Source: an uncultured Actinomycetes bacterium (GTDB taxonomy: Bacteria; Actinomycetota; Actinomycetes; S36-B12; UBA10799). Taken from it: DNA of 64,000 nt. Position numbers and translations under genes: made by a program. Each line of letters starts with the position of its first letter. Positions within the stretch are counted from its first letter, which is position 1. Of the stretch, positions 1-64,000 are shown in pieces. The stretch is taken from NCBI GenBank assembly GCA_964556255.1, contig CAZKVQ010000009.1, positions 582 to 64,581 on the forward strand, in the 5' to 3' direction. The notes below the pieces were generated by a model. The model was not told the origin of the DNA, did no database searches, and was given only the letters and a program-made list of their open reading frames with translations.

Positions 1-365
1 TTGCCGGCCACCACCGATCCAGGTGCCAACCGGGGAGTGAGTTCCTCAACGGCTGACCACACCGCGCCGAGATCGGCAGCATTGGAACCGACCTGCTGCG
101 GGGTCCCGACACAGAGGAAATGTACCGAGCAGTCGGCCACGGCGGCGTAGTCGTCGGTGAACTCCAAACGTCCGCTGGGTAGTACTTCGGCGAGCAGTTC
201 CTCGAAGCCCGGCTCGTAGAAACTCGGCGCACCCGCGGCCAGCCCTTGGATCTTGGTCGCGTCGGTGTCGACCGCGGTCACGGTGAACCCCTGGGACGCC
301 AGCGCGGCGGCGTGGACGGCGCCGAGGTAGCCGGTACCGATGACAGAGACCCGTGGTTGCTGCAC
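1..365 (-). CDS. UDP-glucose/GDP-mannose dehydrogenase family protein, N-terminal part (gene continues beyond window start)
   Basis: Hand translation of the minus strand from GTG at 365 gives VQQPRVSVIGTGYLGAVHAAALASQGFTVTAVDTD...FYEPGFEELL...FLCVGTP. This contains a Rossmann GxGYxG NAD-binding fold and motifs typical of UDP-glucose 6-dehydrogenases. The frame is open to position 1. The ORF is absent from the track because it is open-ended. Confidence 0.8.
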   Translation of the reverse strand, partial: MQQPRVSVIGTGYLGAVHAAALASQGFTVTAVDTDATKIQGLAAGAPSFYEPGFEELLAEVLPSGRLEFTDDYAAVADCSVHFLCVGTPQQVGSNAADLGAVWSAVEELTPRLAPGSVVAG

Positions 366-567
366 CTGAACTCCCTGTCTCACCGCGCCGAAGTGCCCGT
401 TTCCCGGGGTGCTGGATCGTCGGCTGTCGCAGGCGGCAACGATCGCCGGATCGGGCGTATCTATGCTGGAGGCTACCCCGCCACCGTTGCGCCACCGGGC
501 GATGCCCGCAGATTGGAGCCGCGGCCGGCGACCGCTGGGAAGCCGAGCACGAAGGAGACCTGTAGAA

Positions 568-1716
568 GTGGACGCACCTGTGTACCAGCTGCCGGAGGAG
601 TACGTCGAGCTGCAGGAGGCCGTTCGCGCCCTTGCACAGGACAAGATCGCCCCTCGGGCGGCGGAGATCGACGCGGCGGGCGAGTTTCCCTGGGACGTCT
701 ACGATGCGTTGGTCTCGGCAGGTTTCCACGCGGTGCATATCCCGGAGGCCTACGGCGGCATGGGTGGCGACAACCTGGTGTCGGCGTTGGTCGTCGAGGA
801 GATCGCCCGGGTGTGTGGTTCGAGTTCGCTGATTCCGGCGGTCAACAAGCTGGGAACAACTCCGGTATTGGTGGGCGGCTCCGAAGAGGTCAAGAGCAGG
901 TACATGCCCGAGGTCGCCTCGGGTGAGGCGATGTTCTCCTACGCGCTGAGTGAGCCGGAGGCCGGTTCGGACGCCGCCAGCATGCGGACGAAGGCGGTAC
1001 GTGATGGAGATGACTGGGTACTGAACGGCAACAAGCGTTGGATCACCAACGCGGGGGTCTCGAAGTACTACACGGTGCTGGCCACTACCGATCCGGGCAC
1101 CGGGCCGAAGGGCATCACCGGTTTCGTCGTGCACGCCGACGACGAGGGCTTCACCCTCGGGGCGGAGGAGAACAAGCTCGGCATCAAGGGTTCGCCGACC
1201 CGGGAACTGTATTTCGACAACGTCCGGCTTCCGGCGGATCGAATCATCGGGGCGCCAGGCGAGGGCTGGACGATCGCTATGAAAACCCTCGACATCACCC
1301 GGGTCACCATTGGGGCCCAGGCGGTAGGGATGGCGCAGGGGGCTTTCGACGCGGCGCTGGCCTACGCGCAGGAGCGACGCCAGTTCGGCAAGGCCATCTC
1401 GGACTTCCAGGGATTGCAGTTCATGCTGGCCGACATGGCCATGCAGATCGAGGCCGCCCGCCAACTCGTCTACCACGCTGCAGCGGCCAGCGATCGTGGC
1501 GATCCCAACGTCACCTTCCTCGGGTCGGCAGCGAAGTGTTTCGCCTCGGACACCGCGATGAAAGTGACCGTCGATTGCGTCCAGGTGCTCGGCGGCTACG
1601 GCTACGTCAAGGATTACCCGGTGGAGCGCTTCCTGCGGGACGCCAAGATCACCCAGATCTACGAGGGCACCAACCAGATCCAACGGCTGGTGATGGCCCG
1701 TCAGCTACTCGGCTGA
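568..1716 (+). CDS. acyl-CoA dehydrogenase
   Basis: The 409..1716 ORF was trimmed to GTG 568, which follows the RBS-like GAAGGAGA. The sequence (YQLPEEYVELQEAVRALAQDKIAPRAAEIDAAGEFPWDVY ... YEGTNQIQRLVMARQLL) is a canonical ACAD with the C-terminal YEGTxxIQ motif. Confidence 0.9.
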   Translation: MDAPVYQLPEEYVELQEAVRALAQDKIAPRAAEIDAAGEFPWDVYDALVSAGFHAVHIPEAYGGMGGDNLVSALVVEEIARVCGSSSLIPAVNKLGTTPVLVGGSEEVKSRYMPEVASGEAMFSYALSEPEAGSDAASMRTKAVRDGDDWVLNGNKRWITNAGVSKYYTVLATTDPGTGPKGITGFVVHADDEGFTLGAEENKLGIKGSPTRELYFDNVRLPADRIIGAPGEGWTIAMKTLDITRVTIGAQAVGMAQGAFDAALAYAQERRQFGKAISDFQGLQFMLADMAMQIEAARQLVYHAAAASDRGDPNVTFLGSAAKCFASDTAMKVTVDCVQVLGGYGYVKDYPVERFLRDAKITQIYEGTNQIQRLVMARQLLG

Positions 1717-1758
1717 GCGGGCCCTCCCGGCCGACCCTCCTGGGCCGGCCGCGCCCCG

Positions 1759-2373
1759 TCAGTTGGTGACGTAGGTGCTCGGGTCGCCGGAACCGAACCC
1801 GCTCGCGTAGGCGCTCGCGTCAGGTGGGCACTTGGCATCAACGGCGGCGGACAGGTCGCTGCTCAGTTGCTGCACCCCGGGCGTGTTGGCAGCTGCCAGG
1901 GCCTCTTGGATCTGCTCGGGCGACTGGCCCTTGGCGAAGCCGTCCTTGATGATCGCGGAGAGGGTGGCGAATTCAGCCAGATAGACCTGCGAGGAGGCGG
2001 GTGCAGACGCCCCCAATTTGGCAACCACGGCCGTGGCCGCGGTCTTGGCGTCGTCCAGCGCCTTCAGCGCCGCGGCACCCTGATCACTGGAAAGGTCGAG
2101 ACCGGCCACCAGCGTGCCAAGATCGAGCTTGTCCGCGTCAGATCGGATGATCTGGCAGTCGATCTTCGCCTGAATCTCGGCAGATGCCGAGGCGAGGCCG
2201 ACGCCTGCCGGGTCGGGACTGGCGGTAGTGGCGGTGGCAGTCGGAGTGGGGCTCGCGGAGACCGTCGCCGAGTTCGTTGAGGTACTTGACGCGCCGCCGC
2301 TGGAGCACCCGAGCAGCACCGATGCGGGCACCGCTGCTAGTAGGAGCAGTGCGGCGAACCTGGATCTGTCCAT
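1759..2373 (-). CDS. putative secreted lipoprotein (unknown function)
   Basis: 204-aa ORF. The N-terminus MDRSRFAALLLLAAVPASVLLGCSSGG has a signal peptide with a lipobox (LLGC). A Ser/Thr/Ala/Pro-rich linker follows. Confidence 0.7.
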   Translation of the reverse strand: MDRSRFAALLLLAAVPASVLLGCSSGGASSTSTNSATVSASPTPTATATTASPDPAGVGLASASAEIQAKIDCQIIRSDADKLDLGTLVAGLDLSSDQGAAALKALDDAKTAATAVVAKLGASAPASSQVYLAEFATLSAIIKDGFAKGQSPEQIQEALAAANTPGVQQLSSDLSAAVDAKCPPDASAYASGFGSGDPSTYVTN

Positions 2374-2433
2374 GACGGAGTTGTATCAGAAGATGAGGGG
2401 CTGGCATCGTCGTCCCCGCGCAAGGGCGGGGAA

Positions 2434-3873
2434 TTACCGTCCGCAGATGTCGTCAGCCGCGGTTCGGACCCCGGCGCCAGCGACCGCCGCCGACTGCTTG
2501 TCCGTGGTGGTGCCGGCAGCGTCGGGGCCCGAAGCGAGCGAGACCACCGGTTGCAGGCCGCGGTAGTCCGTGCCCAATTGGATCCGGTAGGTGCCGCCGA
2601 GACCTACTAGCGGCTTGGCGGCTGCGCCTGGCAACGAGGCCTTGACGGTGTCCAGGGCCGAGTCGTACGTCGGGTCGTAGAAGATCGTCGTTGCCGTCTC
2701 GGGAGGATCACCACCATTGTCATATCGCGAGTTGACGATGTAACCCGCCGCCTCGAAGTCGTCAGCGGCGCGGCCGAGCAGGTCTTTGTCGCCGCTGGCG
2801 TTGACGAGTTGCACGTCGATCTTCGACGTTGGGATCTCCACCGGAGTCGGCTTGCCGGCGGCCGTATCGGGAAGCCGCAGAGGCGTGTCCGACTGCATCG
2901 CATCGAACAGGGCTCCCGCCCGCGCGTCCCAGGTGAGTACCGAACCGATGCCGTCGATGGTCTGCTCCGACGACACCGGAACTGTCTGGAACGTCACCTT
3001 GTCGGGGCTGGTTGTGCGGGCGCGCTGAGACAGGTCGAACAACCCGGCGGTATCCAAGCCCGGATCGGTGGTGAGGCTGCCGAACAGCGCGTTCGTGACG
3101 TCGGTGAACTTGGCCGGGTTGAGTAGCACTCCCGGGCTGGTGGCACGCTTGAAAGCCGAGGCGAGGAAGGCCTGTTGCCGACGCATGCGGCCGAAGTCGT
3201 CGGTGGGGTCAACTGAGCGAGCACGGACGAAGGCCAACGCGGCCGGGCCATCCAGCGTGCTACGGCCGGCCGGGATGTCGAGCCCCGACAGGCCGTCGGC
3301 GAGTGGGGAAGGGGTACAGACATCGACGCCTTCGAGCGCCGACACCACATTGGAGAAGCCCTCGAAGTCGACCTCTGCGTAGTGGTCAATCCGGACACCG
3401 GTGGCCTTCTCGACGGTGTTGACCACCAGCGGTGCGCCGCCGGCAGCCAGCGCCGAACCGATCTTGCCCATCGCGGCGGGCACCGGCACGCCATCGGCGT
3501 CGGTGTGTGCGGGCAGCTCCACGTAGGAGTCCCGGGGGATGCTCACGACGCCGATCGAACCGTCCGACGACAGATGAAGGAGAACCATCGTGTCGGTGCT
3601 CTTCGGTCCGGTATCGGAGCCAACATGAAGAGTCCGCTGCTGCTCGTCACTGAGTTCAGAGCGGTCGTCGGACCCGACCACCAGAATGTTGGTGCCGCCG
3701 GCCTCAGCCGGCCGCTCCGTCAAGCCTTCGAACGCGTTCACGTGGTTGATCTGGCCGCCGTAGTGGAACGCTGTCGCGTATCCCATACCGCTCAGGGCCA
3801 GCACGACCGCTGCCAGGGCGCCCGCGAGGACGACGTGGGGTCGGGAACGACCCCACCGCGCGAACTTCGCCAC
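2434..3873 (-). CDS. LytR-CpsA-Psr (LCP) family cell-wall glycopolymer ligase with C-terminal LytR_C-like domain
   Basis: LCP core NILVVGSDDRS...STDTMVLLHLSSDGSIGVVSIPRDSYVELP...FDFEGF. One N-terminal TM helix. The start was set at GTG 3873, preceded by AAAGGA. The track ORF extends to 3978, so the start is uncertain. Confidence 0.85.
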   Translation of the reverse strand: MAKFARWGRSRPHVVLAGALAAVVLALSGMGYATAFHYGGQINHVNAFEGLTERPAEAGGTNILVVGSDDRSELSDEQQRTLHVGSDTGPKSTDTMVLLHLSSDGSIGVVSIPRDSYVELPAHTDADGVPVPAAMGKIGSALAAGGAPLVVNTVEKATGVRIDHYAEVDFEGFSNVVSALEGVDVCTPSPLADGLSGLDIPAGRSTLDGPAALAFVRARSVDPTDDFGRMRRQQAFLASAFKRATSPGVLLNPAKFTDVTNALFGSLTTDPGLDTAGLFDLSQRARTTSPDKVTFQTVPVSSEQTIDGIGSVLTWDARAGALFDAMQSDTPLRLPDTAAGKPTPVEIPTSKIDVQLVNASGDKDLLGRAADDFEAAGYIVNSRYDNGGDPPETATTIFYDPTYDSALDTVKASLPGAAAKPLVGLGGTYRIQLGTDYRGLQPVVSLASGPDAAGTTTDKQSAAVAGAGVRTAADDICGR

Positions 3874-4016
3874 ACCCGATCCTTTCGACGGCCATGCGCC
3901 AACATGGGCACGGTCCACTGTAAGGATCGGAAAGCTGTTAGCCGCGCTGCCACGCCCGCCGAGTCCAGGGATCACCACACGAGCGGGGATCGCGGCGGCT
4001 GTTAGGTTCTACTGTC

Positions 4017-5108
4017 ATGACCGTCCCGCCCGCAGTCGCCGATGAAAGTGGTCGGGCCGGCGATGCGGGGAGTCTGTCCCAGCAGTCCGCGGACACCGAG
4101 TTCCCGCCGGTCACGATCTACATGACGGTTCTGGATGAGGAGCGGCACCTCGCGGAGGTCGTGGAACACGCCCAGACGCAGGACTACCCGGGCGAGCTGC
4201 AGATCGTTGTGGCAGTCGGCCCTTGCAGCGACGGAACCCGCGGCATTGCCGAACGCTTGGCCGAAGAGGATCCTCGGATCGTCGTCGTCGACAATCCGAG
4301 CGGCTACATCGCGGCAGGACTGAACCGGGCGCTGGCAGCGGCTCAGCACGAGATCGTCGTTCGGGTTGATGGCCATGCGATGCTCCCGCCGGGTTACGTG
4401 TCGGAGGCGGTCGCCACGTTGCGGGCGACCGGGGCGGACAACGTCGGTGGCATCATGGCGGCTGAGGGCGAGACCGATTTCGAACGCGCGGTTGCCTGTG
4501 CGATGCGGTCCCCGATCGGGGTGGGACGCGCCGCCTTCCACACCGGTGGTGAGCCGGGGGAGGCCCTCACCGTGTACCTGGGTGCTTTTCGGCGAGAAGC
4601 GCAGCAGCGCGCCGGCGGATACGACGAGTCGATGCTGCGCGCGGAGGATTGGGAGCTGAACCATCGGATCCGTTCCAACGGCGGTCTGGTGTGGTTCAAC
4701 CCGCGGATGCAGGTGAGCTACCGCCCACGCCCCAACCTCCGGATGCTCGCACGGCAGTACTTCTTCTACGGACAGTGGCGAAGGGAGATCACCCGCCGAC
4801 ACCGGGAGACCGTGAGTCTCCGGTATCTTGCGCCGCCGGTGCTGGTGAGCATCCTCTCCGCGGGCACGCTGGCAGGCACCGCCGGGACCCTCGGGGGCCC
4901 TCGATGGCTGCGGGCCGGCTGGTTGGCCCCGCTGGGCTACGCCGGCGCGCTGCTGGTCGGATCCGCGGTGACGGGCCGGGATCTACCGTGGCGGATAGCG
5001 GCCAAACTGCCTGCCGTATATGCCACCATGCACTGCGCCTGGGGGGTCGGGTTCCTGACATCGCCGGCGGACCTGTCTACCCGGGATCACGGCCGAGCGG
5101 TGCGCTGA
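4017..5108 (+). CDS. glycosyltransferase family 2 protein with C-terminal membrane helices
   Basis: VTIYMTVLDEERHLAEVVEHAQTQDYPGELQIVVAVGPCSDGT...VVVDNPSG...VRVDGH has the GT-A fold and DxD-type signature. The C-terminus is hydrophobic. Confidence 0.85.
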   Translation: MTVPPAVADESGRAGDAGSLSQQSADTEFPPVTIYMTVLDEERHLAEVVEHAQTQDYPGELQIVVAVGPCSDGTRGIAERLAEEDPRIVVVDNPSGYIAAGLNRALAAAQHEIVVRVDGHAMLPPGYVSEAVATLRATGADNVGGIMAAEGETDFERAVACAMRSPIGVGRAAFHTGGEPGEALTVYLGAFRREAQQRAGGYDESMLRAEDWELNHRIRSNGGLVWFNPRMQVSYRPRPNLRMLARQYFFYGQWRREITRRHRETVSLRYLAPPVLVSILSAGTLAGTAGTLGGPRWLRAGWLAPLGYAGALLVGSAVTGRDLPWRIAAKLPAVYATMHCAWGVGFLTSPADLSTRDHGRAVR

Positions 5109-5129
5109 TCTCGCTCCGATCCGCACCCT

Positions 5130-6011
5130 TCAGACGATCGGTGGCCGGCCGTGCCGGGTCATTTCGAGGATTCCCCGCCACGACAACGGCCGACGCTCGC
5201 CGGGATCGACGTGCCAACCTTCCTGCCAACCCCGGCGCCATTCCGCACGCGAATCCGGGTCCGCACGGTTGCGCCAGCCGAATACCGCACCCCACACCCC
5301 CAGGTAGGCCGGGACGAGGACCCAGGGGAGATTCCGACGTGCCAGCAGCACCCGGTTTCGGGAGTTCATCCGCTGGAACACAGAGTGGCGGGTCGCTGGC
5401 GAAACAGGATGGTAGGTAGTCAGATCGCCCGCGTACCAGACGATGGCGCCGGCGTCCCAGACCCGCCAGGCGAGTTCGATGCCCTCGTGGGCGTAGAGGT
5501 AGGGGGTGCCCCAACCACCCGCCTCCGTGAACAGGGCCCGACGCACCATTACGGCGGCCTCACAGACGTACATCGTCGTCGAAGGTCGTCCAGGGTCGCC
5601 TTTGCGCAGGCGAGGTACCCAGCTGCGCGGGGCAGCGGGGTTGTCCGGGTCGGTGATGCGCGTCTGCACCATGCCGATGTCTGGGTGGGCCCGGAACACC
5701 TCGGCGACCTCGGCCAGCGCCGAAGGGCCGGGAAGCCAGGCGTCGTCGTCGAGGAAGAACAACAGGTCGCCGCGCACGTGGTCAACCCCGGCGTTGCGCC
5801 CGCTGACGCCGACGTTCTCCGGCAGGTGCACCGCTGCGACGCCGGACGGGAGGCCAGTGGGAGCCCAGCCATTTCCAACACAGACGACATCGACCTCGAC
5901 CCCGGTCTGGTTCAGCACTGAGCGCAGCGCACGATCCAACTCGATCGGACGGTTGCCTTGGGTGAGGACGACGACTCCCACGGTCAGGGCGGGCACCTCA
6001 CCTGCCGTCAT
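5130..6011 (-). CDS. glycosyltransferase family 2 protein (rhamnosyltransferase/WbbL-like)
   Basis: The C-terminal 293 codons of the 5130..6743 ORF start at ATG 6011 (MTAGEVPALTVGVVVLTQGNRP...FFLDDDAW), a GT2 signature. The ATG overlaps the stop of the upstream gene (ATGA at 6008-6011). The longer track ORF is an Arg/Pro-rich out-of-context extension. Confidence 0.85.
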   Translation of the reverse strand: MTAGEVPALTVGVVVLTQGNRPIELDRALRSVLNQTGVEVDVVCVGNGWAPTGLPSGVAAVHLPENVGVSGRNAGVDHVRGDLLFFLDDDAWLPGPSALAEVAEVFRAHPDIGMVQTRITDPDNPAAPRSWVPRLRKGDPGRPSTTMYVCEAAVMVRRALFTEAGGWGTPYLYAHEGIELAWRVWDAGAIVWYAGDLTTYHPVSPATRHSVFQRMNSRNRVLLARRNLPWVLVPAYLGVWGAVFGWRNRADPDSRAEWRRGWQEGWHVDPGERRPLSWRGILEMTRHGRPPIV

Positions 6012-7774
6012 CGGGTGCGGCGGTACCAATTGCTCTGCAGTGCCAGCCAGACGAGACCGAGGAGCACCGCCACGACAAGTAGTCCGGAACCTGCGACAGC
6101 GGCCGTGCCCAAGGCCGACAGCAGCAGCAGTCGGCCGTCGAATCCCAGGCCCAGCAATGCGACGAAGGCCGGCGGTGCTCCCATGTCGAGGCGGTTGCGG
6201 TCGACACCGTCGAGCACGACGAGGGACATGCACACGGCGAACAGGAGAGCCCAGGGCTGGCCTGCTCCGACCAGCGAGGAGGCTATGGACGCCACTGCGA
6301 TGAATTCGATGGTGCGCAGGGCAGTGGGCAGCCACCACCCTCGGCTGCCGCCGTAGCCGCCGGCCATTCCTGCCGCGACGGCGGTCGCGAGAAACGCACT
6401 GCTCAGCACGATCGGCCACGGGTTGCCCCGCCACGAGAGCCCCGCGGCCAGCACCGTCAGCGCGAAGCCGGCGATCAGCAATCGGGTGGCCCATGGGGAC
6501 AGTCGCGGGCCGACCGAGTTCGCGACGGCACGGACGACGACGCCGGCGTCGATCAGTGATCCCGGCGGGGTCAGGGAGCGGCGCTGGAGCACGGCATTGG
6601 GAGCCTCGACTTCGTCGTAGGCGAGTCCGCTGCGACGGCGGTTGAACAGCACCATCGCCGTCTGGGCGATACCGGCAACTGCGGCGACTCCGAGGGCGAG
6701 AGCCGGCGAGGCGAAGGCTATGGCCAGCGCGAGCACCAACCAACGGACACCGCGATAGGTCGGTACGTCCAGTCCGTGCCAGCGCTGGCTTCCGGCGCAG
6801 GTCTCGGCCACCGTCAGCATGCCGACAGCCATCATCCCCAGGATCCAGACGGGTTCATCGAGCCTGGCTCCGGCCACGGCGACCCCGGCCAGCACCCCGA
6901 ATTCCACAACCCGGTTGGCCACCGAGTTCGTCCAGGCGCCCCGCACTGAGCGGCGTCTGCGGTATCGGGCGACCTCACCGTCGCCGAGAAGCAGCAGTCC
7001 GGCCGCAAGGAAGAGTGCGGCCCCCAGCACCGCGGCGGGGCGACTCCCGAGGCCGATGATGAGGGCAGCGAAGATTCCGACGCCGGCGCCGACTGCCGTG
7101 AGGGTCTGCGACGACCAGCCCTTCGTGACGGCGAATCTGGTGACCCTTCGCGACAGTGGTCTCAGCAGTCGCGCGGTGACAGGATCCTGGACGGTGTCGG
7201 AGGCGGCCTGCAGCCGTCGATCCGGCTCGCTGCGGGAGGGCAGGTCCATGGCGCCGCGGCTGGCGCAGAACGGTGCAGCGGGTACGACCTCCACGGTCAG
7301 GCCGCCGTCGGTGAGCAGGTCGAGCGCGTACTGCCAGGAGGTCTCCTCGGAACGGTCGGCGGCCCCCACGGCCCGGCGGGCCAGGGCCGCGAAGGTGGCC
7401 CGGTCGGAGGGGTCGATACGCAGTACGCCGGCGGACCGACCGACTGGCGCGCCACTCTCCGAGATCGATTCCGGGGTCGCGAGAACGACGGGGTTCAACT
7501 CGTCGATGCCGTTGTGCGCGAGCAGCACAGCCGTGCCCACCTCGGGGTCGTCCAGCAGATTGGCCAGCGCCTGCAGTTCCGCGTGAACGTCGTGATCGGC
7601 CAGGATGAGCGGCCCCTCGCCGGCTTCGGCGCGGTCGGCCCAATCGGTGAGGACGGTTCCGCTGACGGAATCGCCGCAGACGATCAGTTCGCCGCCGCCG
7701 ACGGCGGAGAACAGGGCGGACGTGTGCTCATCGAGGGCGGACTCGCGCTCGAGATGGTAGTTGGAAGTTGCCAC
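6008..7774 (-). CDS. large polytopic membrane protein, CDP-alcohol phosphatidyltransferase-like (degenerate motif)
   Basis: 588-aa ORF with a ~190-aa soluble N-terminus followed by many hydrophobic helices. DGEVARYRRRRSVRGAWTNSVAN fits DG-x2-AR-x8-G, but both distal Asp of the family signature are Asn. Translationally coupled to the downstream GT2. Confidence 0.7.
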   Translation of the reverse strand: MATSNYHLERESALDEHTSALFSAVGGGELIVCGDSVSGTVLTDWADRAEAGEGPLILADHDVHAELQALANLLDDPEVGTAVLLAHNGIDELNPVVLATPESISESGAPVGRSAGVLRIDPSDRATFAALARRAVGAADRSEETSWQYALDLLTDGGLTVEVVPAAPFCASRGAMDLPSRSEPDRRLQAASDTVQDPVTARLLRPLSRRVTRFAVTKGWSSQTLTAVGAGVGIFAALIIGLGSRPAAVLGAALFLAAGLLLLGDGEVARYRRRRSVRGAWTNSVANRVVEFGVLAGVAVAGARLDEPVWILGMMAVGMLTVAETCAGSQRWHGLDVPTYRGVRWLVLALAIAFASPALALGVAAVAGIAQTAMVLFNRRRSGLAYDEVEAPNAVLQRRSLTPPGSLIDAGVVVRAVANSVGPRLSPWATRLLIAGFALTVLAAGLSWRGNPWPIVLSSAFLATAVAAGMAGGYGGSRGWWLPTALRTIEFIAVASIASSLVGAGQPWALLFAVCMSLVVLDGVDRNRLDMGAPPAFVALLGLGFDGRLLLLSALGTAAVAGSGLLVVAVLLGLVWLALQSNWYRRTR

Positions 7775-7870
7775 CGGACTTGTCTACCAGCCAGCACCGA
7801 CAACCCCGTGGAGGCGCAACGGGCATGACGCGTCCGGAGTGACGCATTCGACTCAGCGGATGAGAGGAAG

Positions 7871-9295
7871 TCAGGAGCAGATGACTTGGGCGGCGTTCTT
7901 GGCGGCGCCACGCTCCGGCGCCGGGGTAGTGCCGTCCGTCACCGCCGGCTTCGGTTGCACGACCACCGAACGGACGCCCGAGTAGTCGTTGCCCACGACC
8001 ACGGTGACCAGGCCTTCGGTGCCGCCGGCCAGCTGCGCTTTGGAGTTCAGCGCGTAGGCCACGGTACGTGCGTCCTCGGACTCAGACGGGAAGGCCGCAA
8101 CCTGAGTCTGGGCCACGTTTGAATCCGGGAAACTGCCCGTGTCCACGACGTTGTAGCCGGCGCTGGTCAATTCCTGGGCCACTGCCTCGGCCCGGCCAGG
8201 GGTGCTGGTGCCGTTCAGCACCCGGACACGGATGTTTTCGGGTGCCTGGGTCAACGCCGACTGGCCTTCGGGGACCGTCGGCTTCGGCGGCCAAGGAGTA
8301 TCGGATTTCATGGCCGCCCACAGCGGATCCGCCTTCGACTTGACCCAGAGCACGGTTGCCTTGTCGTCATTGTCGACGACCGGCACCGTGAGGAATGTCA
8401 CGTCGCTCGGCTTGATGCTGCTCATCGATGTGGCCAGGTCTTGCAGATTCTGCAGGTCCGCCAACTCGGGATCCGTTGTCAGCGATTTCGTGACGTTGTC
8501 GAGCACCCGATAGAGAGTCACCGGGTTGCTCAGGACCTGCATGCTCGTCGCCTTTCGTACCGCCGACGACAGGAAATCCTGCTGACGTTCGATCCGTCCG
8601 AGGTCGGAGCCGTCGCCGAGCGTGTAGCGGGCCCGGACGAAGGCCAGGGCGTCCTCTCCCTTGACGACGCTCTTACCGGCGGGCAGGTTGAGTCCGCTCT
8701 TTTCATCGCTGACGGGTTGGTTGACGCACACCTCGACACCGTCGAGAGCATCCACGACACCCTTGAAACCTTGGAAGTCGACCACCATGTAGTGGTCGAC
8801 GTAGACCCCGGTCAGCGACTCCACGGCCTTGATAGTGCAGGCGGGCCCACCGATGTTGAACGCCTCATTGAACCGATCGCGCTTGGCGGGGACCATGACG
8901 CCCTGGGCGTTCTTGCACGACGGCAGATCCACCATCGAGTCCCGCGGGATGCTGACCGCGAAGGCGTTCTTCCGGTCCGCCGAGACGTGCAGCAGGATCG
9001 CAGTGTCCGACCGGGCGCCCTCGATGTCCTTCGAACTGCCGTAGTTCGTGTTGCCGGCACCGGTGCGAATATCCGAACCCATCAGCAGGATGTTCACCGG
9101 CTGGTTGTCGCCGGAGGCCTTCGACTTGTCCGGCCTTGGGCCGATCAGCGAGGTGAGATCCTTCGAGACGATGTTGTTGTCCAGTTGGCGGTAGGCGATG
9201 GCACCCGCCCCCGCGACCCCGGTGACGACGAGGACGCCGGCGCTGGCGATGCCAGCCATGACCCGAGGCCACCTACGTCGACGTTCCGGACTCAC
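7871..9295 (-). CDS. LytR-CpsA-Psr (LCP) family protein, second paralog, with LytR_C-like C-terminus
   Basis: NILLMGSDIRTG...RSDTAILLHVSADRKNAFAVSIPRDSMVDLP...VVDFQGF. N-terminal TM helix. GTG start at 9295 preceded by GGAGGA. Confidence 0.85.
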   Translation of the reverse strand: MSPERRRRWPRVMAGIASAGVLVVTGVAGAGAIAYRQLDNNIVSKDLTSLIGPRPDKSKASGDNQPVNILLMGSDIRTGAGNTNYGSSKDIEGARSDTAILLHVSADRKNAFAVSIPRDSMVDLPSCKNAQGVMVPAKRDRFNEAFNIGGPACTIKAVESLTGVYVDHYMVVDFQGFKGVVDALDGVEVCVNQPVSDEKSGLNLPAGKSVVKGEDALAFVRARYTLGDGSDLGRIERQQDFLSSAVRKATSMQVLSNPVTLYRVLDNVTKSLTTDPELADLQNLQDLATSMSSIKPSDVTFLTVPVVDNDDKATVLWVKSKADPLWAAMKSDTPWPPKPTVPEGQSALTQAPENIRVRVLNGTSTPGRAEAVAQELTSAGYNVVDTGSFPDSNVAQTQVAAFPSESEDARTVAYALNSKAQLAGGTEGLVTVVVGNDYSGVRSVVVQPKPAVTDGTTPAPERGAAKNAAQVICS

Positions 9296-9530
9296 TCGAT
9301 CCTCCGATTCTGGGGAGTCCGTCGAACGGACCCGTCAGACAATCCTAACTGCGGGCTGGGGACCCGGTGGGGGTGCACCGGATAGATGTGGGACGCGACA
9401 CTGCATCGCCAGGTTCCGGCTCACCCAGCTGAGCCAATTACAGGCGTGTATTTAGACAAGGGTTACACAGCCCGGTCGTGACTTTGGGAGCATGGGGGTG
9501 CGCGTCGTGCGGCGCGAGAGGGGTGGCCAG

Positions 9531-10793
9531 ATGCGCGGCTGGTGGAGTCGGGGATGGCTCGTGCTCTTCGTACCGGTGCTCGCCGTGCTGGCGGCTGTCG
9601 CGCCGGCTTCCCCCGCGGCGGCCGCTCCGAGCGGATTCCTCATCGACGGCTTCGGCTGGGGACACGGGGTCGGGCTCTCGCAGTACGGGGCATACGGGCA
9701 GGCCAAAGAGGGCCGCAATGCGCTGCAGATCGTCCACCACTACTTTCCCGCTGCGCGACTTTCGCCGCTGCGCGACGACGCCGACCTCCGCGTAAACGTA
9801 GGTCGTAGTCTGACCAGCGCCCGCCTGCGCACGGTGCCGTTGGCCCCCGGTGGAGGAAGATGGGAGGTGGCGATCGGTAGCAGGCGAGTGGTCGTAGCGC
9901 AGGATGCGGAGATCGCCCTCGTCCGTTCCGGCTCCACTGTCGAGGTGAGGATCGGCGGGAGATCTGTGGGGTCTGCGTCGTCAGTCACGGTCACCTGGGC
10001 CGGCACCCGCAAGCCAGGAGCTGCAGGTCGGGTGCCCACCGCGCTGGAGATCGCCCCCTCGGTCGGCTCGTCGTTCCGCACCGATCGTCGGTACCGCTAC
10101 GGCTGGCTGGATGTCGGTGTCGCCGACGGCGGCCTGCAGCTCGTGAACACCGTGAGGGTGCATGACGAGTACCTCGCCGGCATAGCGGAAGTTTCGGCGT
10201 CTTGGCCGGCGGCCGCGCAGCAGGCGCAGGCGATCGCGGCCCGTTCTTATGCGCTGGCGAACACCGGGAAAGTGCGGGCTGCCTGCAGATGCAACGTCGA
10301 CGACGGCTACGGCGGCTACTACGGCCAAACAGTCTGGGGCGTCGCCCGTGCGCAGGGTCCCAAGGGCGGCAACTGGGCGGCCGCCGTGCGCGATACGGCG
10401 TTCGGGCCCCGGTACGGCTGGGCCTTGAGCTACGCCGGTCAGCCCATCTCTGCCTTCTACACGTCGTCCACCGGCGGACGTACCCAGAACAGTGAGGACG
10501 TGTGGGGAGGCGTACTGCCCTGGGCTCGCAGCGTGGATGACCATTGGAGTACCGATCCCAGGTACAACCCGAACGGGCGCTGGGCGACTCGACGGGTGAG
10601 CCAGGCGTCGCTGGCAGCGGTGTTCGGTCTTCCCGATGTCGCGTCAGTCCGGATCGTCAGATACGTTTCGGGTGCGGCGAAGGAGGTGTGGGCCACGTCC
10701 AGCGGGGGGCGCAGCGTCAAACTCAAGGGGTCCACTTTCCGCTCCCGACTGGGATTGCGCAGTACCTACGTCACGAGTGTGCGTCCCGGCTGA
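9531..10793 (+). CDS. SpoIID/LytB domain-containing protein (secreted peptidoglycan-remodelling factor)
   Basis: Signal peptide MRGWWSRGWLVLFVPVLAVLAAVAPASPAAAA, then GFGWGHGVGLSQYGAYGQA and the YTSSTGGRT motif typical of SpoIID/LytB. The start was moved to ATG 9531 inside the 9492 ORF. Confidence 0.85.
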   Translation: MRGWWSRGWLVLFVPVLAVLAAVAPASPAAAAPSGFLIDGFGWGHGVGLSQYGAYGQAKEGRNALQIVHHYFPAARLSPLRDDADLRVNVGRSLTSARLRTVPLAPGGGRWEVAIGSRRVVVAQDAEIALVRSGSTVEVRIGGRSVGSASSVTVTWAGTRKPGAAGRVPTALEIAPSVGSSFRTDRRYRYGWLDVGVADGGLQLVNTVRVHDEYLAGIAEVSASWPAAAQQAQAIAARSYALANTGKVRAACRCNVDDGYGGYYGQTVWGVARAQGPKGGNWAAAVRDTAFGPRYGWALSYAGQPISAFYTSSTGGRTQNSEDVWGGVLPWARSVDDHWSTDPRYNPNGRWATRRVSQASLAAVFGLPDVASVRIVRYVSGAAKEVWATSSGGRSVKLKGSTFRSRLGLRSTYVTSVRPG

Positions 10794-11505
10794 GCAACGT
10801 CGCATCCACCTTCTCCTTGGACTGCAACTCCGCCAACCGCGCGGGGTCGCCGCCGGTGGCGAGGACGCCGCCAGCTGGGGCCAGGACCGGACCCACCGTT
10901 GCGTCCAGCAGCCCCGTCGGATCTTCGGGGTCACCCGTCACCATGACCCTCGAGGCACCGGCGGGAATGCGAACCAGGGACATCGCCTGCTCGGCGGTCA
11001 ATCGCCGGCCCGGCACCCCGATGACGACGGCCTCCGGATCGGGTGACACCAAGGAGGCCGAGTCGGCCTGTCCGCGCACCGAGGCCAACGCATCGTCGGC
11101 CCATGGCGGACAGTCTCCTCCGAGTGACAGTCCCAAGGGATGCAGAGACACCGCCAACACCTGCGCCGCGGCCTCGGGCGCCGTCCCATCGGCCGTGGTC
11201 AGGACCACATCCGCGGTGCCCGAAGAATGCTCTCCCAACACGATGGACGCCCCGAGCCCCCAAGTGGCGAAGGCGAACACCGGAACCTGCCAGTGCAGCG
11301 GCAGGTCCAGCGCGACCGTGTCGCCGGCGCCGACGCCGTATTCGAACTGCAGCAGGTTGGCGACCTTCGCGACCCAGTTGTCCAAGGTCGCCGCGGACAG
11401 TTCCACCCGATCGCCGGTGCCGAGATCGTAGAAGGTGATGACCGGAGCGGCCGGGTCATGTCGTAGCGCGGCTCGTCGGGCGGACTCGGGATGTCGATGG
11501 ACCAT
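10771..11505 (-). CDS. TIGR03089 family protein (actinobacterial, AMP-binding-like, function unknown)
   Basis: ITFYDLGTGDRVELSAATLDNWVAKVANLLQFEYGVGAGDTVALDLPLHWQ matches the family pattern I recall. It sits in the typical position divergent from manC. Start at ATG 11505. The 355-aa track ORF overlaps manC and is an extension. Confidence 0.75.
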   Translation of the reverse strand: MVHRHPESARRAALRHDPAAPVITFYDLGTGDRVELSAATLDNWVAKVANLLQFEYGVGAGDTVALDLPLHWQVPVFAFATWGLGASIVLGEHSSGTADVVLTTADGTAPEAAAQVLAVSLHPLGLSLGGDCPPWADDALASVRGQADSASLVSPDPEAVVIGVPGRRLTAEQAMSLVRIPAGASRVMVTGDPEDPTGLLDATVGPVLAPAGGVLATGGDPARLAELQSKEKVDATLLSRDAHS

Positions 11506-11550
11506 GGCGGCCAGGCTACGTCTGGCGGCTCGATCTGGCAGGGTGGAGAG

Positions 11551-12636
11551 ATGCTGGAAGCCGTTCTCCTCGTGGGTGGCCGCGGCACGCGACTGCGTCC
11601 CCTGACCATCAACACACCCAAACCGATGCTGCCGGTCGCCGGGGTGCCCTTCACCGAGCACCAGATTGCGAGGGCCCGCGAGGCGGGTGTCGGGCGCATC
11701 GTGCTGGGCACGTCCTACCGCGCCGAGGTTTTCGCCGAGTACTTCGGTGATGGATCGGCCTTCGGGGTGGAACTCGTGTACGTCACCGAGGAGGAGCCGC
11801 TCGGCACCGGTGGGGCCATCCGTCATGTTGCGCCCCACTTGCGCAGCGGCCCCGACGACCCGGTGCTCATCTTCAACGGCGACGTGCTCTCAGGGCTGGA
11901 CATCGCCGGACTCGTTGAGTCGTGGCGGGCGGCTGAGGCGCAGGTTGCGCTGTACCTGACAAGGGTGGCCGACCCGCGGGCGTTCGGGCTGGTCCCGACG
12001 GCCGCCGATGGCACAGTGACGGCGTTCCTGGAGAAGCCGACGACCGAGGCCGAGATCGTCACCGATCAGATCAACGCGGGTTGCTACGTGTTCCGCCGTT
12101 CGGAGATCGACCGGATCCCGCCGGGCAGGGTGGTGTCCGTCGAGCGTGAGACCTTCCCCGGGCTACTGGCCGAAGGAGCCAAAGTGATCGGAGTCGTGGA
12201 CGACGCCTACTGGCTCGACCTGGGCACTCCGGCGGCGTTCGTGGAAGGTTCCCGCGACATCGTGTCCGGTCGAGCACCGTCACCCGCGCTGCCGGGAGAC
12301 CCAGGGCGTGCCCTCGTGCTGCCTACCGCCCGGGTGCACCAGGATGCGGTCATCGCCGGCGGCTCCACCATCGGCGCCGGTGCCGAGATCGATGCCTACG
12401 CCACGGTGGACGGCAGTGTGATCTTCGACGGCGCGACCGTTGGTGTCGGCGCCACCATCACCGGCAGCATCGTCGGTGCGGGTGCGGTGATCGGAGCCGG
12501 TACCCGGGTCACCGACGCGGTGATCGGCGACGGTGCGGCCATCGGTGAACAGAACGAGTTACTTGCAGGGGTGCGGGTGTGGCCCGACGTCACCATCGCC
12601 GACTGTGCCGTGCGGTTCAGTTCTGACGAGAGCTGA
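11551..12636 (+). CDS. manC: mannose-1-phosphate guanylyltransferase (NDP-sugar pyrophosphorylase with left-handed beta-helix C-terminus)
   Basis: MLEAVLLVGGRGTRLRPLTINTPKPMLPVAG...EEEPLGTGGAIRH. The C-terminus has hexapeptide-repeat-like GxxIG(A/D) repeats. RBS GGTGGAGAG lies before ATG 11551. Synteny matches M. tuberculosis Rv3264c. Confidence 0.85.
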   Translation: MLEAVLLVGGRGTRLRPLTINTPKPMLPVAGVPFTEHQIARAREAGVGRIVLGTSYRAEVFAEYFGDGSAFGVELVYVTEEEPLGTGGAIRHVAPHLRSGPDDPVLIFNGDVLSGLDIAGLVESWRAAEAQVALYLTRVADPRAFGLVPTAADGTVTAFLEKPTTEAEIVTDQINAGCYVFRRSEIDRIPPGRVVSVERETFPGLLAEGAKVIGVVDDAYWLDLGTPAAFVEGSRDIVSGRAPSPALPGDPGRALVLPTARVHQDAVIAGGSTIGAGAEIDAYATVDGSVIFDGATVGVGATITGSIVGAGAVIGAGTRVTDAVIGDGAAIGEQNELLAGVRVWPDVTIADCAVRFSSDES

Positions 12637-12646
12637 GCAACCTGCC

Positions 12647-13363
12647 GTGATCTCCACGCTGTTCGTCGTCGGGGCGCTGGTCACCTCGGTGCTGGTGGTC
12701 GTCAATCTGCTGACGAACCTGTGGGCTCGCAAGCATTATCTGCTCATCTCGTTGTGGGCGACCGGCGTGATGCTCGCGATCGCGTGGCTGGCGGGCCTCA
12801 GCTGGGCTTCGCTCGGCCTCAGTCTGCGGGGAACCGAACTGAAGAGCGGACTGATCTGGTCTGCGGCGCTCGTCGGGATTGTGCTGCTCGGGTATCTGAT
12901 CGCAGCAGCGCTGCCGTGGACGCGCAAGGGCTTCCAGGATGCTCGCACGGCCGACATGGGCGTGGGCCGCGTGATCTATCACTCCATGCTGCGGATCCCC
13001 ATCGGCACCGCACTGATGGAGGAGGTGGCTTTCCGAGGTGTGCTGTTGGCCGCCTTCACCGGCACCTGGGGGGTCGTCTGGGGCGTGACCGCGTCATCGT
13101 TGCTGTTCGGGGTGTGGCATGTGCTGCCGGCCCTGGAGTTCCATGAGGCCTCGGCGACCACGGACCGGCTCGGCAACAGCTGGCGCGGCAAACTGACGAC
13201 CGTTCTCGGCCAGGTCGTCGGCACCGGCGTGGCGGGCGTCGGCTTCTGCCTGGTCCGGATCTGGTCGGGCAGTCTGCTCCCCAGCATCGCGCTGCATGCG
13301 TCGCTGAACGCCCTCGGCTTCGCCGCGAGTTGGGCGTTCAGCCGGCGGCTGCGCGAATTGTGA
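12647..13363 (+). CDS. CPBP family intramembrane glutamic endopeptidase (CAAX protease family)
   Basis: Polytopic protein with the motifs EEVAFRGVL, FGVWHV and HASLNALG. The start was set to GTG 12647, just after the manC stop. Confidence 0.8.
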   Translation: MISTLFVVGALVTSVLVVVNLLTNLWARKHYLLISLWATGVMLAIAWLAGLSWASLGLSLRGTELKSGLIWSAALVGIVLLGYLIAAALPWTRKGFQDARTADMGVGRVIYHSMLRIPIGTALMEEVAFRGVLLAAFTGTWGVVWGVTASSLLFGVWHVLPALEFHEASATTDRLGNSWRGKLTTVLGQVVGTGVAGVGFCLVRIWSGSLLPSIALHASLNALGFAASWAFSRRLREL

Positions 13364-13370
13364 CTCGACG

Positions 13371-14291
13371 GTGATCGCGGTCCAGCAGCAATCCCGCGTT
13401 CTTCGCCCCGACCACCTGCCCGACCTGGCGGGAATCCTGGGGCCGCTGGTTCACGGTCGCGACCCTAGTTGGGCCAGACCGGCTACGGGGGTGTTCATCA
13501 AGGCCAGCCGAACCCCTGAAGGTCCCGGGGTCGAGGTCATCACCGTGGACCCAGCGGCTGGATCCGTCCATCATCGGGCGTACGGCGTTGGAGCGCCATG
13601 GCTGGCTGAGCGGATCGAGGATCTGCTGGGTCTGCATGATGATGACTCCGGGTTCGAGCCGCCGCCGCAACTGCGGACGATCTGGCGTCGCCATCGAGGA
13701 TGGCGGGTACCCAAGACGTCCCTGGTTGTAGAGACGCTCGTCCCTATCGTGCTGGGACAGAAAGTGACCGGGGTGGAGGCCTACGCCTCATACCGTCGTC
13801 TGGTGCTGGCCCACGGCGAACCGGTCGGCTTCGGTCCGCTTCCGGAGTTGCGGCTACCTCCCGAGGCCGCCACCTGGCGGTCGATCCCGTCATGGGAGTG
13901 GCATCGTGCGGGTGTCGGACCTGAACGGTCCCGGACCGTGGTGGCAGCCATGGGTCGGGCCGATGCACTCGAACGGCTGGTGCGACGTCCCAGCGGCGAA
14001 GCGCAACTGGCGATGCGCGCACTTCCCGGGATCGGAGAGTGGACAGCGGCCGAGGTGGCACAACGGGTATTCGGCGATGCCGATGCGATCTCCGTCGGCG
14101 ATTTCCACGTTGCCAAATCGGTGGTGCACACCCTGACCGGGCGGCGCAACGGCACCGACGCCGACATGCTCGAGCTTGTGGAGCCCTTTCGACCACACCG
14201 GTTCCGGGTGCAGCGGCTGGTTGAACTGGGTCGACTGGGGCAGCCGCGCCGTGGCCCGCGCTATGCGGGTCTGGATATGCGCGGCATCTAG
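13371..14291 (+). CDS. DNA-3-methyladenine glycosylase 2 (AlkA-like, HhH-GPD superfamily)
   Basis: [30 protein letters not shown] has a helix-hairpin-helix plus the catalytic Asp region. 306 aa. Confidence 0.75.
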
Positions 14292-15652
14292 AGCTCCCGG
14301 AAGTACTCGGTCAGCTCGCGCGATGGCCGCGGCGGGGCCACACCCGCCGGGTAGCCCACGGCCACGGCCCCCAGGGGCTGCCAGCTGCTCGGTATCGCCA
14401 ACTCTTCAGCGACGACGTCCGGGCAGAACACGGTGGCGGAGATCCAGGCTCCGCCGAGCCCCTGGGCCGCCAGCGAGACCAGCAGATTCTCCACCGCGGC
14501 ACCACCGGCGACCAGGAACAGATCCCGCTCGAAACCACGACGCCTCGCGTCCGGATAGGAATGTGCCGCCCCTGAGAGTTCGGAGAAGCACAGCAGCACC
14601 TCCGGTGCCCGTCGCAGAATGTCCCCGCGAGCGGTCCGACGTCCAATTTCTTCCTCGTTGAAGCCATCCAGCTGGGCGAGGTCGGAGCGCCACCGAGCCA
14701 CCATCGCGTCGAGTACCCGGGTGCGGGTGTCGGGTAGGAGGCGCACGAATCGCCAGGGAGTTGTGTGGTGCGGGCTGGGGGCGGTGACGGCCGCCGCGAT
14801 CGCCTCCTGCAGGGCGGCCACCGGTACGGCCCGTTCAGCGAAGTGCCGAACGGTTCGCCGCCCGCCCGCCGCGGCGCGGGCCCCTGCCTCCCGCGCCGCC
14901 TCGGTGCCCAGCGGGAACAGGTCCTCTTCGGCCGGTCTGATCAGATCGGTGGCCTTTGAGGTGCTGTCGCCGACCCGGTGTGCCATGCCGCGCAGGACGG
15001 CCACCGGGACGCCGGCGGGCTTCGGTCGGACCAGTTCGGAGGCCGCGGCGACAGCATCAGCCGTTGCGTTGATCGTGACGTTCAGCATCTGCCCGCTGTG
15101 GTCCGTCCGGCCACGGAGATCATCGAGGACCTCCATCCCGGCTGCACCGATCGCGATGTCGACGACACCTTCCCGCCAGGGGCGACCGGCGGTATCCGTC
15201 ACCACGACGGCGAGTGGCCGAACCCCGGTGGCGGACTCCAGGCCGTCACGAAGGCGTGTTGCGGAAGCATCCGGGTCCAGCGGCAGCAGCAGCACCGTGC
15301 CTGGGTCGGTGTTGGACGCGTCGACACCGGCGGCGGCGAGCACCAAACCGTGGCGGGTGCGGGTGATCCTGGTGACGCCACCCTCGTGCGATCTGCGGGC
15401 GACCTCCGATACCGCTTCGGCATCGATCGCGGCCTCCCGCGAATCCGCTGTCACCATCCGTCCCTCGACCTTGGAGATGACCTTCGAGGTGACGATTACG
15501 ATGTCCCCTGGTTGCAGACCGCGGCTCCCGTCCGGCCAGCGAAGTGAAGCCAACGGTTCGGCGAGTTCCGCAACCAGGTCGTCATCCGCGGCGAACTCGG
15601 GCAGGCCTGGGACTCCCAGTAGCACCACGTTCTCCGGCGTGTCCGGCGTCAC
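14288..15652 (-). CDS. fbiB: bifunctional F420 gamma-glutamyl ligase / dehydro-F420-0 reductase FbiB (CofE + nitroreductase domains)
   Basis: N-terminal CofE-like region ([15 protein letters not shown]...) and a C-terminal nitroreductase-fold domain (RRTVRHF...TTPWRFV). GTG 15652 overlaps the fbiA stop (GTGA). Confidence 0.9.
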
Positions 15653-16632
15653 CGCGGGGCCAATTCCCCTGCGAGCTCCAGCGTGGCCCGTGCGAGTTGG
15701 ACGGCCGCCGTGCGATCGGTCATCAGGGTTGGCACTGCCCGACACCTGATGCCCGCGGCATTGACGGCGTCCACCTGGTCGGCGTCCGAGGTGTCCACCA
15801 GCCACCCGTCGAGCAGCCCCGACGGTCGGGCGCCGTAGTGCAGCGCGACCGCGGATGAGGTCGTCGAGACGCCGATGGCTTCCAGGCACTTATCGGCCAT
15901 CCCCCGCACGGGTGCCCCCGCCACGATCCCGGAGACACCGACGACTGGCGCCGGCGTCTGCGAGATGGCGGCGGAAATGCCCGGGATCGCGGTGATCGCG
16001 CCGATCGACACCACCGGGTTGGACGGTGGCAGCACCACGACATCCGCCTCCGCGATCGCTTCCAGCACACCGGGGGCAGGTCTGGCCTCGTCGGCGCCGA
16101 TGTAGACGAACTGCTCAGCGGGCAGCGAGGCGCGGTGGCGCACCCACCACTCCTGGAAGTGCATGGCCCGCCGGTCGCCGTCACCGTCCTCGACGACAAC
16201 ATGGGTCTCCAGCCGTTCATCGCTGGCCGGCAGCAACTCGACACCTGGTTGCCAGCGTGCGCACAGGGCCGCGGTCACGGTTGACAGGGGGTAGCCGGCC
16301 TCCAGCATCTGGGTGCGGATCAGGTGGGTTGCGAGGTCACGATCACCCAGCCCGAACCAGTCCGGCTTGGCCTTGTATGCCTTCAACTCGGCCGCAGCAT
16401 TGAAGGTCTCGTCGGATCGACCCCAAGCGCGGTCCTCGTCTATGCCGCCACCCAGGGTGTACATGACTGTGTCCAGGTCTGGACTGACCTTGAGGCCGAA
16501 CAACCAGATGTCATCTCCGACGTTGCCCACCACCGTGATCGTGTGGTCTCCGGCGGCCTCGGTCAGGTGGTCGCGAAGGCCCCGCAGAAACCTCGCGCCG
16601 CCGATGCCGCCTGCCAACGCTGTGATCCGCAT
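15649..16632 (-). CDS. fbiA: 2-phospho-L-lactate (EPPG:FO) transferase FbiA/CofD
   Basis: [19 protein letters not shown]... matches the CofD N-terminus. About 327 aa from ATG 16632. The rest of the 414-aa track ORF is an Ala/Arg/Ser-rich extension overlapping fbiC. Confidence 0.9.
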
Positions 16633-16705
16633 GACGGCCATTCTTCCCAACCCAGGACCGTGGTGCCCCCCGGGGCACGGGCACGCCCGCCGTAGGCTGA
16701 TCAGC

Positions 16706-19339
16706 ATGTCGGCCATCACTCCCGCCGAGGTCAGGCGAGCCCTGGCACGGGTGGCGCGCGGGGCGAGCCTGGACCGGGGCGAGGTGGCGGCGCTGCTCGC
16801 GGCGAGGGACGCCGATCTGGGGGCGCTCTGCGACCACGCCGCCAGGCTGCGCGACGAGGGTCTGCGGACGGCCGGTCGCTCCGGCATCGTCACCTACTCG
16901 CCCAAGGTCTTCATTCCGCTCACGCGGCTGTGCCGGGACAGCTGCCACTACTGCACGTTCGCGACCGACCCCGCCGACCTGCGACGCTCCGGCGAGCAGA
17001 TGTTCCTGAGCCCGGATGAGGTCGTGGCCATTGCCCGTCGCGGCGCTGAGGTGGGCTGCAAGGAAGCCCTCTTCACGTTGGGAGACCGGCCCGAGGACCG
17101 CTGGCCGGCTGCCCGGGAGTGGCTGGAGGCCGCCGGATTCGACTCCACCCTGTCGTATCTGAGGGCGATGGCCATCCTGGTTCTCGAGCAGACCGGGTTG
17201 CTTCCCCATCTGAACCCAGGTGTCATGACCTGGGAGGAGTTGGTTCGTCTCCGGCCGGTGGCCCCGAGTATGGGCATGATGCTGGAGACCACGTCGGAAC
17301 GGCTCTTCAACACCCCGGGGGAGGTTCACTACGGTTCGCCGGACAAGGATCCCGCCGTGCGTCGCCGGGTGTTGGCCGACGCCGGCCGCGCTGGGATCCC
17401 GTTCACCACCGGCCTGCTCATCGGCATCGGCGAGTCCTTGCCCGAGCGGGCCGATTCGATTCTTGCTCTGCGTTCCCTGGTGCGTGAGCACCGTGGCGTG
17501 CAAGAAGTCATCGTTCAGAACTTCCGCGCGAAGCCCGATACCGCGCTGCGCCACCGGGACGATCTGGACAGTGCCGAGTACGTGGCCGCGCTGGCCACTA
17601 CTCGGGTGGTGCTCGGTCCCAGGATCCGGATCCAGGCTCCACCCAACCTGTCGGCCCCCGAGGAACTCGGGGCGCTGCTGGGTGCCGGGGTGGACGATTG
17701 GGGAGGGGTGAGCCCGGTCACCCCCGACCATGTCAATCCCGAACGCCCCTGGCCGCATCTGGATGCTCTCAGAGCCGCGACGGCGGCTGCAGGCTTCGAA
17801 CTGCGAGAGCGACTGACAGTGCACCCTGAATACGTTCGGCAGCCGGAACAGTGGCTCGACCCCAGGGTGGCCGGGCACGTGTCGGCCCTCGCGGACGCTG
17901 ATGGGCTTGCCCGTCCCGGTCACCGTCCTGTCGGCCGCAGTTGGCAGCAGCCCGACAGCTATGCGGAGTTCGCTGCGACCACGGACGCCGGGCACGGGGA
18001 ATTGTCGACGTCGATCGATGCCGGCGGCCGACGATCGGATCGCCGTGGTGATTTCGACACCGTGTTCGGTGACTGGACCGCCATCGGCGAGAAGGCCCTC
18101 GCCGTCGATCGTGACCCTCGTGGGCAGAACCGGCCGTCGCCGGCGTCCGTCGGCCGGGAACTGCGTGCGGCGCTCCGACTTGCCGAGCGGGACCCCGCAG
18201 CGCTCGCCGAGGAAAGTCATGCCGACCTGGCGGTGGCCTTGGCGGCCGCCGACGGATCGGCTCTGGACGAGCTGGCCGCGATCGCTGACGGGCTGCGCCG
18301 ACGCGTGGTCGGCGATGAGGTCACCTACGTCGTCAATCGGAACATCAACTTCACAAACGTCTGCTACACCGGTTGTCGATTCTGCGCGTTCGCTCAGCGC
18401 GAGTCCGACGCGGACGCGTTCACCCTCGGGCTGGACGACATCGGGTCACGGGTCGACGAGGCCGTGGCCGCCGGCGCCACCGAGATCTGCATGCAGGGCG
18501 GGATCCACCCGAAGCTGCCGGGTCATGCGTACTTCGACATCGCGGCCGAGGTGAAGCGTCGCCCCGTTCACCTCCACGCCTTCAGCCCGATGGAGGTCGT
18601 TAACGGTGCCACCAGATCGGATATGTCGATCGGCGACTGGCTGAGGGCGGCACATGAGGCGGGCGTCGACTCGATTCCGGGAACGGCCGCGGAGATCCTG
18701 GACGATGAAGTCCGCTGGGTGCTGACCAAGGGCAAGTTGCCGGCGCAGGCCTGGGAGGAGGTCATCAGGACGGCACACGGGCTGGGGATCCGCTCGAGTT
18801 CCACGATGATGTACGGCCACGTCGACTCCCCTCGGCACTGGGTCAGCCACCTTCGCAGACTTCGACGGATCCAGCTCGATACTGGGGGATTCACGGAGTT
18901 CGTGGGGCTGCCGTTCGTGCATCACAATGCGCCGATCTACCTGGCCGGCCACGCCCGACCGGGGGCGACCCCGCGCGAGGATCTGGCAGTCACGGCTCTG
19001 GCGCGGGTGATGCTGCACGACGCGATCCCGAACATCCAGGTGTCCTGGGTGAAGTTGGGCCCTCAGGGCTGCGCTCGGTTGCTGCGGGCCGGCGCGAATG
19101 ATCTGGGCGGAACCCTCATGGAGGAGACCATCTCGCGGATGGCGGGCTCCGAACACGGGTCGGCGATGACCCCGGAGGAGTTGCAGGCCACCGCGGCCTT
19201 GGCCGGGCGCACCGCCCGGGAGCGCACCACCCTGTACGGCCTGGTGGACCGCGGTCCGGCGGCGTCAGAGCCGTTGGTCGGAGTCTCCGAGGCGCCTCGC
19301 GCCAGGGCTGACTCGGGTGATCCAGAACCCATTCGTTAA
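16706..19339 (+). CDS. fbiC: bifunctional FO synthase FbiC (CofG + CofH radical-SAM halves)
   Basis: Two radical-SAM CxxxCxxC motifs ([10 protein letters not shown] and [10 protein letters not shown]) sit in two homologous halves. About 877 aa from ATG 16706. The track ORF start at 16313 lies antisense to fbiA. Confidence 0.92.
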
Positions 19340-19365
19340 GAAACCTTTGCCAAATACACCCCGAC

Positions 19366-19395
19366 TTGACGACAATGGTGTAACGGCGGTGTAAT
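19366..19395 (+). promoter_or_regulatory. candidate sigma-70-type promoter of whiB (TTGACG - 18 nt - TGTAAT)
   Basis: An unusually A/T-rich intergenic stretch contains TTGACG at 19366-19371 and TGTAAT at 19390-19395. It is flanked by the inverted repeat ACAATGG (19372-19378) / CCATTGT (19397-19403). Sequence pattern only. Confidence 0.3.
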
Positions 19396-19469
19396 TCCAT
19401 TGTTGTTATTCACCTGCTGGGCCCTTCCCCTCCTCGGCCCGAGAACCAACTGGAAGGAACACCCACGAC

Positions 19470-19727
19470 ATGAACGAACTCGATATCTTCCCCCTCGACG
19501 AGACAGAGGAGATGGGTTGGCAGGAGCGCTCGTTGTGCGCCCAGACCGACCCGGAAGCGTTCTTCCCCGAGAAGGGCGGCTCCACCCGCGAGGCGAAGAA
19601 GGTATGCATGTCGTGCGAGGTTCGGATGGAGTGCCTCGAATATGCACTGGCGAATGACGAGCGGTTCGGGATCTGGGGTGGCCTCTCCGAGCGGGAGCGT
19701 CGGCGACTCAAGAAGCAGGCGGTCTGA
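19470..19727 (+). CDS. whiB: WhiB family transcriptional regulator (WhiB2/WhmD-type, Fe-S)
   Basis: CAQTDPEAFFPEKGGSTREAKKVCMSCEVRMECLEYALANDERFGIWGGLSERERRRL has four Cys, GIWGG and a basic tail. Synteny matches whiB2. Confidence 0.92.
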   Translation: MNELDIFPLDETEEMGWQERSLCAQTDPEAFFPEKGGSTREAKKVCMSCEVRMECLEYALANDERFGIWGGLSERERRRLKKQAV

Positions 19728-19819
19728 CACTGGCCCCGAGCCCGCGACCGAGCTCACGTCGGCGCCGTCAGCGGGACCGCAGGGGTCGTGGGCTTCGCGG
19801 CCCGCTGCTACCGGCAACG

Positions 19820-20155
19820 ATGCCCGGGTCGCTCAGTCGGGCTCAGCGCTTCGACGCTGCGGCAGAGCAGGCAGCGGCCCGGCTGCTGCGGCTCAATCGG
19901 GAACTCGACGGGGTAGACGTGGTCGTGGAGGATGTGCCACGGGTCGGTCCCCGCGCCACCGAGGTACCGCTCGGTCGGGTCCTCAGGCAGACGGCGAAGC
20001 CGCAGCTGGTGCTGCACCGGCGAGCGATCGAGTCCCGGGGAGCCGACTCCGACGCCCAGGTAGCGCTCCTCCGAGATGTCCTCGCGGAGCTCGCTGGAGA
20101 CCTGCTCGGGCGTGAGCCGGCGGCGCTGGACCCCGCATATCCCCGGGAGTCTTGA
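19820..20155 (+). CDS. Rv3259-like 'metallopeptidase family' (zincin-like fold) protein lacking the HExxH motif
   Basis: RAQRFDAAAEQAAARL...VDVVVEDVP...LVLHRRAIESRGADSDAQVALLRDVLAELAGDLLG resembles the small zincin-like family found next to whiB2. At the position of HEIAHH it reads AELAGD. An alternative antisense ORF was examined and judged less likely. Confidence 0.6.
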   Translation: MPGSLSRAQRFDAAAEQAAARLLRLNRELDGVDVVVEDVPRVGPRATEVPLGRVLRQTAKPQLVLHRRAIESRGADSDAQVALLRDVLAELAGDLLGREPAALDPAYPRES

Positions 20156-20205
20156 TCGGCGCGCCGTAACGATGGTTCGCGTGGTCGCTGGGTAACCTCT
20201 GCCCT

Positions 20206-20583
20206 GTGAGTAATCAGCGTGCGTGCTCGAAGCCGTCGTGCAATTCAGGTGCCGTTGCGACCCTCACCTATGTCTACTCGGACTGCACGGCAGTACTCGG
20301 CCCACTGGCCACAACGTCAGAGCCGCATACCTATGACCTGTGCGAGGCCCACGCGGAGAGGCTCACGGCCCCTCGCGGCTGGGATGTCGTGAGGCTGGAC
20401 TTCGACCCGGCGGACTTCCTTCCGTCGACGGATGACCTCGAGGCCCTCGCCGACGCTGTCAGAGAGGCTGCCCGTCCTCGGCCGGAAGTGGCGGTGGAGG
20501 AGCGGGAGCGGGAACTTGTGCCGGCAGGGACGGTCGAGGTCGGTCGCAGAGGGCACTTGCGGGTGCTGCGCTCGGTCGACTGA
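20206..20583 (+). CDS. DUF3499 domain-containing protein
   Basis: CSKPSCNSGAVATLTYVYSDCTAVLGPLATTSEPHTYDLCEAHAERLTAPRGWDVVRL is the characteristic DUF3499 N-terminus. It occupies the conserved position between whiB and the phosphomannomutase gene. Confidence 0.8.
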   Translation: MSNQRACSKPSCNSGAVATLTYVYSDCTAVLGPLATTSEPHTYDLCEAHAERLTAPRGWDVVRLDFDPADFLPSTDDLEALADAVREAARPRPEVAVEERERELVPAGTVEVGRRGHLRVLRSVD

Positions 20584-20672
20584 GCGGATCGCGGCCCCAA
20601 CTGCCGAAGCCTGTGGGCTTGGCTCAGGGTGGCCAGTGATCTTGTGGCTCGCCAACGGCTACGGTTGCCACT

Positions 20673-22043
20673 ATGCGTGATCTCGATGCCATCATCAAGG
20701 CCTACGACGTTCGCGGGGTCTATCCCGACCAACTCGACGAGGACCTCTCCCGCGCAGTGGGGGCGGCGTTCGCTCTGGTCGTCGGTGCAGCTGCGGAAGC
20801 CGGCGGGCCAGGGGCGGTGGTCGTGGGACACGACATGCGTCCATCGGGCCCGGACCTGGTTGCCGCTTTTGCTGACGGAGTGACCGCCCAAGGCGTCGAT
20901 GTTGTCGAGATCGGGCTCTGTTCCACCGATGGTCTGTATTTCGCCAGTGGTCACCTCGGTCTGCCGGGGGCGATGTTCACTGCAAGCCACAACCCGGCTC
21001 AGTACAACGGCATCAAGCTGTGCCGTATCGGGGCGGCGCCGGTAGGCCAGGAGACGGGATTGGCCGAGATCAAAGCGATGATCGCGACCGGGATCCCCGA
21101 TTCCGATGGGCCGTTGGGCACGGTGACACAGCGCGATCTGCTCGCCGATTATGCGGACTACCTGCTGTCGTTGGTCGAACTGGCGGACATGCGGCGACTC
21201 ACAGTGGTGGTCGACGCCGGTAACGGCATGGCGGGGTTCACCGCCCCGGCCGTGCTGGGCGCCCTTCCGATCGACCTCGTTGAGATGTACTTCGAACTCG
21301 ACGGCACCTTCCCCAATCATGAGGCGAATCCGATCGAGCCGGCGAACCTGGTCGATCTGCAGGCGAAGGTGCTCGAGACCGGCGCCGACATCGGACTGGC
21401 CTTCGATGGCGACGCGGATCGCTGTTTTGTCGTCGACGAACTTGGTAAGCCTGTTTCGCCCAGTACCATCACCGCCCTAATCGCCAGTCGCGAATTGGCC
21501 CGGGAACCGGGTTCCTCGGTGATCCACAACCTCATCACGTCGGCCGCGGTGCCGGAGATCATCACCGAACAGGGCGGCACCCCGGTCCGAACCCGGGTCG
21601 GTCATTCCTTCATCAAGGCGACGATGGCGGAGACCGGCGCGGTCTTCGGTGGCGAACACTCAGGTCACTTCTACTTCCGAGACTTCTGGCGGGCCGATTC
21701 GGGCATGTTGGCGGCCCTACACGTCTTGGCCGCCTTGGGCGGCACCCCGCAGGGAACGCCGTTGAGTTCCTTGCTCGCTGAGTACTCCCGCTACGTGGCC
21801 AGTGGTGAGATCAACTCCGAGGTCGCCGACACCTCCGCCGCCACAGCGGCCGTACGGGCGGCTTTCGAGGATGAGGCAGACACGGTCGATGACCTCGACG
21901 GCTTGACGTTCGCTGGCAAGGGGTGGTGGTTCAACGTGCGCCCGAGCAACACCGAGCCGCTGCTCCGACTCAACGTGGAGAACGTCGACGAGGAGTCCAT
22001 GGCGGAGCTGCGCGATCGAGTCCTCGCGGTCATCAGGGCCTAA
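20673..22043 (+). CDS. manB: phosphomannomutase/phosphoglucomutase
   Basis: Active-site loop FTASHNPAQYNGIK, metal site FDGDADR, sugar-binding GGEHSGH. 456 aa. Confidence 0.9.
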   Translation: MRDLDAIIKAYDVRGVYPDQLDEDLSRAVGAAFALVVGAAAEAGGPGAVVVGHDMRPSGPDLVAAFADGVTAQGVDVVEIGLCSTDGLYFASGHLGLPGAMFTASHNPAQYNGIKLCRIGAAPVGQETGLAEIKAMIATGIPDSDGPLGTVTQRDLLADYADYLLSLVELADMRRLTVVVDAGNGMAGFTAPAVLGALPIDLVEMYFELDGTFPNHEANPIEPANLVDLQAKVLETGADIGLAFDGDADRCFVVDELGKPVSPSTITALIASRELAREPGSSVIHNLITSAAVPEIITEQGGTPVRTRVGHSFIKATMAETGAVFGGEHSGHFYFRDFWRADSGMLAALHVLAALGGTPQGTPLSSLLAEYSRYVASGEINSEVADTSAATAAVRAAFEDEADTVDDLDGLTFAGKGWWFNVRPSNTEPLLRLNVENVDEESMAELRDRVLAVIRA

Positions 22044-22062
22044 GAGCCCTAGGCTGTCCATC

Positions 22063-22278
22063 ATGACCGAGCTCGCCGTCGAACTCCTTGAGATTCTGGC
22101 CTGCCCCTGCCCGAAGCACGCCCCCGTGGAACAGCACGGTGAACAACTGGTCTGTACTGCCTGTTCGACTGCGTTCGCAGTACGCGATGGCATTCCGGTC
22201 ATGCTGCTCGACGAGGCGACACCGGGTCCCAATGGCATCGGGGAGTCAGCCGACGGGGATCGGCCAGATGGCAGTTGA
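22063..22278 (+). CDS. Trm112 family small zinc-ribbon-like protein
   Basis: LLEILACPCPKHAPVEQHGEQLVCTACSTAFAVRDGIPVMLLDEA matches the Trm112p-like pattern. Confidence 0.75.
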   Translation: MTELAVELLEILACPCPKHAPVEQHGEQLVCTACSTAFAVRDGIPVMLLDEATPGPNGIGESADGDRPDGS

Positions 22279-23416
22279 CGAGTCCCTGCTCGCCCAGCCG
22301 GAACTGCTGATCGAATCGGACACCGGAATGCTGGCCGCCACGGCGGGCGCCGGGGGTGACCTGCGGCGCGCGCTGGCCGAGGCCGACAGGGAGGCCATCG
22401 CGGCGGTGGCCGCGGCGGGTCGGCCGCGCACGATCGTGGTCGTCGGTGCTGGTGGATCGGCGGTTGCCGGTGACGTCCTCGCGGCGTGCGCGGGCGTCGG
22501 CTCAGTGGTACCGGTCGTCTTCGTCAACGGTCCCCGGCTGCCGGGTTGGGTTGGTTCACTCGACCTAGTGGTGGCCATCTCGGCTTCCGGGAACTCGAAG
22601 GAGACGCTCGCCATAGCCGAAGAGGCAGGCCGACGCGGCGCCCAGGTCGTCGGCATCTGCCCGACGGAGGGCGAACTGGCGGACCGCGTCGCGAGGGCGC
22701 GGGGCCACGTGCTCGATCTGGGCAGGGTGACCGGGCCGGCGCGCGCCCGTGCCCTGCTGTGGCGTCTCACCGCACCGCTGATCCTGCTCGGACAGGCCCT
22801 CGGTGTGGTGGATGGCGACGATGCCATGCTGGCCGAGGCCGCTGACGTCCTGGACGCCCGCGCCATCGAGTGTGGACCCACGGTGATGCTGGGGGAGAAT
22901 CCCTCGAAGGACTTGGCAGTGGCGCTCGCCGAGAGTCTGCCGCTGATCTGGGGGACGCCGGGTGTGGCCGCCTCTGCCGCCCGCCGGTTCGGACTGCAGT
23001 TGGCTGAGAACGCGGGGATACCCAGCAGCGTCGGCTCGTTGCCGGAGGTGGCGCGTACGGGGGCCCGCGTCCTCGTCGGTTCCTGGGGCCGGTTGGACGA
23101 CGACGACATCTTCCGCGATCGCGTGGCAGAACCCGCAGGACCGTCCCGACCGCACCTGGTGCTGCTCACCGAGGGCGACTCGGACCCGCTGAGCTCATCG
23201 TTGGCCGAGGCCTGTGCGGACCTCGCCGAAGGTGCAGACCTGCTCGTGACCCGGCGGACGGGTGCCGGCCACCACCCGTTGATCAGGTTCGCCGACTTGA
23301 TCGCGCCGTTGGATCTGGCCAGTGTGTACGCGGGTATCGCCCTCGGGGTGGATCCGGCGGGAACCGCTGCGGGTCTCGATCCACGCCTCGGCGGAAAAGA
23401 TGCGGCGTCGCCATGA
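22268..23416 (+). CDS. SIS domain protein (glucose/mannose-6-phosphate isomerase-like, Rv3256c-like)
   Basis: TIVVVGAGGSAVAGDVL...VVAISASGNSKETL are SIS sugar-isomerase motifs. Start chosen at ATG 22268, so the start is uncertain. The stop overlaps the manA ATG (ATGA). Confidence 0.75.
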   Translation: MAVDESLLAQPELLIESDTGMLAATAGAGGDLRRALAEADREAIAAVAAAGRPRTIVVVGAGGSAVAGDVLAACAGVGSVVPVVFVNGPRLPGWVGSLDLVVAISASGNSKETLAIAEEAGRRGAQVVGICPTEGELADRVARARGHVLDLGRVTGPARARALLWRLTAPLILLGQALGVVDGDDAMLAEAADVLDARAIECGPTVMLGENPSKDLAVALAESLPLIWGTPGVAASAARRFGLQLAENAGIPSSVGSLPEVARTGARVLVGSWGRLDDDDIFRDRVAEPAGPSRPHLVLLTEGDSDPLSSSLAEACADLAEGADLLVTRRTGAGHHPLIRFADLIAPLDLASVYAGIALGVDPAGTAAGLDPRLGGKDAASP

Positions 23417-24573
23417 GGATCATCAGCGGGCACGTGCAGAACTATGCGTGGGGCATACCGGGCGGGCTGAACCCCTGGCTTGCCGGTGTGGAGGACGACG
23501 GACCGCAGGCGGAGCTCTGGTTCGGTGCGCATCCGAACGGCCCGTCGCCCCTGGTGGGACGTGCTGGGGTGCTGACCGACGTGATCGACGCCGATCGGGT
23601 GCCGCTGCTGGTGAAACTCCTGGCCGCCTCGGTTCCGCTGTCGATCCAGATTCACCCGCGGGCTGAGTTGGCACGTGAGATCTATCGGACCCAGGACCCC
23701 GAACACCCGCTGCTCCCCGACGATCGGGCGAAGATCGAAATGCTCATCGCGCTCCGGGAGTTCTCCGTCTTCGCGGGTACCCGAGAGGTTGAGAGCGCTG
23801 CGCAACTTCTGCGCGCCTCGGACCCGCGCCTGGGTCCGGCGGCAGAGGCGTTGTCCCGGGGTGGTTTCACCGAGGGTGTCAGGGCGGTGATGGACCTTCC
23901 CCAGGAGGAGGTCCCAACGCTGATCAGCGCAGTCCTGACCGAGGCGGGACGCCGACTGCCGACCGCTGCCGTGCAGGCCCTGCAGATCGCTGCCACTGCC
24001 TTCCCCGGCGACCGGGGAGTGTTGGTCGCGCTGCTTCTCAATCAGGACACGTTGGCGCCGGGCGCGGCGGTCTACATGCCGGCCGGAGGTGCTCACGCCT
24101 ACGTTCGCGGCTTCGGACTGGAGGTGATGACGGCCTCCGACAACGTGCTTCGGCTGGGAATGACGCCTAAGCCGATCGCGCTGGACGAAGGCCTCTCGGC
24201 CGTCGACCCGGACGCGACGCCACAAGTTCTGCCGGGACCCGCGGGTGGCATCGACGACGGCTCGGCGACCGTTGACTATCGACCGGCGGGTGCGCCGTTC
24301 AAAGTCACCCTGGTCCGCGAGTCGAGCGCCCATTCGGCGGGCGGAAAGTACCGGCTGGCGCTGTGCCTGTCAGGTACTGCGAACGTGTCGGTCGGTCCGG
24401 CGACCGTGGAGCTCTCAGCCGGACAGGCGGCTGTCGTGCTGGCCGACGAGCCGACGCTGGCGATGGACTGTGCCGGTCTGGGATTCGTCATCGAGCACCG
24501 ACCGGAGAACGATGCCGTGGCGTTGGATTCGACCCATGGTCGCCCGGCCGGCAGCGAGGAGTCAGAGGCATGA
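23413..24573 (+). CDS. manA: mannose-6-phosphate isomerase, class I
   Basis: VQNYAWG, ELWFGAHPNGPS, LLVKLLAA..PLSIQIHP and YMPAGGAHAY are type I PMI motifs. Confidence 0.88.
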   Translation: MRIISGHVQNYAWGIPGGLNPWLAGVEDDGPQAELWFGAHPNGPSPLVGRAGVLTDVIDADRVPLLVKLLAASVPLSIQIHPRAELAREIYRTQDPEHPLLPDDRAKIEMLIALREFSVFAGTREVESAAQLLRASDPRLGPAAEALSRGGFTEGVRAVMDLPQEEVPTLISAVLTEAGRRLPTAAVQALQIAATAFPGDRGVLVALLLNQDTLAPGAAVYMPAGGAHAYVRGFGLEVMTASDNVLRLGMTPKPIALDEGLSAVDPDATPQVLPGPAGGIDDGSATVDYRPAGAPFKVTLVRESSAHSAGGKYRLALCLSGTANVSVGPATVELSAGQAAVVLADEPTLAMDCAGLGFVIEHRPENDAVALDSTHGRPAGSEESEA

Positions 24574-25532
24574 GCACTGAAGGTGGCAAGAAGGCGGTGG
24601 TCGCCGCGCTCGGTGCCAATCTCGGAATCGCCGCGGCGAAGTTCGTGGCCTTCGCGATCACTGGTTCATCGTCAATGCTGTCGGAAGCCATCCACTCGGT
24701 CGCCGACTCGGCCAACCAGGTGCTTCTGCTCATCGGCGGGCATCGATCCAAACGCGGACCGGACCAAACCCACCAGTTCGGGTACGGGCGTCTTCGCTAC
24801 GTCTACGGCTTCGTCGTGGCGATCATCCTCTTCCTCATCGGGGGGCTGTTCTCCCTCAACGAGGGCATCCACAAATTGCAGCACAAGGAGGATCTGCACG
24901 ACCTCGGCGTCGCAGTTGCGGTGCTGCTGGTAGCGATCGCGCTGGAATCGTTCTCCTTCCGCACCGCCATCAAGGAGGCCAACAAGGCGAGGGGGAAGCG
25001 GTCGTTGCCGGGCTTCGTCCGCAACGTGCGACAACCCGAGTTGCCGGTGATCATGCTGGAGGACTTCGGCGCGCTGATCGGGTTGATGTTCGCCCTCTTC
25101 GGTGTGGGCATGTCCGCCATCACCGGCGATAGCCGATGGGATGCCGTCGGGGCCATCGCCGTGGGTTCGTTGCTGCTCGTGATCGCCGTCTTCCTCGGCT
25201 TCGAGATGTCCAGCATGCTCGTCGGGGAGTCCGCCCTACCCGAGGAGCAGGCGGCCATCGAGGCAGCTCTGGCAGCATCGCCGGTGGTCAACAGCGTCAT
25301 CCATCTGCGGACCCTGCACGCCGGACCGGACGAGATTCTGGTGGCGGCCAAGATCGCCATCGACAACGACGACACCGGTGAGGCTATTGCCGAGGGCATA
25401 GACCAGGCCGAGGCGGCAATCCGACAGGCGGTGCCGACGGCCACCTACATCTTCATCGAACCGGACCTGCGCCGTCCCGCCGTCGATGGCGGGTCGGGCG
25501 GTGACACCAGCGGTGCCCAGCCCGAGAGTTGA
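24570..25532 (+). CDS. cation diffusion facilitator (CDF) family metal efflux transporter
   Basis: MSTEGGKKAVVAALGANLGIAAAKFVAFAITGSSSMLSEAIHSVADSANQ... has six TM helices and a C-terminal cytoplasmic domain. ATG 24570 overlaps the manA stop (ATGA). Confidence 0.88.
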   Translation: MSTEGGKKAVVAALGANLGIAAAKFVAFAITGSSSMLSEAIHSVADSANQVLLLIGGHRSKRGPDQTHQFGYGRLRYVYGFVVAIILFLIGGLFSLNEGIHKLQHKEDLHDLGVAVAVLLVAIALESFSFRTAIKEANKARGKRSLPGFVRNVRQPELPVIMLEDFGALIGLMFALFGVGMSAITGDSRWDAVGAIAVGSLLLVIAVFLGFEMSSMLVGESALPEEQAAIEAALAASPVVNSVIHLRTLHAGPDEILVAAKIAIDNDDTGEAIAEGIDQAEAAIRQAVPTATYIFIEPDLRRPAVDGGSGGDTSGAQPES

Positions 25533-25715
25533 AGGGACCATGGCCGTCGGCTGAGCCGGAAGGCCCAGGGTCGGACTGCCCGAGGTGTGCCGACTTGTCG
25601 TCGAGCGCCGGTATGACAGACTTGAGCCTGATCTTGGCTGTTACAACCAGCGTCCTGACCCGTCGGGACAGCCGTCGAACGGCCGTACTCACCGCACTTC
25701 ATAGGAGAGAATTCC

Positions 25716-27143
25716 GTGGACTTCAAAGTTGCCGATCTCGCACTCGCCCCTGCGGGCCGCGACCAGATCCGCCTCGCCGAGCACGAGATGCCCGGGCTGA
25801 TGGCAATGCGCGAGCAGTTCGGCGAGAGCAAGCCGCTCGCCGGCGCGAAGATCACCGGATCCCTGCACATGACCGTGCAGACCGCGGTCTTGATCGAGAC
25901 GCTGACCGCCCTCGGCGCCGAGGTTCGTTGGGCGTCCTGCAACATCTTCTCCACCCAGGATGAGGCTGCCGCCGCCGTCGTCGTGGGACCGAACGGTACC
26001 CCGGACGATCCGCAGGGCGTGCCGGTCTTCGCCTGGAAGGGTGAGACCCTCGAGGAGTACTGGTGGTGCACCCAGCAGGCTCTGCTGTGGCCCGATGGCG
26101 CCTACGCCAACATGATCCTTGACGACGGCGGCGACGCGACACTGCTCGTACACAAGGGTGCCGAGTTCGAGAAGGCCGCCTTCGTGCCGGCGCAGTCCGG
26201 TGATGGATCCGAGTTCGATGTCGTTCTGGGAGTGCTCGCGGAGTCGCTGGTCGAGGATCCGCAGCGCTGGACCAAGGTGGCCGACGAATTGCTCGGTGTC
26301 ACCGAGGAGACCACCACCGGGGTACACAGGCTCTACGAGATGATGCGCGCGGACGAGTTGCTGTTCCCCGCCATCAACGTCAACGACTCCGTGACCAAGT
26401 CCAAGTTCGACAACAAGTACGGTTGCCGACACTCACTGGTCGACGGGATCAACCGCGCCACCGACGTGCTGCTCGCCGGGAAGACGGCGGTCGTCTGCGG
26501 GTACGGCGACGTGGGCAAGGGCTGCGCAGACTCGTTGCGGGGTCAGGGATCCCGGGTGATCGTCACAGAGATCGACCCGATCTGCGCGCTGCAGGCGTCG
26601 ATGGACGGTTACCAGGTTGCGCGACTCGACGACGTGGTGGCAGAGGCCGACATCATCATCACCGCGACCGGCTGTGTGGACGTCGTCACCGCCGAGCAGA
26701 TGACCAGGATGAAGAACAAGGCGATTCTGGGCAATATCGGCCACTTCGACAACGAGATCGACATGGCCGGGCTGTCGCGACTGCCAGGGGTCACTCGCCA
26801 CAACATCAAACCGCAGGTCGACGAGTGGACGTTCGCCGATGGTCACTCGATCATCGTGCTGTCGGAGGGTCGACTGCTGAACCTGGGCAACGCCACCGGC
26901 CACCCCTCGTTCGTCATGAGTAACTCCTTCACCAATCAGGTGCTCGCCCAGATCGAACTCTTCACCAAGCGCGATGAGTACCCGGTTGGCGTGTACACGC
27001 TGCCGAAGCATCTCGACGAGGAAGTCGCGCGCCTGCACCTGGACGCTCTCGGCGTGCATCTGACCGAGCTGTCCAAGACTCAGGCCGAGTACCTCGGCGT
27101 CCCGGTGGAGGGCCCCTACAAGGCCGATCTGTACCGGTACTGA
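25716..27143 (+). CDS. ahcY: adenosylhomocysteinase (S-adenosyl-L-homocysteine hydrolase)
   Basis: [29 protein letters not shown]...[10 protein letters not shown]...GHFDNEID...PYKADLYRY is full-length and highly conserved. Confidence 0.95.
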
Positions 27144-27166
27144 GCACCAGTACCGAGCGACTGCCC

Positions 27167-28048
27167 GTGGGCGCCCCGAACACATCCTCCCCGCCTGGAT
27201 CGAACCCCGGTCCGGGCGGGGACGCGCCTGTTCAGCCCGCGGTCCCTGCGCCGGTGGGGTTCCCGAACGACTACCCGGCGTTCCCGGTGGCGGGCTCCCT
27301 GCCGGCGACCAGCGCGCTTCTCTACCGGGGAGCGCCGGTCACCCTGCGGCAGGCCGTCGCGGAGGGTCGACCCGTCATCGCCGCGCGATGGGGAATCCCC
27401 GACATCCTGATCACCCTCGCGCTGTGGTTCTTCTTCCAGATCGTGGCTTCCTTGATCGCCCTGGGTCTCGGAGACTCACCGGTGGGCAAGTCGGTCGGGA
27501 TCTTGCTGCTCATCTCCATTCCCTGGTTCGGCCTCGCAGGATGGCCGATCTTGGTCGCCTTCTGGCGAGGCAACGGTCCCGTGATCGACTACGGCCTCAC
27601 CCGCAGGTGGTCAGACCTCTGGTGGGGGATCCTCTACGGGGTTGCCGCGTTGGTCGTCGCGGGGCTGGTCGCGGCCGGCACCGAGGCGATCTTCGGCAAG
27701 TTCGACTCTGCGGCGGGCGAGATCGCCGGGGACGTCAAACAGCTGTGGGCGCTCGTCCTGTTCGGGATACTCGTGGGCATCGGGGCGCCGATCGCCGAGG
27801 AACTCGCCTTCCGCGGCCTGCTCTTCGGCTCGCTGGCCAAACGGGGTCTCGCGCCGTGGCTGACGATCGGCATCACCGCACTGACCTTCTCGTTGATCCA
27901 CTTCGAGCCCATTCGGATCCCGCTGTTGCTCTCGACCGGCATCATCCTGGGCCTGGCGCGGTTTCACCGCGGCAGTACGACCACCTCGATCGTGGCGCAC
28001 ATGACGAACAACCTGCCAGCCGCGGTGGTTCTGATCCTCGGCAGTTGA
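27167..28048 (+). CDS. CPBP family intramembrane glutamic endopeptidase, second paralog
   Basis: Pro-rich N-terminus followed by a polytopic core with EELAFRGLLFG, LIHFE and IVAHMTNNL. Confidence 0.8.
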   Translation: MGAPNTSSPPGSNPGPGGDAPVQPAVPAPVGFPNDYPAFPVAGSLPATSALLYRGAPVTLRQAVAEGRPVIAARWGIPDILITLALWFFFQIVASLIALGLGDSPVGKSVGILLLISIPWFGLAGWPILVAFWRGNGPVIDYGLTRRWSDLWWGILYGVAALVVAGLVAAGTEAIFGKFDSAAGEIAGDVKQLWALVLFGILVGIGAPIAEELAFRGLLFGSLAKRGLAPWLTIGITALTFSLIHFEPIRIPLLLSTGIILGLARFHRGSTTTSIVAHMTNNLPAAVVLILGS

Positions 28049-28101
28049 ACCGCTCCTGACTCCGGCGGATCCGGAATCTGGACCCGGTTCCGGTGTGCAT
28101 G

Positions 28102-29226
28102 TCACTGCTGGGCTGCCGCCGCCAACACTGTCCCGAGGTTCTCGGTGCGGATGCGCCGATCCAGATACACCAGGGCGGTGACCCCTGCCACGAATGGCAG
28201 CGCGACCATCACGGTGACCAGGGCGGCCAAGGCCAGCGCGAACACCGAGAAGGTGCTGAGATCGCTGCCCGCACCACCGGCGAGACTGAACGGGATCGCT
28301 GCCACAGTGCCTACCGCCTGCGCCACGATGCTGCCGAGCAGCACCATGCCGAGCGTCCGCCAGAAGGCCCCCGACACCAGCCGGCGGGATCTCTTAAGCG
28401 CCATCACCACGCCGCAGTCCTCCAGCGCCAGCGCCGGGGTTGCCAGAATGAGGGTGAACGCCACCCAGACGGTCAGGGCAATACCCGCGAACACCCCGAG
28501 CAGCAGTAGCAGCGCCCCGGGCGCCGTGGCACCGGCCCAGATAAGCGCCGCGCCAGGGGCCATGGGAAGTAGCAGGGCAAGGATCGATGCGAGACTCACC
28601 AGTACGGTCACGCCCAGCAGTCTGAGGAACTGTGGGCGTACCAGGTCCCAGGCTTCAGCCAGCGAGGTGTGCTTGCCGATCACGGATCGACCCAGCACGT
28701 GGGTGAGCATCCCGGTGCCAAGGATCTGAAGCAGCCCCGCGATCACCGAGGTGGCAAGGGCGATGCCCAGCAGGGCGAGCACCGCCCGAAGGTAGATGCG
28801 GGGGTCGAGGTCGGGGGTCGGCTGCATCGGCAACTCCGCCACCTTGGACGCGGTCATCCCGAGGATCACAATCTGGCCGATGGCGGCGACGACGCCCATG
28901 ATCGCCGAGATCGCGATGACTGTGCGGGGGTCCCATCGCACGTAGTCGATAGCGCCGGTCATCACCTCCCCGACCTGCAACGGGCGCAGCGGGATGATTC
29001 CCGGTTTCGGTGCTGGCGGCGGTGGGGTCCAGCCGCCGCCAGCCGCCGGGCGACCTGCCGAGGCAGCACCGGAGGAGGCTGTGAACGGTGGCGGTTGATG
29101 GGCGGACCAACCCGGAAGTGGCTTCCCGCTTTCCTGCTCGGGGGAGACATGGTCGGGGCCCGGGTCGCCCCCATCGTTGGGTTCGGGGACACCGGCATCG
29201 TCGGGGGGTTGCGCGCTGCCGGACAT
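28102..29226 (-). CDS. integral membrane protein with Pro-rich cytoplasmic N-terminus (unknown function)
   Basis: 374-aa ORF. About 90 aa of low-complexity Pro/Gly/Ala N-terminus is followed by 6 or more hydrophobic helices. No catalytic motif recognised. Confidence 0.7.
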   Translation of the reverse strand: MSGSAQPPDDAGVPEPNDGGDPGPDHVSPEQESGKPLPGWSAHQPPPFTASSGAASAGRPAAGGGWTPPPPAPKPGIIPLRPLQVGEVMTGAIDYVRWDPRTVIAISAIMGVVAAIGQIVILGMTASKVAELPMQPTPDLDPRIYLRAVLALLGIALATSVIAGLLQILGTGMLTHVLGRSVIGKHTSLAEAWDLVRPQFLRLLGVTVLVSLASILALLLPMAPGAALIWAGATAPGALLLLLGVFAGIALTVWVAFTLILATPALALEDCGVVMALKRSRRLVSGAFWRTLGMVLLGSIVAQAVGTVAAIPFSLAGGAGSDLSTFSVFALALAALVTVMVALPFVAGVTALVYLDRRIRTENLGTVLAAAAQQ

Positions 29227-29346
29227 GACGCGATTGTCCCATGCTGCGCCCGAACGGCGGGGAGTTGGTGCCCATCAATGAGGACGCATCCACAGATCCC
29301 GCCGCCCGGTTGTCCGAGTCGGACGGACCGACCAGACTGCACCGCA

Positions 29347-30072
29347 ATGGTGGACCCCCTGTCCTGGCTCGACCTCGCGCTCCCGTCGTCGTGCGCCGGC
29401 TGCCAACAGCCGGCCACCCGTTTGTGTACCCGCTGCCGCAACAGCCTGGTCTCGGTGCGGGCGCGACTCGTACCGCCGCCACCTGGTCTGCCGCTGCTGG
29501 CCGTGGCAGGTGAGTACCGCGGGGTTCTCAGATCCGCGGTGCTGCGCCACAAGTCGACCCCCAGTGCCCCGCTGGCTGCGGCACTGGTCGAGGCCCTGCG
29601 GCGCTGCTGGTCGGCGCTGCGGTCAGTCCTCGTTGCCTTGCGACCGGACCTCGCGCTGGCTGGTGGCCGGGTGTCGGGCGGCGACACCCTCCGACCTGGC
29701 CCCGGCCCTCCCGTGCTCATGGTCCCCATCCCACCGAGCCGCAGGCTCTCCCACCGGCGGCCGGTAGCGGAACTGCTGCGCCAGTCAGGATGGTCCGCCG
29801 AAGGTGTCGCCCTTGCTGAAGCCCTCGCCCCGGTGGGTTTGCGTCGGCCGCAGAAGGAGTTGTCCGCGGCCGCCAGGCGGCGGAACATGACCGGCGCTCT
29901 GAGGTGTCGCCGGATACCCGCTGCCCTGGTCGGCTGGCCTGCGATCGTCGTGGACGATGTCGTCACCACTGGCGCTTCGATGCAGGCAGCAGCTGTGGAA
30001 CTTGGCCGCGGAGGTCTCGACGTCGTCGGCGCCGTGGCGCTGGGACATACCGCCGTCGGAGCGCAGGAGTGA
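29347..30072 (+). CDS. ComF family protein (phosphoribosyltransferase fold with N-terminal Cys4 zinc finger)
   Basis: CAGCQQPATRLCTRCRNSL followed by the PRTase loop IVVDDVVTTGASM. Start at ATG 29347 within the longer 28669 track ORF. It sits in the position upstream of hpf, as for Rv3242c. Confidence 0.8.
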   Translation: MVDPLSWLDLALPSSCAGCQQPATRLCTRCRNSLVSVRARLVPPPPGLPLLAVAGEYRGVLRSAVLRHKSTPSAPLAAALVEALRRCWSALRSVLVALRPDLALAGGRVSGGDTLRPGPGPPVLMVPIPPSRRLSHRRPVAELLRQSGWSAEGVALAEALAPVGLRRPQKELSAAARRRNMTGALRCRRIPAALVGWPAIVVDDVVTTGASMQAAAVELGRGGLDVVGAVALGHTAVGAQE

Positions 30073-30414
30073 AAGCCGCCGCGGACGAGTCATGACCCCG
30101 TAGCTCGCGATAGCGTGGGGGTATGGCATCCGCCCGGGTCCGTGGTTGCGCGGCGCGTCCATCGCGAAGGTGGCGCCCGCAAGCCGAAGCCAGTCGCAGG
30201 CGAAACGGTCCACGTAAGGCGACTCTTCGTCGCTCGAGCACGGTGCGGCTTAGAAGTAAGTCCTGCGAGGTCGGGGCCCGCACAGGCGGGCTCCGGTCGT
30301 TGAGGGGAACCATCCCCGACGCAGGCAGGTGTGGGGTCGAAGACCAGGTCGGCCGGGTGGATGCCTGTGGACCCGCGGAGTGTGCTGCGGGCTATTGCGG
30401 AAGGGAGAAGTGAC

Positions 30415-31095
30415 ATGGGGAATCCTGAAAGTGTCGTCGACACGGAGGTGGTCGTGCACGGCCGCCATGTGGATCTGTCATCCAGGTTCCGCGATCACGT
30501 TCTCGAGAAACTGCAACGCGTAGGAAAGTTCGGAGTCCCGGTCAGTCGGGTAGACGTCGAAGTCTCCAAGGAGAACAACCCTCGGTTGGCCGATCGGGCC
30601 TATGAAGTCGAACTCACCTGCCGGTCCCAGGGTCCGGTCATCAGGGCCGAGGCCTACGCCGGAGATCACTACTCCGCTTTCGATATCGCTTTCGGCCGGT
30701 TGGAGGAGCGACTGCGCCGCTACGCCGAGCGGCATCGACACCACCGGGGTGGCCGCCACTTCCACCGTGGCTCGTTGGGCCTCGAACCCGGAGGTGTCCC
30801 GGTCGACGAGCCCGGTGCCCTCAACGGGGAGGGTAGTGCCGACGCCGCCGATCCCTACGACGCCTCCGATTCGGACACGGTCTTCGAGAGTGGCCCGGTC
30901 GTCGTGCGCGAGAAGACCCACAACACGGCACCGATGACTGTCGAGCAGGCCGTGACCGAGATGGAACTGGTCGGACACGACTTCTTCCTCTTCCAGGACG
31001 CGGAGACGGGTCTGCACAGCGTCGTCTATCGGCGTCGAGGCTACGACTACGGCTTGATCCGCATCGATACCTCGGAGGCAGTCGTCCAAGGATGA
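30415..31095 (+). CDS. hpf: ribosome hibernation-promoting factor, long form
   Basis: N-terminal S30AE/RaiA domain (VVHGRHVDLSSRFRDHVLEKL...YSAFDIAFGRLEERLRR). C-terminal dimerisation domain (MTVEQAVTEMELVGHDFFLFQDAETGLHSVVYRRRGYDYGLI). RBS AAGGGAGAAG lies before ATG 30415. Confidence 0.9.
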   Translation: MGNPESVVDTEVVVHGRHVDLSSRFRDHVLEKLQRVGKFGVPVSRVDVEVSKENNPRLADRAYEVELTCRSQGPVIRAEAYAGDHYSAFDIAFGRLEERLRRYAERHRHHRGGRHFHRGSLGLEPGGVPVDEPGALNGEGSADAADPYDASDSDTVFESGPVVVREKTHNTAPMTVEQAVTEMELVGHDFFLFQDAETGLHSVVYRRRGYDYGLIRIDTSEAVVQG

Positions 31096-31781
31096 CCGCA
31101 TCGCCCACCAGGGTCTTCGTTTCCGACAGTCAGCCGCTGTTCGCCAACGGTGTGGCGACGGTTCTGCGGGGGACGGCCGAGTTCTGGGTGTCGGCGACGG
31201 AGACCCCGCCGTTGGAGTTGCTCGGCCATGACGCCAGCGACATCGTCGTCATCGGAATCGACGCGGATGTACACGGCGTGTGGGAGGTGTGCGACCACCT
31301 GCTCGAGGTGCTGGCGCCACCGCTGCCCCGAATCGTGCTCCTGCTGCCGGGCAGGTCGGAGTTCGAGATGACGGCGGCGGCCAGCCTCGGGGCCGCCGCC
31401 GTGCTACCGCGCAATGCCTCTGCGCAGGCCCTGACCGACGCCGTGCACGCGGTGGCGGAGGGTCGCACCCTGGTAGCCGCCGGGATGGCAGAACGCATGC
31501 TGGCCGAGTTTGCAGGGATGCTGCGTCGCAGTCGAGAGGCGGCCGAGATCGACCTGAGCCGACGCGAGAGGGAGGTTCTCACCCTAGTCGCCGAAGGCCA
31601 CTCCAACAGGGAGATCGCCAGCCGACTGCACATCAGTGAGAACACGGTGAAGAACCACGTCCGGCGCATCATGGAGAAGTTGGGTGCCTCGTCGCGTACC
31701 GAGGCGGTTGCCCTGGCCGCACGGGGTGGCCTGCTCGTGGTGGGTCAGAGCAGATCCATCCCGAGCGCACGCAGGCCGTAG
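31092..31781 (+). CDS. LuxR/NarL-family DNA-binding regulator with atypical receiver-like N-terminus
   Basis: C-terminal HTH LSRREREVLTLVAEGHSNREIASRLHISENTVKNHVRRIMEKLG. The N-terminal ~120 aa is receiver-shaped but has non-canonical acidic pocket residues. The ATG overlaps the hpf stop (ATGA). Confidence 0.85.
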   Translation: MTASPTRVFVSDSQPLFANGVATVLRGTAEFWVSATETPPLELLGHDASDIVVIGIDADVHGVWEVCDHLLEVLAPPLPRIVLLLPGRSEFEMTAAASLGAAAVLPRNASAQALTDAVHAVAEGRTLVAAGMAERMLAEFAGMLRRSREAAEIDLSRREREVLTLVAEGHSNREIASRLHISENTVKNHVRRIMEKLGASSRTEAVALAARGGLLVVGQSRSIPSARRP

Positions 31782-32638
31782 CGGGTGATCGCGTCGCGGG
31801 CCGCGACAGCGGCCTGACGGTCGGACTCGTCCCGCGGCGCGCTGAGAACCCAGCCCCGACCGCCGGGCTGTCCGAGCAGGGCCACCGCCGCTTGGGGTTC
31901 GGCAGTGGTGATCTCCTTGGCGATCCAGATCGCCTGGGTCGCATTGCAGGGCACGGGCAGCACCGTCTCGGCGAATCCGACTTCGGCGGCCTCGATCGGC
32001 TGCAACTGCCACATCCCGGCCGCGATCTCGACGTCCACCTCGGGACGAGAGAATGGCCCCACCAGCGGGCTCGCTGCGAAAATCGAGGCTGTCCAACAGT
32101 CACGGGGCTCGCCGCCGTGGGCGACGACTCCGCCGCTCAACCGTCCCTCGCCCACGAATCCAGCCGCCTGCGCTACCCGCAGCGAGGCCAGGTTGCCCAC
32201 GAGTGCCGTCCAGGTGATGTGGGTCAAGCCAAGCCGTTCGAATCCCCACCGGACCAACCCCCGCACGCTGGCGACCGCCAGCCCGCGGCCGCGGGCCCAC
32301 GGCGCAATCCAGAAGCCGATAGCCCCCCGGTGGAAGCCGTCGAGGTCGTGTAGGGAGACCATGCCCATCACATCGTCGGCCGCATCGGCGACCGTGAGGA
32401 TCACTGCGCTGCGGTCGTGCAATCGGGCCGGAACGACGCGCTGGACGTACTCCCTGGCGTGGGCAGGCGTGTACGGGGCCGGCACCTCCGTGTAGGTGGC
32501 GATGTCCGGGTCGGCGCAGGCCCGGGTGATCTCGGGCTCGTCCTTCGGCTCCGGAGTTCGCAACTGCAAATCGGCGCTCAGGTCGATCTTCACCGGTCGG
32601 TCGGGGAAGTCGTCGGGGCTCGTCTGCTGCGCCGTCAT
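31745..32638 (-). CDS. GNAT family N-acetyltransferase (RimJ/RimL-like) with extra C-terminal domain
   Basis: From ATG 32638: [55 protein letters not shown] is the acetyl-CoA binding motif A region. The upstream part of the 401-aa track ORF is low-complexity Ser-rich sequence. Confidence 0.75.
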
Positions 32639-32720
32639 TGGCCCATCACACCACGGGCAGGTTTCCCACAAGGTACTCACGCCCTCGGCATCGCTACCCG
32701 GCATGCGTACGATGCTCCTC

Positions 32721-35642
32721 GTGGGACTATTCGACAAGGTACTCAGGGCCGGTGAGGGCAAGACCCTCCGCAAGCTGGAGAAGATGGCCACGGTGGTCAA
32801 CGCCCTCGAGGAAGACTTCATCGACCTGACAGACGCTGAACTACGGGCCAAGACGGACGAGTTCAAGGAGCGGCTCGAGTCCGGTGAGGACACCCTCGAC
32901 ACTCTGCTTCCCGAGGCCTTCGCCGCTGTCAGAGAAGCCTCCAAACGCACGCTGGGACAGCGCCACTACGACGTCCAGATCATGGGTGGTGCCGCGCTGC
33001 ATCTGGGCAACATCGCCGAAATGAAGACCGGTGAAGGTAAGACCCTCGTCGCCACCCTGCCCAGCTACCTCAACGCCCTCAACGGGCAGGGCGTGCACGT
33101 CGTCACGGTGAACGACTACCTGGCCGAGCGGGACTCACAGTGGATGGGCAGGGTGCATCACTTCCTGGGTCTGGAAGTGTCCTGCATCCTGGCGCAGATG
33201 AGTCCGGCCGAACGTCGAGTCGCGTACGCAGCCGACATCACCTATGGCACCAACAACGAGTTCGGGTTCGACTACCTACGCGACAACATGGCGTGGTCGC
33301 TGGACGAGTTGGTCCAGCGCGGCCACAGTTTCGCCATCGTCGACGAGGTGGACTCGATTCTCATCGACGAGGCCCGGACCCCGCTGATCATTTCCGGGCC
33401 GGCAGATCATGAGCCGAAGTGGTACGCCGACTTCGCGCGCCTGGTCGATCGGCTGGAGCGTGACACGGACTACGAGGTCGATGAGAAGAAGCGAACGGTC
33501 GGAATCACCGAGGAGGGGGTGGAGTCCACCGAGGATTGGCTCGGCATGGACAACCTCTACGAGGCGGAGAACACCCCGCTGGTGGGCTTCCTCAATAACG
33601 CGATCAAGGCCAAGGAACTGTTCAAGCTCGATCGGGACTACGTCGTTCTCGATGGCGAGGTCGTCATCGTCGATGAGCACACGGGACGCATCCTTCCCGG
33701 TCGCCGCTACAACGAGGGCCTGCACCAGGCGCTGGAGGCCAAGGAGGGTGTCGAGATCCAGACGCTGGCCACCATCACGCTGCAGAACTACTTCCGGATG
33801 TACGACAAGCTCGCGGGCATGACCGGCACCGCCATGACCGAGGCGGCGGAGTTCAACCAGACCTACAACCTCGGTGTGGTACCGATCCCGAGCAACAAGA
33901 AGAACCAGCGCAAGGACGCCTCCGACCTGGTGTACCGCACCGAGGACGCGAAGTTCAACGCGGTCGTCGAGGACATCGTCGAGCGGAACGAGATCGGCCA
34001 GCCCGTGCTGGTGGGCACAGTCAGCGTGGAGAAGAGTGAGAAGCTGTCGAAGGCCCTGCGCAGGGCCGGGGTTTCCCACCAGGTCCTCAATGCGAAGTTC
34101 CACGAGCAGGAGGCCGCGATCGTGGCCGAGGCGGGCCGCAAGGGTGCCGTCACGGTCGCCACGAACATGGCAGGTCGAGGCACCGACATCATGCTGGGCG
34201 GCAACCCCGAGCACCGCGCCGCTGCGGAGTTGGCGGCCCAAGGCCTCAATCCCGCGGAGAATCCGGAAGAGTACGAGGCCCGTTGGCCGGACACCCTGAA
34301 GGCGGCAACCGAGTCGGTCCAGACCGAGCATGAAGAGGTCACCGACATCGGAGGACTCTACGTACTGGGCACCGAACGGCATGAGTCGAGACGTATCGAC
34401 AATCAGCTCCGAGGCCGTGCTGCCCGCCAGGGGGATCCGGGCGAGACCCGGTTCTACCTGTCATTGGAGGATGAACTCATGCGCCGCTTCAATGCGGCCA
34501 TGGTCGACTCGTTCCTAACCCGATTCAACGTGCCCGACGATGTGCCGATCGAGGCGAAGATGGTCACCCGGGCGATCGCCAGTGCGCAGGCGCAGGTGGA
34601 GAGCCAGAACCTCGAAATCCGCAAGAACGTGCTCAAGTACGACGAGGTGATGGACCGTCAGCGGAAGGTCATCTACTCGGAACGACGGGCCGTGCTCGAC
34701 GGGGAGGACTTATCGGATCAGGTCCGCAGGTTCATCGACAACGTGGTGGAGTTGCACGTCCGCGCAGCCACCGCGGAGGGTTACCCGGAGGAATGGGACC
34801 TCGACGAGTTGCTGGCGTCCCTCGGGGAGGTCTACCCGGTCGGCCTCACAGTGGACGACCTCGAGAGCAGGTCCGGAGGCGGCCGACATGGCATGAGCAC
34901 CGACTTCCTCATCGAGGAGCTGCAGGAAGATGCCCAGCTGGCATACGACCGCCGCGAGGAGGAGCTCGGCGACGAGGTCACCCGGGAGTTGGAGCGTCGG
35001 GTCATCATGAGTGTGCTGGACCGCCGCTGGCGTGAGCACCTCTACGAAATGGACTACCTCAAGGAGGGCATCGGGCTGCGCGCGATGGCGCAGAAGGACC
35101 CGCTCGTGGAATACCAGCGTGAGGGTTACGACCTGTTCCAGGCGATGATGGCCGCTATCGGTGAGGAGTCGGTGGGCTACCTCTACAGCGTCCAGCCCCA
35201 GGCGCCCGAGGCGCCGGCGGAGATCGAGGATGCCGAGCAATTCGGGATCTCCGGTGTCGCGTCAGCCGAGATCGCGGCAGCGCTTGCCGAGGCATCGGGT
35301 CAGACCCAAAGCGGCGCTCTCGACCTCGACGCCCTGTCGAAGGTCGACGCCGAAGAGGAAGTTGCGGCTGTGGAGGCCGAACTGGCCGCATCTCAGCAGG
35401 TACCGGCGGAGGAGGATATCGACATTCTCCTGCCGGAGGGTCTGGGGGCTCCGCGCCGGCCGGGCACCTTGCAATACTCCGCCCCGACCGCTGAGGGCGA
35501 CATTGAGGTGCAGTCGCAGACCGTGACGGACACTGACGACCCACTCTCCGACGATCCCTACCGCGGCACAGCGCGCAACGCTCAGTGCCCCTGCGGATCC
35601 GGGAAGAAGTACAAGCGCTGCCACGGCGCTGATCCGAAGTAG
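32721..35642 (+). CDS. secA: preprotein translocase ATPase SecA
   Basis: [18 protein letters not shown]..., Walker [38 protein letters not shown], and the C-terminal Zn motif [17 protein letters not shown] 32721 was chosen by alignment to the usual SecA N-terminus. ATG 32703 and 32712 are alternatives. Confidence 0.95.
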
Positions 35643-35664
35643 CAGACGGGCGCGCGGACGGTCG

Positions 35665-36102
35665 TCAGGCGGAGTGAAGGGCCGTGCAGCGCCACCGCCC
35701 GTCGAGGCCTTCAAGTCGGATCGCCAACGCTCGCCCGCGGCGCGCGTTGCGCACCACTGCGCTGGCCTCCACCACGCCATCGGCGGGCAGCGTGATGCGC
35801 ACCGACATCACCCGATGGCGGTGCCATCCGCGTCGGTCCGAGGCGCTCGCCTCCGCGGCGTGCGCGGCGAGGTGAAGCAGTTGGGCCTGCACGTCGCCGG
35901 TGGTCCAGCTGGCTAACTGCCGTGCGGGACGCTGCGCGGCCATCACATCCACCAGCGCCTGAACCAACCGCGGCACCACGACGTGCGGGTCCGGTAGCGA
36001 CTCGGTGCCCGTGGGCTGGCGGGCGAAGAGGTCTTCAGGCGCCTCCAACATGCTGAGTGCACCTCTGACAGCCGCACCGGTTGCGGCCAGCGAAGTCGAC
36101 AT
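35665..36102 (-). CDS. Rv3235 family protein (unknown function)
   Basis: 145 aa. ...VVPRLVQALVDVMAAQRPARQLASWTTGDVQAQL...ASAVVRNARRGRALAIRLEGLDGRWRCTAL matches the pattern and the position next to secA, as in mycobacteria. Confidence 0.75.
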   Translation of the reverse strand: MSTSLAATGAAVRGALSMLEAPEDLFARQPTGTESLPDPHVVVPRLVQALVDVMAAQRPARQLASWTTGDVQAQLLHLAAHAAEASASDRRGWHRHRVMSVRITLPADGVVEASAVVRNARRGRALAIRLEGLDGRWRCTALHSA

Positions 36103-36324
36103 GTGAATCCCCCGTTTCGTCGACGTTTGCGTCTCTGCTAGTTAGCCTCAGATTCCTAGGCCCTACAACCCTGTGCCGGTGCGGTTGTGGACAAGGGAAT
36201 GTAAGAAGGGGCGGTCGTGGTACACCGGTTGTTAGGCGGCTCACAGGACCGCCCAGGTGTCGTCGTCCATATCGCACGGTCACCCGGTTCCCGTTGATCC
36301 GCAACGGGTTGGCACACTGAGGTC

Positions 36325-36990
36325 ATGCCCGACACAGAGGAGAGCGGCGTCCGGGCGCTGATCGTTGACTGGGGTGGGGTCCTGACCAACGATCTGTCCA
36401 CTGTCATGGATACCTGGACCCTGGGAGAGGACTTCGAGGCGCACCACTTCGCCGAGGTCATCTCCACGTGGTTCGGGCGGGACGCCGGCGTCGAGGCGGA
36501 GATCAATCCGATCCAAGTGCTGGAGCGCGGCGAGATGACCGTCCCGGACTTCGAATCGAAGCTCGCCGAGGAACTGAGTCGCACCACCGGGCGTGATGTC
36601 TCCGCCGCGGGCCTGCTGGATCGACTGTTCGGTCACTTCGAGCACGCACCTGACATGACCGCGCTGGTACGTCGGGCCCATGAGCAGGGAATCCGAACGG
36701 GCCTGCTGTCGAACTCGTGGGGCGACCATTACCCGGAACACCTCTTCGACGGGATGTTCGACGCTGTCGTGATCTCCGGTCGGGTCGGGATGCGTAAGCC
36801 GGAGCCACGGATCTTCCAGTACACGCTGGACCTGTTGCAAGTCACGGCTGCGGAGTCGGTTTTCGTCGACGATCTGGCGCACAACATTGCCGCTGCTCGC
36901 GAGCTGGGCTTCGTCGCTGTACATCACCGCGACTACCAGAGCACGCAGCTGGAACTCAGTGCCATCTTCGGACGTGATTTGGGTGGCTAA
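36325..36990 (+). CDS. HAD family hydrolase
   Basis: LIVDWGGVLT (a variant of motif I DxDxT, with W in place of the second Asp), LLSNSW (motif II) and VFVDDLAHNI (motif IV). Confidence 0.8.
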   Translation: MPDTEESGVRALIVDWGGVLTNDLSTVMDTWTLGEDFEAHHFAEVISTWFGRDAGVEAEINPIQVLERGEMTVPDFESKLAEELSRTTGRDVSAAGLLDRLFGHFEHAPDMTALVRRAHEQGIRTGLLSNSWGDHYPEHLFDGMFDAVVISGRVGMRKPEPRIFQYTLDLLQVTAAESVFVDDLAHNIAAARELGFVAVHHRDYQSTQLELSAIFGRDLGG

Positions 36991-37078
36991 CGGGGGGTGC
37001 TGGTCCGCGTCGGCTGACCGGTCCCGCATCACCCGGCTGTTGCCGTGTCAAGATGTTGTCTCCAGCGAAGGAGTGGCC

Positions 37079-38503
37079 ATGATCGACCGACTGAGTCCGG
37101 TGGACGCGTCCTCGTTCTATCTCGATGATCCCAGCGCGCCGATGCACGTGGGCGGGGTCACGATCTTCCGAGAGTCAGCTGCGGGTTTCGACTACGACCG
37201 GCTCGTCAAACTGATCTCCGAGCGCATCGCTTTGGCCCCACGCTACCGGCAACGCGTGAAGCCGGTGCCGGGAAACCTGGCCAGTCCGGTGTGGGTGGAC
37301 GACCATAAGTTCGATGTGACGTATCACGTTCGCAGATCGGCTCTGCCGCGGCCGGGCACCGACGCGCAACTGCAGGAGCTGACGGCGCGGATCATGGCTC
37401 GCCCGCTGGACAAGTCCCGACCCCTATGGGAGATGTACCTCGTGGAGGGACTGAAAGGGCACCGGTTCGCGATTCTGACGAAGTCCCACCATGCCATCGT
37501 CGACGGCATCATGAGTGTCGATATCGGTCAGGTCATCCTCGATGATGCCCCGACAGCCGACCTCGAAGGTACCCAGATCTGGCGGCCGTCACGGGAACCC
37601 AGCCAGCTGTCGTTGCTGGTGAATGCCGCCGGCGACCAGATCCGAAGCCCGGCGGTGGCAGTGTCCTCTGTCCGCAGGGGCATCGCGGATGTGACCTCAG
37701 CGGTGACCTCGGTCGGGAGGCAGACTCTGGGGCTGGTCTCGGCCGCGGTCAGCGTGGCGCGATCGCCAGCAGCCGGACCGACCAACTTCGAAATCTCCGA
37801 GCAACGAAGGTTTGCGATGGCGAACCTGAAACTGTCGGACTTCAAAGCGGTGCGGGCGGCACACGGGGGCACCATCAACGACGTGATCCTGGCCGTGGTG
37901 GCGGGCGGCCTGCGGGCCTGGCTGCTGAGCCGTGGTGAGCGGGTGAACGCCCGCAGTGAACTCACCGCGCTGGTTCCGGTGAGCGTGGAACCGTCACTGG
38001 ACGCTCCTGAGGCCGGCGACGTGCAACCTTTCCTGGTCCATCTGCCCATCGGCGAGGCCGACCCGGTGGTCCGGCTGAGCAGGGTCAGTTTCGAGATGAG
38101 TCAGCACCGTGAGAGCAGCCGCCTCGTCGGTGCCGATGCGCTGGCGACGATCGCCGGCTTCGCTCCGCCAACCCTGCACGCGCTCGGTGCGCGGGTGGGG
38201 GCGGACATCACCCAGCGGGTCTACAACCTGGTGGTCACCAACGTGCCGGGGCCGCAGACGCCCCTGTACGTCGGGGGAGCCGAGATGGTTGCCGCGTATC
38301 CCGTGGTCGCCCTGACCAAGGGCCACGGCCTCAGCATCGGCCTGACGTCGTACAACGGCGGGGTGTTCTTCGGGATCAACGCCGACCGGGACGGCATCCC
38401 TGACGTCGACGAACTCGCCGATTGCATCAAGGATGCGTTGGCCGAGTTGAAGGACACCGCCAAGACCCGTCGGCGGGCTCGGCAGGGACGATCGAAGTCC
38501 TGA
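37079..38503 (+). CDS. wax ester synthase/diacylglycerol acyltransferase (WS/DGAT)
   Basis: MIDRLSPVDASSFYLDDPSAPMHVGG..., catalytic HHAIVDG motif and NVPGP motif. RBS GAAGGAG lies before ATG 37079. Confidence 0.9.
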   Translation: MIDRLSPVDASSFYLDDPSAPMHVGGVTIFRESAAGFDYDRLVKLISERIALAPRYRQRVKPVPGNLASPVWVDDHKFDVTYHVRRSALPRPGTDAQLQELTARIMARPLDKSRPLWEMYLVEGLKGHRFAILTKSHHAIVDGIMSVDIGQVILDDAPTADLEGTQIWRPSREPSQLSLLVNAAGDQIRSPAVAVSSVRRGIADVTSAVTSVGRQTLGLVSAAVSVARSPAAGPTNFEISEQRRFAMANLKLSDFKAVRAAHGGTINDVILAVVAGGLRAWLLSRGERVNARSELTALVPVSVEPSLDAPEAGDVQPFLVHLPIGEADPVVRLSRVSFEMSQHRESSRLVGADALATIAGFAPPTLHALGARVGADITQRVYNLVVTNVPGPQTPLYVGGAEMVAAYPVVALTKGHGLSIGLTSYNGGVFFGINADRDGIPDVDELADCIKDALAELKDTAKTRRRARQGRSKS

Positions 38504-38658
38504 GGTTCTGCGGTTTCCTTCGAATTCCCCGGTTCGGCGACTGAATCAGTTGCGCGAGGATCACTAGACGCCCAGCAACGGCGTATCGTCGCCCGATTGC
38601 CGCGACCCGACCCGTTCCCGGGGCCTATGGTGAGCGTGGACGTAACTGTGGGATTGAG

Positions 38659-39666
38659 GTGAATCGCCGGATGGCCGCTCGACGACAGCCCAAACGCGGA
38701 CTCGTGTTGGGCGGCGGCGGGATCCTCGGTGCGGCCTGGATGGTCGGGGCGCTGTGCGCCTTGGAGGAGGTCCACGGATTCAATCCCTGCAAGGCAGACG
38801 TCATCGTCGGCACGTCCGCGGGTTCGGTCATCACGGCCCTGCTGGGTGCGGGCGTCACGCCGACCCAGTTGCGCGATCATCAGCGTGGCCATCCCATCAC
38901 CAAGGGGCCGCTGGCGGGCTTCTCATGGGACTACGAACGGGCCACCGGCGACAGTCGACCCCAGATGCCGAAGCTCGTGCCCGCCTCGCCACGTCGAATC
39001 CTCAGCTCCAGCGCCCGCCGTCTGCGCAACCTGCCACCCACCGCGGTGCTAGCCGGCTTCCTTCCCCAGGGCCGTGGCTCGCTCGAACGTGTCGGCCATC
39101 TTGTCGAAGCGATCACTCCGATGGACGAGTGGTCGCCGCACCCCAACGTCTGGGTTGTCGCCATGGATCTCGACGACGGCAAGCGGGTTGCGTTCGGACG
39201 TCCCGGTGCGCCCACCGCCTCGCTGGCGCAGGCCGTGATGGCCTCGTGCGCGATCCCGTCGTGGTTCCGTCCGGTGGAGATCGGCGGCCACAAGTACGTC
39301 GACGGTGGCGCCTGTTCGGCGACCTCCGTCGACCTAGTGGCAGAGATGGGCCTCGACGAGGTGTATGTGTTGGCGCCGATGGTGTCGTTCGCGATGGACA
39401 AACCGGACTCGGTGCTGGCTCGGATGGAACGTCGGTGGCGGGTTCAGGTGACCAAACGTTGCCTGCACGAGACGGACAAGGTGCGGGCCAACGGGGCCGC
39501 GGTCGTCGCCCTCGGACCCGGCCCGGAGGACCTTGAGACGATGGGCCCCAACCTGATGGATGTCTCGCGCCGGCTACCCGTGCTGGAGACATCGATGCGG
39601 ACAAGCGTGGAGGCGTTGCGCGACCCGGACCGGGTGGGTCCGGACCATCTGGCCAACGTCGGCTGA
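38659..39666 (+). CDS. patatin-like phospholipase family protein
   Basis: GLVLGGGGILGAAW (oxyanion GGG), GTSAGS (GxSxG nucleophile) and the DGG catalytic Asp motif (YVDGGACS). The start could be GTG 38659 or ATG 38671. Confidence 0.85.
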   Translation: MNRRMAARRQPKRGLVLGGGGILGAAWMVGALCALEEVHGFNPCKADVIVGTSAGSVITALLGAGVTPTQLRDHQRGHPITKGPLAGFSWDYERATGDSRPQMPKLVPASPRRILSSSARRLRNLPPTAVLAGFLPQGRGSLERVGHLVEAITPMDEWSPHPNVWVVAMDLDDGKRVAFGRPGAPTASLAQAVMASCAIPSWFRPVEIGGHKYVDGGACSATSVDLVAEMGLDEVYVLAPMVSFAMDKPDSVLARMERRWRVQVTKRCLHETDKVRANGAAVVALGPGPEDLETMGPNLMDVSRRLPVLETSMRTSVEALRDPDRVGPDHLANVG

Positions 39667-39715
39667 CTACCGGACGCTGGTTGGCGCTCTGCGTTGGCGG
39701 TGCCGCAGTGCCAGG

Positions 39716-41353
39716 ATGACCGCTATGGATGCTGTGACCTCGCCCCCCGCACCTGTCAACGAGCCGATCCTCGACTACGCGCCGGGATCGGTGGAACGCG
39801 CCGAACTCCAAGCTCAACTCGCGGCCTTCCAGGCACAGGGGCCGATCGAGCTGCCGAACACCATTCACGGCGAGCAACGTCCCGCTGGCGGCACCTCGTT
39901 CGAGGTCGTGCAGCCGCATGCCCACGCGGAGGTGCTGGGCGTCGGCGCCAATTCGACCGAGGCCGACGCTCACGCCGCGGTGGTGGCCGCGCGGGCGGCG
40001 GCGCCCGGCTGGCGTGAACTGAGTTACGACGACCGCGCCGCGGTCCTGCTCAAGGCCGCCGATCTGCTCGCCGGACCTTGGCGCGCCAGATTGAATGCGG
40101 CGACGATGCTCGGCCAGTCCAAGACCGCGTATCAGGCCGAGATCGACTCCGCGTGCGAACTCATCGACTTCTGGCGCTACAACGTGCACTTCGGCCGCCA
40201 GATTATGGCGGAGCAGCCCACCTCGAGCCGGGGCGTCTGGAACCGCAGCGATCACCGGCCGCTGGAGGGCTTCGTCTACGCCGTCACCCCCTTCAACTTC
40301 ACCGCCATCGCCGGCAACCTGCCAACGGCACCCGCGCTGATGGGCAACACCGTCGTGTGGAAACCCGCGCCCACCCAGCAGTTCGCCGCCCACTACTTGA
40401 TGAGACTGCTGGAGGAGGCCGGCCTGCCGCCAGGGGTCATCAACATGGTGACTGGTGACGGGGTGGCTGTCAGCGACGTGGTGCTGGCCGAGTCGGATCT
40501 CGCCGGTATCCACTTCACCGGCTCGACCCCGGTGTTCCAGATGTTCTGGCGCCGGGTGGGGGAGCGTATCGCGGACTACCGCTCTTACCCGCGGATCGTC
40601 GGTGAGACGGGTGGTAAGGACTTCATCCTGGCGCACCCCAGTGCGGACCCGGACGTGGTGCGGGTGGCGATGATCCGCGGCGCTTTCGAATTCCAGGGGC
40701 AGAAGTGCTCGGCCGCCTCCCGCGCCTACGTTCCGCGCAGCATGTGGCGGCGCATCGGCGACGACTTCCTCTCCGAAGTGGACTCGCTGACGCAGGGTCC
40801 GACGACGGACTTCAGCAATTTCATGTCGGCCGTGATCGACCGCAAGTCCTTCGACAAGTTGTCCGGCGTGCTCGACCGAGCGCGCGCCGACGACACCGTG
40901 GATGTCGTTGCCGGCGGCACCTGCGACGACAGTGTCGGCTACTTCGTACGACCGACGGTGTTGCTGGGCACCGATCCGACGCGGGAGTTCTTCGTCCACG
41001 AGTACTTCGGCCCGCTGCTGTCGGTTCACGTATACGACGACGCCGACTACGACGCGGTGCTCACCCAGCTCGAAGGGGTGTCCCCCTACGCACTCACCGG
41101 CTCGATCATCGCCCGGGATCGGGAGGTGATCGCGGCCGCGACCGAGGACCTTCGGTTCGCCGCCGGGAACTTCTACATCAACGACAAGCCCACCGGTGCC
41201 GTCGTCGGTCAGCAGCCGTTCGGTGGCGGCCGAGCCTCGGGTACCAACGACAAGGCGGGCGCACCTCAGAACCTGCTGCGATGGACGTCCACACGGTCTA
41301 TCAAGGAGACCTTCGTGCCGGCGACGGACTACCGCTACCCGTTCATGGATTGA
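39716..41353 (+). CDS. pruA: L-glutamate gamma-semialdehyde (1-pyrroline-5-carboxylate) dehydrogenase
   Basis: MLGQSKTAYQAEIDSACELIDFWRYNV..., ETGGKDF and the aldehyde dehydrogenase catalytic Cys region GQKCSAASR. Start at ATG 39716 within the longer track ORF. Confidence 0.9.
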   Translation: MTAMDAVTSPPAPVNEPILDYAPGSVERAELQAQLAAFQAQGPIELPNTIHGEQRPAGGTSFEVVQPHAHAEVLGVGANSTEADAHAAVVAARAAAPGWRELSYDDRAAVLLKAADLLAGPWRARLNAATMLGQSKTAYQAEIDSACELIDFWRYNVHFGRQIMAEQPTSSRGVWNRSDHRPLEGFVYAVTPFNFTAIAGNLPTAPALMGNTVVWKPAPTQQFAAHYLMRLLEEAGLPPGVINMVTGDGVAVSDVVLAESDLAGIHFTGSTPVFQMFWRRVGERIADYRSYPRIVGETGGKDFILAHPSADPDVVRVAMIRGAFEFQGQKCSAASRAYVPRSMWRRIGDDFLSEVDSLTQGPTTDFSNFMSAVIDRKSFDKLSGVLDRARADDTVDVVAGGTCDDSVGYFVRPTVLLGTDPTREFFVHEYFGPLLSVHVYDDADYDAVLTQLEGVSPYALTGSIIARDREVIAAATEDLRFAAGNFYINDKPTGAVVGQQPFGGGRASGTNDKAGAPQNLLRWTSTRSIKETFVPATDYRYPFMD

Positions 41354-41429
41354 CGGCGGTCTCGGGAGCTGAACCCAGCACCGCGGCGCGGCTCGTCCGG
41401 TTGCCTCTTCCGAGATTGGGTGCGGCGGA

Positions 41430-41930
41430 TCAGGAGTGCTCGGCCAGCCATTGGTTGCCCAGCTTGGTCTCCTGTCGGACCGCCCGCTCGAGTTGTTCGA
41501 CGATGATCTCCTCGATCTTGCCCCCCACCAGCGGCACGGTGGACCTGACCTCCAACTCGACCCGGCAGACGCTGCCGTCGGCGGACGGCTCCAACGACAG
41601 CCGACCGTCGGCCGAGGCCGGTGCTCCCTGGAAGGTCACCTTCACCGACGCCGTCCGGGCGCCCTTGTCATCGGCAGGGCTCCACTGCTGCTTCTCGTCG
41701 ATGACCACCGTGTCGCCCAGGAACTTCTTCGCCACCGAGGGCACTTGGGCGGGCAGGGTTCGGGAGACATCCACCACCACGTCGGAACCGACCTTCTCGA
41801 CACTTATCGTCGGGTCGGAGCCGCCCGTTCCAGAGACCTTGACGGCCAGGAACCCGGTGTCGGAGTACATGGCGAACACGTCCTTGCAGGAGGCGTTGTA
41901 TTCCATCTCCGCGCTGATCTTCTTCGACAT
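41430..41930 (-). CDS. DUF2505 / SRPBCC-fold protein
   Basis: From ATG 41930: MSKKISAEMEYNASCKDVFAMYSDTGFLAVKV...VPLVGGKIEEIIVEQLERAVRQETKLGNQWL has the pattern of the DUF2505 family. Confidence 0.7.
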   Translation of the reverse strand: MSKKISAEMEYNASCKDVFAMYSDTGFLAVKVSGTGGSDPTISVEKVGSDVVVDVSRTLPAQVPSVAKKFLGDTVVIDEKQQWSPADDKGARTASVKVTFQGAPASADGRLSLEPSADGSVCRVELEVRSTVPLVGGKIEEIIVEQLERAVRQETKLGNQWLAEHS

Positions 41931-42025
41931 GGCTGGTTGCTGGTTCCCATCGCTCGAGGGTTGAGTTCCCGACCGTGTTTCGGTTCCGCAGGGCTTCCCG
42001 AACAGGCCGCCGCTAGCCTGACAGA

Positions 42026-45000
42026 GTGGCAGCCGATGATGCACATCTAGCAAGCGATCCGATCGTCAACGACCTCCTGCAACGGGGCCTGGATCAGGCC
42101 GAGGCCGGGCATCCGCTGGTGGACCGGGAAGCCCTCGGCCACCTCATCAGGCTCTACTACCAGTACGTGGACCCCACCGACCTGATGGAATCCGACCCGA
42201 TGGATCTGGTCGGGACCGTCACCAGCCATCGGCGGCTGGCTGAGAATAGGACTCCCGGCACTTCGAATTTGGCGGTATTCACCCCGACCATCCCGGTCAA
42301 CGGTTGGGCGTGTGGTCACACGGTCGTACAGGTCGTCAGTGAGGACATGCCCTTCCTGGTCGACTCGATCAGCCTCACCCTGACCCGCAATGGCCACGAT
42401 CTGCACGCGGTGATCCATCCGCAGTTGGTGGTCCGCCGGGATGACGACGGCAACCTGCTGGAGGTGCTGGACGTCGTCTCCGACGAGCCGCTGCCCAGCG
42501 GTACCATCGCGGAAGCCTGGATCCACATGGAGATCAATCGGGAGTCCGACCAGGAGGAACTGCAGGCCATCGAGCGGCGAATCGAGGACACCCTGGTCGA
42601 CGTTCGCGCCGGGGTCGAGGACTGGGAGGTTATGCGGGACAAGGCGCTGGAGTTGGCGGGGGAACTGGCTGACAACCCACCGGTGACGGTGCCCCCGGCC
42701 GAGAGCGCGGAGGCCAGCGCCTTCCTCTACTGGCTCGCCGACAACAACTTCACGTTCCTCGGCTACCGCGAGTACGAGTTGACCGACGACGGCAACCAGT
42801 TGCTCCCGTTGCCGAACACATCGGTGGGCATGATGCGCGACGCCCCGGAGGTGTCAACATCGTTCAGCAAGCTCTCGCCAATGGTCCGGGAACGCGCGCG
42901 GGAGCCGAAACCGCTGGTACTCACCAAGGCCAACACCCGATCGACGGTCCACCGTGATACCTATCTCGACTATGTCGGGGTGAAGAGGTTCGACGACGAG
43001 GGACGGGTCGTGGGGGAGCGACGTTTCCTCGGGCTCTACACCGGGGCGGCGTACGTGCAGCCGGTGGGAAGCATCCCGGTGATCCGGCAGCTGGAGTCCG
43101 AGACCGTCGAACGCGCAGGTTATCCACCGTCGTCGCACCGCGGTAAAGACCTGGTCCAGTTCATCGAGACGTACCCACGCGACGATCTGTTCCAGATGTC
43201 GTCCGGGGAGCTCAACCGCATCGCCACCTCGGTGCTGGCGATGCAAGAGCGGCGCCAGACGAGGGTGCTGCTGCGGGAGGACGCCTACGGACGGTTCTAC
43301 TCGGTGCTGGTCTACCTCCCCCGGGACCGCTACACCACCGATGTGCGGCTGGAGATCCAGGACATCCTGATGGAGGCGCTCGACGGCGTGACCGTCGACT
43401 ACACCACCCGGGTGTCGGAGTCGGTGCTGGCACGGCTGCACTTCGTTGTGCGGGTTGCCTCGGGCACCACCACCGGGCCGGTTGACCTCGAGGCCCTGCA
43501 GTTGCGGGTGCGGGCCGCTGTCCGCTCCTGGGACGACGACTTTGCCGATGCTCTCGTCGCCGAGGTCGGGGAGGAGGCGGCCGCCGCGCTGTTCACCCGG
43601 TACGCGGCGGGTATGCCGCCGGCCTACCGGGAGATGTTCTCGGCCCGGGCCGCCGTCGCCGATGTGCAGCGGTGGGAGTCGATCGGCGGCGATGAGGGCT
43701 TGGTGGTCTCGCTGTACGAGCCGCTGGACAGCGTCGGCGGCGACCGAAGGCTCAAACTGTTCCGCACCGGCTCGCCGGTGTCCCTGCTCGAGGTGCTGCC
43801 GCTGCTGGCCTCCCTGGATGTCGAGGTCATCGACGAGCACCCGTACGCCGTGCCGCGGCCGGGGGGTACGACGGCCTACCTGTACGACTTCGGTCTCCGG
43901 TTGCGCGGGATCGACTCGGTTCCTGAGGTCGAGACCCTGCCTGACCGGTTCTGTGCCGCGTTCGTGGCCGGCTTCACGGGGTCCTTGGAGGCCGACCGGA
44001 TCATCGGCTTGGTGACCCGTGCCGGCCTGGACTGGCGACAGGCTTCCTACGTGCAGGCGTGGGCGCATTACACCCGCCAGATCGGTTCCCCGTTCAGCCT
44101 CACGAGTATCTCGGCGGCGCTGATGGCGAACCCGGACCTGATCCGACTGTTGGTGGAACTGTTCGAGACGGCCCACGATCCGGATTTCCGGGGTGATCGC
44201 GAGGCTCGCACCGCCGAGTTGAACGAGGCCCTGCTGCTGGAACTGGACAAGGTGCAAAGCCTCGACCACGACCGAATCCTGCGCCAGTTGATCGGGCTGG
44301 TCGGAGCCATCCTGCGCACCAACGCCTTCCAACTCCGTGACGGCAAACCCAAGGAGTGGCTGTCGTTCAAACTCCACCCGCGGGATGTTCCCGGGATGCC
44401 GGAACCTCGGCCGCAGTTCGAGATCTACGTGTCGTCGCCGAAGGTTGCCGGTGTCCACCTCCGGTTCGGCGAGGTGGCCCGTGGCGGTCTGCGTTGGAGC
44501 GACCGCCGTGACGACTTCCGCACCGAGGTACTGGGGCTGGTGAAGGCGCAGGAGGTCAAGAACGCGGTCATCGTCCCGGTGGGATCCAAGGGCGGGTTCG
44601 TCGTGAAGAACCCGATCACCGAGGGGACCCGCGAGGAGATCCTCGCCCAGGGGCAGGACTGCTACCGGACCTTCATTTGCGGCCTCCTCGATCTGACGGA
44701 CAATCGGGTGGACGGCGAAGCAGTGCCACCGGAGCGCACCATCAGGCGCGATGGTGACGACACCTATCTGGTCGTGGCGGCGGATAAGGGCACGGCGACG
44801 TTCAGCGACCTCGCGAACTCGATCTCCGCGGAGTACGGGTTCTGGCTCGGTGACGCCTTCGCCTCCGGGGGGTCGGTCGGCTACGACCACAAGGCCATGG
44901 GAATCACGGCGCGCGGTGCCTGGGAATCGGTCAAGCGGCACTTCCGAGAGCTCGGGGTCGACTGTCAGACCGAGCAGTTCACCGTCGTCGGCGTCGGCGA

Positions 45001-46894
45001 TATGAGTGGTGATGTGTTCGGTAACGGCATGCTGCTGAGCGAGCAGATCAAATTGGTGGCCGCGTTCGACCACCGACATATCTTCCTGGATCCCGACCCG
45101 GACCCGGCGGTCTCGTTCGCCGAACGACAGCGGTTGTTCGAACTCCCGCGGTCCAGTTGGAACGACTATGACCGGTCGCTGATATCACCCGGTGGCGGTG
45201 TGTATGCCCGTACCGAGAAGTCCATTCCGGTGACGCCGCAGGTGCGGGCGGCGCTGGGCATCGACGAGCAGGTCGACCGGCTCAGTCCGCCGGAACTGCT
45301 GCGCCTGATCTTGCTCGCCCCGGCGGACCTGTTCTGGAACGGCGGTATCGGCACCTACGTCAAGGCCTCCACCGAGACCGACCTGCAGGTGGGTGACAAG
45401 GCCAATGACGTGATCCGGGTCGATGGCCGCGATCTGCGGGTCCGCATCGTCGGGGAGGGCGGCAACCTGGGCCTGACCCAGCTCGGCCGGATCGAGGCCT
45501 CCCGGGCGGGGGTACTGATCAACACCGACGCCGTGGACAATTCCGCCGGGGTTGATTGTTCCGACCACGAGGTCAACATCAAGATCCTGCTCGACCGGGT
45601 CGTGGCCGATGGTGACCTGACGTCTAAGCAGCGCAACGAACTCCTCGCCGCGATGACCGACGAGGTCTCCGACCTGGTGCTGACGGACAATTACGAGCAG
45701 AACATCCTGCTCGGTAACGCGAGGGTGCAGGCGCCGGACATGCTGCCGGTGCACATCCGGCTGATGCATCACCTCGAGCGGATCGGACTCCTCAACCGGA
45801 GGTTGGAATTCCTGCCCGACGATGAGGAGTTGACGCTGCTGCGGGAACGCGGCGAGGGCCTCTCGTCGCCGGAATTCTGCACCCTGCTGGCATACGCGAA
45901 GATCGCCGTCACGGCCGAGTTGAATGCGGTGGGCCTCGAATCCGAGCCCTACTACGACAAGGTGCTGGCCGCGTACTTCCCCGAGCCGCTGGTGGCACGC
46001 TACGAGAACCGGCTGGCCGATCATCCACTGCGACGGCAGATCATTTCCACGATGGTGTCCAACAACATCATCAACCGTGGTGGTATCACTTTCGTCTACC
46101 GAGCACTGGAGGAGACCGGCGCCTCGGCACCGGAGGTCGCGCGCGCCTACTCGGTGGCGCGTGAGGTGTTCGACCTGCCCTGGTACTGGTCGGCGATCGA
46201 GTCGCTGGACAACCAGATCCCCACCGTGGCTCAGTCGGCGCTGTTCCTGGAGGTGCGACGGTTACTCGATCGGGCCACACGGTGGTTGCTCACGACCAGG
46301 GGTGGCCGGCTCGACGTCGCAGGTGAGATCGAACGTTTCGGCGGACAGATCACCGAGCTGGCGCCGGAGGTACCCGATCTGCTGGTGGGTCCCGAACTGC
46401 AGCGGCTCGACGAACGCACAGCGGAATTCGTCGCGCTCGGCGCCCCGGAGGAATTGGCCCGCGACATCGCCTCCCTGCTGGATGTGTTCTCCCTGCTTGA
46501 CGTCTGCCAGATCGCCGGTCGCACCGAGACCGATGCCCGCGACGTTGCGGCCATCTACTTCCAGCTCAGCGCGCGCTTCGGGGTTGATCGGTTGCTGGGC
46601 CAGATCACGGGTCTGCATCGGGAGGATCGCTGGGACGCGCTTGCCAGGTCCTCGCTGCGCAGTGACCTATACGGAGCCCTTGCCGGTTTGTGTTCCCGGG
46701 TTATCCGAGCTACCCCGGAGGGTGGCGATCCGGTGGCGCGGATCGAGCATTGGGAGTCGTTGAACGCCGAGGGTTTGGCGCGCGCCCAGGCGACGTTGAC
46801 CGAGATCGCGGAGGGATCCGCTTCCTCGCTCGCCACTATCTCGGTGGCATTGCGTGTCATCCGGACCTTGGTCTACCAGGCCCCGGGGGAGTAG
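42026..46894 (+). CDS. NAD-specific glutamate dehydrogenase, large (L_180-type) form
   Basis: 1622-aa ORF with a GTG start. The catalytic core reads GGLRWSDRRDDFRTEVLGLVKAQEVKNAVIVPVGSKGGFV...VVAADKGTATFSD...DHKAMGITARGAWE, and the long N- and C-terminal regulatory regions are typical of the family. Confidence 0.92.
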   Translation: MAADDAHLASDPIVNDLLQRGLDQAEAGHPLVDREALGHLIRLYYQYVDPTDLMESDPMDLVGTVTSHRRLAENRTPGTSNLAVFTPTIPVNGWACGHTVVQVVSEDMPFLVDSISLTLTRNGHDLHAVIHPQLVVRRDDDGNLLEVLDVVSDEPLPSGTIAEAWIHMEINRESDQEELQAIERRIEDTLVDVRAGVEDWEVMRDKALELAGELADNPPVTVPPAESAEASAFLYWLADNNFTFLGYREYELTDDGNQLLPLPNTSVGMMRDAPEVSTSFSKLSPMVRERAREPKPLVLTKANTRSTVHRDTYLDYVGVKRFDDEGRVVGERRFLGLYTGAAYVQPVGSIPVIRQLESETVERAGYPPSSHRGKDLVQFIETYPRDDLFQMSSGELNRIATSVLAMQERRQTRVLLREDAYGRFYSVLVYLPRDRYTTDVRLEIQDILMEALDGVTVDYTTRVSESVLARLHFVVRVASGTTTGPVDLEALQLRVRAAVRSWDDDFADALVAEVGEEAAAALFTRYAAGMPPAYREMFSARAAVADVQRWESIGGDEGLVVSLYEPLDSVGGDRRLKLFRTGSPVSLLEVLPLLASLDVEVIDEHPYAVPRPGGTTAYLYDFGLRLRGIDSVPEVETLPDRFCAAFVAGFTGSLEADRIIGLVTRAGLDWRQASYVQAWAHYTRQIGSPFSLTSISAALMANPDLIRLLVELFETAHDPDFRGDREARTAELNEALLLELDKVQSLDHDRILRQLIGLVGAILRTNAFQLRDGKPKEWLSFKLHPRDVPGMPEPRPQFEIYVSSPKVAGVHLRFGEVARGGLRWSDRRDDFRTEVLGLVKAQEVKNAVIVPVGSKGGFVVKNPITEGTREEILAQGQDCYRTFICGLLDLTDNRVDGEAVPPERTIRRDGDDTYLVVAADKGTATFSDLANSISAEYGFWLGDAFASGGSVGYDHKAMGITARGAWESVKRHFRELGVDCQTEQFTVVGVGDMSGDVFGNGMLLSEQIKLVAAFDHRHIFLDPDPDPAVSFAERQRLFELPRSSWNDYDRSLISPGGGVYARTEKSIPVTPQVRAALGIDEQVDRLSPPELLRLILLAPADLFWNGGIGTYVKASTETDLQVGDKANDVIRVDGRDLRVRIVGEGGNLGLTQLGRIEASRAGVLINTDAVDNSAGVDCSDHEVNIKILLDRVVADGDLTSKQRNELLAAMTDEVSDLVLTDNYEQNILLGNARVQAPDMLPVHIRLMHHLERIGLLNRRLEFLPDDEELTLLRERGEGLSSPEFCTLLAYAKIAVTAELNAVGLESEPYYDKVLAAYFPEPLVARYENRLADHPLRRQIISTMVSNNIINRGGITFVYRALEETGASAPEVARAYSVAREVFDLPWYWSAIESLDNQIPTVAQSALFLEVRRLLDRATRWLLTTRGGRLDVAGEIERFGGQITELAPEVPDLLVGPELQRLDERTAEFVALGAPEELARDIASLLDVFSLLDVCQIAGRTETDARDVAAIYFQLSARFGVDRLLGQITGLHREDRWDALARSSLRSDLYGALAGLCSRVIRATPEGGDPVARIEHWESLNAEGLARAQATLTEIAEGSASSLATISVALRVIRTLVYQAPGE

Positions 46895-47022
46895 CCAACG
46901 CTCTAACCAAGCGCACCCAGGGTCGGGCCGCGGGCGGATGTCAGCCACCCCCGCATGCCTGCCGGTGTCGCTCACGACCCAGGCAGGCGTGCCCCGGATC
47001 ACGCTCGGGATAGGCTTGCACG

Positions 47023-48129
47023 GTGGATCCGGAGCTGGCAGAGCAGATCGAGTCGCTGGCATCCGACCTCGCGGGGATCGAGTCGGTCCTGGACCTTCCG
47101 AAGATGCGGTCCGACATCGCAGACCTGGAGGCGGAGGCCTCCGCTCCTGACCTGTGGGATGACCAGGACAAAGCCCAGGCCGTCACGTCGAGGCTGTCGG
47201 TGCTGCAGGGCGAACTTCGCAAGGTGGAGGCCCTCACTGCCCGAATGTCCGACCTCGCTGTGCTGGCCGAGCTGGCCGCCGATGAGGGGGACGATGACGT
47301 CGCCGGTGAGGTCGAAGCGGAGCTCGCGGCCCTGCAACGCGAAATCGGCGCGTTGGAGATTCGGACCCTGCTGTCCGGCGAGTACGACCGTCGGGATGCG
47401 CTGGTCAGCATCCGGTCAGGCGCCGGTGGAGTGGACGCCGCTGACTGGGCAGAGATGCTGATGCGCATGTACACGCGCTACTGCGAACGCAAAGGCTGGC
47501 CGGTGGAGGTCTTCGACACCTCTTACGCGGAGGAGGCCGGCATCAAGTCGGCGACCTTCCAAGTCTCGGCGCCGTACGCCTACGGAACCCTCAGCGTCGA
47601 GCAGGGAACGCATCGCCTCGTGCGCATCTCGCCGTTCGACAACCAGGGGCGCCGACAGACCTCTTTCGCAGAGGTCGAGGTGATCCCGGTGATGGAGAAG
47701 ACCGAGACGATGGACATCCCCGAGGACGAACTGCGGGTGGACGTCTACCGCTCGTCGGGTCCCGGCGGTCAGGGTGTCAACACCACCGACTCGGCGGTGC
47801 GGCTCACCCACCTGCCCACGGGGATCGTCGTGTCATGCCAGAACGAACGCTCCCAGCTGCAGAACAAGGCGACGGCGATGGCAGTGTTGCAGGCCAAGTT
47901 GCTGGAACGGCGGCGCCAGGAGGAGCAGGCCAAGATCGATGCCCTCAAGGGTGACACTGCGGGCTCCTGGGGTAATCAGATGCGTTCCTACGTCCTGCAC
48001 CCGTACCAGATGGTGAAGGACTTGCGCACCGAGACCGAGACCGGCAACACCTCCGCGGTGCTGGATGGGGAGATCGACGAGTTCATCGAGACCGGAATCA
48101 GGTGGCGTCGGTCGCAGGTCGGAGCCTGA
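47023..48129 (+). CDS. prfB: peptide chain release factor 2
   Basis: SPF tripeptide (RISPFD) and GGQ motif ([16 protein letters not shown]). A single uninterrupted ORF from GTG 47023. Confidence 0.93.
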
Positions 48130-48362
48130 GTCGGGGCCTGCTGCGTTGGGCCGTCCACAGGGGAGCGAGCATTCCCGCGGCCGGTCAAGATGGCTTTACG
48201 AAACCCCCTCTGGGCTGCGAAAACGCCCAATGACGAGCAGGTTTTCCACAAGCGGGCGTGTCGGGTAACCGTCGGGTTGGGCGGGCCGTCCTATGGTTGC
48301 CAGATATTCACCCGGTGCCGGGTGGAGTAGGTCACCAACGACACTAGTGAGGGCCCCAAGCC

Positions 48363-49052
48363 GTGATCCGCTTCCAGCAGGTGACGAAGCGCTACCGTCA
48401 CCAGGCAGCGCCTGCGCTGCTCGACGTTTCCGTCAATATCGAGGCGGGCGAATTCGTCTTCCTCGTCGGGCCGTCAGGTTCCGGCAAGTCCACCTTCATG
48501 CGGCTGATCCTGCGCGAGGACCGCGCCACCGCCGGACAGGTGATCGTCAACGGTCGTGACGTGGCCACCCTGAGCCGCTGGAAGGTGCCCGGCTTGCGCC
48601 GTCGCATCGGCACCGTCTTCCAGGATTTCCGGCTGCTGCCCAACAAGACGGTCTACGAGAACGTGGCATTCGCCCTTGAGGTGCTCGGCCGGCCTCGGTC
48701 GTACATCCGAACCGCGGTGCCGGAGACGCTGGAACTGGTCGGTCTGGCGGACAAGGGTGGTCGACGCCCGCACGAACTGTCCGGCGGCGAACAACAGCGG
48801 GTCGCGATCGCGCGTGCGTTCGTCAACCGGCCGCCGGTACTGATCGCGGACGAGCCAACCGGAAACCTGGACCCGACCACCTCGGTGGGCATCATGCGCC
48901 TGCTGGACCGCATCAACCGCACCGGCACGACGGTGCTGATGGCCACCCACGACGCGGCCATCGTGGACCAGATGCGCAAACGGGTCGTAGAACTCGACGC
49001 TGGTCGTATCGTGCGCGACCACGCGGTAGGCGTTTACGGGAGTGTGCGCTAG
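48363..49052 (+). CDS. ftsE: cell division ATP-binding protein FtsE
   Basis: Walker [13 protein letters not shown] signature LSGGEQQR, Walker [13 protein letters not shown]. Immediately upstream of ftsX. Confidence 0.93.
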
Positions 49053-49054
49053 CC

Positions 49055-49957
49055 ATGAAGATCCGATTCATCACCAAAGAGGTGTTCGAAGGCCTGTCCC
49101 GCAACGTCACCATGACGATCGCGGTGATCCTCACTGTGGCAGTGTCGCTGACACTTTTCGGGACCGGGCTGCTGGTGCGCTCGCAGGTCGAGACCATGAA
49201 GGACTACTGGTACGACAAGGTCGAGGTCTCGGTGTTCCTCTGCGGAGCCACGTCCGATGCAACCACCTGCCCGACCGCTGTTACCCCCGCTCAGCGACAG
49301 GCGATCCAGTCGAAGTTGGCCGGGCTGCCCGTGGTCGAGCAGGTGTATTACGAGTCCTCGGACGAGGCCTTCAACCGGTTCCGTGAGCAGTTCAAGAACT
49401 CGCCGATCTTGGAGAACGTCACCCCGGCAGCCCTGCCGGAGTCGTTCCGGGTGAAGCTCACCGATCCGCAGGAGTACGCCACAGTCGCGTCGGCGGTCGC
49501 CGAGCAGCCGGGCGTCGAGCAGGTGCGCGACCAGAAGAAGCTGCTGGATTCGTTCTTCACCCTGCTCGGTGGTTTGCAGGCGCTGGCTCTGGGGATCGCT
49601 GCCGCCATGCTGATCGTGACGGTGCTCTTGGTGGCGAACACGATGAGACTCTCGGCCTTCAGCAGACGCCGGGAAACCGGGATCATGAAGCTCGTCGGTG
49701 CCAGCAACTACGCGATCCGACTGCCGTTCCTGCTGGAGGCCGCCCTGGCGGCCGCCCTGGGTGGCGCGCTGGCGATGGGTGCCCTGGTCTCGATCAAGGT
49801 GTTCCTGGTCGACCGGGTTCTGGCGCCGACCTTCAAATTCACTGCCTTCATCGGTTGGGAGGACGTCACCAGGGTGCTCCCGGTGGTGTTCCTGACCGGC
49901 GTCGTCCTAGCCGCCCTGGCTGCATTCTTCGCGATCCGTCGATACCTGAAGGTGTGA
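49055..49957 (+). CDS. ftsX: cell division permease-like protein FtsX
   Basis: 300 aa with the 4-TM FtsX topology, a large first extracellular loop and the conserved MKLVGASNYAIRLPF segment. Confidence 0.9.
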   Translation: MKIRFITKEVFEGLSRNVTMTIAVILTVAVSLTLFGTGLLVRSQVETMKDYWYDKVEVSVFLCGATSDATTCPTAVTPAQRQAIQSKLAGLPVVEQVYYESSDEAFNRFREQFKNSPILENVTPAALPESFRVKLTDPQEYATVASAVAEQPGVEQVRDQKKLLDSFFTLLGGLQALALGIAAAMLIVTVLLVANTMRLSAFSRRRETGIMKLVGASNYAIRLPFLLEAALAAALGGALAMGALVSIKVFLVDRVLAPTFKFTAFIGWEDVTRVLPVVFLTGVVLAALAAFFAIRRYLKV

Positions 49958-50014
49958 GAGGCAACCGTGACCGGACCGACTGGCAGCACAGCATCATCCC
50001 GTGAAGGAGGACGC

Positions 50015-51415
50015 GTGAATCGTCGACTTCGACGCAGGGGAGTGGCGACCGTTCTCGGGTCGGTTGCCATGTCGGGTCTCGCCCTGACCTTGATGCAACC
50101 CGCAGGGGCAGTGCCGCTGCGCAGTCTGCCCACTGACAACCTCGACGGCCAAGTGGCGGCCGCCGGCGACGATCTCAACGAGATCGACGCCCAAGCCAGT
50201 GCTGCCCGCGACAAACTCAGCGCCGCCGAGGGATCGCTGCCGGGCGCCCAGGCGGAACTGGCGTCGGCCCAGAGCGCGCTCGAACGTGCCCAGGCAGCCG
50301 AAGACGCCGCGGCCGCGGCGCTCAAGGAGGCGGAGGCCAAGGTCACCGCCACCAAGACCCGCATCGATGCACTGCGCGGGAAGATCGAGAAGCTCAAAGT
50401 TGCCCTCGCATCGTTCGCCCGTCAGGTCTACACAAGTGGCGGTGACGCCGGCGAACTCGACATCCTGCTGAAGTCCGAGAATCTCGGAGATCTCACAACG
50501 GCACTCGAGTCGGTCAACACCGTGTCCCGAGGCAAGAACGATGCGGTGACGGAGTTCGTGGACGCCAAGACCAAGCTCGACACGGAATTGGTCACCTTGA
50601 AGGATGCCGAGGCGGCAGCCCAGACGAAGCGGGACGAGGCGCAGGCAGCCGTGTCTGAGGCCGAGGCGTCCGCTGCGCGGGCGAGTGAGGCCAAGAAGAA
50701 GGTCGAAGAACTGGTGTCGGCGCGCAGTGCCGCGGTCACCGATCTGGAGGCACGGCGCGGCGTCGTGCAGAAGAAGTTCGACGAACTCAAGGCTGCCCAG
50801 GAGGCGCAGCAGGCGAAGCTGGCGGCTGCGGAAGCGGCTCGCCTGGAGAAGCTGGCGGCGGCAGAACGCACCCGCAGCGGACAGTCGACTGCAAGCGACG
50901 CCGGCAACTCACAGGGCGACTCGAGCGCTCCGGCCGCAGATCCCCCTGCGCAGCCGAACACCGACGCCGGTAGCGGCGGCGGGGGCGGTGCGACCACCAG
51001 CGGCGGCTGGACCTGGCCGACCGACGGCAGTGTGGTGGGCAATGTGGGCCCGCGCATCAACCCCTATACCGGGAACGCCGGGTGCCACACCGGTGTCGAC
51101 ATCGGAGCCGGGATGGGCACTCCGATCGTGGCCGCTCGGGCGGGAACCGTCATCGCGGTTGAGCCTGAGGACGGCGGACCGTACGGCAACCACATCACCA
51201 TCGACCACGGCGACGGGCTGTCCACCATGTACGCTCATATGTCGAGTTTCGCGGCCAGTGATGGCCAGGCAGTGACAGCCGGCCAGGTTATCGGTTACGT
51301 CGGTTCCACCGGCTGGAGCACTGGGCCGCATCTGCACTTCGAGATCCACGTCGGCGGCGTACCGTACGACCCGATGGGTTGGTTTGGTGGCGGCTCACAG
51401 TCGCCCGCCTGCTGA
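50015..51415 (+). CDS. secreted coiled-coil M23 family metallopeptidase (putative FtsEX-associated peptidoglycan hydrolase)
   Basis: GTG 50015 follows GAAGGAGG. There is a signal peptide, then about 270 aa of Ala/Glu/Lys-rich coiled coil. The C-terminal M23 domain has intact HTGVD (HxxxD) and GPHLHFEIH (HxH) motifs. Confidence 0.85.
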   Translation: MNRRLRRRGVATVLGSVAMSGLALTLMQPAGAVPLRSLPTDNLDGQVAAAGDDLNEIDAQASAARDKLSAAEGSLPGAQAELASAQSALERAQAAEDAAAAALKEAEAKVTATKTRIDALRGKIEKLKVALASFARQVYTSGGDAGELDILLKSENLGDLTTALESVNTVSRGKNDAVTEFVDAKTKLDTELVTLKDAEAAAQTKRDEAQAAVSEAEASAARASEAKKKVEELVSARSAAVTDLEARRGVVQKKFDELKAAQEAQQAKLAAAEAARLEKLAAAERTRSGQSTASDAGNSQGDSSAPAADPPAQPNTDAGSGGGGGATTSGGWTWPTDGSVVGNVGPRINPYTGNAGCHTGVDIGAGMGTPIVAARAGTVIAVEPEDGGPYGNHITIDHGDGLSTMYAHMSSFAASDGQAVTAGQVIGYVGSTGWSTGPHLHFEIHVGGVPYDPMGWFGGGSQSPAC

Positions 51416-51432
51416 GCGATAAGGGGTGTGCG

Positions 51433-52587
51433 ATGTCGGTCAAGGTCGCGATCGCGGGGGCTGGCGTCGGAGGACTGAGTCTGGCCATTGCCCTCAGACG
51501 CATCGGTGTCGAGGCGCGCGTGTTCGAGCAGTCGCCGGTCATCGGTGATGTCGGTGCCGGCATTGGACTGTGGCCGGGGGCCTTGCACAGCCTGGAACGC
51601 ATCGGTATTGCCGAATGGTTCTGGGATCTGCCGGTCTGCCCCTTCGAGAGGGCGGAGACCTGTGCGCCGGATGGACGACTACTGGTGGGCTTCGACGTCA
51701 CCGGTGTCACCGGTGGTTGGGGATACGTAGTCAGGCGCACCGATCTTCACCGGGCGTTGATGGAGTCATTGGAACCGGATCAGGTCACGCTGGGTAGAGA
51801 AGTCGTGGGCGTGCGCCAGACCTCCCAACAGGCGTTCCTGCAGTTCGCCGATGGCGCGGAGGAGGCCGCGGATGTGGTGGTTGGCGCCGACGGGCTGCAT
51901 TCAACCGTGCGCAGCGAACTCTTCGGCGATACCCCGCCCCGCTACAGCGGGGAGACCTGCTATCGCGGCATGGCTAAGCTGGCCGTGCCCGACAGCGGGG
52001 TGTTGCGCGAGGTTCAGGGCAACGGTGCCCGAGCAGCCGTCCATCCGCTCGACCCCGAACACGTCTACTGGTGGGCCACCCGACGTGCTCCGGCCGGCGA
52101 GGTGGAATCTCCGGAGCAACGAAAAGCCAATGTCGCGCGGACTCATTCAGGTTGGAAGTTCGGACTCCCCGAGGCCCTCCAACGCACGCCTGCAGACGCC
52201 ATCCTGAAGAACGACCTCTACGACCGACCACCCCTGCGGCGCTGGTCCGTCGGCAGGATTGCCCTGCTCGGAGATGCCGCGCATCCGACCACCCCCAACT
52301 TGGGACTTGGCGGCTGTATGGCCATCGAGGACGCAGTCGTGCTCGCACGGTCGATGGCCGACCACCCTGGCGATCACGCCGTTGCCCTGGCCGAGTTCCA
52401 CCGGGGGAGGGCCCGCCGCACAGCCCGCGTCGTACGGATGTCCGCAATGTTCGGCCGGTTGGGTTCGTTGCGGAATCCGTCAGCGATCCGCCTGCGGGAA
52501 GCATCCTTGCGGTTTGCTCCGACCGCTTTGTCGAAGCGCTCCTTCTCCGGGGTGGTGGGATTTGATCCGGGGCCGCTGCACACCTGA
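51433..52587 (+). CDS. FAD-dependent monooxygenase (aromatic-ring hydroxylase-like)
   Basis: VAIAGAGVGGLSLAIAL (GxGxxG), GADGLHSTVR (DG motif) and LGDAAHPTTPNLGLGG (GD motif). Confidence 0.85.
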   Translation: MSVKVAIAGAGVGGLSLAIALRRIGVEARVFEQSPVIGDVGAGIGLWPGALHSLERIGIAEWFWDLPVCPFERAETCAPDGRLLVGFDVTGVTGGWGYVVRRTDLHRALMESLEPDQVTLGREVVGVRQTSQQAFLQFADGAEEAADVVVGADGLHSTVRSELFGDTPPRYSGETCYRGMAKLAVPDSGVLREVQGNGARAAVHPLDPEHVYWWATRRAPAGEVESPEQRKANVARTHSGWKFGLPEALQRTPADAILKNDLYDRPPLRRWSVGRIALLGDAAHPTTPNLGLGGCMAIEDAVVLARSMADHPGDHAVALAEFHRGRARRTARVVRMSAMFGRLGSLRNPSAIRLREASLRFAPTALSKRSFSGVVGFDPGPLHT

Positions 52588-52728
52588 GCCAGTCGGTGGG
52601 GCCCGCCCGTCGAACTCGTCGGAGGCATCGACGGATCCCCGCGAGGCGCTGCACAGATCCGCCGTTTTCGCCTCGTAGGCTCTGGTGCCAAGCGAAAAGT
52701 TCCGAGGAAAGCACGGGGAGAACGGTTC

Positions 52729-53784
52729 ATGGGTCAGACGTCACCGCGGTCACGGCGCCTCCGCCACGTCGCGCTACTCACCGGCGGCGCGCTGTTGACC
52801 GCTGGCTGCGCACTGGTCGCGGCGGATGCGCAGGCACCGAGCGACCCCGGGTCCCCGGGAGCCACCGTTCAGGGTTCCGACGGAACGCCGACCATCACCA
52901 CCAACCTGGCGCCGCCCTCGGTGCCCAACGTCGACTGGAAACCTGTGGGTACGCAGGTGGGCGGCAAGTCAGCGGCCTTCCTCGGGGAAGCCGACGACGG
53001 GCAGGTGGCGTTGCAGTGGCTGAACCCCGATCTGTTGAAGTTCCGCTTCGTACCCGGGTATGACTCCCCAGGTGAGGGGCCCAGAACCACAGAGGACAAA
53101 GACTCCGCCACCTGGGTTCCCGACATGATCGCCGCCTTCAACGGCGGGTTCCTGCTCAAGGATGGCGCGGGCGGCTACTACTACAACGGCGAGACAGTGC
53201 GGGACTTGGAGGATGGTTACGGCTCGGTCAAGGTCGCCAAGGATGGCCACCTGACGGTGGGTAGCTACGGCCGAGATATCAAGGTCGATGCCGACACGGC
53301 CGCGATCAGGCAGAACCTGAAACCGCTGATCGACAACGGCACCTCGCAGGCCTCAGAGGACGATTCCCCCAGGCGCTGGGGGATCGCGGACGGAAATGCG
53401 AGTCATGCCAAACGCTCGGCCGTGGGGCAACTTGCGGATGGCGCCATCGTGTTTGCCTACGGCAACAACGTGACCGCGGCGAAGTTGGCAGACGCCATGG
53501 TGGCCGCGGGCGTCAAGCAGGCGGTGGCCCTGGACATGAACCTGACCTGGCCCACCGGCTACTACTACACCAGGGAGGATGGCCAGGTCGTCGGACACCG
53601 CATCCATCCGGAGATCATGCGGGAGCCGAGCACGTACTTGGACTCGTTCAAGAAGGACTTCTTCGTCGCCGATTCGAAGCTGCCGTTGCCCAACTCCGGT
53701 GCCACCGCCAGCTCAACGACGGGGGCCTCGGATGCCAGCAGTTCAGCGGGTGCGTCGAGCCCATCGGGCTCGTCCAGCCCCTGA
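52729..53784 (+). CDS. phosphodiester glycosidase family lipoprotein (DUF2233/NAGPA-like)
   Basis: Lipobox LLTAGC. FNGGF...YYYNGE...[16 protein letters not shown]...AVALDMN matches phosphodiester glycosidase domain features. Ser-rich C-terminal tail. Confidence 0.7.
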
Positions 53785-53825
53785 GGTTCGGCACCCTCGG
53801 AGCTGACCGCGTATCCTCAGGGCCT

Positions 53826-54302
53826 ATGCCCAGGGAACGAGGACGAAAGCTCATCGCGCAGAACCGCAAAGCGCGCCATGACTACGAGATCCTCGACACC
53901 TACGAGGCCGGAATCGTGTTGGTGGGGACGGAGGTCAAGTCCCTCCGGGCCGGCCGGGCCACGCTTGCCGACGGCTACGCGACGGTGGACGACGGGGAGG
54001 TGTGGCTCCGAGGGGTGCACATCCCCGAATACGACCCGGGAACCTGGACCAACCACGAGCCTCGTCGCACCCGCAAGTTGCTGCTGCACAAGGCCGAGAT
54101 CGCCAAGCTGATCGGCAAGACTCGGGAGGGCGGGCTAACACTCGTTCCGCTGTCGCTCTACTTCAAGGACGGCAAGGCGAAAGTCGAACTCGCGTTGGGC
54201 CGCGGCCGTCGCTCCTACGACAAGCGTCAGGCGATCGCGGAACGGGAGTCCAAACGCGAAGCCGACCGGGCGTTGGGCCGCGGCCGGAAAGGTATGGACT
54301 GA
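53826..54302 (+). CDS. smpB: SsrA-binding protein SmpB
   Basis: [32 protein letters not shown]...[12 protein letters not shown]...[30 protein letters not shown]. Confidence 0.93.
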
Positions 54303-54334
54303 CTTCGACTCCTCGGGCCGGGCATGATGACCCC

Positions 54335-55861
54335 ATGACATCTGTACGCGAGGCCGTCTTCGATCTGCTCCAACGCCATGGGATGACGACCGTATTCGGT
54401 AACCCGGGCTCAACTGAGATGCCCTTCCTGAACGAGATGCCTGACGGCTTCCGCTACATCCTGGGGTTGCAGGAGGGCGCAGTCGTGGCGATGGCTGACG
54501 GCTATGCCCAAGCGACCGCGGGGCCGACCCTGGTGAATCTGCATTCGGGTCCGGGCGTGGGAAACGCGATGGGCAGCATCATCAACGCTCGCGCCAACAG
54601 GTCGCCACTGGTGATCACTGCCGGTACGCAGGTGAGACCCATGCAGGCCATGGAGGCTTGGTTGACCAATGTTCGGGCAACCGAACTGCCCCAGCCAGCG
54701 GTGAAGTGGAGCGGGGTAGCCGCGCGGGCAGCCGACACTCCCGCCGTGCTCGCCCGGGCCATCCACGAGGCATCGTTGCCGCCCACGGGCCCGGTGTTCG
54801 TGTCGCAGCCGATGGACGACTGGGCGGCCGATGTGACGCCGGCCGAGAGCAAGTACCTGAACACTCGGAAAGTCGTCAGCGCCAGTGGCTTCGATCAGGC
54901 GACGGCCGCAGCGGTTGCGGCGCGGATCGATGACGCGTCAGCGCCATTGCTGGTGCTCGGTTCACCGCTCGACAGCGAAGCAGGCTGGCGTGATTCGGTG
55001 GCGCTGGCGGAGAAGGCGGGGATGGCGGTGATGTTGGCGCCGGTGGAGGGCCGGTGGAGTTTCCCCGGCTGGCACCCCAACTTCCGGGGCACGTTGTTGC
55101 CGGCGATCGCGGCGGCCGCGGCACAACTCGCAGCGCATGATCTGGTCGTGGTCGTCGGTGCCCCAGTCTTGAAGTACTACCCCTACATGCCCGGCGAGTT
55201 GCTGCCCGAGGGGACGGAGTTGGTGCAGATCACCGACGACCAGGGCGAAGCCTCTCGGGCACCGATGGGTGACGCCTACATCGGCGACCCCACGGCCGCG
55301 GTGGCCGGCCTGCTCGCTGCCGTCTCAGCACGTCCGTCACGAGTCCCGGGCCCCCCGCAGGTGCCCGCGGTCGCTCCAAGCTCGTCACCGCTGTCGCCTG
55401 CCGACGCCTACTCGACGATCGCCGCCGTGATGCCGGACGACGTGGCTGTCGTGTCGGAATCGCCGTCGAATCTCATGGTCATGCTGAACCATTGGCGGCC
55501 CTCGCATCCGCGCAGCTTCTTCTTCTCCGGCAGTGGTGGCCTCGGCTTCGGCACATCCGCCACGGTAGGTGTCCAGCTGGGCCTACCCAACCGGCCGGTC
55601 GTCGGCATTCTCGGAGACGGCGCATTTCAGTATTCGGTTCAGGGCTTGTACACGGCCGCGCTGTACAACATCCCGGCCACATTCCTAGTTCTGCGCAACA
55701 GTCAGTACGCCATCCTCAAGTGGTTCGGTGAGGTGGAGGGTGCCCCGGGTCGAACGGTTTCGGATTCGGCAGCCTTGGCTGATGCCCTGCCCGAGGCGCT
55801 CGGCGCCGAGGGCCCGCGGCTCATTCAGGTGGATATCGACGGGTCACGGGAGGTCATGTAG
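54335..55861 (+). CDS. thiamine-pyrophosphate-dependent decarboxylase (benzoylformate decarboxylase-like)
   Basis: From ATG 54335: VFGNPGSTEMPF, TPP-binding GDGAFQY...N motif region (GILGDGAFQYSVQGL...LVLRNSQY). The upstream part of the 54002 track ORF overlaps smpB in another frame. Confidence 0.85.
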   Translation: MTSVREAVFDLLQRHGMTTVFGNPGSTEMPFLNEMPDGFRYILGLQEGAVVAMADGYAQATAGPTLVNLHSGPGVGNAMGSIINARANRSPLVITAGTQVRPMQAMEAWLTNVRATELPQPAVKWSGVAARAADTPAVLARAIHEASLPPTGPVFVSQPMDDWAADVTPAESKYLNTRKVVSASGFDQATAAAVAARIDDASAPLLVLGSPLDSEAGWRDSVALAEKAGMAVMLAPVEGRWSFPGWHPNFRGTLLPAIAAAAAQLAAHDLVVVVGAPVLKYYPYMPGELLPEGTELVQITDDQGEASRAPMGDAYIGDPTAAVAGLLAAVSARPSRVPGPPQVPAVAPSSSPLSPADAYSTIAAVMPDDVAVVSESPSNLMVMLNHWRPSHPRSFFFSGSGGLGFGTSATVGVQLGLPNRPVVGILGDGAFQYSVQGLYTAALYNIPATFLVLRNSQYAILKWFGEVEGAPGRTVSDSAALADALPEALGAEGPRLIQVDIDGSREVM

Positions 55862-55893
55862 GCCGTCCCACGGGGTCGGCAGCCCGGGGGCGT

Positions 55894-56244
55894 GTGCGGA
55901 GCCTCGGCCCTGAAGGTAGATTCGGCGTCATGCGTTCGTTGGGCTCCGCAATCGCTGCGGCCTCGTTGATCGGCGGATTCGGCATCGCCCAAGTCACGGA
56001 CAACCGGACCGCCGGTGGCGTGGTACTTCTGGTGGGTGGGGCGTTTGCCGCCTGGCAGTGGTGGCGAGTTGCGGGACCTGTACCGGCAGTGGCCAACGCG
56101 GTGATCTTCGTCGGTGCTTTCGCGCTCTCGCATCCGCTGGCCAAGCAGATCGGCGCCTGGCCTTCGGTGTTCACTGTGACCGCGGTGACAGCCGTTGCGA
56201 CGTACGCGATTGCAAGTCCGAGCAGGCGCGCCATCGTAGCCTGA
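55894..56244 (+). CDS. small hydrophobic membrane protein (hypothetical)
   Basis: 116-aa ORF with 3-4 predicted TM helices. No recognisable motif. Coding status is inferred only from ORF length and hydrophobic periodicity. Confidence 0.5.
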   Translation: MRSLGPEGRFGVMRSLGSAIAAASLIGGFGIAQVTDNRTAGGVVLLVGGAFAAWQWWRVAGPVPAVANAVIFVGAFALSHPLAKQIGAWPSVFTVTAVTAVATYAIASPSRRAIVA

Positions 56245-56356
56245 CCGCGGTCGCCGGCGTTCAAACTTCAGCAGGGCCGGGCCTTCGGGGTGCGCGCATG
56301 TGCTGACGGGAATGAGCCGTCTGTGGTGCGGGTTACAATGGGCGTACAACTCAACA

Positions 56357-56733
56357 GGGGGTGACAGGTTTCGACACCGGTTGCCGTAAAGAGAGAAGCG
56401 AGCCGAGGACCCACGGTTATCTCGCAAACGATCCGTGGAAAACAACAAGTGCCGATACAAAGCGCACTGACTTCGCTCTCGCTGCCTAAGCAGCTGAGCA
56501 TTTAAGAAGTCCGTCAGACCGGGGATGTCTCCGACCCGGACCCTGGCGTCGACTAGGAGACTCGCCGAAGTCCCCCGCTCACGGGGGGACAAGGGACATC
56601 AATCAGTGAGGTAGGCCGCGTTCCCCGTTGTGCCACACGAATCGGGGAGGCCGAATCGCATCAACGTGGCTGCGCTCGGAGAAGTCTCGGAACAGTGCCG
56701 ATGGACGCGGGTTCGATTCCCGCCACCTCCACC
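56357..56733 (+). ncRNA. ssrA: tmRNA (transfer-messenger RNA, SsrA)
   Basis: The 5' GGGGGTG pairs with the 3' CACCTCC (including G3:U), followed by ACC. T-arm GGGTTCGATTCCC. The internal tag ORF GCC GAT ACA AAG CGC ACT GAC TTC GCT CTC GCT GCC TAA (56451-56489) encodes ADTKRTDFALAA, with the actinobacterial ...ALAA ending. A TACAAT box lies at 56334-56339 upstream. Confidence 0.9.
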
Positions 56734-58303
56734 CGACCGGACGGTATACGCACACCGGTCCGTTTGAGGAGCCAGCCCCCGCGGGGGCTGGCTCCTTTGT
56801 CGTGTCTGGGGTGGGGCGGGTAACTAACAGTGTTACGGCGACCTCGGGTGTCGGGATGCGCAGTATCGGCGTTGCGTCATGGCCGTCTATGTCAATACGT
56901 TCGATGAGAAGTTCCAGCAGCTGGGAGCGCAGTCTCGTGTTGCCGTTGCGCAGGGCGTCAGCGAATTTTGCTGCGAGCCCCTCAAAGTCCGTAGCGCGAG
57001 GACAGGCTGGTTCTTCTTGGAGTTCGTATTCAAGTTCGGTGATGCGAAGCTTGACGGCGGCCTCTTGGGCGAGCAGTTCGTCGTGGCGGGCTGTGAACAG
57101 CCGTGCCGGCAGGTCACCGCTTTCGTAGTCGGTGATGTAGCGCGCCATTTTCGCACTTAGTGATGCTGCCCGATGCCGCGCGGCTTTCAACTCGCTTGCA
57201 TGCTGGGCGCGTTCGGCGGCGCCGTGGTCGTGCTGGGTGGCGAACGCTTCGGCGAGCAAGTTGGTATCGGCCAGCGTGTTGAGGATGATGTCGATGATTT
57301 GCGTTTCGAGCGCGTCGGCGCGTACCCGGGTGCCGGGGCAGGACCGTTTGCGGGTCTTCAGTGACGATACGCACGAGTAGTAGCGGTAGCGCCCGGCTTT
57401 GGAGTGTGAGCTTGTGCCGGCGATGGCTCCTCCGCAGCTGCAGTAAAGGACCCCGGATAGTAGGTAGTCCGACGATGCACGGCGGGCGGCATCTGACCGG
57501 GTGCGTTTGGCGCGCAGGGCGGCCGCGGTCGCGAACATGGCCTCGTCGATGAACGCGCTGTGGGCCCCGGGCAGCCAGGCGCCTTTGTAGCGGATTTCAC
57601 CGATGTAGGTGCGGTTGCCGAGAATGTCGGCAAGTCTGGTGGAGGCCCAAAGTCCGCCGCGTGATGTTCGCAACCCGTCAGCGTTCAGTTCGTTAGCAAG
57701 TGCGACTAGTCCGACCTCGCCGGTGGTGTAGCGGGTGAAGATGCGTTCGACGATGGGAAAAGTATCAGCGTCGGTTTCCAGAATCCCAGTGACTTGGTTA
57801 CGCCTCAGCCCGTAGCACGGTACACCGCCGACTTGCAGCCCCCGGCTGGCCTTTGTGGCATTGCCGCGGTTGATGCGTTCGAGGATGCTGCGACGTTCGA
57901 ACTCCGCGAAGATGCTTAGCATCTGCATGAGCATCATTCCGCTGGCGCCTGTCGTGTCAAAAGACTCCGTCGCGGAACGAAACTGCACCCCCACTGCTTG
58001 AAGTCTGCGCACCGTGTCCATCACGTCGGACAGCGACCGTGACCAGCGGTCGAGGCGGTAGACGAGCACGAGGTCGAAGCGCCCAGCTTCCGCGTGCTTC
58101 ATGAGCCGCTGAAATTGGGCCCGGTTCGTGTTCTTGCCGGAGACGCGTTCGACGTAGTCGGCTGCGGCGACCATGCCCGGCTGGGATTCGATGAACCGTT
58201 GGAGAGACGCCAGCTGGGCGTCAAGGGAGTATGGCTGGTTCTCTTCGCCGGTGGAAGCCCGGCGGTAGGTGGCAACACGGACGACTGTGCTGTCGGTGCT
58301 CAT
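56603..58303 (-). CDS. large serine recombinase (integrase) of the ssrA-adjacent island
   Basis: N-terminal resolvase domain VATYRRASTGEENQPYSLDAQ (catalytic Ser) and LVLVYRLDRWSRS. Recombinase domain. Zn-ribbon CSCGG...YYSCVSS...RSCPG, followed by a coiled coil. The last ~65 codons are antisense to the ssrA terminator and the tmRNA 3' end, so the native C-terminus is probably near 56.8 kb. Confidence 0.9.
   Translation of the reverse strand: MSTDSTVVRVATYRRASTGEENQPYSLDAQLASLQRFIESQPGMVAAADYVERVSGKNTNRAQFQRLMKHAEAGRFDLVLVYRLDRWSRSLSDVMDTVRRLQAVGVQFRSATESFDTTGASGMMLMQMLSIFAEFERRSILERINRGNATKASRGLQVGGVPCYGLRRNQVTGILETDADTFPIVERIFTRYTTGEVGLVALANELNADGLRTSRGGLWASTRLADILGNRTYIGEIRYKGAWLPGAHSAFIDEAMFATAAALRAKRTRSDAARRASSDYLLSGVLYCSCGGAIAGTSSHSKAGRYRYYSCVSSLKTRKRSCPGTRVRADALETQIIDIILNTLADTNLLAEAFATQHDHGAAERAQHASELKAARHRAASLSAKMARYITDYESGDLPARLFTARHDELLAQEAAVKLRITELEYELQEEPACPRATDFEGLAAKFADALRNGNTRLRSQLLELLIERIDIDGHDATPILRIPTPEVAVTLLVTRPTPDTTKEPAPAGAGSSNGPVCVYRPVGWRWRESNPRPSALFRDFSERSHVDAIRPPRFVWHNGERGLPH
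56768..56800 (+). terminator. rho-independent terminator of ssrA
   Basis: Perfect 28-nt palindrome GGAGCCAGCCCCCG/CGGGGGCTGGCTCC (56768-56795), followed by TTTGT. Confidence 0.7.
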
Positions 58304-58969
58304 GTGAGGTGGTGCTCCTCGATGGTGGCGGACGGAGGGCTCGGATGGGTCCGTTGTCCGCTAATTTGCAACCTCCGCAAGCCCTGATGTGTTCCATTGA
58401 GTCGAGCAGCAGCGCGATGCTGCGTACTGCTTCCTGATAGGTTTCCTGGCCCATCGGCACTTTGGTCGCTGTATGGACGTGGATTTCGTTGGTTTGCCGG
58501 CGTCGCGCCGGAGGTCTTGCTTTGGATGGTCTCGTCGTGGATCCCATATCCGTCACAGTGCATGTGGCATCCGATTTTGTCAGTCGCCGATGTCGGTTTA
58601 CCTCGTCTCTACGCCCAGTGGCACATGCGCAAACCCGCGATCGGAGTCTCTTGCACATCGCATCAGCGCAATCCGGAGACCTTGGCCAACGTCGGGCGCA
58701 GGCTGCGGACCTGGATGTCGGGCCCCATCTGCCGAAGACAATTCGCCGGCGCCCCTGCGCCGCGACGGGTGTCGGGGGTTACTGGCAGGGTTACTACTTG
58801 ACGGTCGGTTTCGTGGGAGGACCGTTGCGACAGTGAAACCCCGGTCGAGTCTCAGCCGCGTTGTCGTGTCCCGACTAGGGTCGAACTTCGAGGTGGCTCG
58901 AGGGTCGGTGGTGCGGATTGTCGTTTGGTGGTCAAGACGGTGGAGCGAGTCCAGAGTGGGAGGGGTGAG

Positions 58970-61900
58970 ATGAAACAGAGTCAGCAATCAGGCGAGGCCA
59001 CGCTACGGCCGGGTGCGGTGGTGTCCGGGCTGGCCGGCCCTCAGACGGCGACGATCCTGTCGGTCATCAGGCTGACCGACGACTCGGCGACAGTCGTCTA
59101 CCGCAACGACGAGGGTGCGCTTGACGAGAAGATCGTGTTCGCAGAGCAGCTCGCCGCGATTCGGGAGGTGTCCGCTGGCGCGGCCTTCACCTTCGACGCC
59201 GATCCGGCCTCGTTTTGGCTTGCCGCGGAAGCTCGTCGGATGCGCCTGGCGTTCCTGTTCGATCCGCAGTCGGCGTTGGGCACCTCTGACGTCGACCCGC
59301 TTCCCCACCAGTTGAGGGCCGTCTACCAGGAGATGCTGCCCCGACAGCCGCTGCGCTTCGTCCTCGCAGACGACCCGGGTGCAGGCAAGACAATCATGGC
59401 TGGGCTGTTCATCAAGGAGCTGCTGTTGCGCGGTGACGCGTCCAACGTTCTCGTCATCGCACCGGGCTCGCTGGTCGACCAGTGGCAGGATGAGCTGTCG
59501 GCCAAGTTCGGACTGGACTTCCAGATCCTGACCAAAGACCTGGTCGCCGGGAGTGGGAACCCGTTTTCCCGCGGAGGGCTATGGCTCGCGCGCCTTGACG
59601 TTCTGGCGCGCAACTCTGAGAACATCCAGGACAAAGCCTCAGAGGTTGACTGGGACTTGATCGTCGCCGACGAGGCCCACAAACTGTCGGCATCTGTGTG
59701 GGGCGGGGAGGTGAAAAAGACCAAGCGCTACCAGATGGCCGAACGGCTCGGCTCTGCGCGCAATCTGCTGCTCATGACGGCGACGCCGCACTCGGGCAAA
59801 GAGGAGCAGTTCCAGTTGTTCATGGCGCTGCTGGACTCCGACCGTTTCGAAGGTGTGCCACGGGAGGGCACCCGCCGGGTGGACGTGTCCGACCTCATGC
59901 GCCGCATGATCAAAGAGGAGCTGCTGACCTTCGATGGCACCCATCTGTTCCCCGAGCGCCGCTCCTACACCGCGCGCTATCCGCTGTCTGGCCCGGAACG
60001 GGATCTGTATGTGGCGGTCTCGGACTATGTGCGCGACCAGATGAACCTTGTCGCCCAACTCGCCGAGGACGGCAAGCGCCGCGCATCGGTTGGTTTCGCG
60101 TTGACCACGCTGCAGCGCCGACTCGCCTCGAGTCCGCGTGCGATCCATCGCTCGCTGGAGCGCCGACTGCGCAAGTTGACCGACCAACTCGACGAGGTTC
60201 GCAGTGGCGGCGACATCACCGCGCTGTCCACCCCTGTGGTAATCGACGCTGACGACCTCGATGAACTGCCCGACGATGAGCTCGAGGCGCTGGAGGACGA
60301 AGCCGCGGCAGGAGCCTTCGCCGCCCGCACGGCCGAGCAGCTTGAAGCCGAGATCGCCGTGGTGGCTCGGCTGGTGGATCAGGCCGCCGCGGTGCGCCAC
60401 TCGCCGACTTACTCCAAATGGGATCGGCTGCGTGACACTCTCGACGACGCCCCGTTCATGCGCGACGGCGCTGGGCAGCGGCGCAAGGTGATCATTTTCA
60501 CCGAGCACAAGGACACCCTTGATGACCTGACCGAGCGACTGCGCGACTTCATCGGCCGCGACGACGCGGTCGTCACGATCCACGGTGGGACCCGCCGGGA
60601 GGACCGAAAGAAGGCCCAGGAGACGTTCCGCAGCGACGACGGGTGCTACTTCCTCGTCGCCACCGACGCCGCCGGGGAAGGTGTGAACCTGCAAAACGCC
60701 CACCTGGTCATCAACTACGACCTGCCGTGGAATCCCAACCGCATCGAGCAGCGCTTCGGCCGGGTGCACCGCATCGGCCAGCAGGAGGTGTGCCACATGT
60801 GGTCTCTGGTGGCCGCCGACACCCGCGAAGGGATGGTGTATGAGCGGCTGTTGGAGAAACTCGAACAGCAACGCCAAGCCCTGGGCGGGCGAGTATTCGA
60901 CGTCCTCGGTCAGGTATTCGACGGGACGTCCTTGCGTGACCTGATGATGGACGCCATCCGGTACGGCGACGACCCGGCCCGGCGCACCGAACTGCTCACC
61001 GTTATCGACGCCCACGTCGGCGACGGCATCGCGGAGGCCCTCTCCGAGGAGCAACTCGTGCCGACCATGATGGCCACCAGCGAAATCGACCAGGCTCGCC
61101 GAGAGATGGAACGGGCTGAGGCCGCGCGCCTGCAGCCCTATCACGTGGAGGCATTCTTCTCCGCCGCGTTCGCTGCAGCCGGCGGACACCTGCGTCCGCG
61201 TGAATCCCACCGTTACGAGATTCGTTCGGTTCCCTCCGTCATCAAAGACCAGGACCGCATCACGGGCTCCGGCATGCCTGTGGTCAACACGTACTCCCGA
61301 GTCGCGTTCGACCCGCGCAACCTGCGTATTGACGGCCACACCCAGGTCGCGGCACTGCTGCACCCCGGGCACCCGTTGATGGCCGCTCTCATGTCTGTCA
61401 CCACCGACCGTCACGGCGACGCGCTGCGCCACGGCGCGATCCTCGCCGACCGCTCAGACGCATCTCTAGACCCGTACGTCGTGTGCCTGCTCGAACACGA
61501 CGTCACCGACGCCCGTCGCGGCCGCGATGCTCAGCCCCACGTCGTGTCGCGACGTGCCCAATACGTGCGCCTGGATGTCGACGGCACCATCGCGCCTCTG
61601 GGTGGTACACCGCTGCCCAACCTCGAACCGCCCACCGACGCCGAACTGGTCCAGGCACGGATCATCGCCGGCCAGGACTGGTGTACCGCCGCCACGCTCG
61701 AGGACGCTGTGGTCAACCACGCCGCCGCAACCCTCGCCCGCGAACACTCCGAGGACATCACTGCCTCCACGAACGCCCGTATCGACAAGACCACCGCGCT
61801 CGTACGCGACCGGCTGACAAGGGAGATCAACTATTGGGACTCCCGAGCAGCCGAACTGCGTGAGGCCGAGCACGCCGGCAAGCAGACCCGGCTGCCCGCC

Positions 61901-62458
61901 TCCCAACTCCAGCAGCGCGCCGACGAACTGTCCCATCGCCTGGACCGCCGCCTGGCCGAGTTGGAATCAGAGAGAGCGCTTTCCGCGCGTCCGCCGCGCA
62001 TCACTGGTGCATGCCTGGTCGTGCCGCAGGGATGGTTCGAGGCCCTCACCGACCCAGAGGGTGCCGCCGCGCATGCCAAGGAAACCGCCCGCGTGGAGCG
62101 CCTCGCTGTCGAGGCGGTCCTCGCAGTTGAACGCGCCCACGGACATCGCCCGGTGGAGATGCCGCATAACAACCCGGGCTACGACATCGAATCCGACACG
62201 CCCGAGGGCCTCGACTTCATCGAGGTCAAGGGTCGCGTCGAAGGGGGCGACGAGTTTGTGCTCACCCGAACCGAGGCGTCGACCGCCCTGAATAAGGGCC
62301 GCCGCAGCGTCCTGGCACTGGTGCGCGTCGCCGCCGACGACACGACGACGGTGCGCTACCTGCGCCAGCCGATCACCCACCCGCTCGATCCGCGTGCACG
62401 GTCGGTCACCTTCGAATGGGATGCGATGTGGGACGACGGCCAGGAGATGACACCGTGA
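58970..62458 (+). CDS. SNF2-family helicase-related protein with C-terminal DUF3883 (PD-(D/E)xK-like) domain
   Basis: ATG 58970 follows GGGAGGGGTGAG. Motif I DDPGAGKT, motif II VADEAHKL (DEAH), motif III LLMTATPHSG, helicase-C LVATDAAGEGVNLQ and QRFGRVHRIGQ. The C-terminus GYDIESDTPEGLDFIEVKGRVEGGDEFVLTRTE is DUF3883/restriction-endonuclease-like. Confidence 0.9.
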   Translation: MKQSQQSGEATLRPGAVVSGLAGPQTATILSVIRLTDDSATVVYRNDEGALDEKIVFAEQLAAIREVSAGAAFTFDADPASFWLAAEARRMRLAFLFDPQSALGTSDVDPLPHQLRAVYQEMLPRQPLRFVLADDPGAGKTIMAGLFIKELLLRGDASNVLVIAPGSLVDQWQDELSAKFGLDFQILTKDLVAGSGNPFSRGGLWLARLDVLARNSENIQDKASEVDWDLIVADEAHKLSASVWGGEVKKTKRYQMAERLGSARNLLLMTATPHSGKEEQFQLFMALLDSDRFEGVPREGTRRVDVSDLMRRMIKEELLTFDGTHLFPERRSYTARYPLSGPERDLYVAVSDYVRDQMNLVAQLAEDGKRRASVGFALTTLQRRLASSPRAIHRSLERRLRKLTDQLDEVRSGGDITALSTPVVIDADDLDELPDDELEALEDEAAAGAFAARTAEQLEAEIAVVARLVDQAAAVRHSPTYSKWDRLRDTLDDAPFMRDGAGQRRKVIIFTEHKDTLDDLTERLRDFIGRDDAVVTIHGGTRREDRKKAQETFRSDDGCYFLVATDAAGEGVNLQNAHLVINYDLPWNPNRIEQRFGRVHRIGQQEVCHMWSLVAADTREGMVYERLLEKLEQQRQALGGRVFDVLGQVFDGTSLRDLMMDAIRYGDDPARRTELLTVIDAHVGDGIAEALSEEQLVPTMMATSEIDQARREMERAEAARLQPYHVEAFFSAAFAAAGGHLRPRESHRYEIRSVPSVIKDQDRITGSGMPVVNTYSRVAFDPRNLRIDGHTQVAALLHPGHPLMAALMSVTTDRHGDALRHGAILADRSDASLDPYVVCLLEHDVTDARRGRDAQPHVVSRRAQYVRLDVDGTIAPLGGTPLPNLEPPTDAELVQARIIAGQDWCTAATLEDAVVNHAAATLAREHSEDITASTNARIDKTTALVRDRLTREINYWDSRAAELREAEHAGKQTRLPASQLQQRADELSHRLDRRLAELESERALSARPPRITGACLVVPQGWFEALTDPEGAAAHAKETARVERLAVEAVLAVERAHGHRPVEMPHNNPGYDIESDTPEGLDFIEVKGRVEGGDEFVLTRTEASTALNKGRRSVLALVRVAADDTTTVRYLRQPITHPLDPRARSVTFEWDAMWDDGQEMTP

Positions 62459-64000
62459 CCCGCAAAATCATCGAGGTGGCGCTGCCTCTGGAACAGATCA
62501 ATGCCGCCGCGAAAGCGGACAAGGACCGAAAGACTGGCACCATCCGCAACCTGCACAAATGGTTCGCCCCCGCACCACTGCCAGCCTGGCGGGCGCTGCT
62601 GTTCGCTGCCCTCGTCGACGACCCGCAAGACGACAACCGCCGCGTCTACCTGCTCGACCTGATCAAGCGATTGGTGGCCAACGGAGCCGACCTGCCCGAC
62701 GCCGACACCCTCGCCGAGGCCCGGCAGGTGATAGTCGACCAGTTCCCGGATGGAGTACCCGCCGTCATGGACCCGTTTTGTGGAGGGGGTTCCACCCTGG
62801 TGGAGGCTCAACGACTGGGCCTGCCAACCTTCGGATCCGACTTGAACCCGGTGCCGGTGCTCATCACCCGCACCCTGACCGAACTGCTGCCGAAGGTGTA
62901 CGGTCAGCAGCCGCTTCATCCCGAGACCGAAGCCGACCGCGACCAAGCCAAGAAGGGAACCAAAGGCCAAATCCCACTCGACTCCAGAGACCGGCCTCTC
63001 ATCTACTCGGGCTTCGACGGGCTCATCCGCGACGTCACCTACTACGCCGAACAGGTCCGCGACCGGGCATGGGAACAGTTGAAGGACAACTACCCATCTG
63101 AGCCTGGCGAGACGCCGATCGCGTGGCTGTGGGCGCGTACCGTGACCTGCCCGAACCCGGCCTGCGGCATCGAGACCGTCCTGTCAACCTCGTGGTGGCT
63201 GTCGAAGAAGAAAGGCGACCTCGCCTGGATCTCTCCCCGCGTCGAGGACGGCCAAGTCGTGCTCGACGTGGTTAGTGGGCAGACGTCGGGCGAGGCGCCG
63301 GCGTCGCCGAAGGTCGGACGCGGCAGGTTCGCCTGCGTGGCCTGCGCGGCCACTTTGGGAGAGAACTACCTACGTGCCGAAGGCTCCGCGGGAAACATGC
63401 GCATTCGCATGACGGCGGTCGTCGCGGAGACCGAGAAGGGGCGACTTTACCGCGCCGCGACTGCCGCAGATGTGCCGACGGTCCCGACCTCGCCAGATGC
63501 GACCGGCGTTGGTGACGTCCCCATCGTGAAGTGGCGCTCGGTAAATGTCCCCGACTACGGCATCGACACCTGGGACAAGCTATACACCCCACGCCAACTG
63601 CTCACCCTCACTACGTTCGCGGACCTGGTCGCCGCGACCTACGAGCGCATTCTTGACGACGGCGGGTCCCGCGAGTGGGCGTCCGCTGTATCAACACTTC
63701 TTGGGTTGGCGGTGGGCCGCCGGGCGCGCTACGGATCCTCGCAATCGCAGTGGCGCCTCCGAAGTTCGGCTAATGCGAAAGCCGAGTCGGTCTATGCCCG
63801 CAATGACCTGCCCATGATGTGGGATTTTGCCGAGACGTTCTTTGATGGTGGGTCAGTCGGCGATTGGATGGACGCCTGCACGGGCGTCTTCAGATCGCTG
63901 GCATACGCTGTGCCAGGGAGCGGTTCGGCTGTACGTGGCGATGCGCGTTCCGTTGCCTTGCCTCTTGGGTCGCCGGGGTCTTTGGTAGCCACAGACCCGC
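62455..64000 (+). CDS. DUF1156 domain-containing Zn-ribbon DNA methyltransferase (COG1743-type), 5' 515 codons; continues past window end
   Basis: Hand-translated open frame from GTG 62455 (GTGA overlap with the helicase stop) to 64000, with no stop codon. It begins VTRKIIEVALPLEQINAAAKADKDRKTGTIRNLHKWFAPAPL. SAM motif I is VMDPFCGGGSTLVEAQRLG (62770-62793). The Zn ribbon is CPNPAC...CVAC. The window ends in ...LVATDP, the beginning of a DPPY-type motif IV. The ORF is absent from the track because it is open-ended. Confidence 0.85.
   Translation, partial: MTRKIIEVALPLEQINAAAKADKDRKTGTIRNLHKWFAPAPLPAWRALLFAALVDDPQDDNRRVYLLDLIKRLVANGADLPDADTLAEARQVIVDQFPDGVPAVMDPFCGGGSTLVEAQRLGLPTFGSDLNPVPVLITRTLTELLPKVYGQQPLHPETEADRDQAKKGTKGQIPLDSRDRPLIYSGFDGLIRDVTYYAEQVRDRAWEQLKDNYPSEPGETPIAWLWARTVTCPNPACGIETVLSTSWWLSKKKGDLAWISPRVEDGQVVLDVVSGQTSGEAPASPKVGRGRFACVACAATLGENYLRAEGSAGNMRIRMTAVVAETEKGRLYRAATAADVPTVPTSPDATGVGDVPIVKWRSVNVPDYGIDTWDKLYTPRQLLTLTTFADLVAATYERILDDGGSREWASAVSTLLGLAVGRRARYGSSQSQWRLRSSANAKAESVYARNDLPMMWDFAETFFDGGSVGDWMDACTGVFRSLAYAVPGSGSAVRGDARSVALPLGSPGSLVATDP

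Follow-up and report, generated by a model that had tools for sequence, protein, structure and literature searches.

The stretch of DNA analysed here (the window) comprises 64,000 nt from an uncultured high-G+C actinobacterium. An intact ssrA gene, the gene for tmRNA with the tag ADTKRTDFALAA, was placed on the plus strand at 56357-56733/4 by ARAGORN and by Rfam (RF00023, 142 bits, model positions 1-374, not truncated). On the minus strand, the ORF listing of the window gives a large serine recombinase gene, int, of 566 codons at 56603-58303. Comparison of the ARAGORN and Rfam placements with the ORF listing shows that the two genes are convergent and overlap, the TGA stop codon of int (56603-56605) being 131 nt inside ssrA. 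This confirms the initial annotation, which had described int as having no stop codon of its own. The next gene past int, after a 620-bp spacer, is hmaA (58925-62458, plus strand), which encodes the SNF2-type helicase component of the Hma defence system. Its match to PADLOC PDLC00659 is full length (E = 0, 1345 bits), and Pfam recognizes ResIII, SNF2, Helicase_C and NOV_C domains. The gene for HmaB, a DUF1156 adenine methylase (PADLOC HmaB, E = 6e-92; Pfam DUF1156), begins at 62455 on the plus strand and runs off the window at 64000. No conserved small gene that might encode a directionality factor was found upstream of int by tblastx.

By domain content and predicted structure, Int is a large serine recombinase with catalytic, Recombinase and zinc-ribbon features and an inserted coiled coil. 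Pfam places a Resolvase domain at residues 11-155 (PF00239, E = 3e-36), a Recombinase domain at 181-267 (PF07508) and a Zn_ribbon at 281-338 (PF13408); it gives serine-recombinase domains only, and there is no tyrosine recombinase domain in Int. Across 28 aligned sequences the catalytic S17 is invariant, as are C288, C290 and C311 of the zinc ribbon, while C322 is nearly invariant; the Arg residues are intact alongside S17 and the four zinc-ribbon Cys. An AlphaFold model (mean pLDDT 81.7) is confident to residue 495 and shows two long helices in antiparallel arrangement (347-394 and 400-427), which correspond to the coiled coil of about 347-427; closing strands follow at 467-481. Sequence conservation stops at TPILRIP (residues 478-484). 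The conserved, folded part of the protein, as delimited by Pfam, the alignments and AlphaFold, is residues 1-484 (56852-58303, minus strand). Among deposited phages Int has no close relative, all matches being <30% identical.

The end of the island was located using a metagenome contig, L001, whose positions 1-1709 are 100% identical to window positions 58435-56727, after which the two sequences diverge. Since identity extends to 56727, the hairpin beyond ssrA and the last 6-7 nt of the tmRNA (CTCCAC) move with int. When the window, L001 and a third contig, L166, were aligned, CTCCAC in the 3′ strand of the acceptor stem (56727-56732, plus strand) was the only sequence common to the three at the switch point. 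As judged from these alignments, the island boundary is the last 6-7 nt of ssrA, the final nucleotides of the gene from about 56730 coming from the island, and the att core is inside the int ORF; recombination would therefore alter the C-terminus of Int. The identical int copy joined to another left flank at the core is consistent with a putative attP x attB integration by Int. The crossover is predicted to occur within CTCCAC, and family geometry, with half-sites of 25/19 and 25/24 nt, predicts CC at 56729-56730 as the central dinucleotide. The GTTCG of the tmRNA T-loop (56711-56715, plus strand), 15-19 nt from the predicted centre, is predicted from the family register to be the outer motif recognized in the chromosomal (B) half-site. 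The island-free attB is predicted to read ...CACCTCCACC(A), with a different hairpin after it.

On the other side of the core is the element-borne P′ arm (56730-56760, plus strand), which is identical in L001. Its register matches that of the P′ arms in the relatives L002, L004, L085 and L026 and in the VRAPSRS subfamily. It contains CGCAC at 56749-56753 where relatives show CGAAC, and its outer motif is degenerate (TGTGCG versus GGTTCG in the family). An internal palindrome is formed by GACCGG (56735-56740) and CCGGTC (56755-56760). Exact-DNA scans of metagenome and viral collections did not find the arm elsewhere. It is followed by a terminator hairpin (56767-56800, plus strand), detected by repeat search and RNAfold, that consists of a perfect 15+15-nt palindrome (56767-56796) and then TTTG and is embedded in the int frame at residues 502-513. 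In the int direction, CTCAAAC comes after the hairpin, and there is no U-tract. The initial annotation had assigned the terminator to the host; instead it travels with int, as its presence in L001 demonstrates, and ssrA-targeting relatives carry an equivalent. It supplies ssrA with a new terminator because integration separates the gene from its own. In every ssrA-targeting relative examined, RNAfold showed a hairpin in the interval that separates the P′ arm from the end of the conserved int region; analogous hairpins are present in six relatives that target ssrA or a tmRNA-like gene (L002, L026, L020, L162, L111 and L085), and L004 has a weaker one. Among relatives whose T-arm is identical, the sequences downstream are unrelated and each has its own hairpin. 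The tRNA-targeting relatives have no hairpin, yet their frame is equally open.

A pair of motif copies of about 19 nt brackets int. One copy, GTAAC-N7-GTTAC (56820-56836, plus strand), is near the first copy of the 11-mer CGGGTGTCGGG at 56845-56855. The 11-mer recurs between int and hmaA (58766-58776), where it precedes GTTAC-N7-GTTAC at 58778-58794, the whole occupying 58766-58794 on the plus strand. The motif of about 19 nt occurs 2 times in the 64 kb, compared with 0.01 expected.

Beyond residue 484 the int reading frame continues into a tail with two parts. Residues 485-525 (56729-56851, minus strand) are element-borne and non-conserved, as indicated by the end of conservation, codon-position GC and pLDDT. 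The frame of these residues crosses the P′ arm, the terminator hairpin and GTAAC-N7-GTTAC. Residues 526-566 and the TGA (56603-56728, minus strand) are antisense to the tmRNA and lie beyond the point at which L001 diverges. Host DNA thus encodes about 41 int codons, not the 65 or so estimated originally. The C-terminus of the 566-aa protein reads ...GWRWRESNPRPSALFRDFSERSHVDAIRPPRFVWHNGERGLPH before the stop codon. Two peptide assignments of the initial annotation were both correct: KEPAPAGAGS (residues 503-512) is encoded by the palindrome at 56767-56796, and ESNPRP (529-534) is the antisense of the tmRNA T-arm. It had also named a case that would count against it, in which the terminator and the tmRNA-like segment are borne by the island; this proves true of the terminator alone, the tmRNA-antisense part being host-encoded. 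The Int encoded by L001, P0001, is the same as the window protein through residue 526 and then continues with QVPSSGCLPLGSIT to its stop, giving 540 aa; it ends 14 residues past the core, compared with 40 in the window Int. The expectation that different junctions would yield different C-termini is therefore borne out (566 aa versus 540 aa).

Codon-position GC is flat in the tail from residue 485 (.64/.67/.69, compared with.64/.50/.73 in the body of the gene), and from residue 498 the AlphaFold pLDDT is <50, which predicts disorder. The host-encoded tail varies among relatives from 1 residue in the nearest homologue (L085) to >40, its sequence being dictated by the targeted tRNA or tmRNA and by the frame. 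Flat codon-position GC, predicted disorder and variable length in relatives make the tail look non-functional. A stop-free tail arises in 13% of shuffles of the tail sequence, and 33-39% of all 82-codon windows are open in this 67% G+C DNA. The open tail at this single locus is within chance and is non-random only at the level of the family.

In 61 of 80 metagenomic relatives the frame runs into a tRNA or tmRNA gene on the opposite strand: 38 have their stop codon inside one called by ARAGORN, another 7 reach into one, and the other 16 end in tails with tRNA fragments. Their targets include tRNA-Leu. The spacing between GGTTCG in the element arm and the T-loop pentamer is exactly 44 bp at 55 tDNA junctions and 49 bp at 5 non-tRNA junctions, and no other spacing was seen. 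The window fits the 44-bp register, with its degenerate P′ motif. From these spacings, the att sites of the family fit attP half-sites about 5 bp longer than attB half-sites, a 5-bp offset that Rutherford et al. reportedly described in 2013 for large serine integrases. The frame is open to the core throughout the family, with stops in 0 of 61 cases in frame versus 30-38% in the other two frames. Most lineages share one reading frame through the att site; the window Int and L085 use a different one. At the attP-type junctions L105, L110, L136 and L156 the ORF runs through the whole site, and in the attP-type relative L116 there is a stop inside P′. The open and shared frame hints that translation through attP may matter, although a short conserved P′ arm may exclude stops merely through the sequence constraint on a binding site.

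No inverted copy of the family outer motif is present on the far (non-int) side of L001, whether the attP or the attB register is applied, and the two-fold symmetry of the junction is weak (15/30). Because this far-arm motif is missing, L001 cannot be called attP with confidence, and it may be a tandem-island junction instead of an excised circle. A chimeric assembly is unlikely, given a k-141 assembly and an overlap of merely 6-7 nt. Rfam found no tRNA-like sequence on the far side, and an exact-DNA scan of the viral collection gave no match to the far-side junction. A homologue search with the RAMA protein of L001 found no copy in NCBI genomes; it gave L166 and L167, which show an attR-like junction with an island end that is 93% identical. 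The attB and attR of the present island were not found, the contig of the window spanning 65,292 bp. An exact look-up of the 566-aa Int and of P0059 returned no contig on record. A search of the genome collection with SmpB showed that it contains no close relative (best identity 79%), and did not find an empty ssrA site of the same species; the 80 loci from this search showed native ssrA downstream regions and three more cases of int adjacent to ssrA. Direct repeats of the ssrA 3′ end of at least 10 nt were absent downstream of int in L020, L026, L053 and L018.

An attP within an integrase coding region, so that integration changes the 3′ end of the gene, is reportedly found in intP of the myxophage Mx8. 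IntP is said to be a tyrosine recombinase whose prophage form has a documented altered activity. The window Int is non-homologous to IntP, and the mechanism is different. An overlap of int with ssrA, together with the same hypothesis, was published for the ssrA-specific DsiB of Dehalococcoides (McMurdie et al. 2011, BMC Genomics 12:287, PMC3146451). The int gene running into the tmRNA gene is a new example of this oddity, known since 2011, and no new mechanism. DsiB is a CcrB-like large serine recombinase of about 540 aa adjoining attL and antisense to ssrA (PMC3146451), and the window int ORF likewise crosses attL and has its stop codon outside the island. Identity to the window Int is 32-34% for five probable DsiB-type proteins of 530-547 aa (P0006-P0010), whose P′ arm is in the same register. 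P0007 and P0008 have the published length of DsiB, 540 aa, the reference DsiB being known here by description only. The ORF of P0008 ends in a tmRNA-type acceptor/T-arm (L004), and P0007 and the window Int both match CcrB best, as reported for DsiB (PMC3146451). In contrast to the DsiB islands, which are from Chloroflexota, the window is actinobacterial; it shares 6-7 bp at the core, compared with a reported 20-bp direct repeat and insertion mapped to the T-loop. Dehalococcoides carries a six-gene module of dsiB, dsiA, a recF-like gene, parB, mom and an embedded tRNA-like gene (PMC3146451), whereas the window has no DsiA/RecF/ParB/Mom integration module and carries Hma defence cargo instead. 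The window also differs in the strong replacement terminator inside the ORF and in the frame of the tail.

The best NCBIfam matches of the window Int are CcrB (149 bits) and CcrC (112 bits) of SCCmec, far under the family cut-off of 900. Like Int, the Ccr proteins are large serine recombinases whose islands enter a conserved single-copy gene at its 3′ end, but their target is rlmH/orfX rather than tDNA, and the window has no CcrA-like partner. Serine recombinases of Mycobacterium AICEs in a tRNA-Leu gene (Ghinet et al. 2011, PMC3218068), and the small serine recombinase of phiRSM at tRNA-Ser, have been described. These are likened to the window Int by description only; the relevant parts of that account do not describe an int/att overlap. 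No small serine recombinase is present at the window island. Islands with tyrosine integrases in ssrA (Williams 2003; Islander, PMC4383910) use the same target gene and restore the disrupted 3′ end of the tDNA, but they differ in recombinase family, that of the window being serine.

We believe, with a probability of about 0.7, that int belongs to an Hma island inserted at the 3′ end of ssrA and that its tail is a tolerated by-product, not a switch. A CcrB/DsiB-like Int would insert the island using the T-arm as chromosomal half-site, and the element half-site (P′) would reach 5 bp further out, followed by the strong hairpin. The conserved fold ends at residue 484. As no stop codon lies ahead of the core, translation, if it reaches that point, would continue across the hairpin and P′ arm and past the core. 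It would then add 41 tmRNA-antisense codons in the window and 14 other codons in L001. The tail would be a disordered and tolerated feature that arises because int overlaps attP at its 3′ end. Any regulatory effect is more likely to come from convergent ssrA transcription and the hairpin than from the amino-acid tail.

The initial annotation was right in placing the crossover in the int coding region, but the position that it proposed, at or near GTAAC-N7-GTTAC with the terminator and everything leftward derived from the host, has almost no chance of being correct. The inverted repeat exists and is near the end of the conserved int domain; the second copy of the motif upstream of int nevertheless argues that it is not a junction. 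It is internal to the element, since identity between the window and L001 stays at 100% through the repeat, the hairpin and the P′ arm to 56727, about 95 bp past the repeat. By the geometry of the family, the centre falls in the acceptor strand. We also consider it improbable that the island is a fossil with a decaying Int and an open tail due to chance read-through in G+C-rich DNA. The frequency of stop-free shuffles would allow this, and the relative L020 (Saccharopolyspora thermophila) is frameshifted, but read-through is family-wide, S17 is intact, as are the Arg residues and the zinc-ribbon Cys, and the structural model is confident to residue 495. Moreover, a 100%-identical int in a different junction (L001) argues for recent mobility.

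A functional switch, in which the integrated and attP forms of Int differ in activity, stability or directionality, was also suggested originally and is in our judgement unlikely. The tails of the window Int and P0001 do differ, the family frame is free of stops to the core, and in most lineages one frame passes through the att site, attP-type ORFs included. However, the host-encoded tail is set by the target gene and the frame (1 residue in L085, 41 in the window), the window and L085 depart from the frame of the family, and the tail is predicted to be disordered and has no coding signature. The stop inside P′ in L116, and the binding-site constraint that may itself keep stops out of this arm, also speak against a switch. 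Very improbable is a scheme in which the hairpin or convergent ssrA transcription truncates the int mRNA, and the resulting non-stop message leads to tagging and degradation of Int by tmRNA, the product of the very gene that the island occupies, which would keep Int low. It would suit the convergent overlap of int and ssrA and the lack of a stop upstream of a very stable hairpin in the window and the six relatives with such hairpins (less so in L004). This scheme is purely inferential, however; on the int strand the hairpin has no U-tract, and the tRNA-targeting relatives keep the same open frame with no hairpin at all.

At this locus, the island brings a replacement terminator for ssrA, and a serine integrase would mobilize an Hma defence island. 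Between 2011 and 2015, serine integrases with tRNA or tmRNA genes as targets were described as unknown or rare; the relatives of the window Int suggest that they are common in metagenomes from soil and freshwater. The family has a simple and predictable att geometry (outer motif in the T-loop, 44 bp at tDNA versus 49 bp at non-tRNA junctions), which could be useful to programs that map islands and in looking for integrases whose landing sites are nearly universal. The two natural tail variants, in the window and L001, bear on the question raised in 2011 of the role of an att-encoded tail. It is possible, though we think unlikely, that these integrases form a large, little-described CcrB/DsiB-like clade with attB in the universal T-loop and the 3′ acceptor strand of tRNA and tmRNA genes, in which an open frame through attP is under selection. 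If so, the level or directionality of Int would be set by the att-encoded tail, or by a non-stop int message that the built-in ssrA terminator ends and tmRNA handles, depending on whether the island is integrated, excised or in a tandem array.

The int gene, encoding a large serine recombinase (Int) of 566 residues, occupies positions 56603..58303 on the minus strand in the ORF listing and ends at a TGA at 56603-56605. Using ARAGORN and Rfam, we found a complete tmRNA gene, ssrA, on the plus strand at 56357-56733/4 (142 bits, model positions 1-374, not truncated), with the tag peptide ADTKRTDFALAA. Consequently, the int stop codon lies 131 nt within ssrA, which confirms the initial annotation on this point. 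Also as first read, the tail peptide KEPAPAGAGS maps onto a perfect 15+15-nt terminator palindrome located by repeat search (56767-56796), and ESNPRP maps to the antisense of the T-arm. The Pfam domains of Int, Resolvase (11-155), Recombinase (181-267) and Zn_ribbon (281-338), are those of a large serine recombinase, and the gene order on the host side (prfB-ftsE-ftsX ... smpB ... ssrA) is usual for actinobacteria. In the window alone the open tail is unremarkable: 13% of tail shuffles contained no stop, and a third of 82-codon windows are open in this sequence of 67% G+C. The integrated tmRNA gene reads ...CTCC-A-CC-C (56731-56734), the terminal A of CCA not being encoded; island-free relatives sharing the T-arm of the window encode CTCCACCA.

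In order to locate the insertion junction, relatives of the element were compared with the window. A protein search recovered P0001, a homologue of 540 aa that is the same as Int up to residue 526 and then departs (...VGWR|QVPSSGCLPLGSIT*). P0001 is encoded on L001, an ENA metagenome contig of 11,288 bp. Over 1,709 bp, L001 is 100% identical to window 58435..56727; beyond this stretch the two share nothing. Since this identity covers int, the inverted repeat GTAAC-N7-GTTAC, the terminator hairpin and the last 7 nt of the tmRNA (CTCCACC), all of these travel together. The two sequences part within the acceptor stem, on its 3′ strand (CAC|CTCCACC). Two other contigs, L166 and L167, encode a RAMA protein 93% identical to the one beside the L001 junction, and show the same island end followed by CCTCCAC and an unrelated hairpin, an arrangement that by sequence is attR-like. 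When the window (tmRNA, core, element-borne P′ arm), L001 (island end, core, P′) and L166 (island end, core, other trailer) were aligned, CTCCAC alone was common to all three at the switch point. Native ssrA genes of other Actinomycetota with identical T-arm and acceptor have differing trailers, each with its own hairpin, and the CGACCGGACGG... sequence of the window was absent after them. The host-encoded part of the ORF is thus residues 526-566, with W525 spanning the crossover, and not the roughly 65 codons first estimated.

L001 itself reads as a P-core-P′ type junction. It could be the excised circle of the window element, or it could be the junction of two tandem islands at ssrA. Against a circle, the outer motif of the family is missing from the far arm of L001 in the attP and attB registers alike. 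Tandem arrays have been reported in Dehalococcoides (McMurdie et al. 2011, PMC3146451), and stray ssrA 3′ fragments also suggest tandem islands; these fragments (CACCTCCAC, CCCGGCACCTCC) lie 100-110 nt past ssrA or the island end in L166 (7956-8095), L008, L012 and L065, and resemble the scars that islands repeatedly coming and going at ssrA would leave in freshwater Actinomycetota. The DNA joined to int in L001 (1869-11288) has a G+C content of 61%, whereas the host DNA of the window has 67% and the island 65%. It encodes a 925-aa GIY-YIG/RAMA protein, to which thousands of relatives are 60-68% identical, a large protein of fibronectin-III repeats, and pieces of an Eco57I-type methylase (a type IIG-like restriction system); a homologue search with the RAMA protein gave no copy from an NCBI genome. 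Under either explanation of L001, recombination at the core gives the same integrase a different C-terminus. This part of the initial interpretation holds, L001 joining the same integrase to a different tail.

Read-through into the target gene is found across the family. The conserved part of Int stops at TPILRIP (residues 478-484) and is followed by a variable linker; most homologues terminate in V-R-x5-VEVxG[ILF]EP, the antisense translation of the element arm, the tRNA/tmRNA acceptor strand and the T-loop. An int gene antisense to and overlapping an adjacent ssrA also occurs in L002 (smpB adjoining), Tamaricihabitans halophyticus (L026), the metagenome contigs L111, L146, L155 and L162, and Saccharopolyspora thermophila (L020). 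In the last (JCM 10664; L020 11086-12815) the integrase is frameshifted into ORFs of 201 and 458 aa, and the island is probably decaying. We surveyed 80 metagenomic relatives (L086-L165; 33-43% identity). The stop codon lies within an ARAGORN-called antisense tRNA or tmRNA gene in 38 of the 80, and a further 7 run into such a gene; the targets called in these loci are Ala (10), Val (7), Ile (7), Leu (5), Arg (5), Glu (4), Met (3) and tmRNA (4). Another 16 have tRNA-fragment tails or an ORF that leaves the contig, and neither pattern was seen in just about a dozen. The ∼95%-identical integrases P0006 and P0008 occupy different targets: the tail of P0006 leads into sequence read by eye as antisense tRNA-Ala(UGC), and that of P0008 into a tmRNA-type acceptor/T-arm (L004 7585-7645), which would fit recognition of the common ...GCTCCACC acceptor end plus T-arm. 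The tail of the 540-aa P0007 is similar to that of P0008 at the protein level.

The geometry of the attachment site was constant. At 55 tRNA-like-flanked junctions, exactly 44 bp separate the element-side GGTTCG from the antisense T-loop pentamer (CGAAC, TGAAC or CAAAC). At 5 junctions lacking a tRNA flank (L105, L110, L116, L136, L156), a mirror copy of the motif takes the place of the pentamer, at a distance of exactly 49 bp. No other spacing within 38-55 bp was present in the junctions scanned. The attB and attP half-sites of large serine integrases reportedly differ by 5 bp (Rutherford et al. 2013); read with this offset, the two spacings place the predicted site centre directly after the third base of CTC|CAC(C), at window 56729|56730. 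The repeat GTAAC-N7-GTTAC (56820-56836), initially proposed as the crossover, therefore lies ∼95 bp inside the element, within the L001-identical stretch, and is ruled out. The window fits the 44-bp register: its T-loop GTTCG (56711-56715) is 15-19 nt away from the centre, and its P′ arm has CGCAC (56749-56753) at 20-24 nt, where relatives carry CGAAC. Across L086-L165, L002, L003, L004, L026 and L085, the outer half-site motif appears to be provided by GTTCG of the T-loop. The attP-type junction of L116 (∼4440-4500) has a near-perfect mirror (GGTTCGCGTTAT...ATAACGCGAACC). The P′ arm, which in several subfamilies starts directly after ACC, is palindromic: GACCGG...CCGGTC in the window (56735-56760), GGGACCCC...GGGGTCCC in L002, and TTGTTCG...CGAACAA in L111 and L004. 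Within the ssrA trailer this palindrome would fold into a further hairpin, immediately ahead of the terminator hairpin.

Integration parts ssrA from its native terminator, and the element brings a substitute. In seven of the loci examined that target ssrA or a tmRNA-like acceptor (window, L002, L026, L020, L162, L111, L085), a G+C-rich hairpin of 11-16 bp within the open frame separates the P′ arm from the conserved end of int; that at the same place in L004 is weaker. The terminator, first taken for host DNA, is island-borne, an outcome that the initial annotation had itself listed as refuting its reading, and which applies here to the terminator.

We also asked whether the tail matters. Several observations speak against it. 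Residues 1-484 have a codon-position G+C of.64/.50/.73, compared with a flat.64/.67/.69 for 485-526, and the homologue alignment showed no conservation past residue 484. An AlphaFold model built on a 28-sequence alignment has a mean pLDDT of 81.7 and is confident to about residue 495, with the zinc-ribbon domain closed by strands 467-473 and 476-481; pLDDT is <50 at 498-548 and 560-566. P0002 on L085, the nearest homologue (40% identity), uses the frame of the window but stops one codon past the crossover (GWS*). The attP-type L116 is an exception to the open frame, its stop lying inside P′ (VRVM*; TAA for the GAA of relatives). Other observations speak in favour of a meaningful tail. Among 61 evaluable relatives, no stop occurs in the int frame from the conserved end to the T-loop, whereas the other two frames are interrupted by one or more stops in 18 and 23 of the loci. 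The aligned lineages and nearly all metagenomic tails share a single frame across the att site, except the window/L085 lineage, and at attP-type junctions the ORF likewise traverses the entire site. Given that the loci are not independent of one another and that the short P′ arm is under constraint as a binding site, we take these latter patterns as weak evidence that translation through attP is selected.

Adjoining int, the island carries an Hma defence system: the SNF2 helicase HmaA from 58925 (PADLOC E=0) and the DUF1156 methylase HmaB (PADLOC/Pfam), which starts at 62455 at a GTGA overlap and runs off the window end (64000). The motif GTWAC-N7-GTWAC has exactly 2 copies in the 64-kb window (56817-56855; 58766-58794; 0.01 expected) and was not found in 166 other loci. 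The extended copies, GGGTAACTAACAGTGTTAC and GGGTTACTGGCAGGGTTAC, each adjoin the exact 11-mer CGGGTGTCGGG, in swapped order, and flank the conserved coding part of int and its upstream region. The pair could be an operator pair or a scar of module exchange.

Both the observation and the hypothesis of the initial annotation, of which the former is confirmed and the latter supported only in part, had already been published for the probably homologous DsiB system: DsiB is a 540-residue CcrB-like serine recombinase adjoining attL in ssrA-specific islands of Dehalococcoides (McMurdie et al. 2011, PMC3146451). CcrB is likewise the best NCBIfam match of Int and of P0007, probably DsiB-type, both far below cut-off. 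The window element differs in its actinobacterial host, its short demonstrated core, the strong terminator built into the int ORF, the frame in which the tail is read, its Hma cargo, and its lack of the DsiA/ParB/Mom module. It is a further example of a described oddity, of modest interest. Serine integrases at tRNA genes have been called unknown (Islander 2015, PMC4383910) or rare (Ghinet 2011, PMC3218068). Judging from a non-exhaustive survey of recent literature, the breadth of the tRNA/tmRNA-targeting clade may be under-appreciated.

Follow-up and report, generated by a model that had tools for sequence, protein, structure and literature searches.

An Anti-Phage Island at the 3' End of an Actinomycete tmRNA Gene, with a Large Serine Recombinase as Its Most Likely Integrase

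Results

What lies downstream of the tmRNA gene ssrA in this contig from an uncultured Actinomycetota lineage? The window (the whole stretch that we analyzed, 64,000 bases) was taken from a source contig of 65,292 bp, at most ~1.3 kb of which falls outside it. Its last part carries a recombinase gene, an intergenic spacer, and the beginning of an antiphage defense system (Table 1).

Table 1. Features at the tmRNA end of the window (positions are those of the window)
Feature	Position	Strand	Evidence
tmRNA gene ssrA, tag peptide ADTKRTDFALAA	56357..56733 (about; 56733/4)	+	ARAGORN; Rfam RF00023, 142 bits
Large serine recombinase (LSR) ORF, 566 aa, YRRAST	56603..58303	-	Pfam PF00239, PF07508, PF13408; PDB matches
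Junction core CTCCACC (tRNA-like positions 69-75)	56727..56733	+	End of host homology/start of L011 identity
Candidate island-borne P' half-site	56731..56760	+	Motif register in relatives, position table, fold
Island-borne perfect 14-bp hairpin	56766..56797	+	Sequence, fold, presence in L011
Divergent intergenic region, GC 0.61, without convincing small gene	58304..58969	.	GC3, sequence
HmaA, SNF2/DEAD helicase, C-terminal NOV_C (DUF3883), defense cargo	58970..62458	+	PADLOC 1345 bits; Pfam
HmaB, DUF1156-type adenine methyltransferase	62455..64000	+	PADLOC E = 6.5e-92; translation

The recombinase gene is convergent with ssrA. The original prediction had recognized a large serine recombinase (LSR) from its YRRAST motif and zinc ribbon, and the domain content bears this out: a Resolvase domain (PF00239; E = 3e-36, amino acids 11 to 155) with the catalytic motif is followed by a Recombinase domain (PF07508; amino acids 181 to 267) and a Zn_ribbon_recom domain (PF13408; amino acids 281 to 338). 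The PDB matches are to the TP901-1, SPbeta, and A118 integrases, with E = 5e-16 for the TP901-1 catalytic domain and coverage of amino acids 224 to 347 by A118, and amino acids 350 to 450 can be aligned with relatives. By sequence, these matches show the enzyme to be a member of the LSR family. The conserved part spans approximately amino acids 1 to 490 (56834-58303). The tail (56603-56833) is without the GC bias at third positions that marks coding genes in the window; having traversed the hairpin and attL, it stops at a TGA (56603-56605) 131 nt inside ssrA, so the ORF crosses the junction between host and island. With the att site embedded in the 3' end of the LSR gene, the integrated gene reaches a stop codon only inside ssrA. 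This run through the hairpin into ssrA had gone unmentioned in the original prediction. No tyrosine recombinase was found in 56734-64000. Phage and plasmid collections yielded only distant LSR relatives, at no more than ~35% identity and none full length, and exact look-ups of the recombinase, HmaA, and P0066 in a contig index gave no match.

The island also carries the defense genes that had been anticipated. PADLOC identifies a complete HmaA and the N-terminal 515 amino acids of HmaB, whose gene runs past the window end; HmaC, the ATPase that shares an operon with the helicase HmaA and the methylase HmaB in Hma systems, would be located beyond 64000. Between the recombinase and HmaA lies a noncoding spacer of 0.67 kb, in which every ORF has a GC content at third codon positions (GC3) of at most 0.63, compared with 0.73 to 0.83 for real genes. 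We found no candidate directionality factor in 58304-58969; a small ORF at 58300-58563, which overlaps the LSR start by ATGA, was considered for this role and rejected on its codon-position GC. The recombinase region is compositionally foreign. The predicted shift in composition past the tmRNA gene proved to be confined to about 56 to 59 kb (tetranucleotide z = 4.5 to 5.4, GC z about -3), whereas the Hma genes are host-like (z = 0 to 1).

Where does the host chromosome end and the island begin? Homology to at least six related host contigs ends at 56732/3, in the last bases of ssrA, and identity to a copy of the island from another metagenome (L011) begins at 56727; the core CTCCACC is the last stretch common to the host relatives and the first common to the island copy. 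One relative (L004, 99.4% identical) splits off after CTCCACC, and L001 and L098-L106 part from the window one base earlier, after CTCCAC. What follows ssrA in the latter contigs is a native sequence that is conserved among them and carries a terminator hairpin of its own; the short stub of L004 beyond the junction (15 nt) agrees with it. This native sequence and terminator are kept across lineages of 84 to 99% identity and start exactly at the ssrA end; nothing of them is present in the window. An empty site, which the original prediction had proposed to seek by alignment with relatives, therefore exists in the host relatives, with conserved native sequence downstream of ssrA. The absence of a duplicated tmRNA segment was likewise borne out: a search of the window for a repeat of the tmRNA 3' end, with up to three mismatches allowed, gave none. 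The original prediction had also placed the insertion downstream of an intact gene and terminator; this cannot stand, as homology to relatives stops at 56732/3, inside the ssrA end. Judged from these alignments, the insertion is at the 3' end of ssrA, and its junction is placed to within 7 bp.

The perfect hairpin behind the tmRNA gene, which had been taken for the terminator of ssrA, is real, but it sits within the recombinase ORF and is island DNA; it accompanies the recombinase in L011. Folding of 56734-56810 gives -44.4 kcal/mol (z = -4.0). The hairpin is absent from native relatives, whose own hairpin differs, and by its position it replaces the native ssrA terminator. A simple scan for intrinsic terminators did not call it, because its T tract is short.

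Which other elements occupy this site? L011 contains 1,709 bp that are 100% identical to the recombinase end, in a different left context, and has only CTCCACC in common with ssrA. An excised circle or attP was considered for L011 and rejected, because the opposite flank lacks dyad symmetry with P'. Instead, homology that reaches exactly to CTCCAC links this flank with one end of a type IIG restriction-modification island in L095/L096, where this island end occurs in contexts other than that of L011. Given the missing symmetry and this homology, we read L011 as a tandem junction between that element (island X) and the recombinase island. Island X is a second tmRNA-targeting island, and it ends in CTCCAC. 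In a contig of the same species (L002), ssrA is followed by other DNA, and position 56725, an acceptor base 5' of the shared core, is changed from A to C. It is plausible from their sequences that L002 and L011 hold the two ends of one island X; the A-to-C change leaves this pairing unproven. L098 has a weak Phage_integrase gene downstream. Scans of JGI metagenomes for the native B' junction and the P' arm gave no match, and no excised circle or attP of the window element was found.

Is the association of recombinase and tmRNA end peculiar to this locus? Approximately 500 members of the recombinase clade were detected among GTDB species representatives, and we examined ~80: a set of 80 LSR relatives in GTDB genomes, at 34 to 39% identity. 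In 55 of the 80, the gene is convergent with an intact target, either a tRNA gene (10 amino-acid types) or a tmRNA gene (five loci, plus L013), and nearly all of these 55 ORFs have their stop within that target; most of the remaining loci adjoin a tRNA 3' fragment. Cultured relatives whose copies are linked to tmRNA are Nocardia brevicatena NBRC 12119 (L063), Lentzea californiensis DSM 43393 (L087), and Gandjariella thermophila (L061). The motif CGAAC lies exactly 15 to 19 nt past the CCA position (positions 91 to 95) in 51 of 57 relatives, and the P' position table was built from 52 unique arms. Its counterpart in the window is CGCAC at 56749-56753, within a candidate P' half-site that includes a short inverted repeat, GACCGG...CCGGTC. 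The native B' side bears only a weak, off-register motif resemblance (CGAAA).

Four relatives (L058, L088, L047, and L085) have a recognizable attR, which puts the dyad center at acceptor positions 71/72. In these sites GGTTCG starts 26 nt before position 73 and mirrors P' about 71/72, 5 bp further out than the GGTTCG of the T-loop, an offset that matches the one known between attP and attB of serine integrases. The islands with mirrored P arms are small (4.5 to 10 kb), and no tyrosine-recombinase domain was found in L058 or L088, the two whose ORFs were scanned and whose cognate attB is at tRNA-Ala. Among 57 relatives, we found no long direct repeat of the tRNA or tmRNA end within 10 kb above chance, save 14 nt in L085; only 6 to 14 bp are in common at the crossover. 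Across the relatives compared, these registers show a clade-wide tie of the recombinases to tRNA and tmRNA ends. The literature searched contained no description of this clade.

Discussion

We consider it highly probable that an integrative, Hma-bearing island of at least 7.3 kb, with its left part in the window, starts at ~56730 and was inserted at the very 3' terminus of the tmRNA gene by its own LSR, with the tmRNA T-arm and acceptor as B half-site and the att site inside the recombinase ORF. The T-arm and the 3' strand of the acceptor would serve as the B half-site of attB and hence of attL, and the T-loop may be the motif that the zinc-ribbon domain reads. Strand exchange would most likely take place at the CC of acceptor positions 71/72 (56729-56730), a putative crossover chosen because of the attL/attR geometry of L058, L088, L047, and L085. 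The island would bring with it a duplicate of the terminal ssrA bases, a P' half-site of its own, and a strong hairpin, so that ssrA would stay intact and gain a replacement terminator. Only attL is at hand for this element, the right end (attR) lying beyond the window and probably beyond the 65,292-bp contig as well. In the predicted attR, a P arm similar to the reverse complement of 56734-56760 (about GGTGTGCGTATACCGTCCGGTC) would be followed by CTCCACC and next by ATGGGTGTTTGGCCGAAA; put differently, a mirrored P arm (about GGTGTGCG...CCGGTC) is expected at the far end, adjoining CTCCACC and native ATGGGTGTTTGGCCG. The island may be mobile to this day.

The readings that compete with this one differ in what they make of the recombinase, the site, and the contig. 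Might the serine recombinase be a passenger on an element that something else inserted? The ssrA gene of this lineage does host other elements: L002 has different DNA and a changed acceptor base, a weak Phage_integrase gene lies downstream in L098, island X ends in CTCCAC, and the right end of the window island is unseen. However, the recombinase adjoins the ssrA end at the register of 51 of 57 relatives, which sit beside a wide variety of tRNA and tmRNA genes. In four relatives a small island of 4.5 to 10 kb has a mirrored P arm at its far end, and neither of the two that were scanned (L058 and L088) has a tyrosine-recombinase domain. The pattern goes beyond chance adjacency, and we regard a passenger as improbable. 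Equally improbable, in our view, is a fixed, domesticated invertase or resolvase gene, or a decayed and immobile remnant of an island. The failure to find an excised form, attP, or directionality factor would fit such a state, as would an ORF tail encoded by the junction, but the ORF is uninterrupted and retains its catalytic motif, a 100% identical copy occurs in another sample, and the site is empty in closely related host contigs.

We give still less credence to two further readings. If there had been no insertion, the region would be an ancestral variable one from which relatives lost genes by deletion. The host-like composition of the Hma genes would be expected in that case; the native downstream sequence and terminator, conserved among lineages of 84 to 99% identity and beginning exactly at the ssrA end, would not, nor would a deviant recombinase region whose end recurs at 100% identity in another genomic context, and deletion is thus very unlikely. 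An assembly chimera at the tmRNA/recombinase junction is just as remote. The contig is metagenome-assembled, a single contig spans the junction with no second assembly across it, and sample ERZ27248701 has this recombinase end next to different DNA. Yet the 7 bp shared at the junction are too few to mislead a k-mer assembler, the motif stands at positions 91 to 95 relative to the tmRNA end as is typical of the family, and the base after CTCCAC in L011 is C, as in the window, as would be expected had island X gone into a preexisting tmRNA/recombinase-island junction.

How does insertion by the island's own LSR compare with known systems? A close parallel in architecture is the ssrA islands of Dehalococcoides, where the ORF of the serine recombinase DsiB (ACZ62382) overlaps attL and reads into ssrA (McMurdie et al. 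2011, PMC3146451). Here too an LSR lies beside attL at the 3' end of a single-copy tmRNA gene, its ORF overlaps attL with the stop only inside ssrA, and accessory cargo and tandem arrays occur at that gene. Unlike the DsiB islands, the window has its junction at the acceptor/CCA end with only ~7 bp shared, has neither a second, small serine recombinase (DsiA) nor a six-gene integration module beside the LSR, and combines an Actinomycetota host with Hma defense cargo. In mycobacteria, actinomycete integrative and conjugative elements (AICEs) that use serine recombinases integrate in tRNA-Leu (Ghinet et al. 2011, PMC3218068) and likewise pair an actinobacterial element and a serine recombinase with the 3' end of an RNA gene, a combination that the paper describes as rare; they differ in that the target here is tmRNA and that neither replication nor transfer genes are seen in the visible 7.3 kb. 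None of the 80 retrieved relatives came from Mycobacterium.

Islands of tyrosine integrases (Islander/TIGER; PMC4383910) resemble this one in inserting at the 3' end of a tRNA or tmRNA gene, restoring the gene, and sharing a hot spot among several islands, but their enzymes belong to an unrelated family and they displace a long gene fragment in place of the 6 to 14 bp seen in our relatives. With the A118/LI, TP901-1, and SPbeta integrases the LSR has at most ~30% identity; it shares their order of catalytic, recombinase, and zinc-ribbon domains, putative attP arms that are inverted repeats around a central dinucleotide, and, as seen in relatives, an outer motif that lies 5 bp farther from the center in attP than it does in attB. 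It departs from these phage enzymes in a predicted attB that is the end of an RNA gene, with the universal T-loop sequence as outer motif, and in an att site within the 3' end of its own ORF.

An antiphage island placed at the tmRNA end by an LSR is thus the most likely reading of the locus. Serine-recombinase insertion at a tmRNA end is rare, with precedents. The original prediction had contrasted it with the usual tyrosine integrases; the contrast is supported in that an LSR clade nearly always converges on tRNA and tmRNA ends, and weakened in that such precedents exist. According to the Islander paper, serine recombinases are not known to target tRNA or tmRNA genes (PMC4383910), and in the textbook and database view that it exemplifies only tyrosine integrases do so, with scattered exceptions. 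This locus and its ~80 relatives suggest that the exception may be a sizeable, coherent recombinase clade with a simple, readable site logic. A broader rule, in which belief and doubt weigh equally with us, is that for this clade (mostly Actinomycetota, Chloroflexota, and related phyla) every tRNA or tmRNA gene offers an attB half-site in its universal T-arm and acceptor end, with attP arms that bear a copy of the T-loop GGTTCG 5 bp further from the crossover. If so, one enzyme family could switch between the tmRNA gene and tRNA genes of at least 10 amino-acid types, and its integrases would have targets present in every genome.

Serine integrases are generally independent of host factors. If the T-loop is indeed the recognized half-site, members of the clade would be candidate integration tools that require no host factors and whose target sites already exist in essentially all genomes. 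For the biology of the host lineage, the locus documents ssrA as a hot spot at which defense islands of different types are stacked in tandem.

Boundary of the island at ssrA

Where does the island begin? The tmRNA gene (ssrA) is preceded by prfB, ftsE, ftsX, an M23 peptidase gene, smpB, and genes for a thiamine-pyrophosphate (TPP) enzyme and a small membrane protein. The facing recombinase has the TP901-1, SPbeta, and A118 serine integrases as its matches among solved structures. A 0.67-kb spacer (58304-58969), in whose ORFs no directionality factor was found, separates it from HmaA (PADLOC model score, 1345 bits); HmaB follows, with its first 515 aa present before the gene leaves the window at its edge. 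The right end of the island lies outside the window.

Features at the ssrA end of the island, in window positions
Feature	Position	Strand	Description
tmRNA gene (ssrA), intact	56357-56733/4	+	ARAGORN and Rfam agree
Serine recombinase ORF, convergent with tmRNA gene	56603-58303	minus	566 aa; Resolvase, Recombinase, and zinc-ribbon domains
Island-side motif	56749-56753		CGCAC
Hairpin	56766-56797		perfect 14-bp stem

An exact SmpB look-up yielded same-species contigs (L002-L004; 99% identity) and a sister-lineage contig (L001; 84-89%), and a second look-up, with SmpB >90% identical, yielded ten further loci (L098-L107). The similarity of L001-L004 to the window ends at 56732/3, the final ssrA bases. 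L001 and L098-L106 have one conserved native downstream sequence in common, CCTCCA-C[A/G]-..GGGCGGTTAGCCGAAAAACCGC, followed by a native hairpin, GGGTTAGCCGAAAAGATGCGTCTTTTCGGCTAACCC; a 15-nt stub in L004, ATGGGTGTTTGGCCG, is consistent with it. This sequence is absent from the window, which therefore holds an insertion. The original prediction was right about that insertion but, by setting it downstream of the window's hairpin, misplaced it by ~70 nt: the island boundary is the end of ssrA, so that the hairpin belongs to the island and takes the native terminator's place. The hairpin itself was correctly recognized; the fold of 56734-56810 has -44.4 kcal/mol (z = -4.0), and a simple scan requiring a U tract returned no terminator call for it. 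The recombinase ORF passes both hairpin and junction and runs 131 nt into ssrA, and its last 76 codons are without the third-position GC bias typical of the window's coding genes.

A shift in composition was recovered only for the recombinase and spacer (tetranucleotide z = 4.5-5.4, GC z ~ -3); the Hma genes are host-like. Outside this finding, two 2-kb stretches (28001-30000 and 33001-35000) are mild outliers, with tetranucleotide z = 2.7-2.8. The L098-L107 lineages lack two genes of the smpB-ssrA interval (54300-56250), those for the TPP enzyme and the 116-aa membrane protein, with ssrA within ~430 nt after smpB; thus, what had been called a conserved core block is itself variable. Near the 3' end of the TPP-enzyme gene (55745-55747), the window is missing 63 bp relative to the 99%-identical L002, L003, and L004, an in-frame indel of 21 codons.

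Several islands at ssrA

Is the recombinase island the only element at this site? The sole near-identical recombinase in a set of 5.8 billion proteins, P0001, has a C-terminus unlike that of the window recombinase. The contig that encodes it, L011, matches window positions 58435-56727 at 100% identity and diverges beyond, sharing only CTCCACC with ssrA. L011 was initially the candidate for attP, the excised form, and was rejected because its other side is not symmetrical with the P' arm (the island-borne half-site beside the ssrA end); no excised form of the recombinase island was found. That other side carries the genes of a split type IIG restriction-modification module and aligns with L095 and L096, contigs from other samples, up to ...CTCCAC before diverging. 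Given this asymmetry and shared stretch, L011 is, on sequence grounds, the junction of the recombinase island with a second island, X, whose terminal CTCCAC repeats the tmRNA 3' end. The order in this sample is likely tmRNA, island X, recombinase island. Island X (L011 1716-11288; L095, L096) is a second mobile island, adjoining the recombinase island in one sample as a tandem array at ssrA; its module consists of a 297-aa protein, an Eco57I-type methylase, and a 925-aa GIY-YIG/RAMA protein.

In L002 (9320-9756), which comes from the sample that gave L011, there is unrelated DNA after ssrA and one A-to-C change at 56725, which suggests yet another element, bringing its own imperfect ssrA 3' end. 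The DNA in question is lower in GC (0.60), with an ORF beginning 120 nt downstream; the change lies on the acceptor 3' strand, with no compensating 5' change. With island X in L011 and the unrelated DNA in L002, ssrA of this lineage is a hot spot for several islands.

Related recombinases at tRNA and tmRNA genes

Do relatives of the recombinase share this arrangement? With a profile built from the recombinase and 13 homologues, 80 loci (34-39% identity) were obtained from GTDB species representatives, where candidate stretches encoding a relative number 498 in total. At 55 of the 80, the recombinase ORF overlaps the 3' end of an intact tRNA or tmRNA gene that converges on it, the tRNA types being Ala, Val, Arg, Glu, Lys, Leu, Ile, Met, Asp, and SeC. 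Linkage to a tmRNA gene is seen at L027, L044, L061, L063, and L087, and at a sixth locus, L013, from a separate search. At most other loci, the recombinase adjoins a 3' fragment of a tRNA gene that starts near the anticodon loop, which implies that other islands later entered this tRNA gene at a point further upstream. Fragment-only relatives are L012, L015, L019, L020, L023, L024, L029, L031, L032, L035, L048, L056, L089, and L093; L019 and L020 each have a single detected tRNA-Val gene, ~6.6 kb off.

The closest homologue, P0002 (39-40% identity), adjoins a tRNA-Ala-like 3' end and has AbiE defence cargo; no close relative was found in the phage and plasmid collections searched. Cargo differs among related islands (L058 8026-9690; L014 7095-8291; L097 847-2333), with Replic_Relax proteins beside the recombinase in L058 and L014, a TetR/GNAT/peptidase set in L058, and an AbiEi/AbiEii pair in L097. 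The clade thus mixes mobilisable and defence-carrying elements. Near-identical P' arms (AATTAGTCATTGCACGAACACCTTCC...) occur at three targets, a tmRNA gene (L061), tRNA-Leu(tag) (L073), and tRNA-Ala(cgc) (L075), which hints that closely related elements may switch between target genes.

Geometry of the attachment sites

Loci were aligned on tRNA numbering, extended past the acceptor end into the island, and CGAAC was scored with at most one mismatch. Of 57 loci, 51 have it on the island side at positions 91-95, and the flanking consensus of 52 distinct arms, chosen for carrying the motif, is CCnAnCcnGaCnnTGyGCGAACCgC; the window's motif is in the same register. Far ends were recognisable within 10 kb in four relatives, L058 (~8.0 kb), L088 (~4.5 kb), L047, and L085, all with GGTTCG starting 26 nt before position 73 and then 6-14 bp that repeat the acceptor end. 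P' and the mirrored far-end arm, P, are therefore inverted repeats (21/22 positions match in L058), with the dyad centre between positions 71 and 72. GGTTCG recurs as the T-loop sequence (positions 52-57), 5 bp nearer this centre. According to established work on serine integrases, namely the structures of A118/LI attP half-sites, an attB site reportedly has the zinc-ribbon-domain motif 5 bp nearer the crossover than an attP site does. The observed geometry fits this rule exactly, with the T-loop as the putative B-arm motif. The native host-side half B' has only a weak, off-register CGAAA element. Our literature search found no description of the fixed-register motif or of T-loop mimicry.

Relation to known systems

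The central claim of the original prediction, an island at ssrA with a serine recombinase, holds. Dehalococcoides ssrA islands are mobilised by the serine recombinase DsiB, whose gene overlaps attL in every case and finds a stop codon only in ssrA or a neighbouring island (McMurdie et al., PMC3146451); the window recombinase has the same architecture, its ORF lying over attL and its stop inside ssrA. It differs from those islands in that neither a second small serine recombinase (DsiA) nor a six-gene integration module adjoins the recombinase. Serine recombinases also accompany eight mycobacterial elements inserted in a tRNA-Leu gene, and such cases were called rare (Ghinet et al., PMC3218068), and the Islander paper described serine recombinases targeting tRNA or tmRNA genes as not known (PMC4383910). 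Clear precedents exist, and, judging from its sequence, the island is best filed with the serine-recombinase islands already known from tRNA/tmRNA gene ends.

Follow-up and report, generated by a model that had tools for sequence, protein, structure and literature searches.

Two genes of an Hma-type, restriction-modification-like anti-phage operon on a serine-recombinase element downstream of ssrA in an uncultured actinomycete

The two genes at the end of the analyzed DNA (a stretch of 64,000 nucleotides from an uncultured Actinomycetes bacterium, hereafter the window) make up the first two-thirds of an Hma operon, a restriction-modification-like anti-phage system of the Type-1 BREX-related (BR) class. 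The family assignment is based on the PADLOC models of HmaA, which is matched end to end with 1345 bits, and of HmaB, which is matched with 307 bits. The matches are not due to chance (E = 0 for HmaA). Hma, with the components HmaA, HmaB, and HmaC, was named by Payne et al. in 2021 (PMC8565338), and in 2026, the family was reclassified as a Type-1 DUF499-centred BR system and analyzed in depth (PMC12839542). The initial annotation regarded the cassette as uncharacterised, but the system has a name (PMC8565338), an HmaA protein has been tested (PMC11232893), and the family has been analyzed (PMC12839542). The cassette is thus a typical new copy of a very widespread system, not a novel system type. 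In contrast, the proposal of a restriction-modification/BREX-like cassette, in which the helicase–nuclease is the likely restriction arm and the DUF1156 protein is the self-marker, is borne out as a reading. It is very likely that the locus holds hmaA together with the 5′ portion of hmaB from an Hma/Type-1 DUF499-centred BR system of restriction-modification-like nature, carried on an element downstream of ssrA.

The siting of the cassette by ssrA and a recombinase, as initially annotated, was confirmed using ARAGORN, Rfam, and Pfam. The intact ssrA (tmRNA) gene (56357–56734, + strand), the chromosomal landmark by the insertion, matched Rfam RF00023 with 142 bits over model positions 1–374 of 374. 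The smpB gene is located at 53826–54302. A large serine recombinase with the Pfam domains Resolvase, Recombinase, and Zn_ribbon_recom is encoded at the edge of the inserted element (56603–58303, − strand). It resembles the CcrB/CcrC and XisF families and, over aa 4–450, is about 29% identical to serine integrases of phages. The recombinase reading frame of this small serine-recombinase element runs into ssrA. A non-coding spacer (58304–58969), which presumably holds the promoters, separates the divergently oriented recombinase and hmaA genes. Its ORFs have GC1/2/3 values that stay flat near 0.6 and lack Pfam matches, and the region is not conserved in comparison with the upstream regions of the related loci L067 and L069.

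hmaA (58970–62458, + strand; PADLOC and Pfam) encodes an SNF2/DEAH helicase–nuclease fusion, the predicted restriction effector. In the ORF spanning 58925–62458 (+), the best start is the ATG at 58970 after GGGAGG, giving a protein of 1162 aa to which an entry in the public collection (P0001) is 100% identical. PADLOC PDLC00659 aligned with aa 12–1153 on model positions 7–1165 of 1176. At the N terminus, aa 17–57 (59018–59140) form a small four-strand β-barrel of the SH3/Tudor-like type in the AF2 model (pLDDT >90). Foldseek matches of this barrel to KOW, Agenet, and ERCC6-L2 Tudor are weak (E ≥ 0.01), and the N-terminal domain of the Type-1 BR helicase has been termed TUDOR (PMC12839542). Judging from the model, the barrel is possibly a reader of DNA or of a modification. 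The Swi2/Snf2 ATPase core occupies aa ~112–640 (59303–60889), where Pfam detected ResIII/SNF2-rel_dom/DEAD at aa 112–293 and Helicase_C at 502–603 (90.5 bits). Among 42 aligned HmaA sequences, the helicase motifs I (GAGKT, 137–141), II (DEAH, 234–237), III (TATP, 270–273), and VI (QRFGRVHRIGQ, 594–604) are invariant or nearly so. The closest solved relative of the core by sequence is RapA (E = 3.5e-35). The following α+β region (aa ~640–906; 60887–61687) is also RapA-like, with Foldseek matches to RapA (8spg/6bog) at E of about 1e-5 over roughly 320 columns, and corresponds to the "inactive REase + alpha/beta" of the literature. In the AF2 model of aa 640–1162 (pLDDT 80.4), DSSP assigned two long coiled-coil-like helices (model residues 268–329 and 338–363) at aa ~907–1002 (61688–61975), ahead of the nuclease; they possibly function as a dimerisation arm.

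The C-terminal nuclease of HmaA (aa 1042–1129; 62093–62356) is a PD-(D/E)xK domain of the NOV_C family (PF13020, formerly DUF3883), with a Pfam score of 54.9 bits against a cut-off of 22.1. Residues D1072, E1085, K1087, and E1102, including the E1085-V-K1087 signature, show complete or near-complete invariance across these 42 sequences. Their counterparts in Halomonas HmaA (D1084/E1104/K1106/E1121) are important for both nicking and defence, and the isolated nuclease domain of that protein nicks plasmid DNA (PMC11232893). Foldseek related the domain to the Hjc resolvases 1gef and 2wcw (E = 2e-4 to 1e-3; TM(target) = 0.5–0.6). The Swi2/Snf2 motor and the Hjc-like nuclease are intact in sequence, and the nuclease is predicted to be catalytically active. 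The Pfam domains and conserved motifs agree with the initial description of a 1162-aa SNF2/DEAH helicase with a C-terminal DUF3883 module, and the profile HMM searches recommended there support both the DUF3883 (NOV_C) and the DUF1156 assignments above their cut-offs.

The stop codon of hmaA (TGA, 62456–62458) overlaps the GTG start of hmaB at 62455, with AGGAGA located 8 nt upstream of the GTG. This GTGA overlap (62455–62458), already recognized in the first reading of the sequence, also occurs in the relatives L067, L069, and L001, and the two genes are translationally coupled. The visible 5′ 57% of hmaB (62455–64000, + strand; PADLOC and Pfam) encodes a DUF1156 DNA methyltransferase of the N6-adenine type (DPPY). 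The window stops at codon 515 of the gene, within motif IV (...VATDP), and full-length HmaB relatives consist of 896–906 aa. PADLOC PDLC00661/00660 matched with 307/303 bits at model positions 135–576 of 973. The helical/basic DUF1156 segment at aa 9–58 (62479–62628; PF06634, 45.6 bits, cut-off 24) has a clade-specific HKWFAPAP in place of the general HLWWARRP. Motif I for AdoMet binding (DPFCGGGS, aa 106–113; 62770–62793) contains D-P-F-x-G-G-G residues that are invariant in 54 of 54 HmaB homologues. The first two codons of motif IV (D-P) lie at 63994–63999, and in 53 of 54 aligned relatives, P-Y comes straight after the position of the last codon of the window to complete DPPY (relatives read PY(F/Y)D). 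Alignment and Pfam thus confirm the DUF1156 methyltransferase with motif I and a terminal TDP that had been noticed at the window edge.

The central insert between motifs I and IV (62794–63993) is the predicted target-recognition domain (TRD) based on its divergence. Identity to the HmaB of L067 falls from 94–98% at aa 1–150 to 38–64% at aa 300–515, while the HmaA proteins of the two loci share 87% identity, a contrast that a specificity domain would be expected to show. The insert contains a four-Cys cluster (C232, C237, C294, and C297; 63148–63345), whose pattern is present in all of the 108 actinobacterial homologues and in 21 of 54 diverse ones. The cluster had been described as a CxxC...CxxC ribbon, which is correct for the second pair (CVAC) but not for the first, which is C-x4-C (CPNPAC).

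The closest relatives, whose HmaA proteins are 85–87% identical to the present one, have a tightly coupled hmaA–hmaB–hmaC operon, with GTGA and TGATG junctions in L001, L067/L068, and L069. Their HmaC proteins consist of HEPN_Swt1 and a DUF499 AAA+ ATPase, and have Rx4H, Walker A (GGGKT), and Walker B motifs. The initial annotation expected DUF499 and DUF3780 partners beyond the window. The former is supported by the relatives, as it is encoded directly downstream in every close relative, whereas the annotated operons of these relatives contain no DUF3780, which marks the Type-2 BR/MANTIS systems with a PLD-helicase. In a survey of 66 species-representative HmaB loci, HmaA was found upstream in 39 of the 56 loci with room for it (17 of 56 lacked an upstream same-strand HmaA), and HmaC was found downstream in 36 of the 51 with room for it. 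The source contig (65,292 bp) extends no more than about 1.3 kb past the window, and a complete hmaB needs about 1.2 kb beyond it.

The mechanism of MANTIS/Gao_RL, the sister Type-2 BR system, was described in a 2026 preprint (10.64898/2026.09.23.753747). In MANTIS, the DUF499 ATPase serves as the loader that brings the DUF1156 methylase to DNA. This methylase hemimethylates a short asymmetric site at adenine and governs modification as well as restriction, and restriction requires the helicase–nuclease. MtsC, the homologue of HmaB, combines an α-group core with a central TRD as the determinant of specificity (10.64898/2026.09.23.753747). Here, we propose an analogous scheme for the present locus. 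HmaC would load HmaB at the target motif, and host sites would carry N6-adenine methylation. Unmethylated sites on incoming DNA, recognized by HmaB/HmaC, would license HmaA for ATP-driven translocation and for cleavage by its C-terminal nuclease, and the HEPN RNase part of HmaC would act as a second, abortive-type effector. For a methylated motif, a need for HmaC, and cleavage of DNA by the full-length HmaA protein, the scheme is extrapolated from MANTIS, whose effector (PLD nuclease) and co-factor (DUF3780) differ. With hmaC outside the view and hmaB visible over 57% of its length, this copy is at most putatively complete and active.

Alternatively, HmaA may be an autonomous helicase–nuclease that senses a phage-specific feature (replication intermediates or modified DNA) independently of methylation, with HmaB and HmaC being dispensable, regulatory, or separate. 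In 2024, Halomonas HmaA alone was shown to reduce T4 propagation in E. coli, an effect that needed both the nuclease residues and helicase motif VI, and it was non-toxic in the unmethylated host; prior growth of T4 on cells expressing HmaB did not let the phage escape, and hmaB or hmaC is absent nearby in about 15–20% of HmaA homologues (PMC11232893). The surveyed HmaB loci without an upstream HmaA also fit this idea. Neither the non-toxicity of the lone protein nor the absence of escape is predicted by simple methylation-gated restriction. The latter would, however, follow from a dependence of HmaB on HmaC like that of MtsC on MtsA, and a methylase dependent on an AAA+ loader would explain the negative result of the HmaB-only experiment. 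The junction coupling of all three genes in the closest relatives speaks for co-function and fixed stoichiometry, the fast-evolving HmaB insert resembles a specificity determinant, and MANTIS restriction needs all components, including the AAA+ loader of the methylase (10.64898/2026.09.23.753747). We consider an autonomous HmaA unlikely. It is quite improbable that the copy is an incomplete or decaying, non-functional remnant that has lost hmaC or has a disrupted hmaB. The position of hmaC outside the view, the mobile element, and the finding of an identical HmaA on record but not of a full-length identical HmaB are compatible with decay, but both visible frames are uninterrupted and have a normal GC content by codon position (GC3 0.77–0.81), the catalytic motifs are all intact in the alignments, and the missing HmaB record is more simply explained by the contig end. 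We tentatively suggest that Type-1 BR/Hma may not be a simple MANTIS copy but a two-effector (DNA and RNA) methylation-gated system, carried here on a serine-recombinase element. The Tudor-like barrel of HmaA could replace the DUF3780 co-activator or read the methyl mark, the Hjc-like nuclease on the coiled-coil arm could cut only where two motors meet, and an abortive layer at the RNA level could come from the HEPN RNase of HmaC.

As to the identity of the system, MANTIS/Gao_RL (Type-2 BR), which the list of DUF499 and DUF3780 partners had implied, is scarcely credible. The α-group DUF1156 methylase with a central TRD, the DUF499 AAA+ partner (in the relatives of the present locus), the SF2 helicase–nuclease effector, and the restriction-modification-like logic are shared. 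The PADLOC matches to DUF1156_MTase (29 bits) and PLD_Helicase (93 bits, helicase lobe only) are weak, and the NCBIfam scores for DUF1156_antiphage (53.7 against a cut-off of 1000) and phospholipD_antiphage (153.5 bits against 1100, helicase lobe only) are far below the thresholds. DUF3780 and a helicase with an N-terminal PLD/HKD nuclease are marks of Type-2 BR/MANTIS (PMC12839542; 10.64898/2026.09.23.753747). The MANTIS effector lacks the N-terminal barrel. HmaA has no PLD/HKD (PLDc) domain in Pfam, but has the barrel and a C-terminal PD-(D/E)xK nuclease, and the MANTIS identity is refuted at the level of helicase architecture. Furthermore, MANTIS requires the small DUF3780 protein MtsB, which is not annotated in the coupled operons of the relatives, and the HEPN fusion on the ATPase is a Type-1 trait. 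A fragment of DISARM (DrmD and DrmMI) or of Type-3 BREX/Type-3 BR is likewise highly improbable. Type-3 BREX (BrxC, PglXI, and BrxHII) and DISARM pair a methylase with an ATPase and have a homologous Swi2/Snf2 helicase, as indicated by the PADLOC scores of HmaA for DrmD (365 bits) and BrxHI/BrxHII (288–306 bits) and by NCBIfam DISARM_DrmD (348.7 bits). However, all of these scores are far under the 1345 bits for HmaA, DISARM_DrmD is below its cut-off of 610, and the loci of the relatives have no DrmA/B/C, PglZ, BrxA/B, or iSTAND genes. Type-3 BR helicases lack a nuclease fusion (PMC12839542), whereas HmaA carries its own nuclease.

RapA, the E. coli RNA polymerase-associated Swi2/Snf2 ATPase, is the closest structure to HmaA by sequence and, after the helicase core, by fold, but it has neither a nuclease nor a methylase partner and functions in transcription, not defence. 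Halomonas meridiana HmaA, the only one of the two HmaA proteins with experimental testing, shares the Pfam architecture (SNF2-rel_dom, Helicase_C, and NOV_C; PMC11232893) and the D/E-x-K/E nuclease residues. The K-to-E spacing is 15 residues in both, while the D-to-E spacing is 13 residues here and 20 in the Halomonas protein, and in the Halomonas locus, Septu lies embedded between the two genes hmaA and hmaB. Such embedded genes occur in ~63–66% of Hma loci, and the present compact copy has none between the two genes. In other respects, the present copy is no different in kind from Hma/Type-1 BR systems: HmaA has the same domain order (N-terminal barrel, Swi2/Snf2 core, RapA-like region, and C-terminal PD-(D/E)xK nuclease), HmaB has DUF1156, motif I, the insert, and DPPY, the gene order is A to B, and the relatives have a HEPN–DUF499 third gene. 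The present actinobacterial clade is distinguished from Hma in general by the variant DUF1156 motif and the four-Cys cluster in the insert. The compact, insertion-free actinobacterial operon, either at this locus or at L067, would be a convenient model for the two-effector idea.

The last part of the window contains two overlapping genes in the same direction. hmaA (plus strand) starts at the ATG at 58970, which is preceded by GGGAGG, and ends with the stop codon at 62456–62458; this reading frame of 1162 aa lies inside a longer ORF (58925–62458). hmaB starts at a GTG at 62455 with AGGAGA 8 nt upstream, the junction between the two genes reads GTGA, and the hmaB frame is open up to the window end at 64000 (515 codons). 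The GC content at the third codon position is 0.81 in hmaA and 0.77 in hmaB versus ~0.6 in the ORFs of the preceding spacer (58304–58969), and this pattern is that of real genes. The Pfam domains and the junction uphold the initial annotation as to the observed pair, an SNF2 helicase–DUF3883 protein and a DUF1156 methyltransferase joined by a GTGA overlap.

In HmaA, Pfam places ResIII, SNF2-rel_dom, and DEAD at aa 112–293, Helicase_C at aa 502–603, and NOV_C (PF13020, formerly DUF3883) at aa 1042–1129. An alignment of 42 full-length homologues from widely different phyla showed complete or almost complete conservation of helicase motifs I (GAGKT), II (DEAH), III (TATP), and VI (QRxGRxHRxGQ) and of the nuclease residues Asp1072, Glu1085, Lys1087, and Glu1102. 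The AlphaFold2 model of aa 640–1162 (pLDDT 80) resembled the region that follows the helicase core in Escherichia coli RapA (Foldseek, E about 1e-5) and, in the nuclease part, Hjc resolvases (E 2e-4 to 1e-3), with two long helices between the RapA-like part and the nuclease part. By sequence, too, RapA is the solved protein nearest to HmaA. The model of aa 1–125 (pLDDT 78) contains a confident small β-barrel at aa 17–57. By Foldseek, the best matches to this barrel, none with an E value below 0.01, are of the KOW, Agenet, and Tudor types and include the Tudor domain of an Snf2 protein, ERCC6-L2; the barrel is putatively Tudor-like.

The DUF1156 domain of HmaB is located at aa 9–58 and motif I (DPFCGGGS) at aa 106–113. 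Among 54 HmaB homologues, D-P-F-x-G-G-G is invariant. The last residues in the window are VATDP, which are followed by P-Y-(Y/F)-D in 53 of the 54 relatives; the window therefore cuts hmaB within the catalytic motif IV, DPPY. Both motifs had been read correctly from the sequence, including the start of motif IV at the window edge. As full-length relatives have 896–906 aa, ~57% of hmaB is visible. Of the zinc ribbon described earlier as CxxC...CxxC, the second pair is indeed C-x2-C, but the first is C-x4-C. This Cys cluster occurs in all 108 actinobacterial homologues and in only 21 of the 54 diverse ones, and is a candidate zinc site. At aa 21–41 of HmaB (window 62515–62580), the actinobacterial clade has DKDRKTGTIRNLHKWFAPAP in place of an otherwise highly conserved DUF1156 segment, and most members of that clade read WFAPMP. 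In MtsC, the DUF1156 methylase of the sister system MANTIS, the equivalent loop near the N terminus inserts into the minor groove of DNA (10.64898/2026.09.23.753747).

HmaB was compared (window 62455–63999) with its counterparts in the closest relatives by HmaA, L067 (13483–16188) and L069 (7595–10303). The identity with L067 HmaB is 94–98% over aa 1–150 and 38–64% over aa 300–515, whereas HmaA of L067 is 87% identical. A steady catalytic frame with a fast-changing insert has the look of a target-recognition domain. Divergence of the insert while HmaA remains 85–87% identical in the two loci looks like specificity switching via replacement or rapid divergence of this region. An identical HmaB was absent from the records in a protein search with the fragment (best match 72%), and an exact search of metagenome contigs with the last 41 nt of the window gave no match. 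A PDB sequence search with HmaB and the HmaC relatives gave no hits, so sequence comparison reveals no solved structure of an Hma methylase or ATPase.

The locus belongs to Hma (helicase/methylase/ATPase, also Type-1 BR), a very common defence family that is already known, and is a typical actinobacterial member with a compact layout. HmaA matched the PADLOC HmaA model end to end (E = 0, 1345 bits), and the visible part of HmaB scored 303–307 bits; the restriction–modification (RM)/BREX-like defence role proposed before was right in outline. The runner-up helicase models for HmaA were DrmD (365 bits), BrxHI/II (288–306 bits), and PLD_Helicase (93 bits), and the NCBIfam equivalogs for DISARM DrmD, the DUF1156 anti-phage protein, and the PLD anti-phage helicase were all far under their cut-offs. 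Assignments to Type-2 BR/MANTIS, DISARM, and BREX were dropped based on these scores and the lack of marker genes in the loci of the relatives. The label "uncharacterised" is outdated: Hma was named in 2021 as a candidate system with 1,638 instances in 26 phyla (PMC8565338), and HmaA was tested in 2024 (PMC11232893).

The expected third gene, hmaC, is outside the view. An identical HmaA is recorded on a 65,292-bp NCBI contig, and a complete hmaB needs ~1.2 kb past 64000, which leaves any third gene a few codons at most. The order hmaA–hmaB–hmaC was found in L067/L068 (HmaA 87% identical), L069 (85%), and L001 from Thermocatellispora tengchongensis, the closest species-representative genome. 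Their A/B junctions read GTGA, and the B/C junctions are TGATG or a 2-nt gap. HmaC of these relatives consists of HEPN_Swt1 (Rx4H) and DUF499 with Walker A (GGGKT) and Walker B (hhhDE) motifs, and that of L001 scored 919 bits on PADLOC HmaC. The expectation of a DUF499 partner was therefore correct. Among 66 loci from species-representative genomes, a same-strand HmaA gene precedes hmaB in 39 of the 56 with room for it, and an HmaC gene follows in 36 of the 51 with room. Gaps of 0.8–8 kb in most of those loci correspond to the known embedding of other genes; defence genes are often embedded between Hma genes (10.1101/2024.01.29.577857). Several distant relatives (L027, L028, L030, L032–L035, L040, L041, L053, L057, and L062) have, some kilobases from the first methylase gene, a second HmaB-like one in opposite orientation, often without an adjacent HmaA; these loci may represent a different BR subtype or a duplicated or inverted methylase arrangement.

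The flanks of L067 and L069 are unlike each other and unlike those of the window, which indicates that the cassette moves as a unit. In L067, a DUF429 gene (19661–20563, plus strand) directly follows hmaC, and a DNA_methylase (C5) and HATPase_c_3 pair (1446–5484, minus strand) lies upstream; in L069, a PLDc_2 protein is encoded upstream (2476–3699, minus strand). These surroundings are defence-like, and the differing flanks fit the picture of a mobile cassette located in defence islands.

The location on a mobile island next to ssrA is supported by an intact tmRNA gene (56357–56734, plus strand; Rfam 142 bits, full model), an adjoining recombinase, and a slight dip in G+C content (0.625–0.633 at 56–60 kb versus about 0.65–0.70 elsewhere in the window). 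smpB (53826–54302) is upstream of ssrA. Within 53826–55861 (plus strand), a TPP-enzyme ORF is listed from a GTG at 54002 and overlaps smpB by 300 nt; because its Pfam match begins only at aa 114, translation probably starts further on, past the end of smpB. Directly past the ssrA terminator hairpin (56767–56796) is a divergent large serine recombinase gene (56603–58303, minus strand). Its frame runs antisense past the end of the serine-integrase homology (aa 4–450) at window 56603–56950, reads through the hairpin and ~130 nt at the 3′ end of the tmRNA gene, and stops at 56603. The part of the gene that encodes the recombinase C terminus seems to span the junction of element and chromosome, which is expected at about 56797–56950; integration may therefore alter the protein tail. 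The far end of the element is beyond the window, and the ssrA 3′ end, whose duplication would be the sign of an att repeat, occurs in the window only once.

A non-coding spacer of 666 bp separates the recombinase gene from hmaA. A promoter scan upstream of hmaA found nothing on the plus strand, and alignment with the regions upstream in L067 and L069 showed no conservation and no conserved promoter or regulator. Small ORFs at 58221–58987 were rejected as genes (no Pfam hit, flat codon-position GC). The TGA of one 166-codon ORF (58473–58973, plus strand) overlaps the hmaA start codon (ATGA) and mimics translational coupling. This ORF is probably not a gene: its codon-position GC is flat (0.60/0.66/0.60), Pfam finds no domain in it, and the regions upstream of hmaA in L067 and L069 hold no counterpart.

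The best template for how the locus most likely works is MANTIS, for which experiments exist. In MANTIS, the DUF499 ATPase MtsA loads MtsC onto DNA, MtsC hemimethylates adenine at a short asymmetric site and directs modification as well as restriction, restriction requires all components and both ATPase activities, and the proposed cutter is the helicase–nuclease, favoured by inverted unmethylated sites (10.64898/2026.09.23.753747). Here, we propose by homology that HmaC would load HmaB and that host DNA would carry m6A marks. Unmarked sites in incoming DNA would then license HmaA for translocation and cutting by its Hjc-like nuclease, and the HEPN domain of HmaC may serve as a back-up RNase, as proposed for the family (PMC12839542). 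For Hma, the existence of a methylated motif, the part played by HmaC, and cutting of both DNA strands are predictions.

Halomonas meridiana hmaA alone lowered T4 propagation in E. coli without toxicity, dependent on helicase motif VI and the nuclease residues, and its isolated C-terminal domain nicks plasmid DNA (PMC11232893). Phage propagated on cells that express HmaB showed no escape (PMC11232893). Neither the nontoxic defence by HmaA alone nor the lack of escape fits a simple RM model, and the former keeps alive the possibility that HmaA acts autonomously. If HmaB depends on HmaC for its activity, as MtsC does on MtsA, the lack of escape is what one would expect.

The anatomy of HmaA and HmaB agrees with the description of Type-1 BR, in which the helicase has a TUDOR domain, a Swi2/Snf2 core, an inactive REase with an α/β region, and, at its C terminus, an active REase; the methylase begins with DUF1156 and carries its TRD as an insert in the core, and HEPN is a frequent fusion partner of the ATPase (PMC12839542). 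The Type-2 helicase has an N-terminal PLD/HKD nuclease and no N-terminal barrel, and DUF3780 is a hallmark present in 98% of Type-2 taxa (PMC12839542). This Type-2 system is Gao_RL, now MANTIS (10.64898/2026.09.23.753747). Unlike its helicase, HmaA has no PLD domain in Pfam, and DUF3780 is therefore not expected at the locus; the DUF3780 partner predicted earlier was wrong, and none is annotated in the operons of L067/L068, L069, and L001. The genes should be named hmaA and hmaB (partial), with hmaC expected on the adjoining contig. The locus is one further, rather clean example of a defence family known from thousands of taxa. Compact Actinomycetota copies without embedded genes are possible minimal constructs, which could show if the AAA+-loaded hemimethylation of MANTIS also holds for the PD-(D/E)xK- and HEPN-bearing Type-1 branch.
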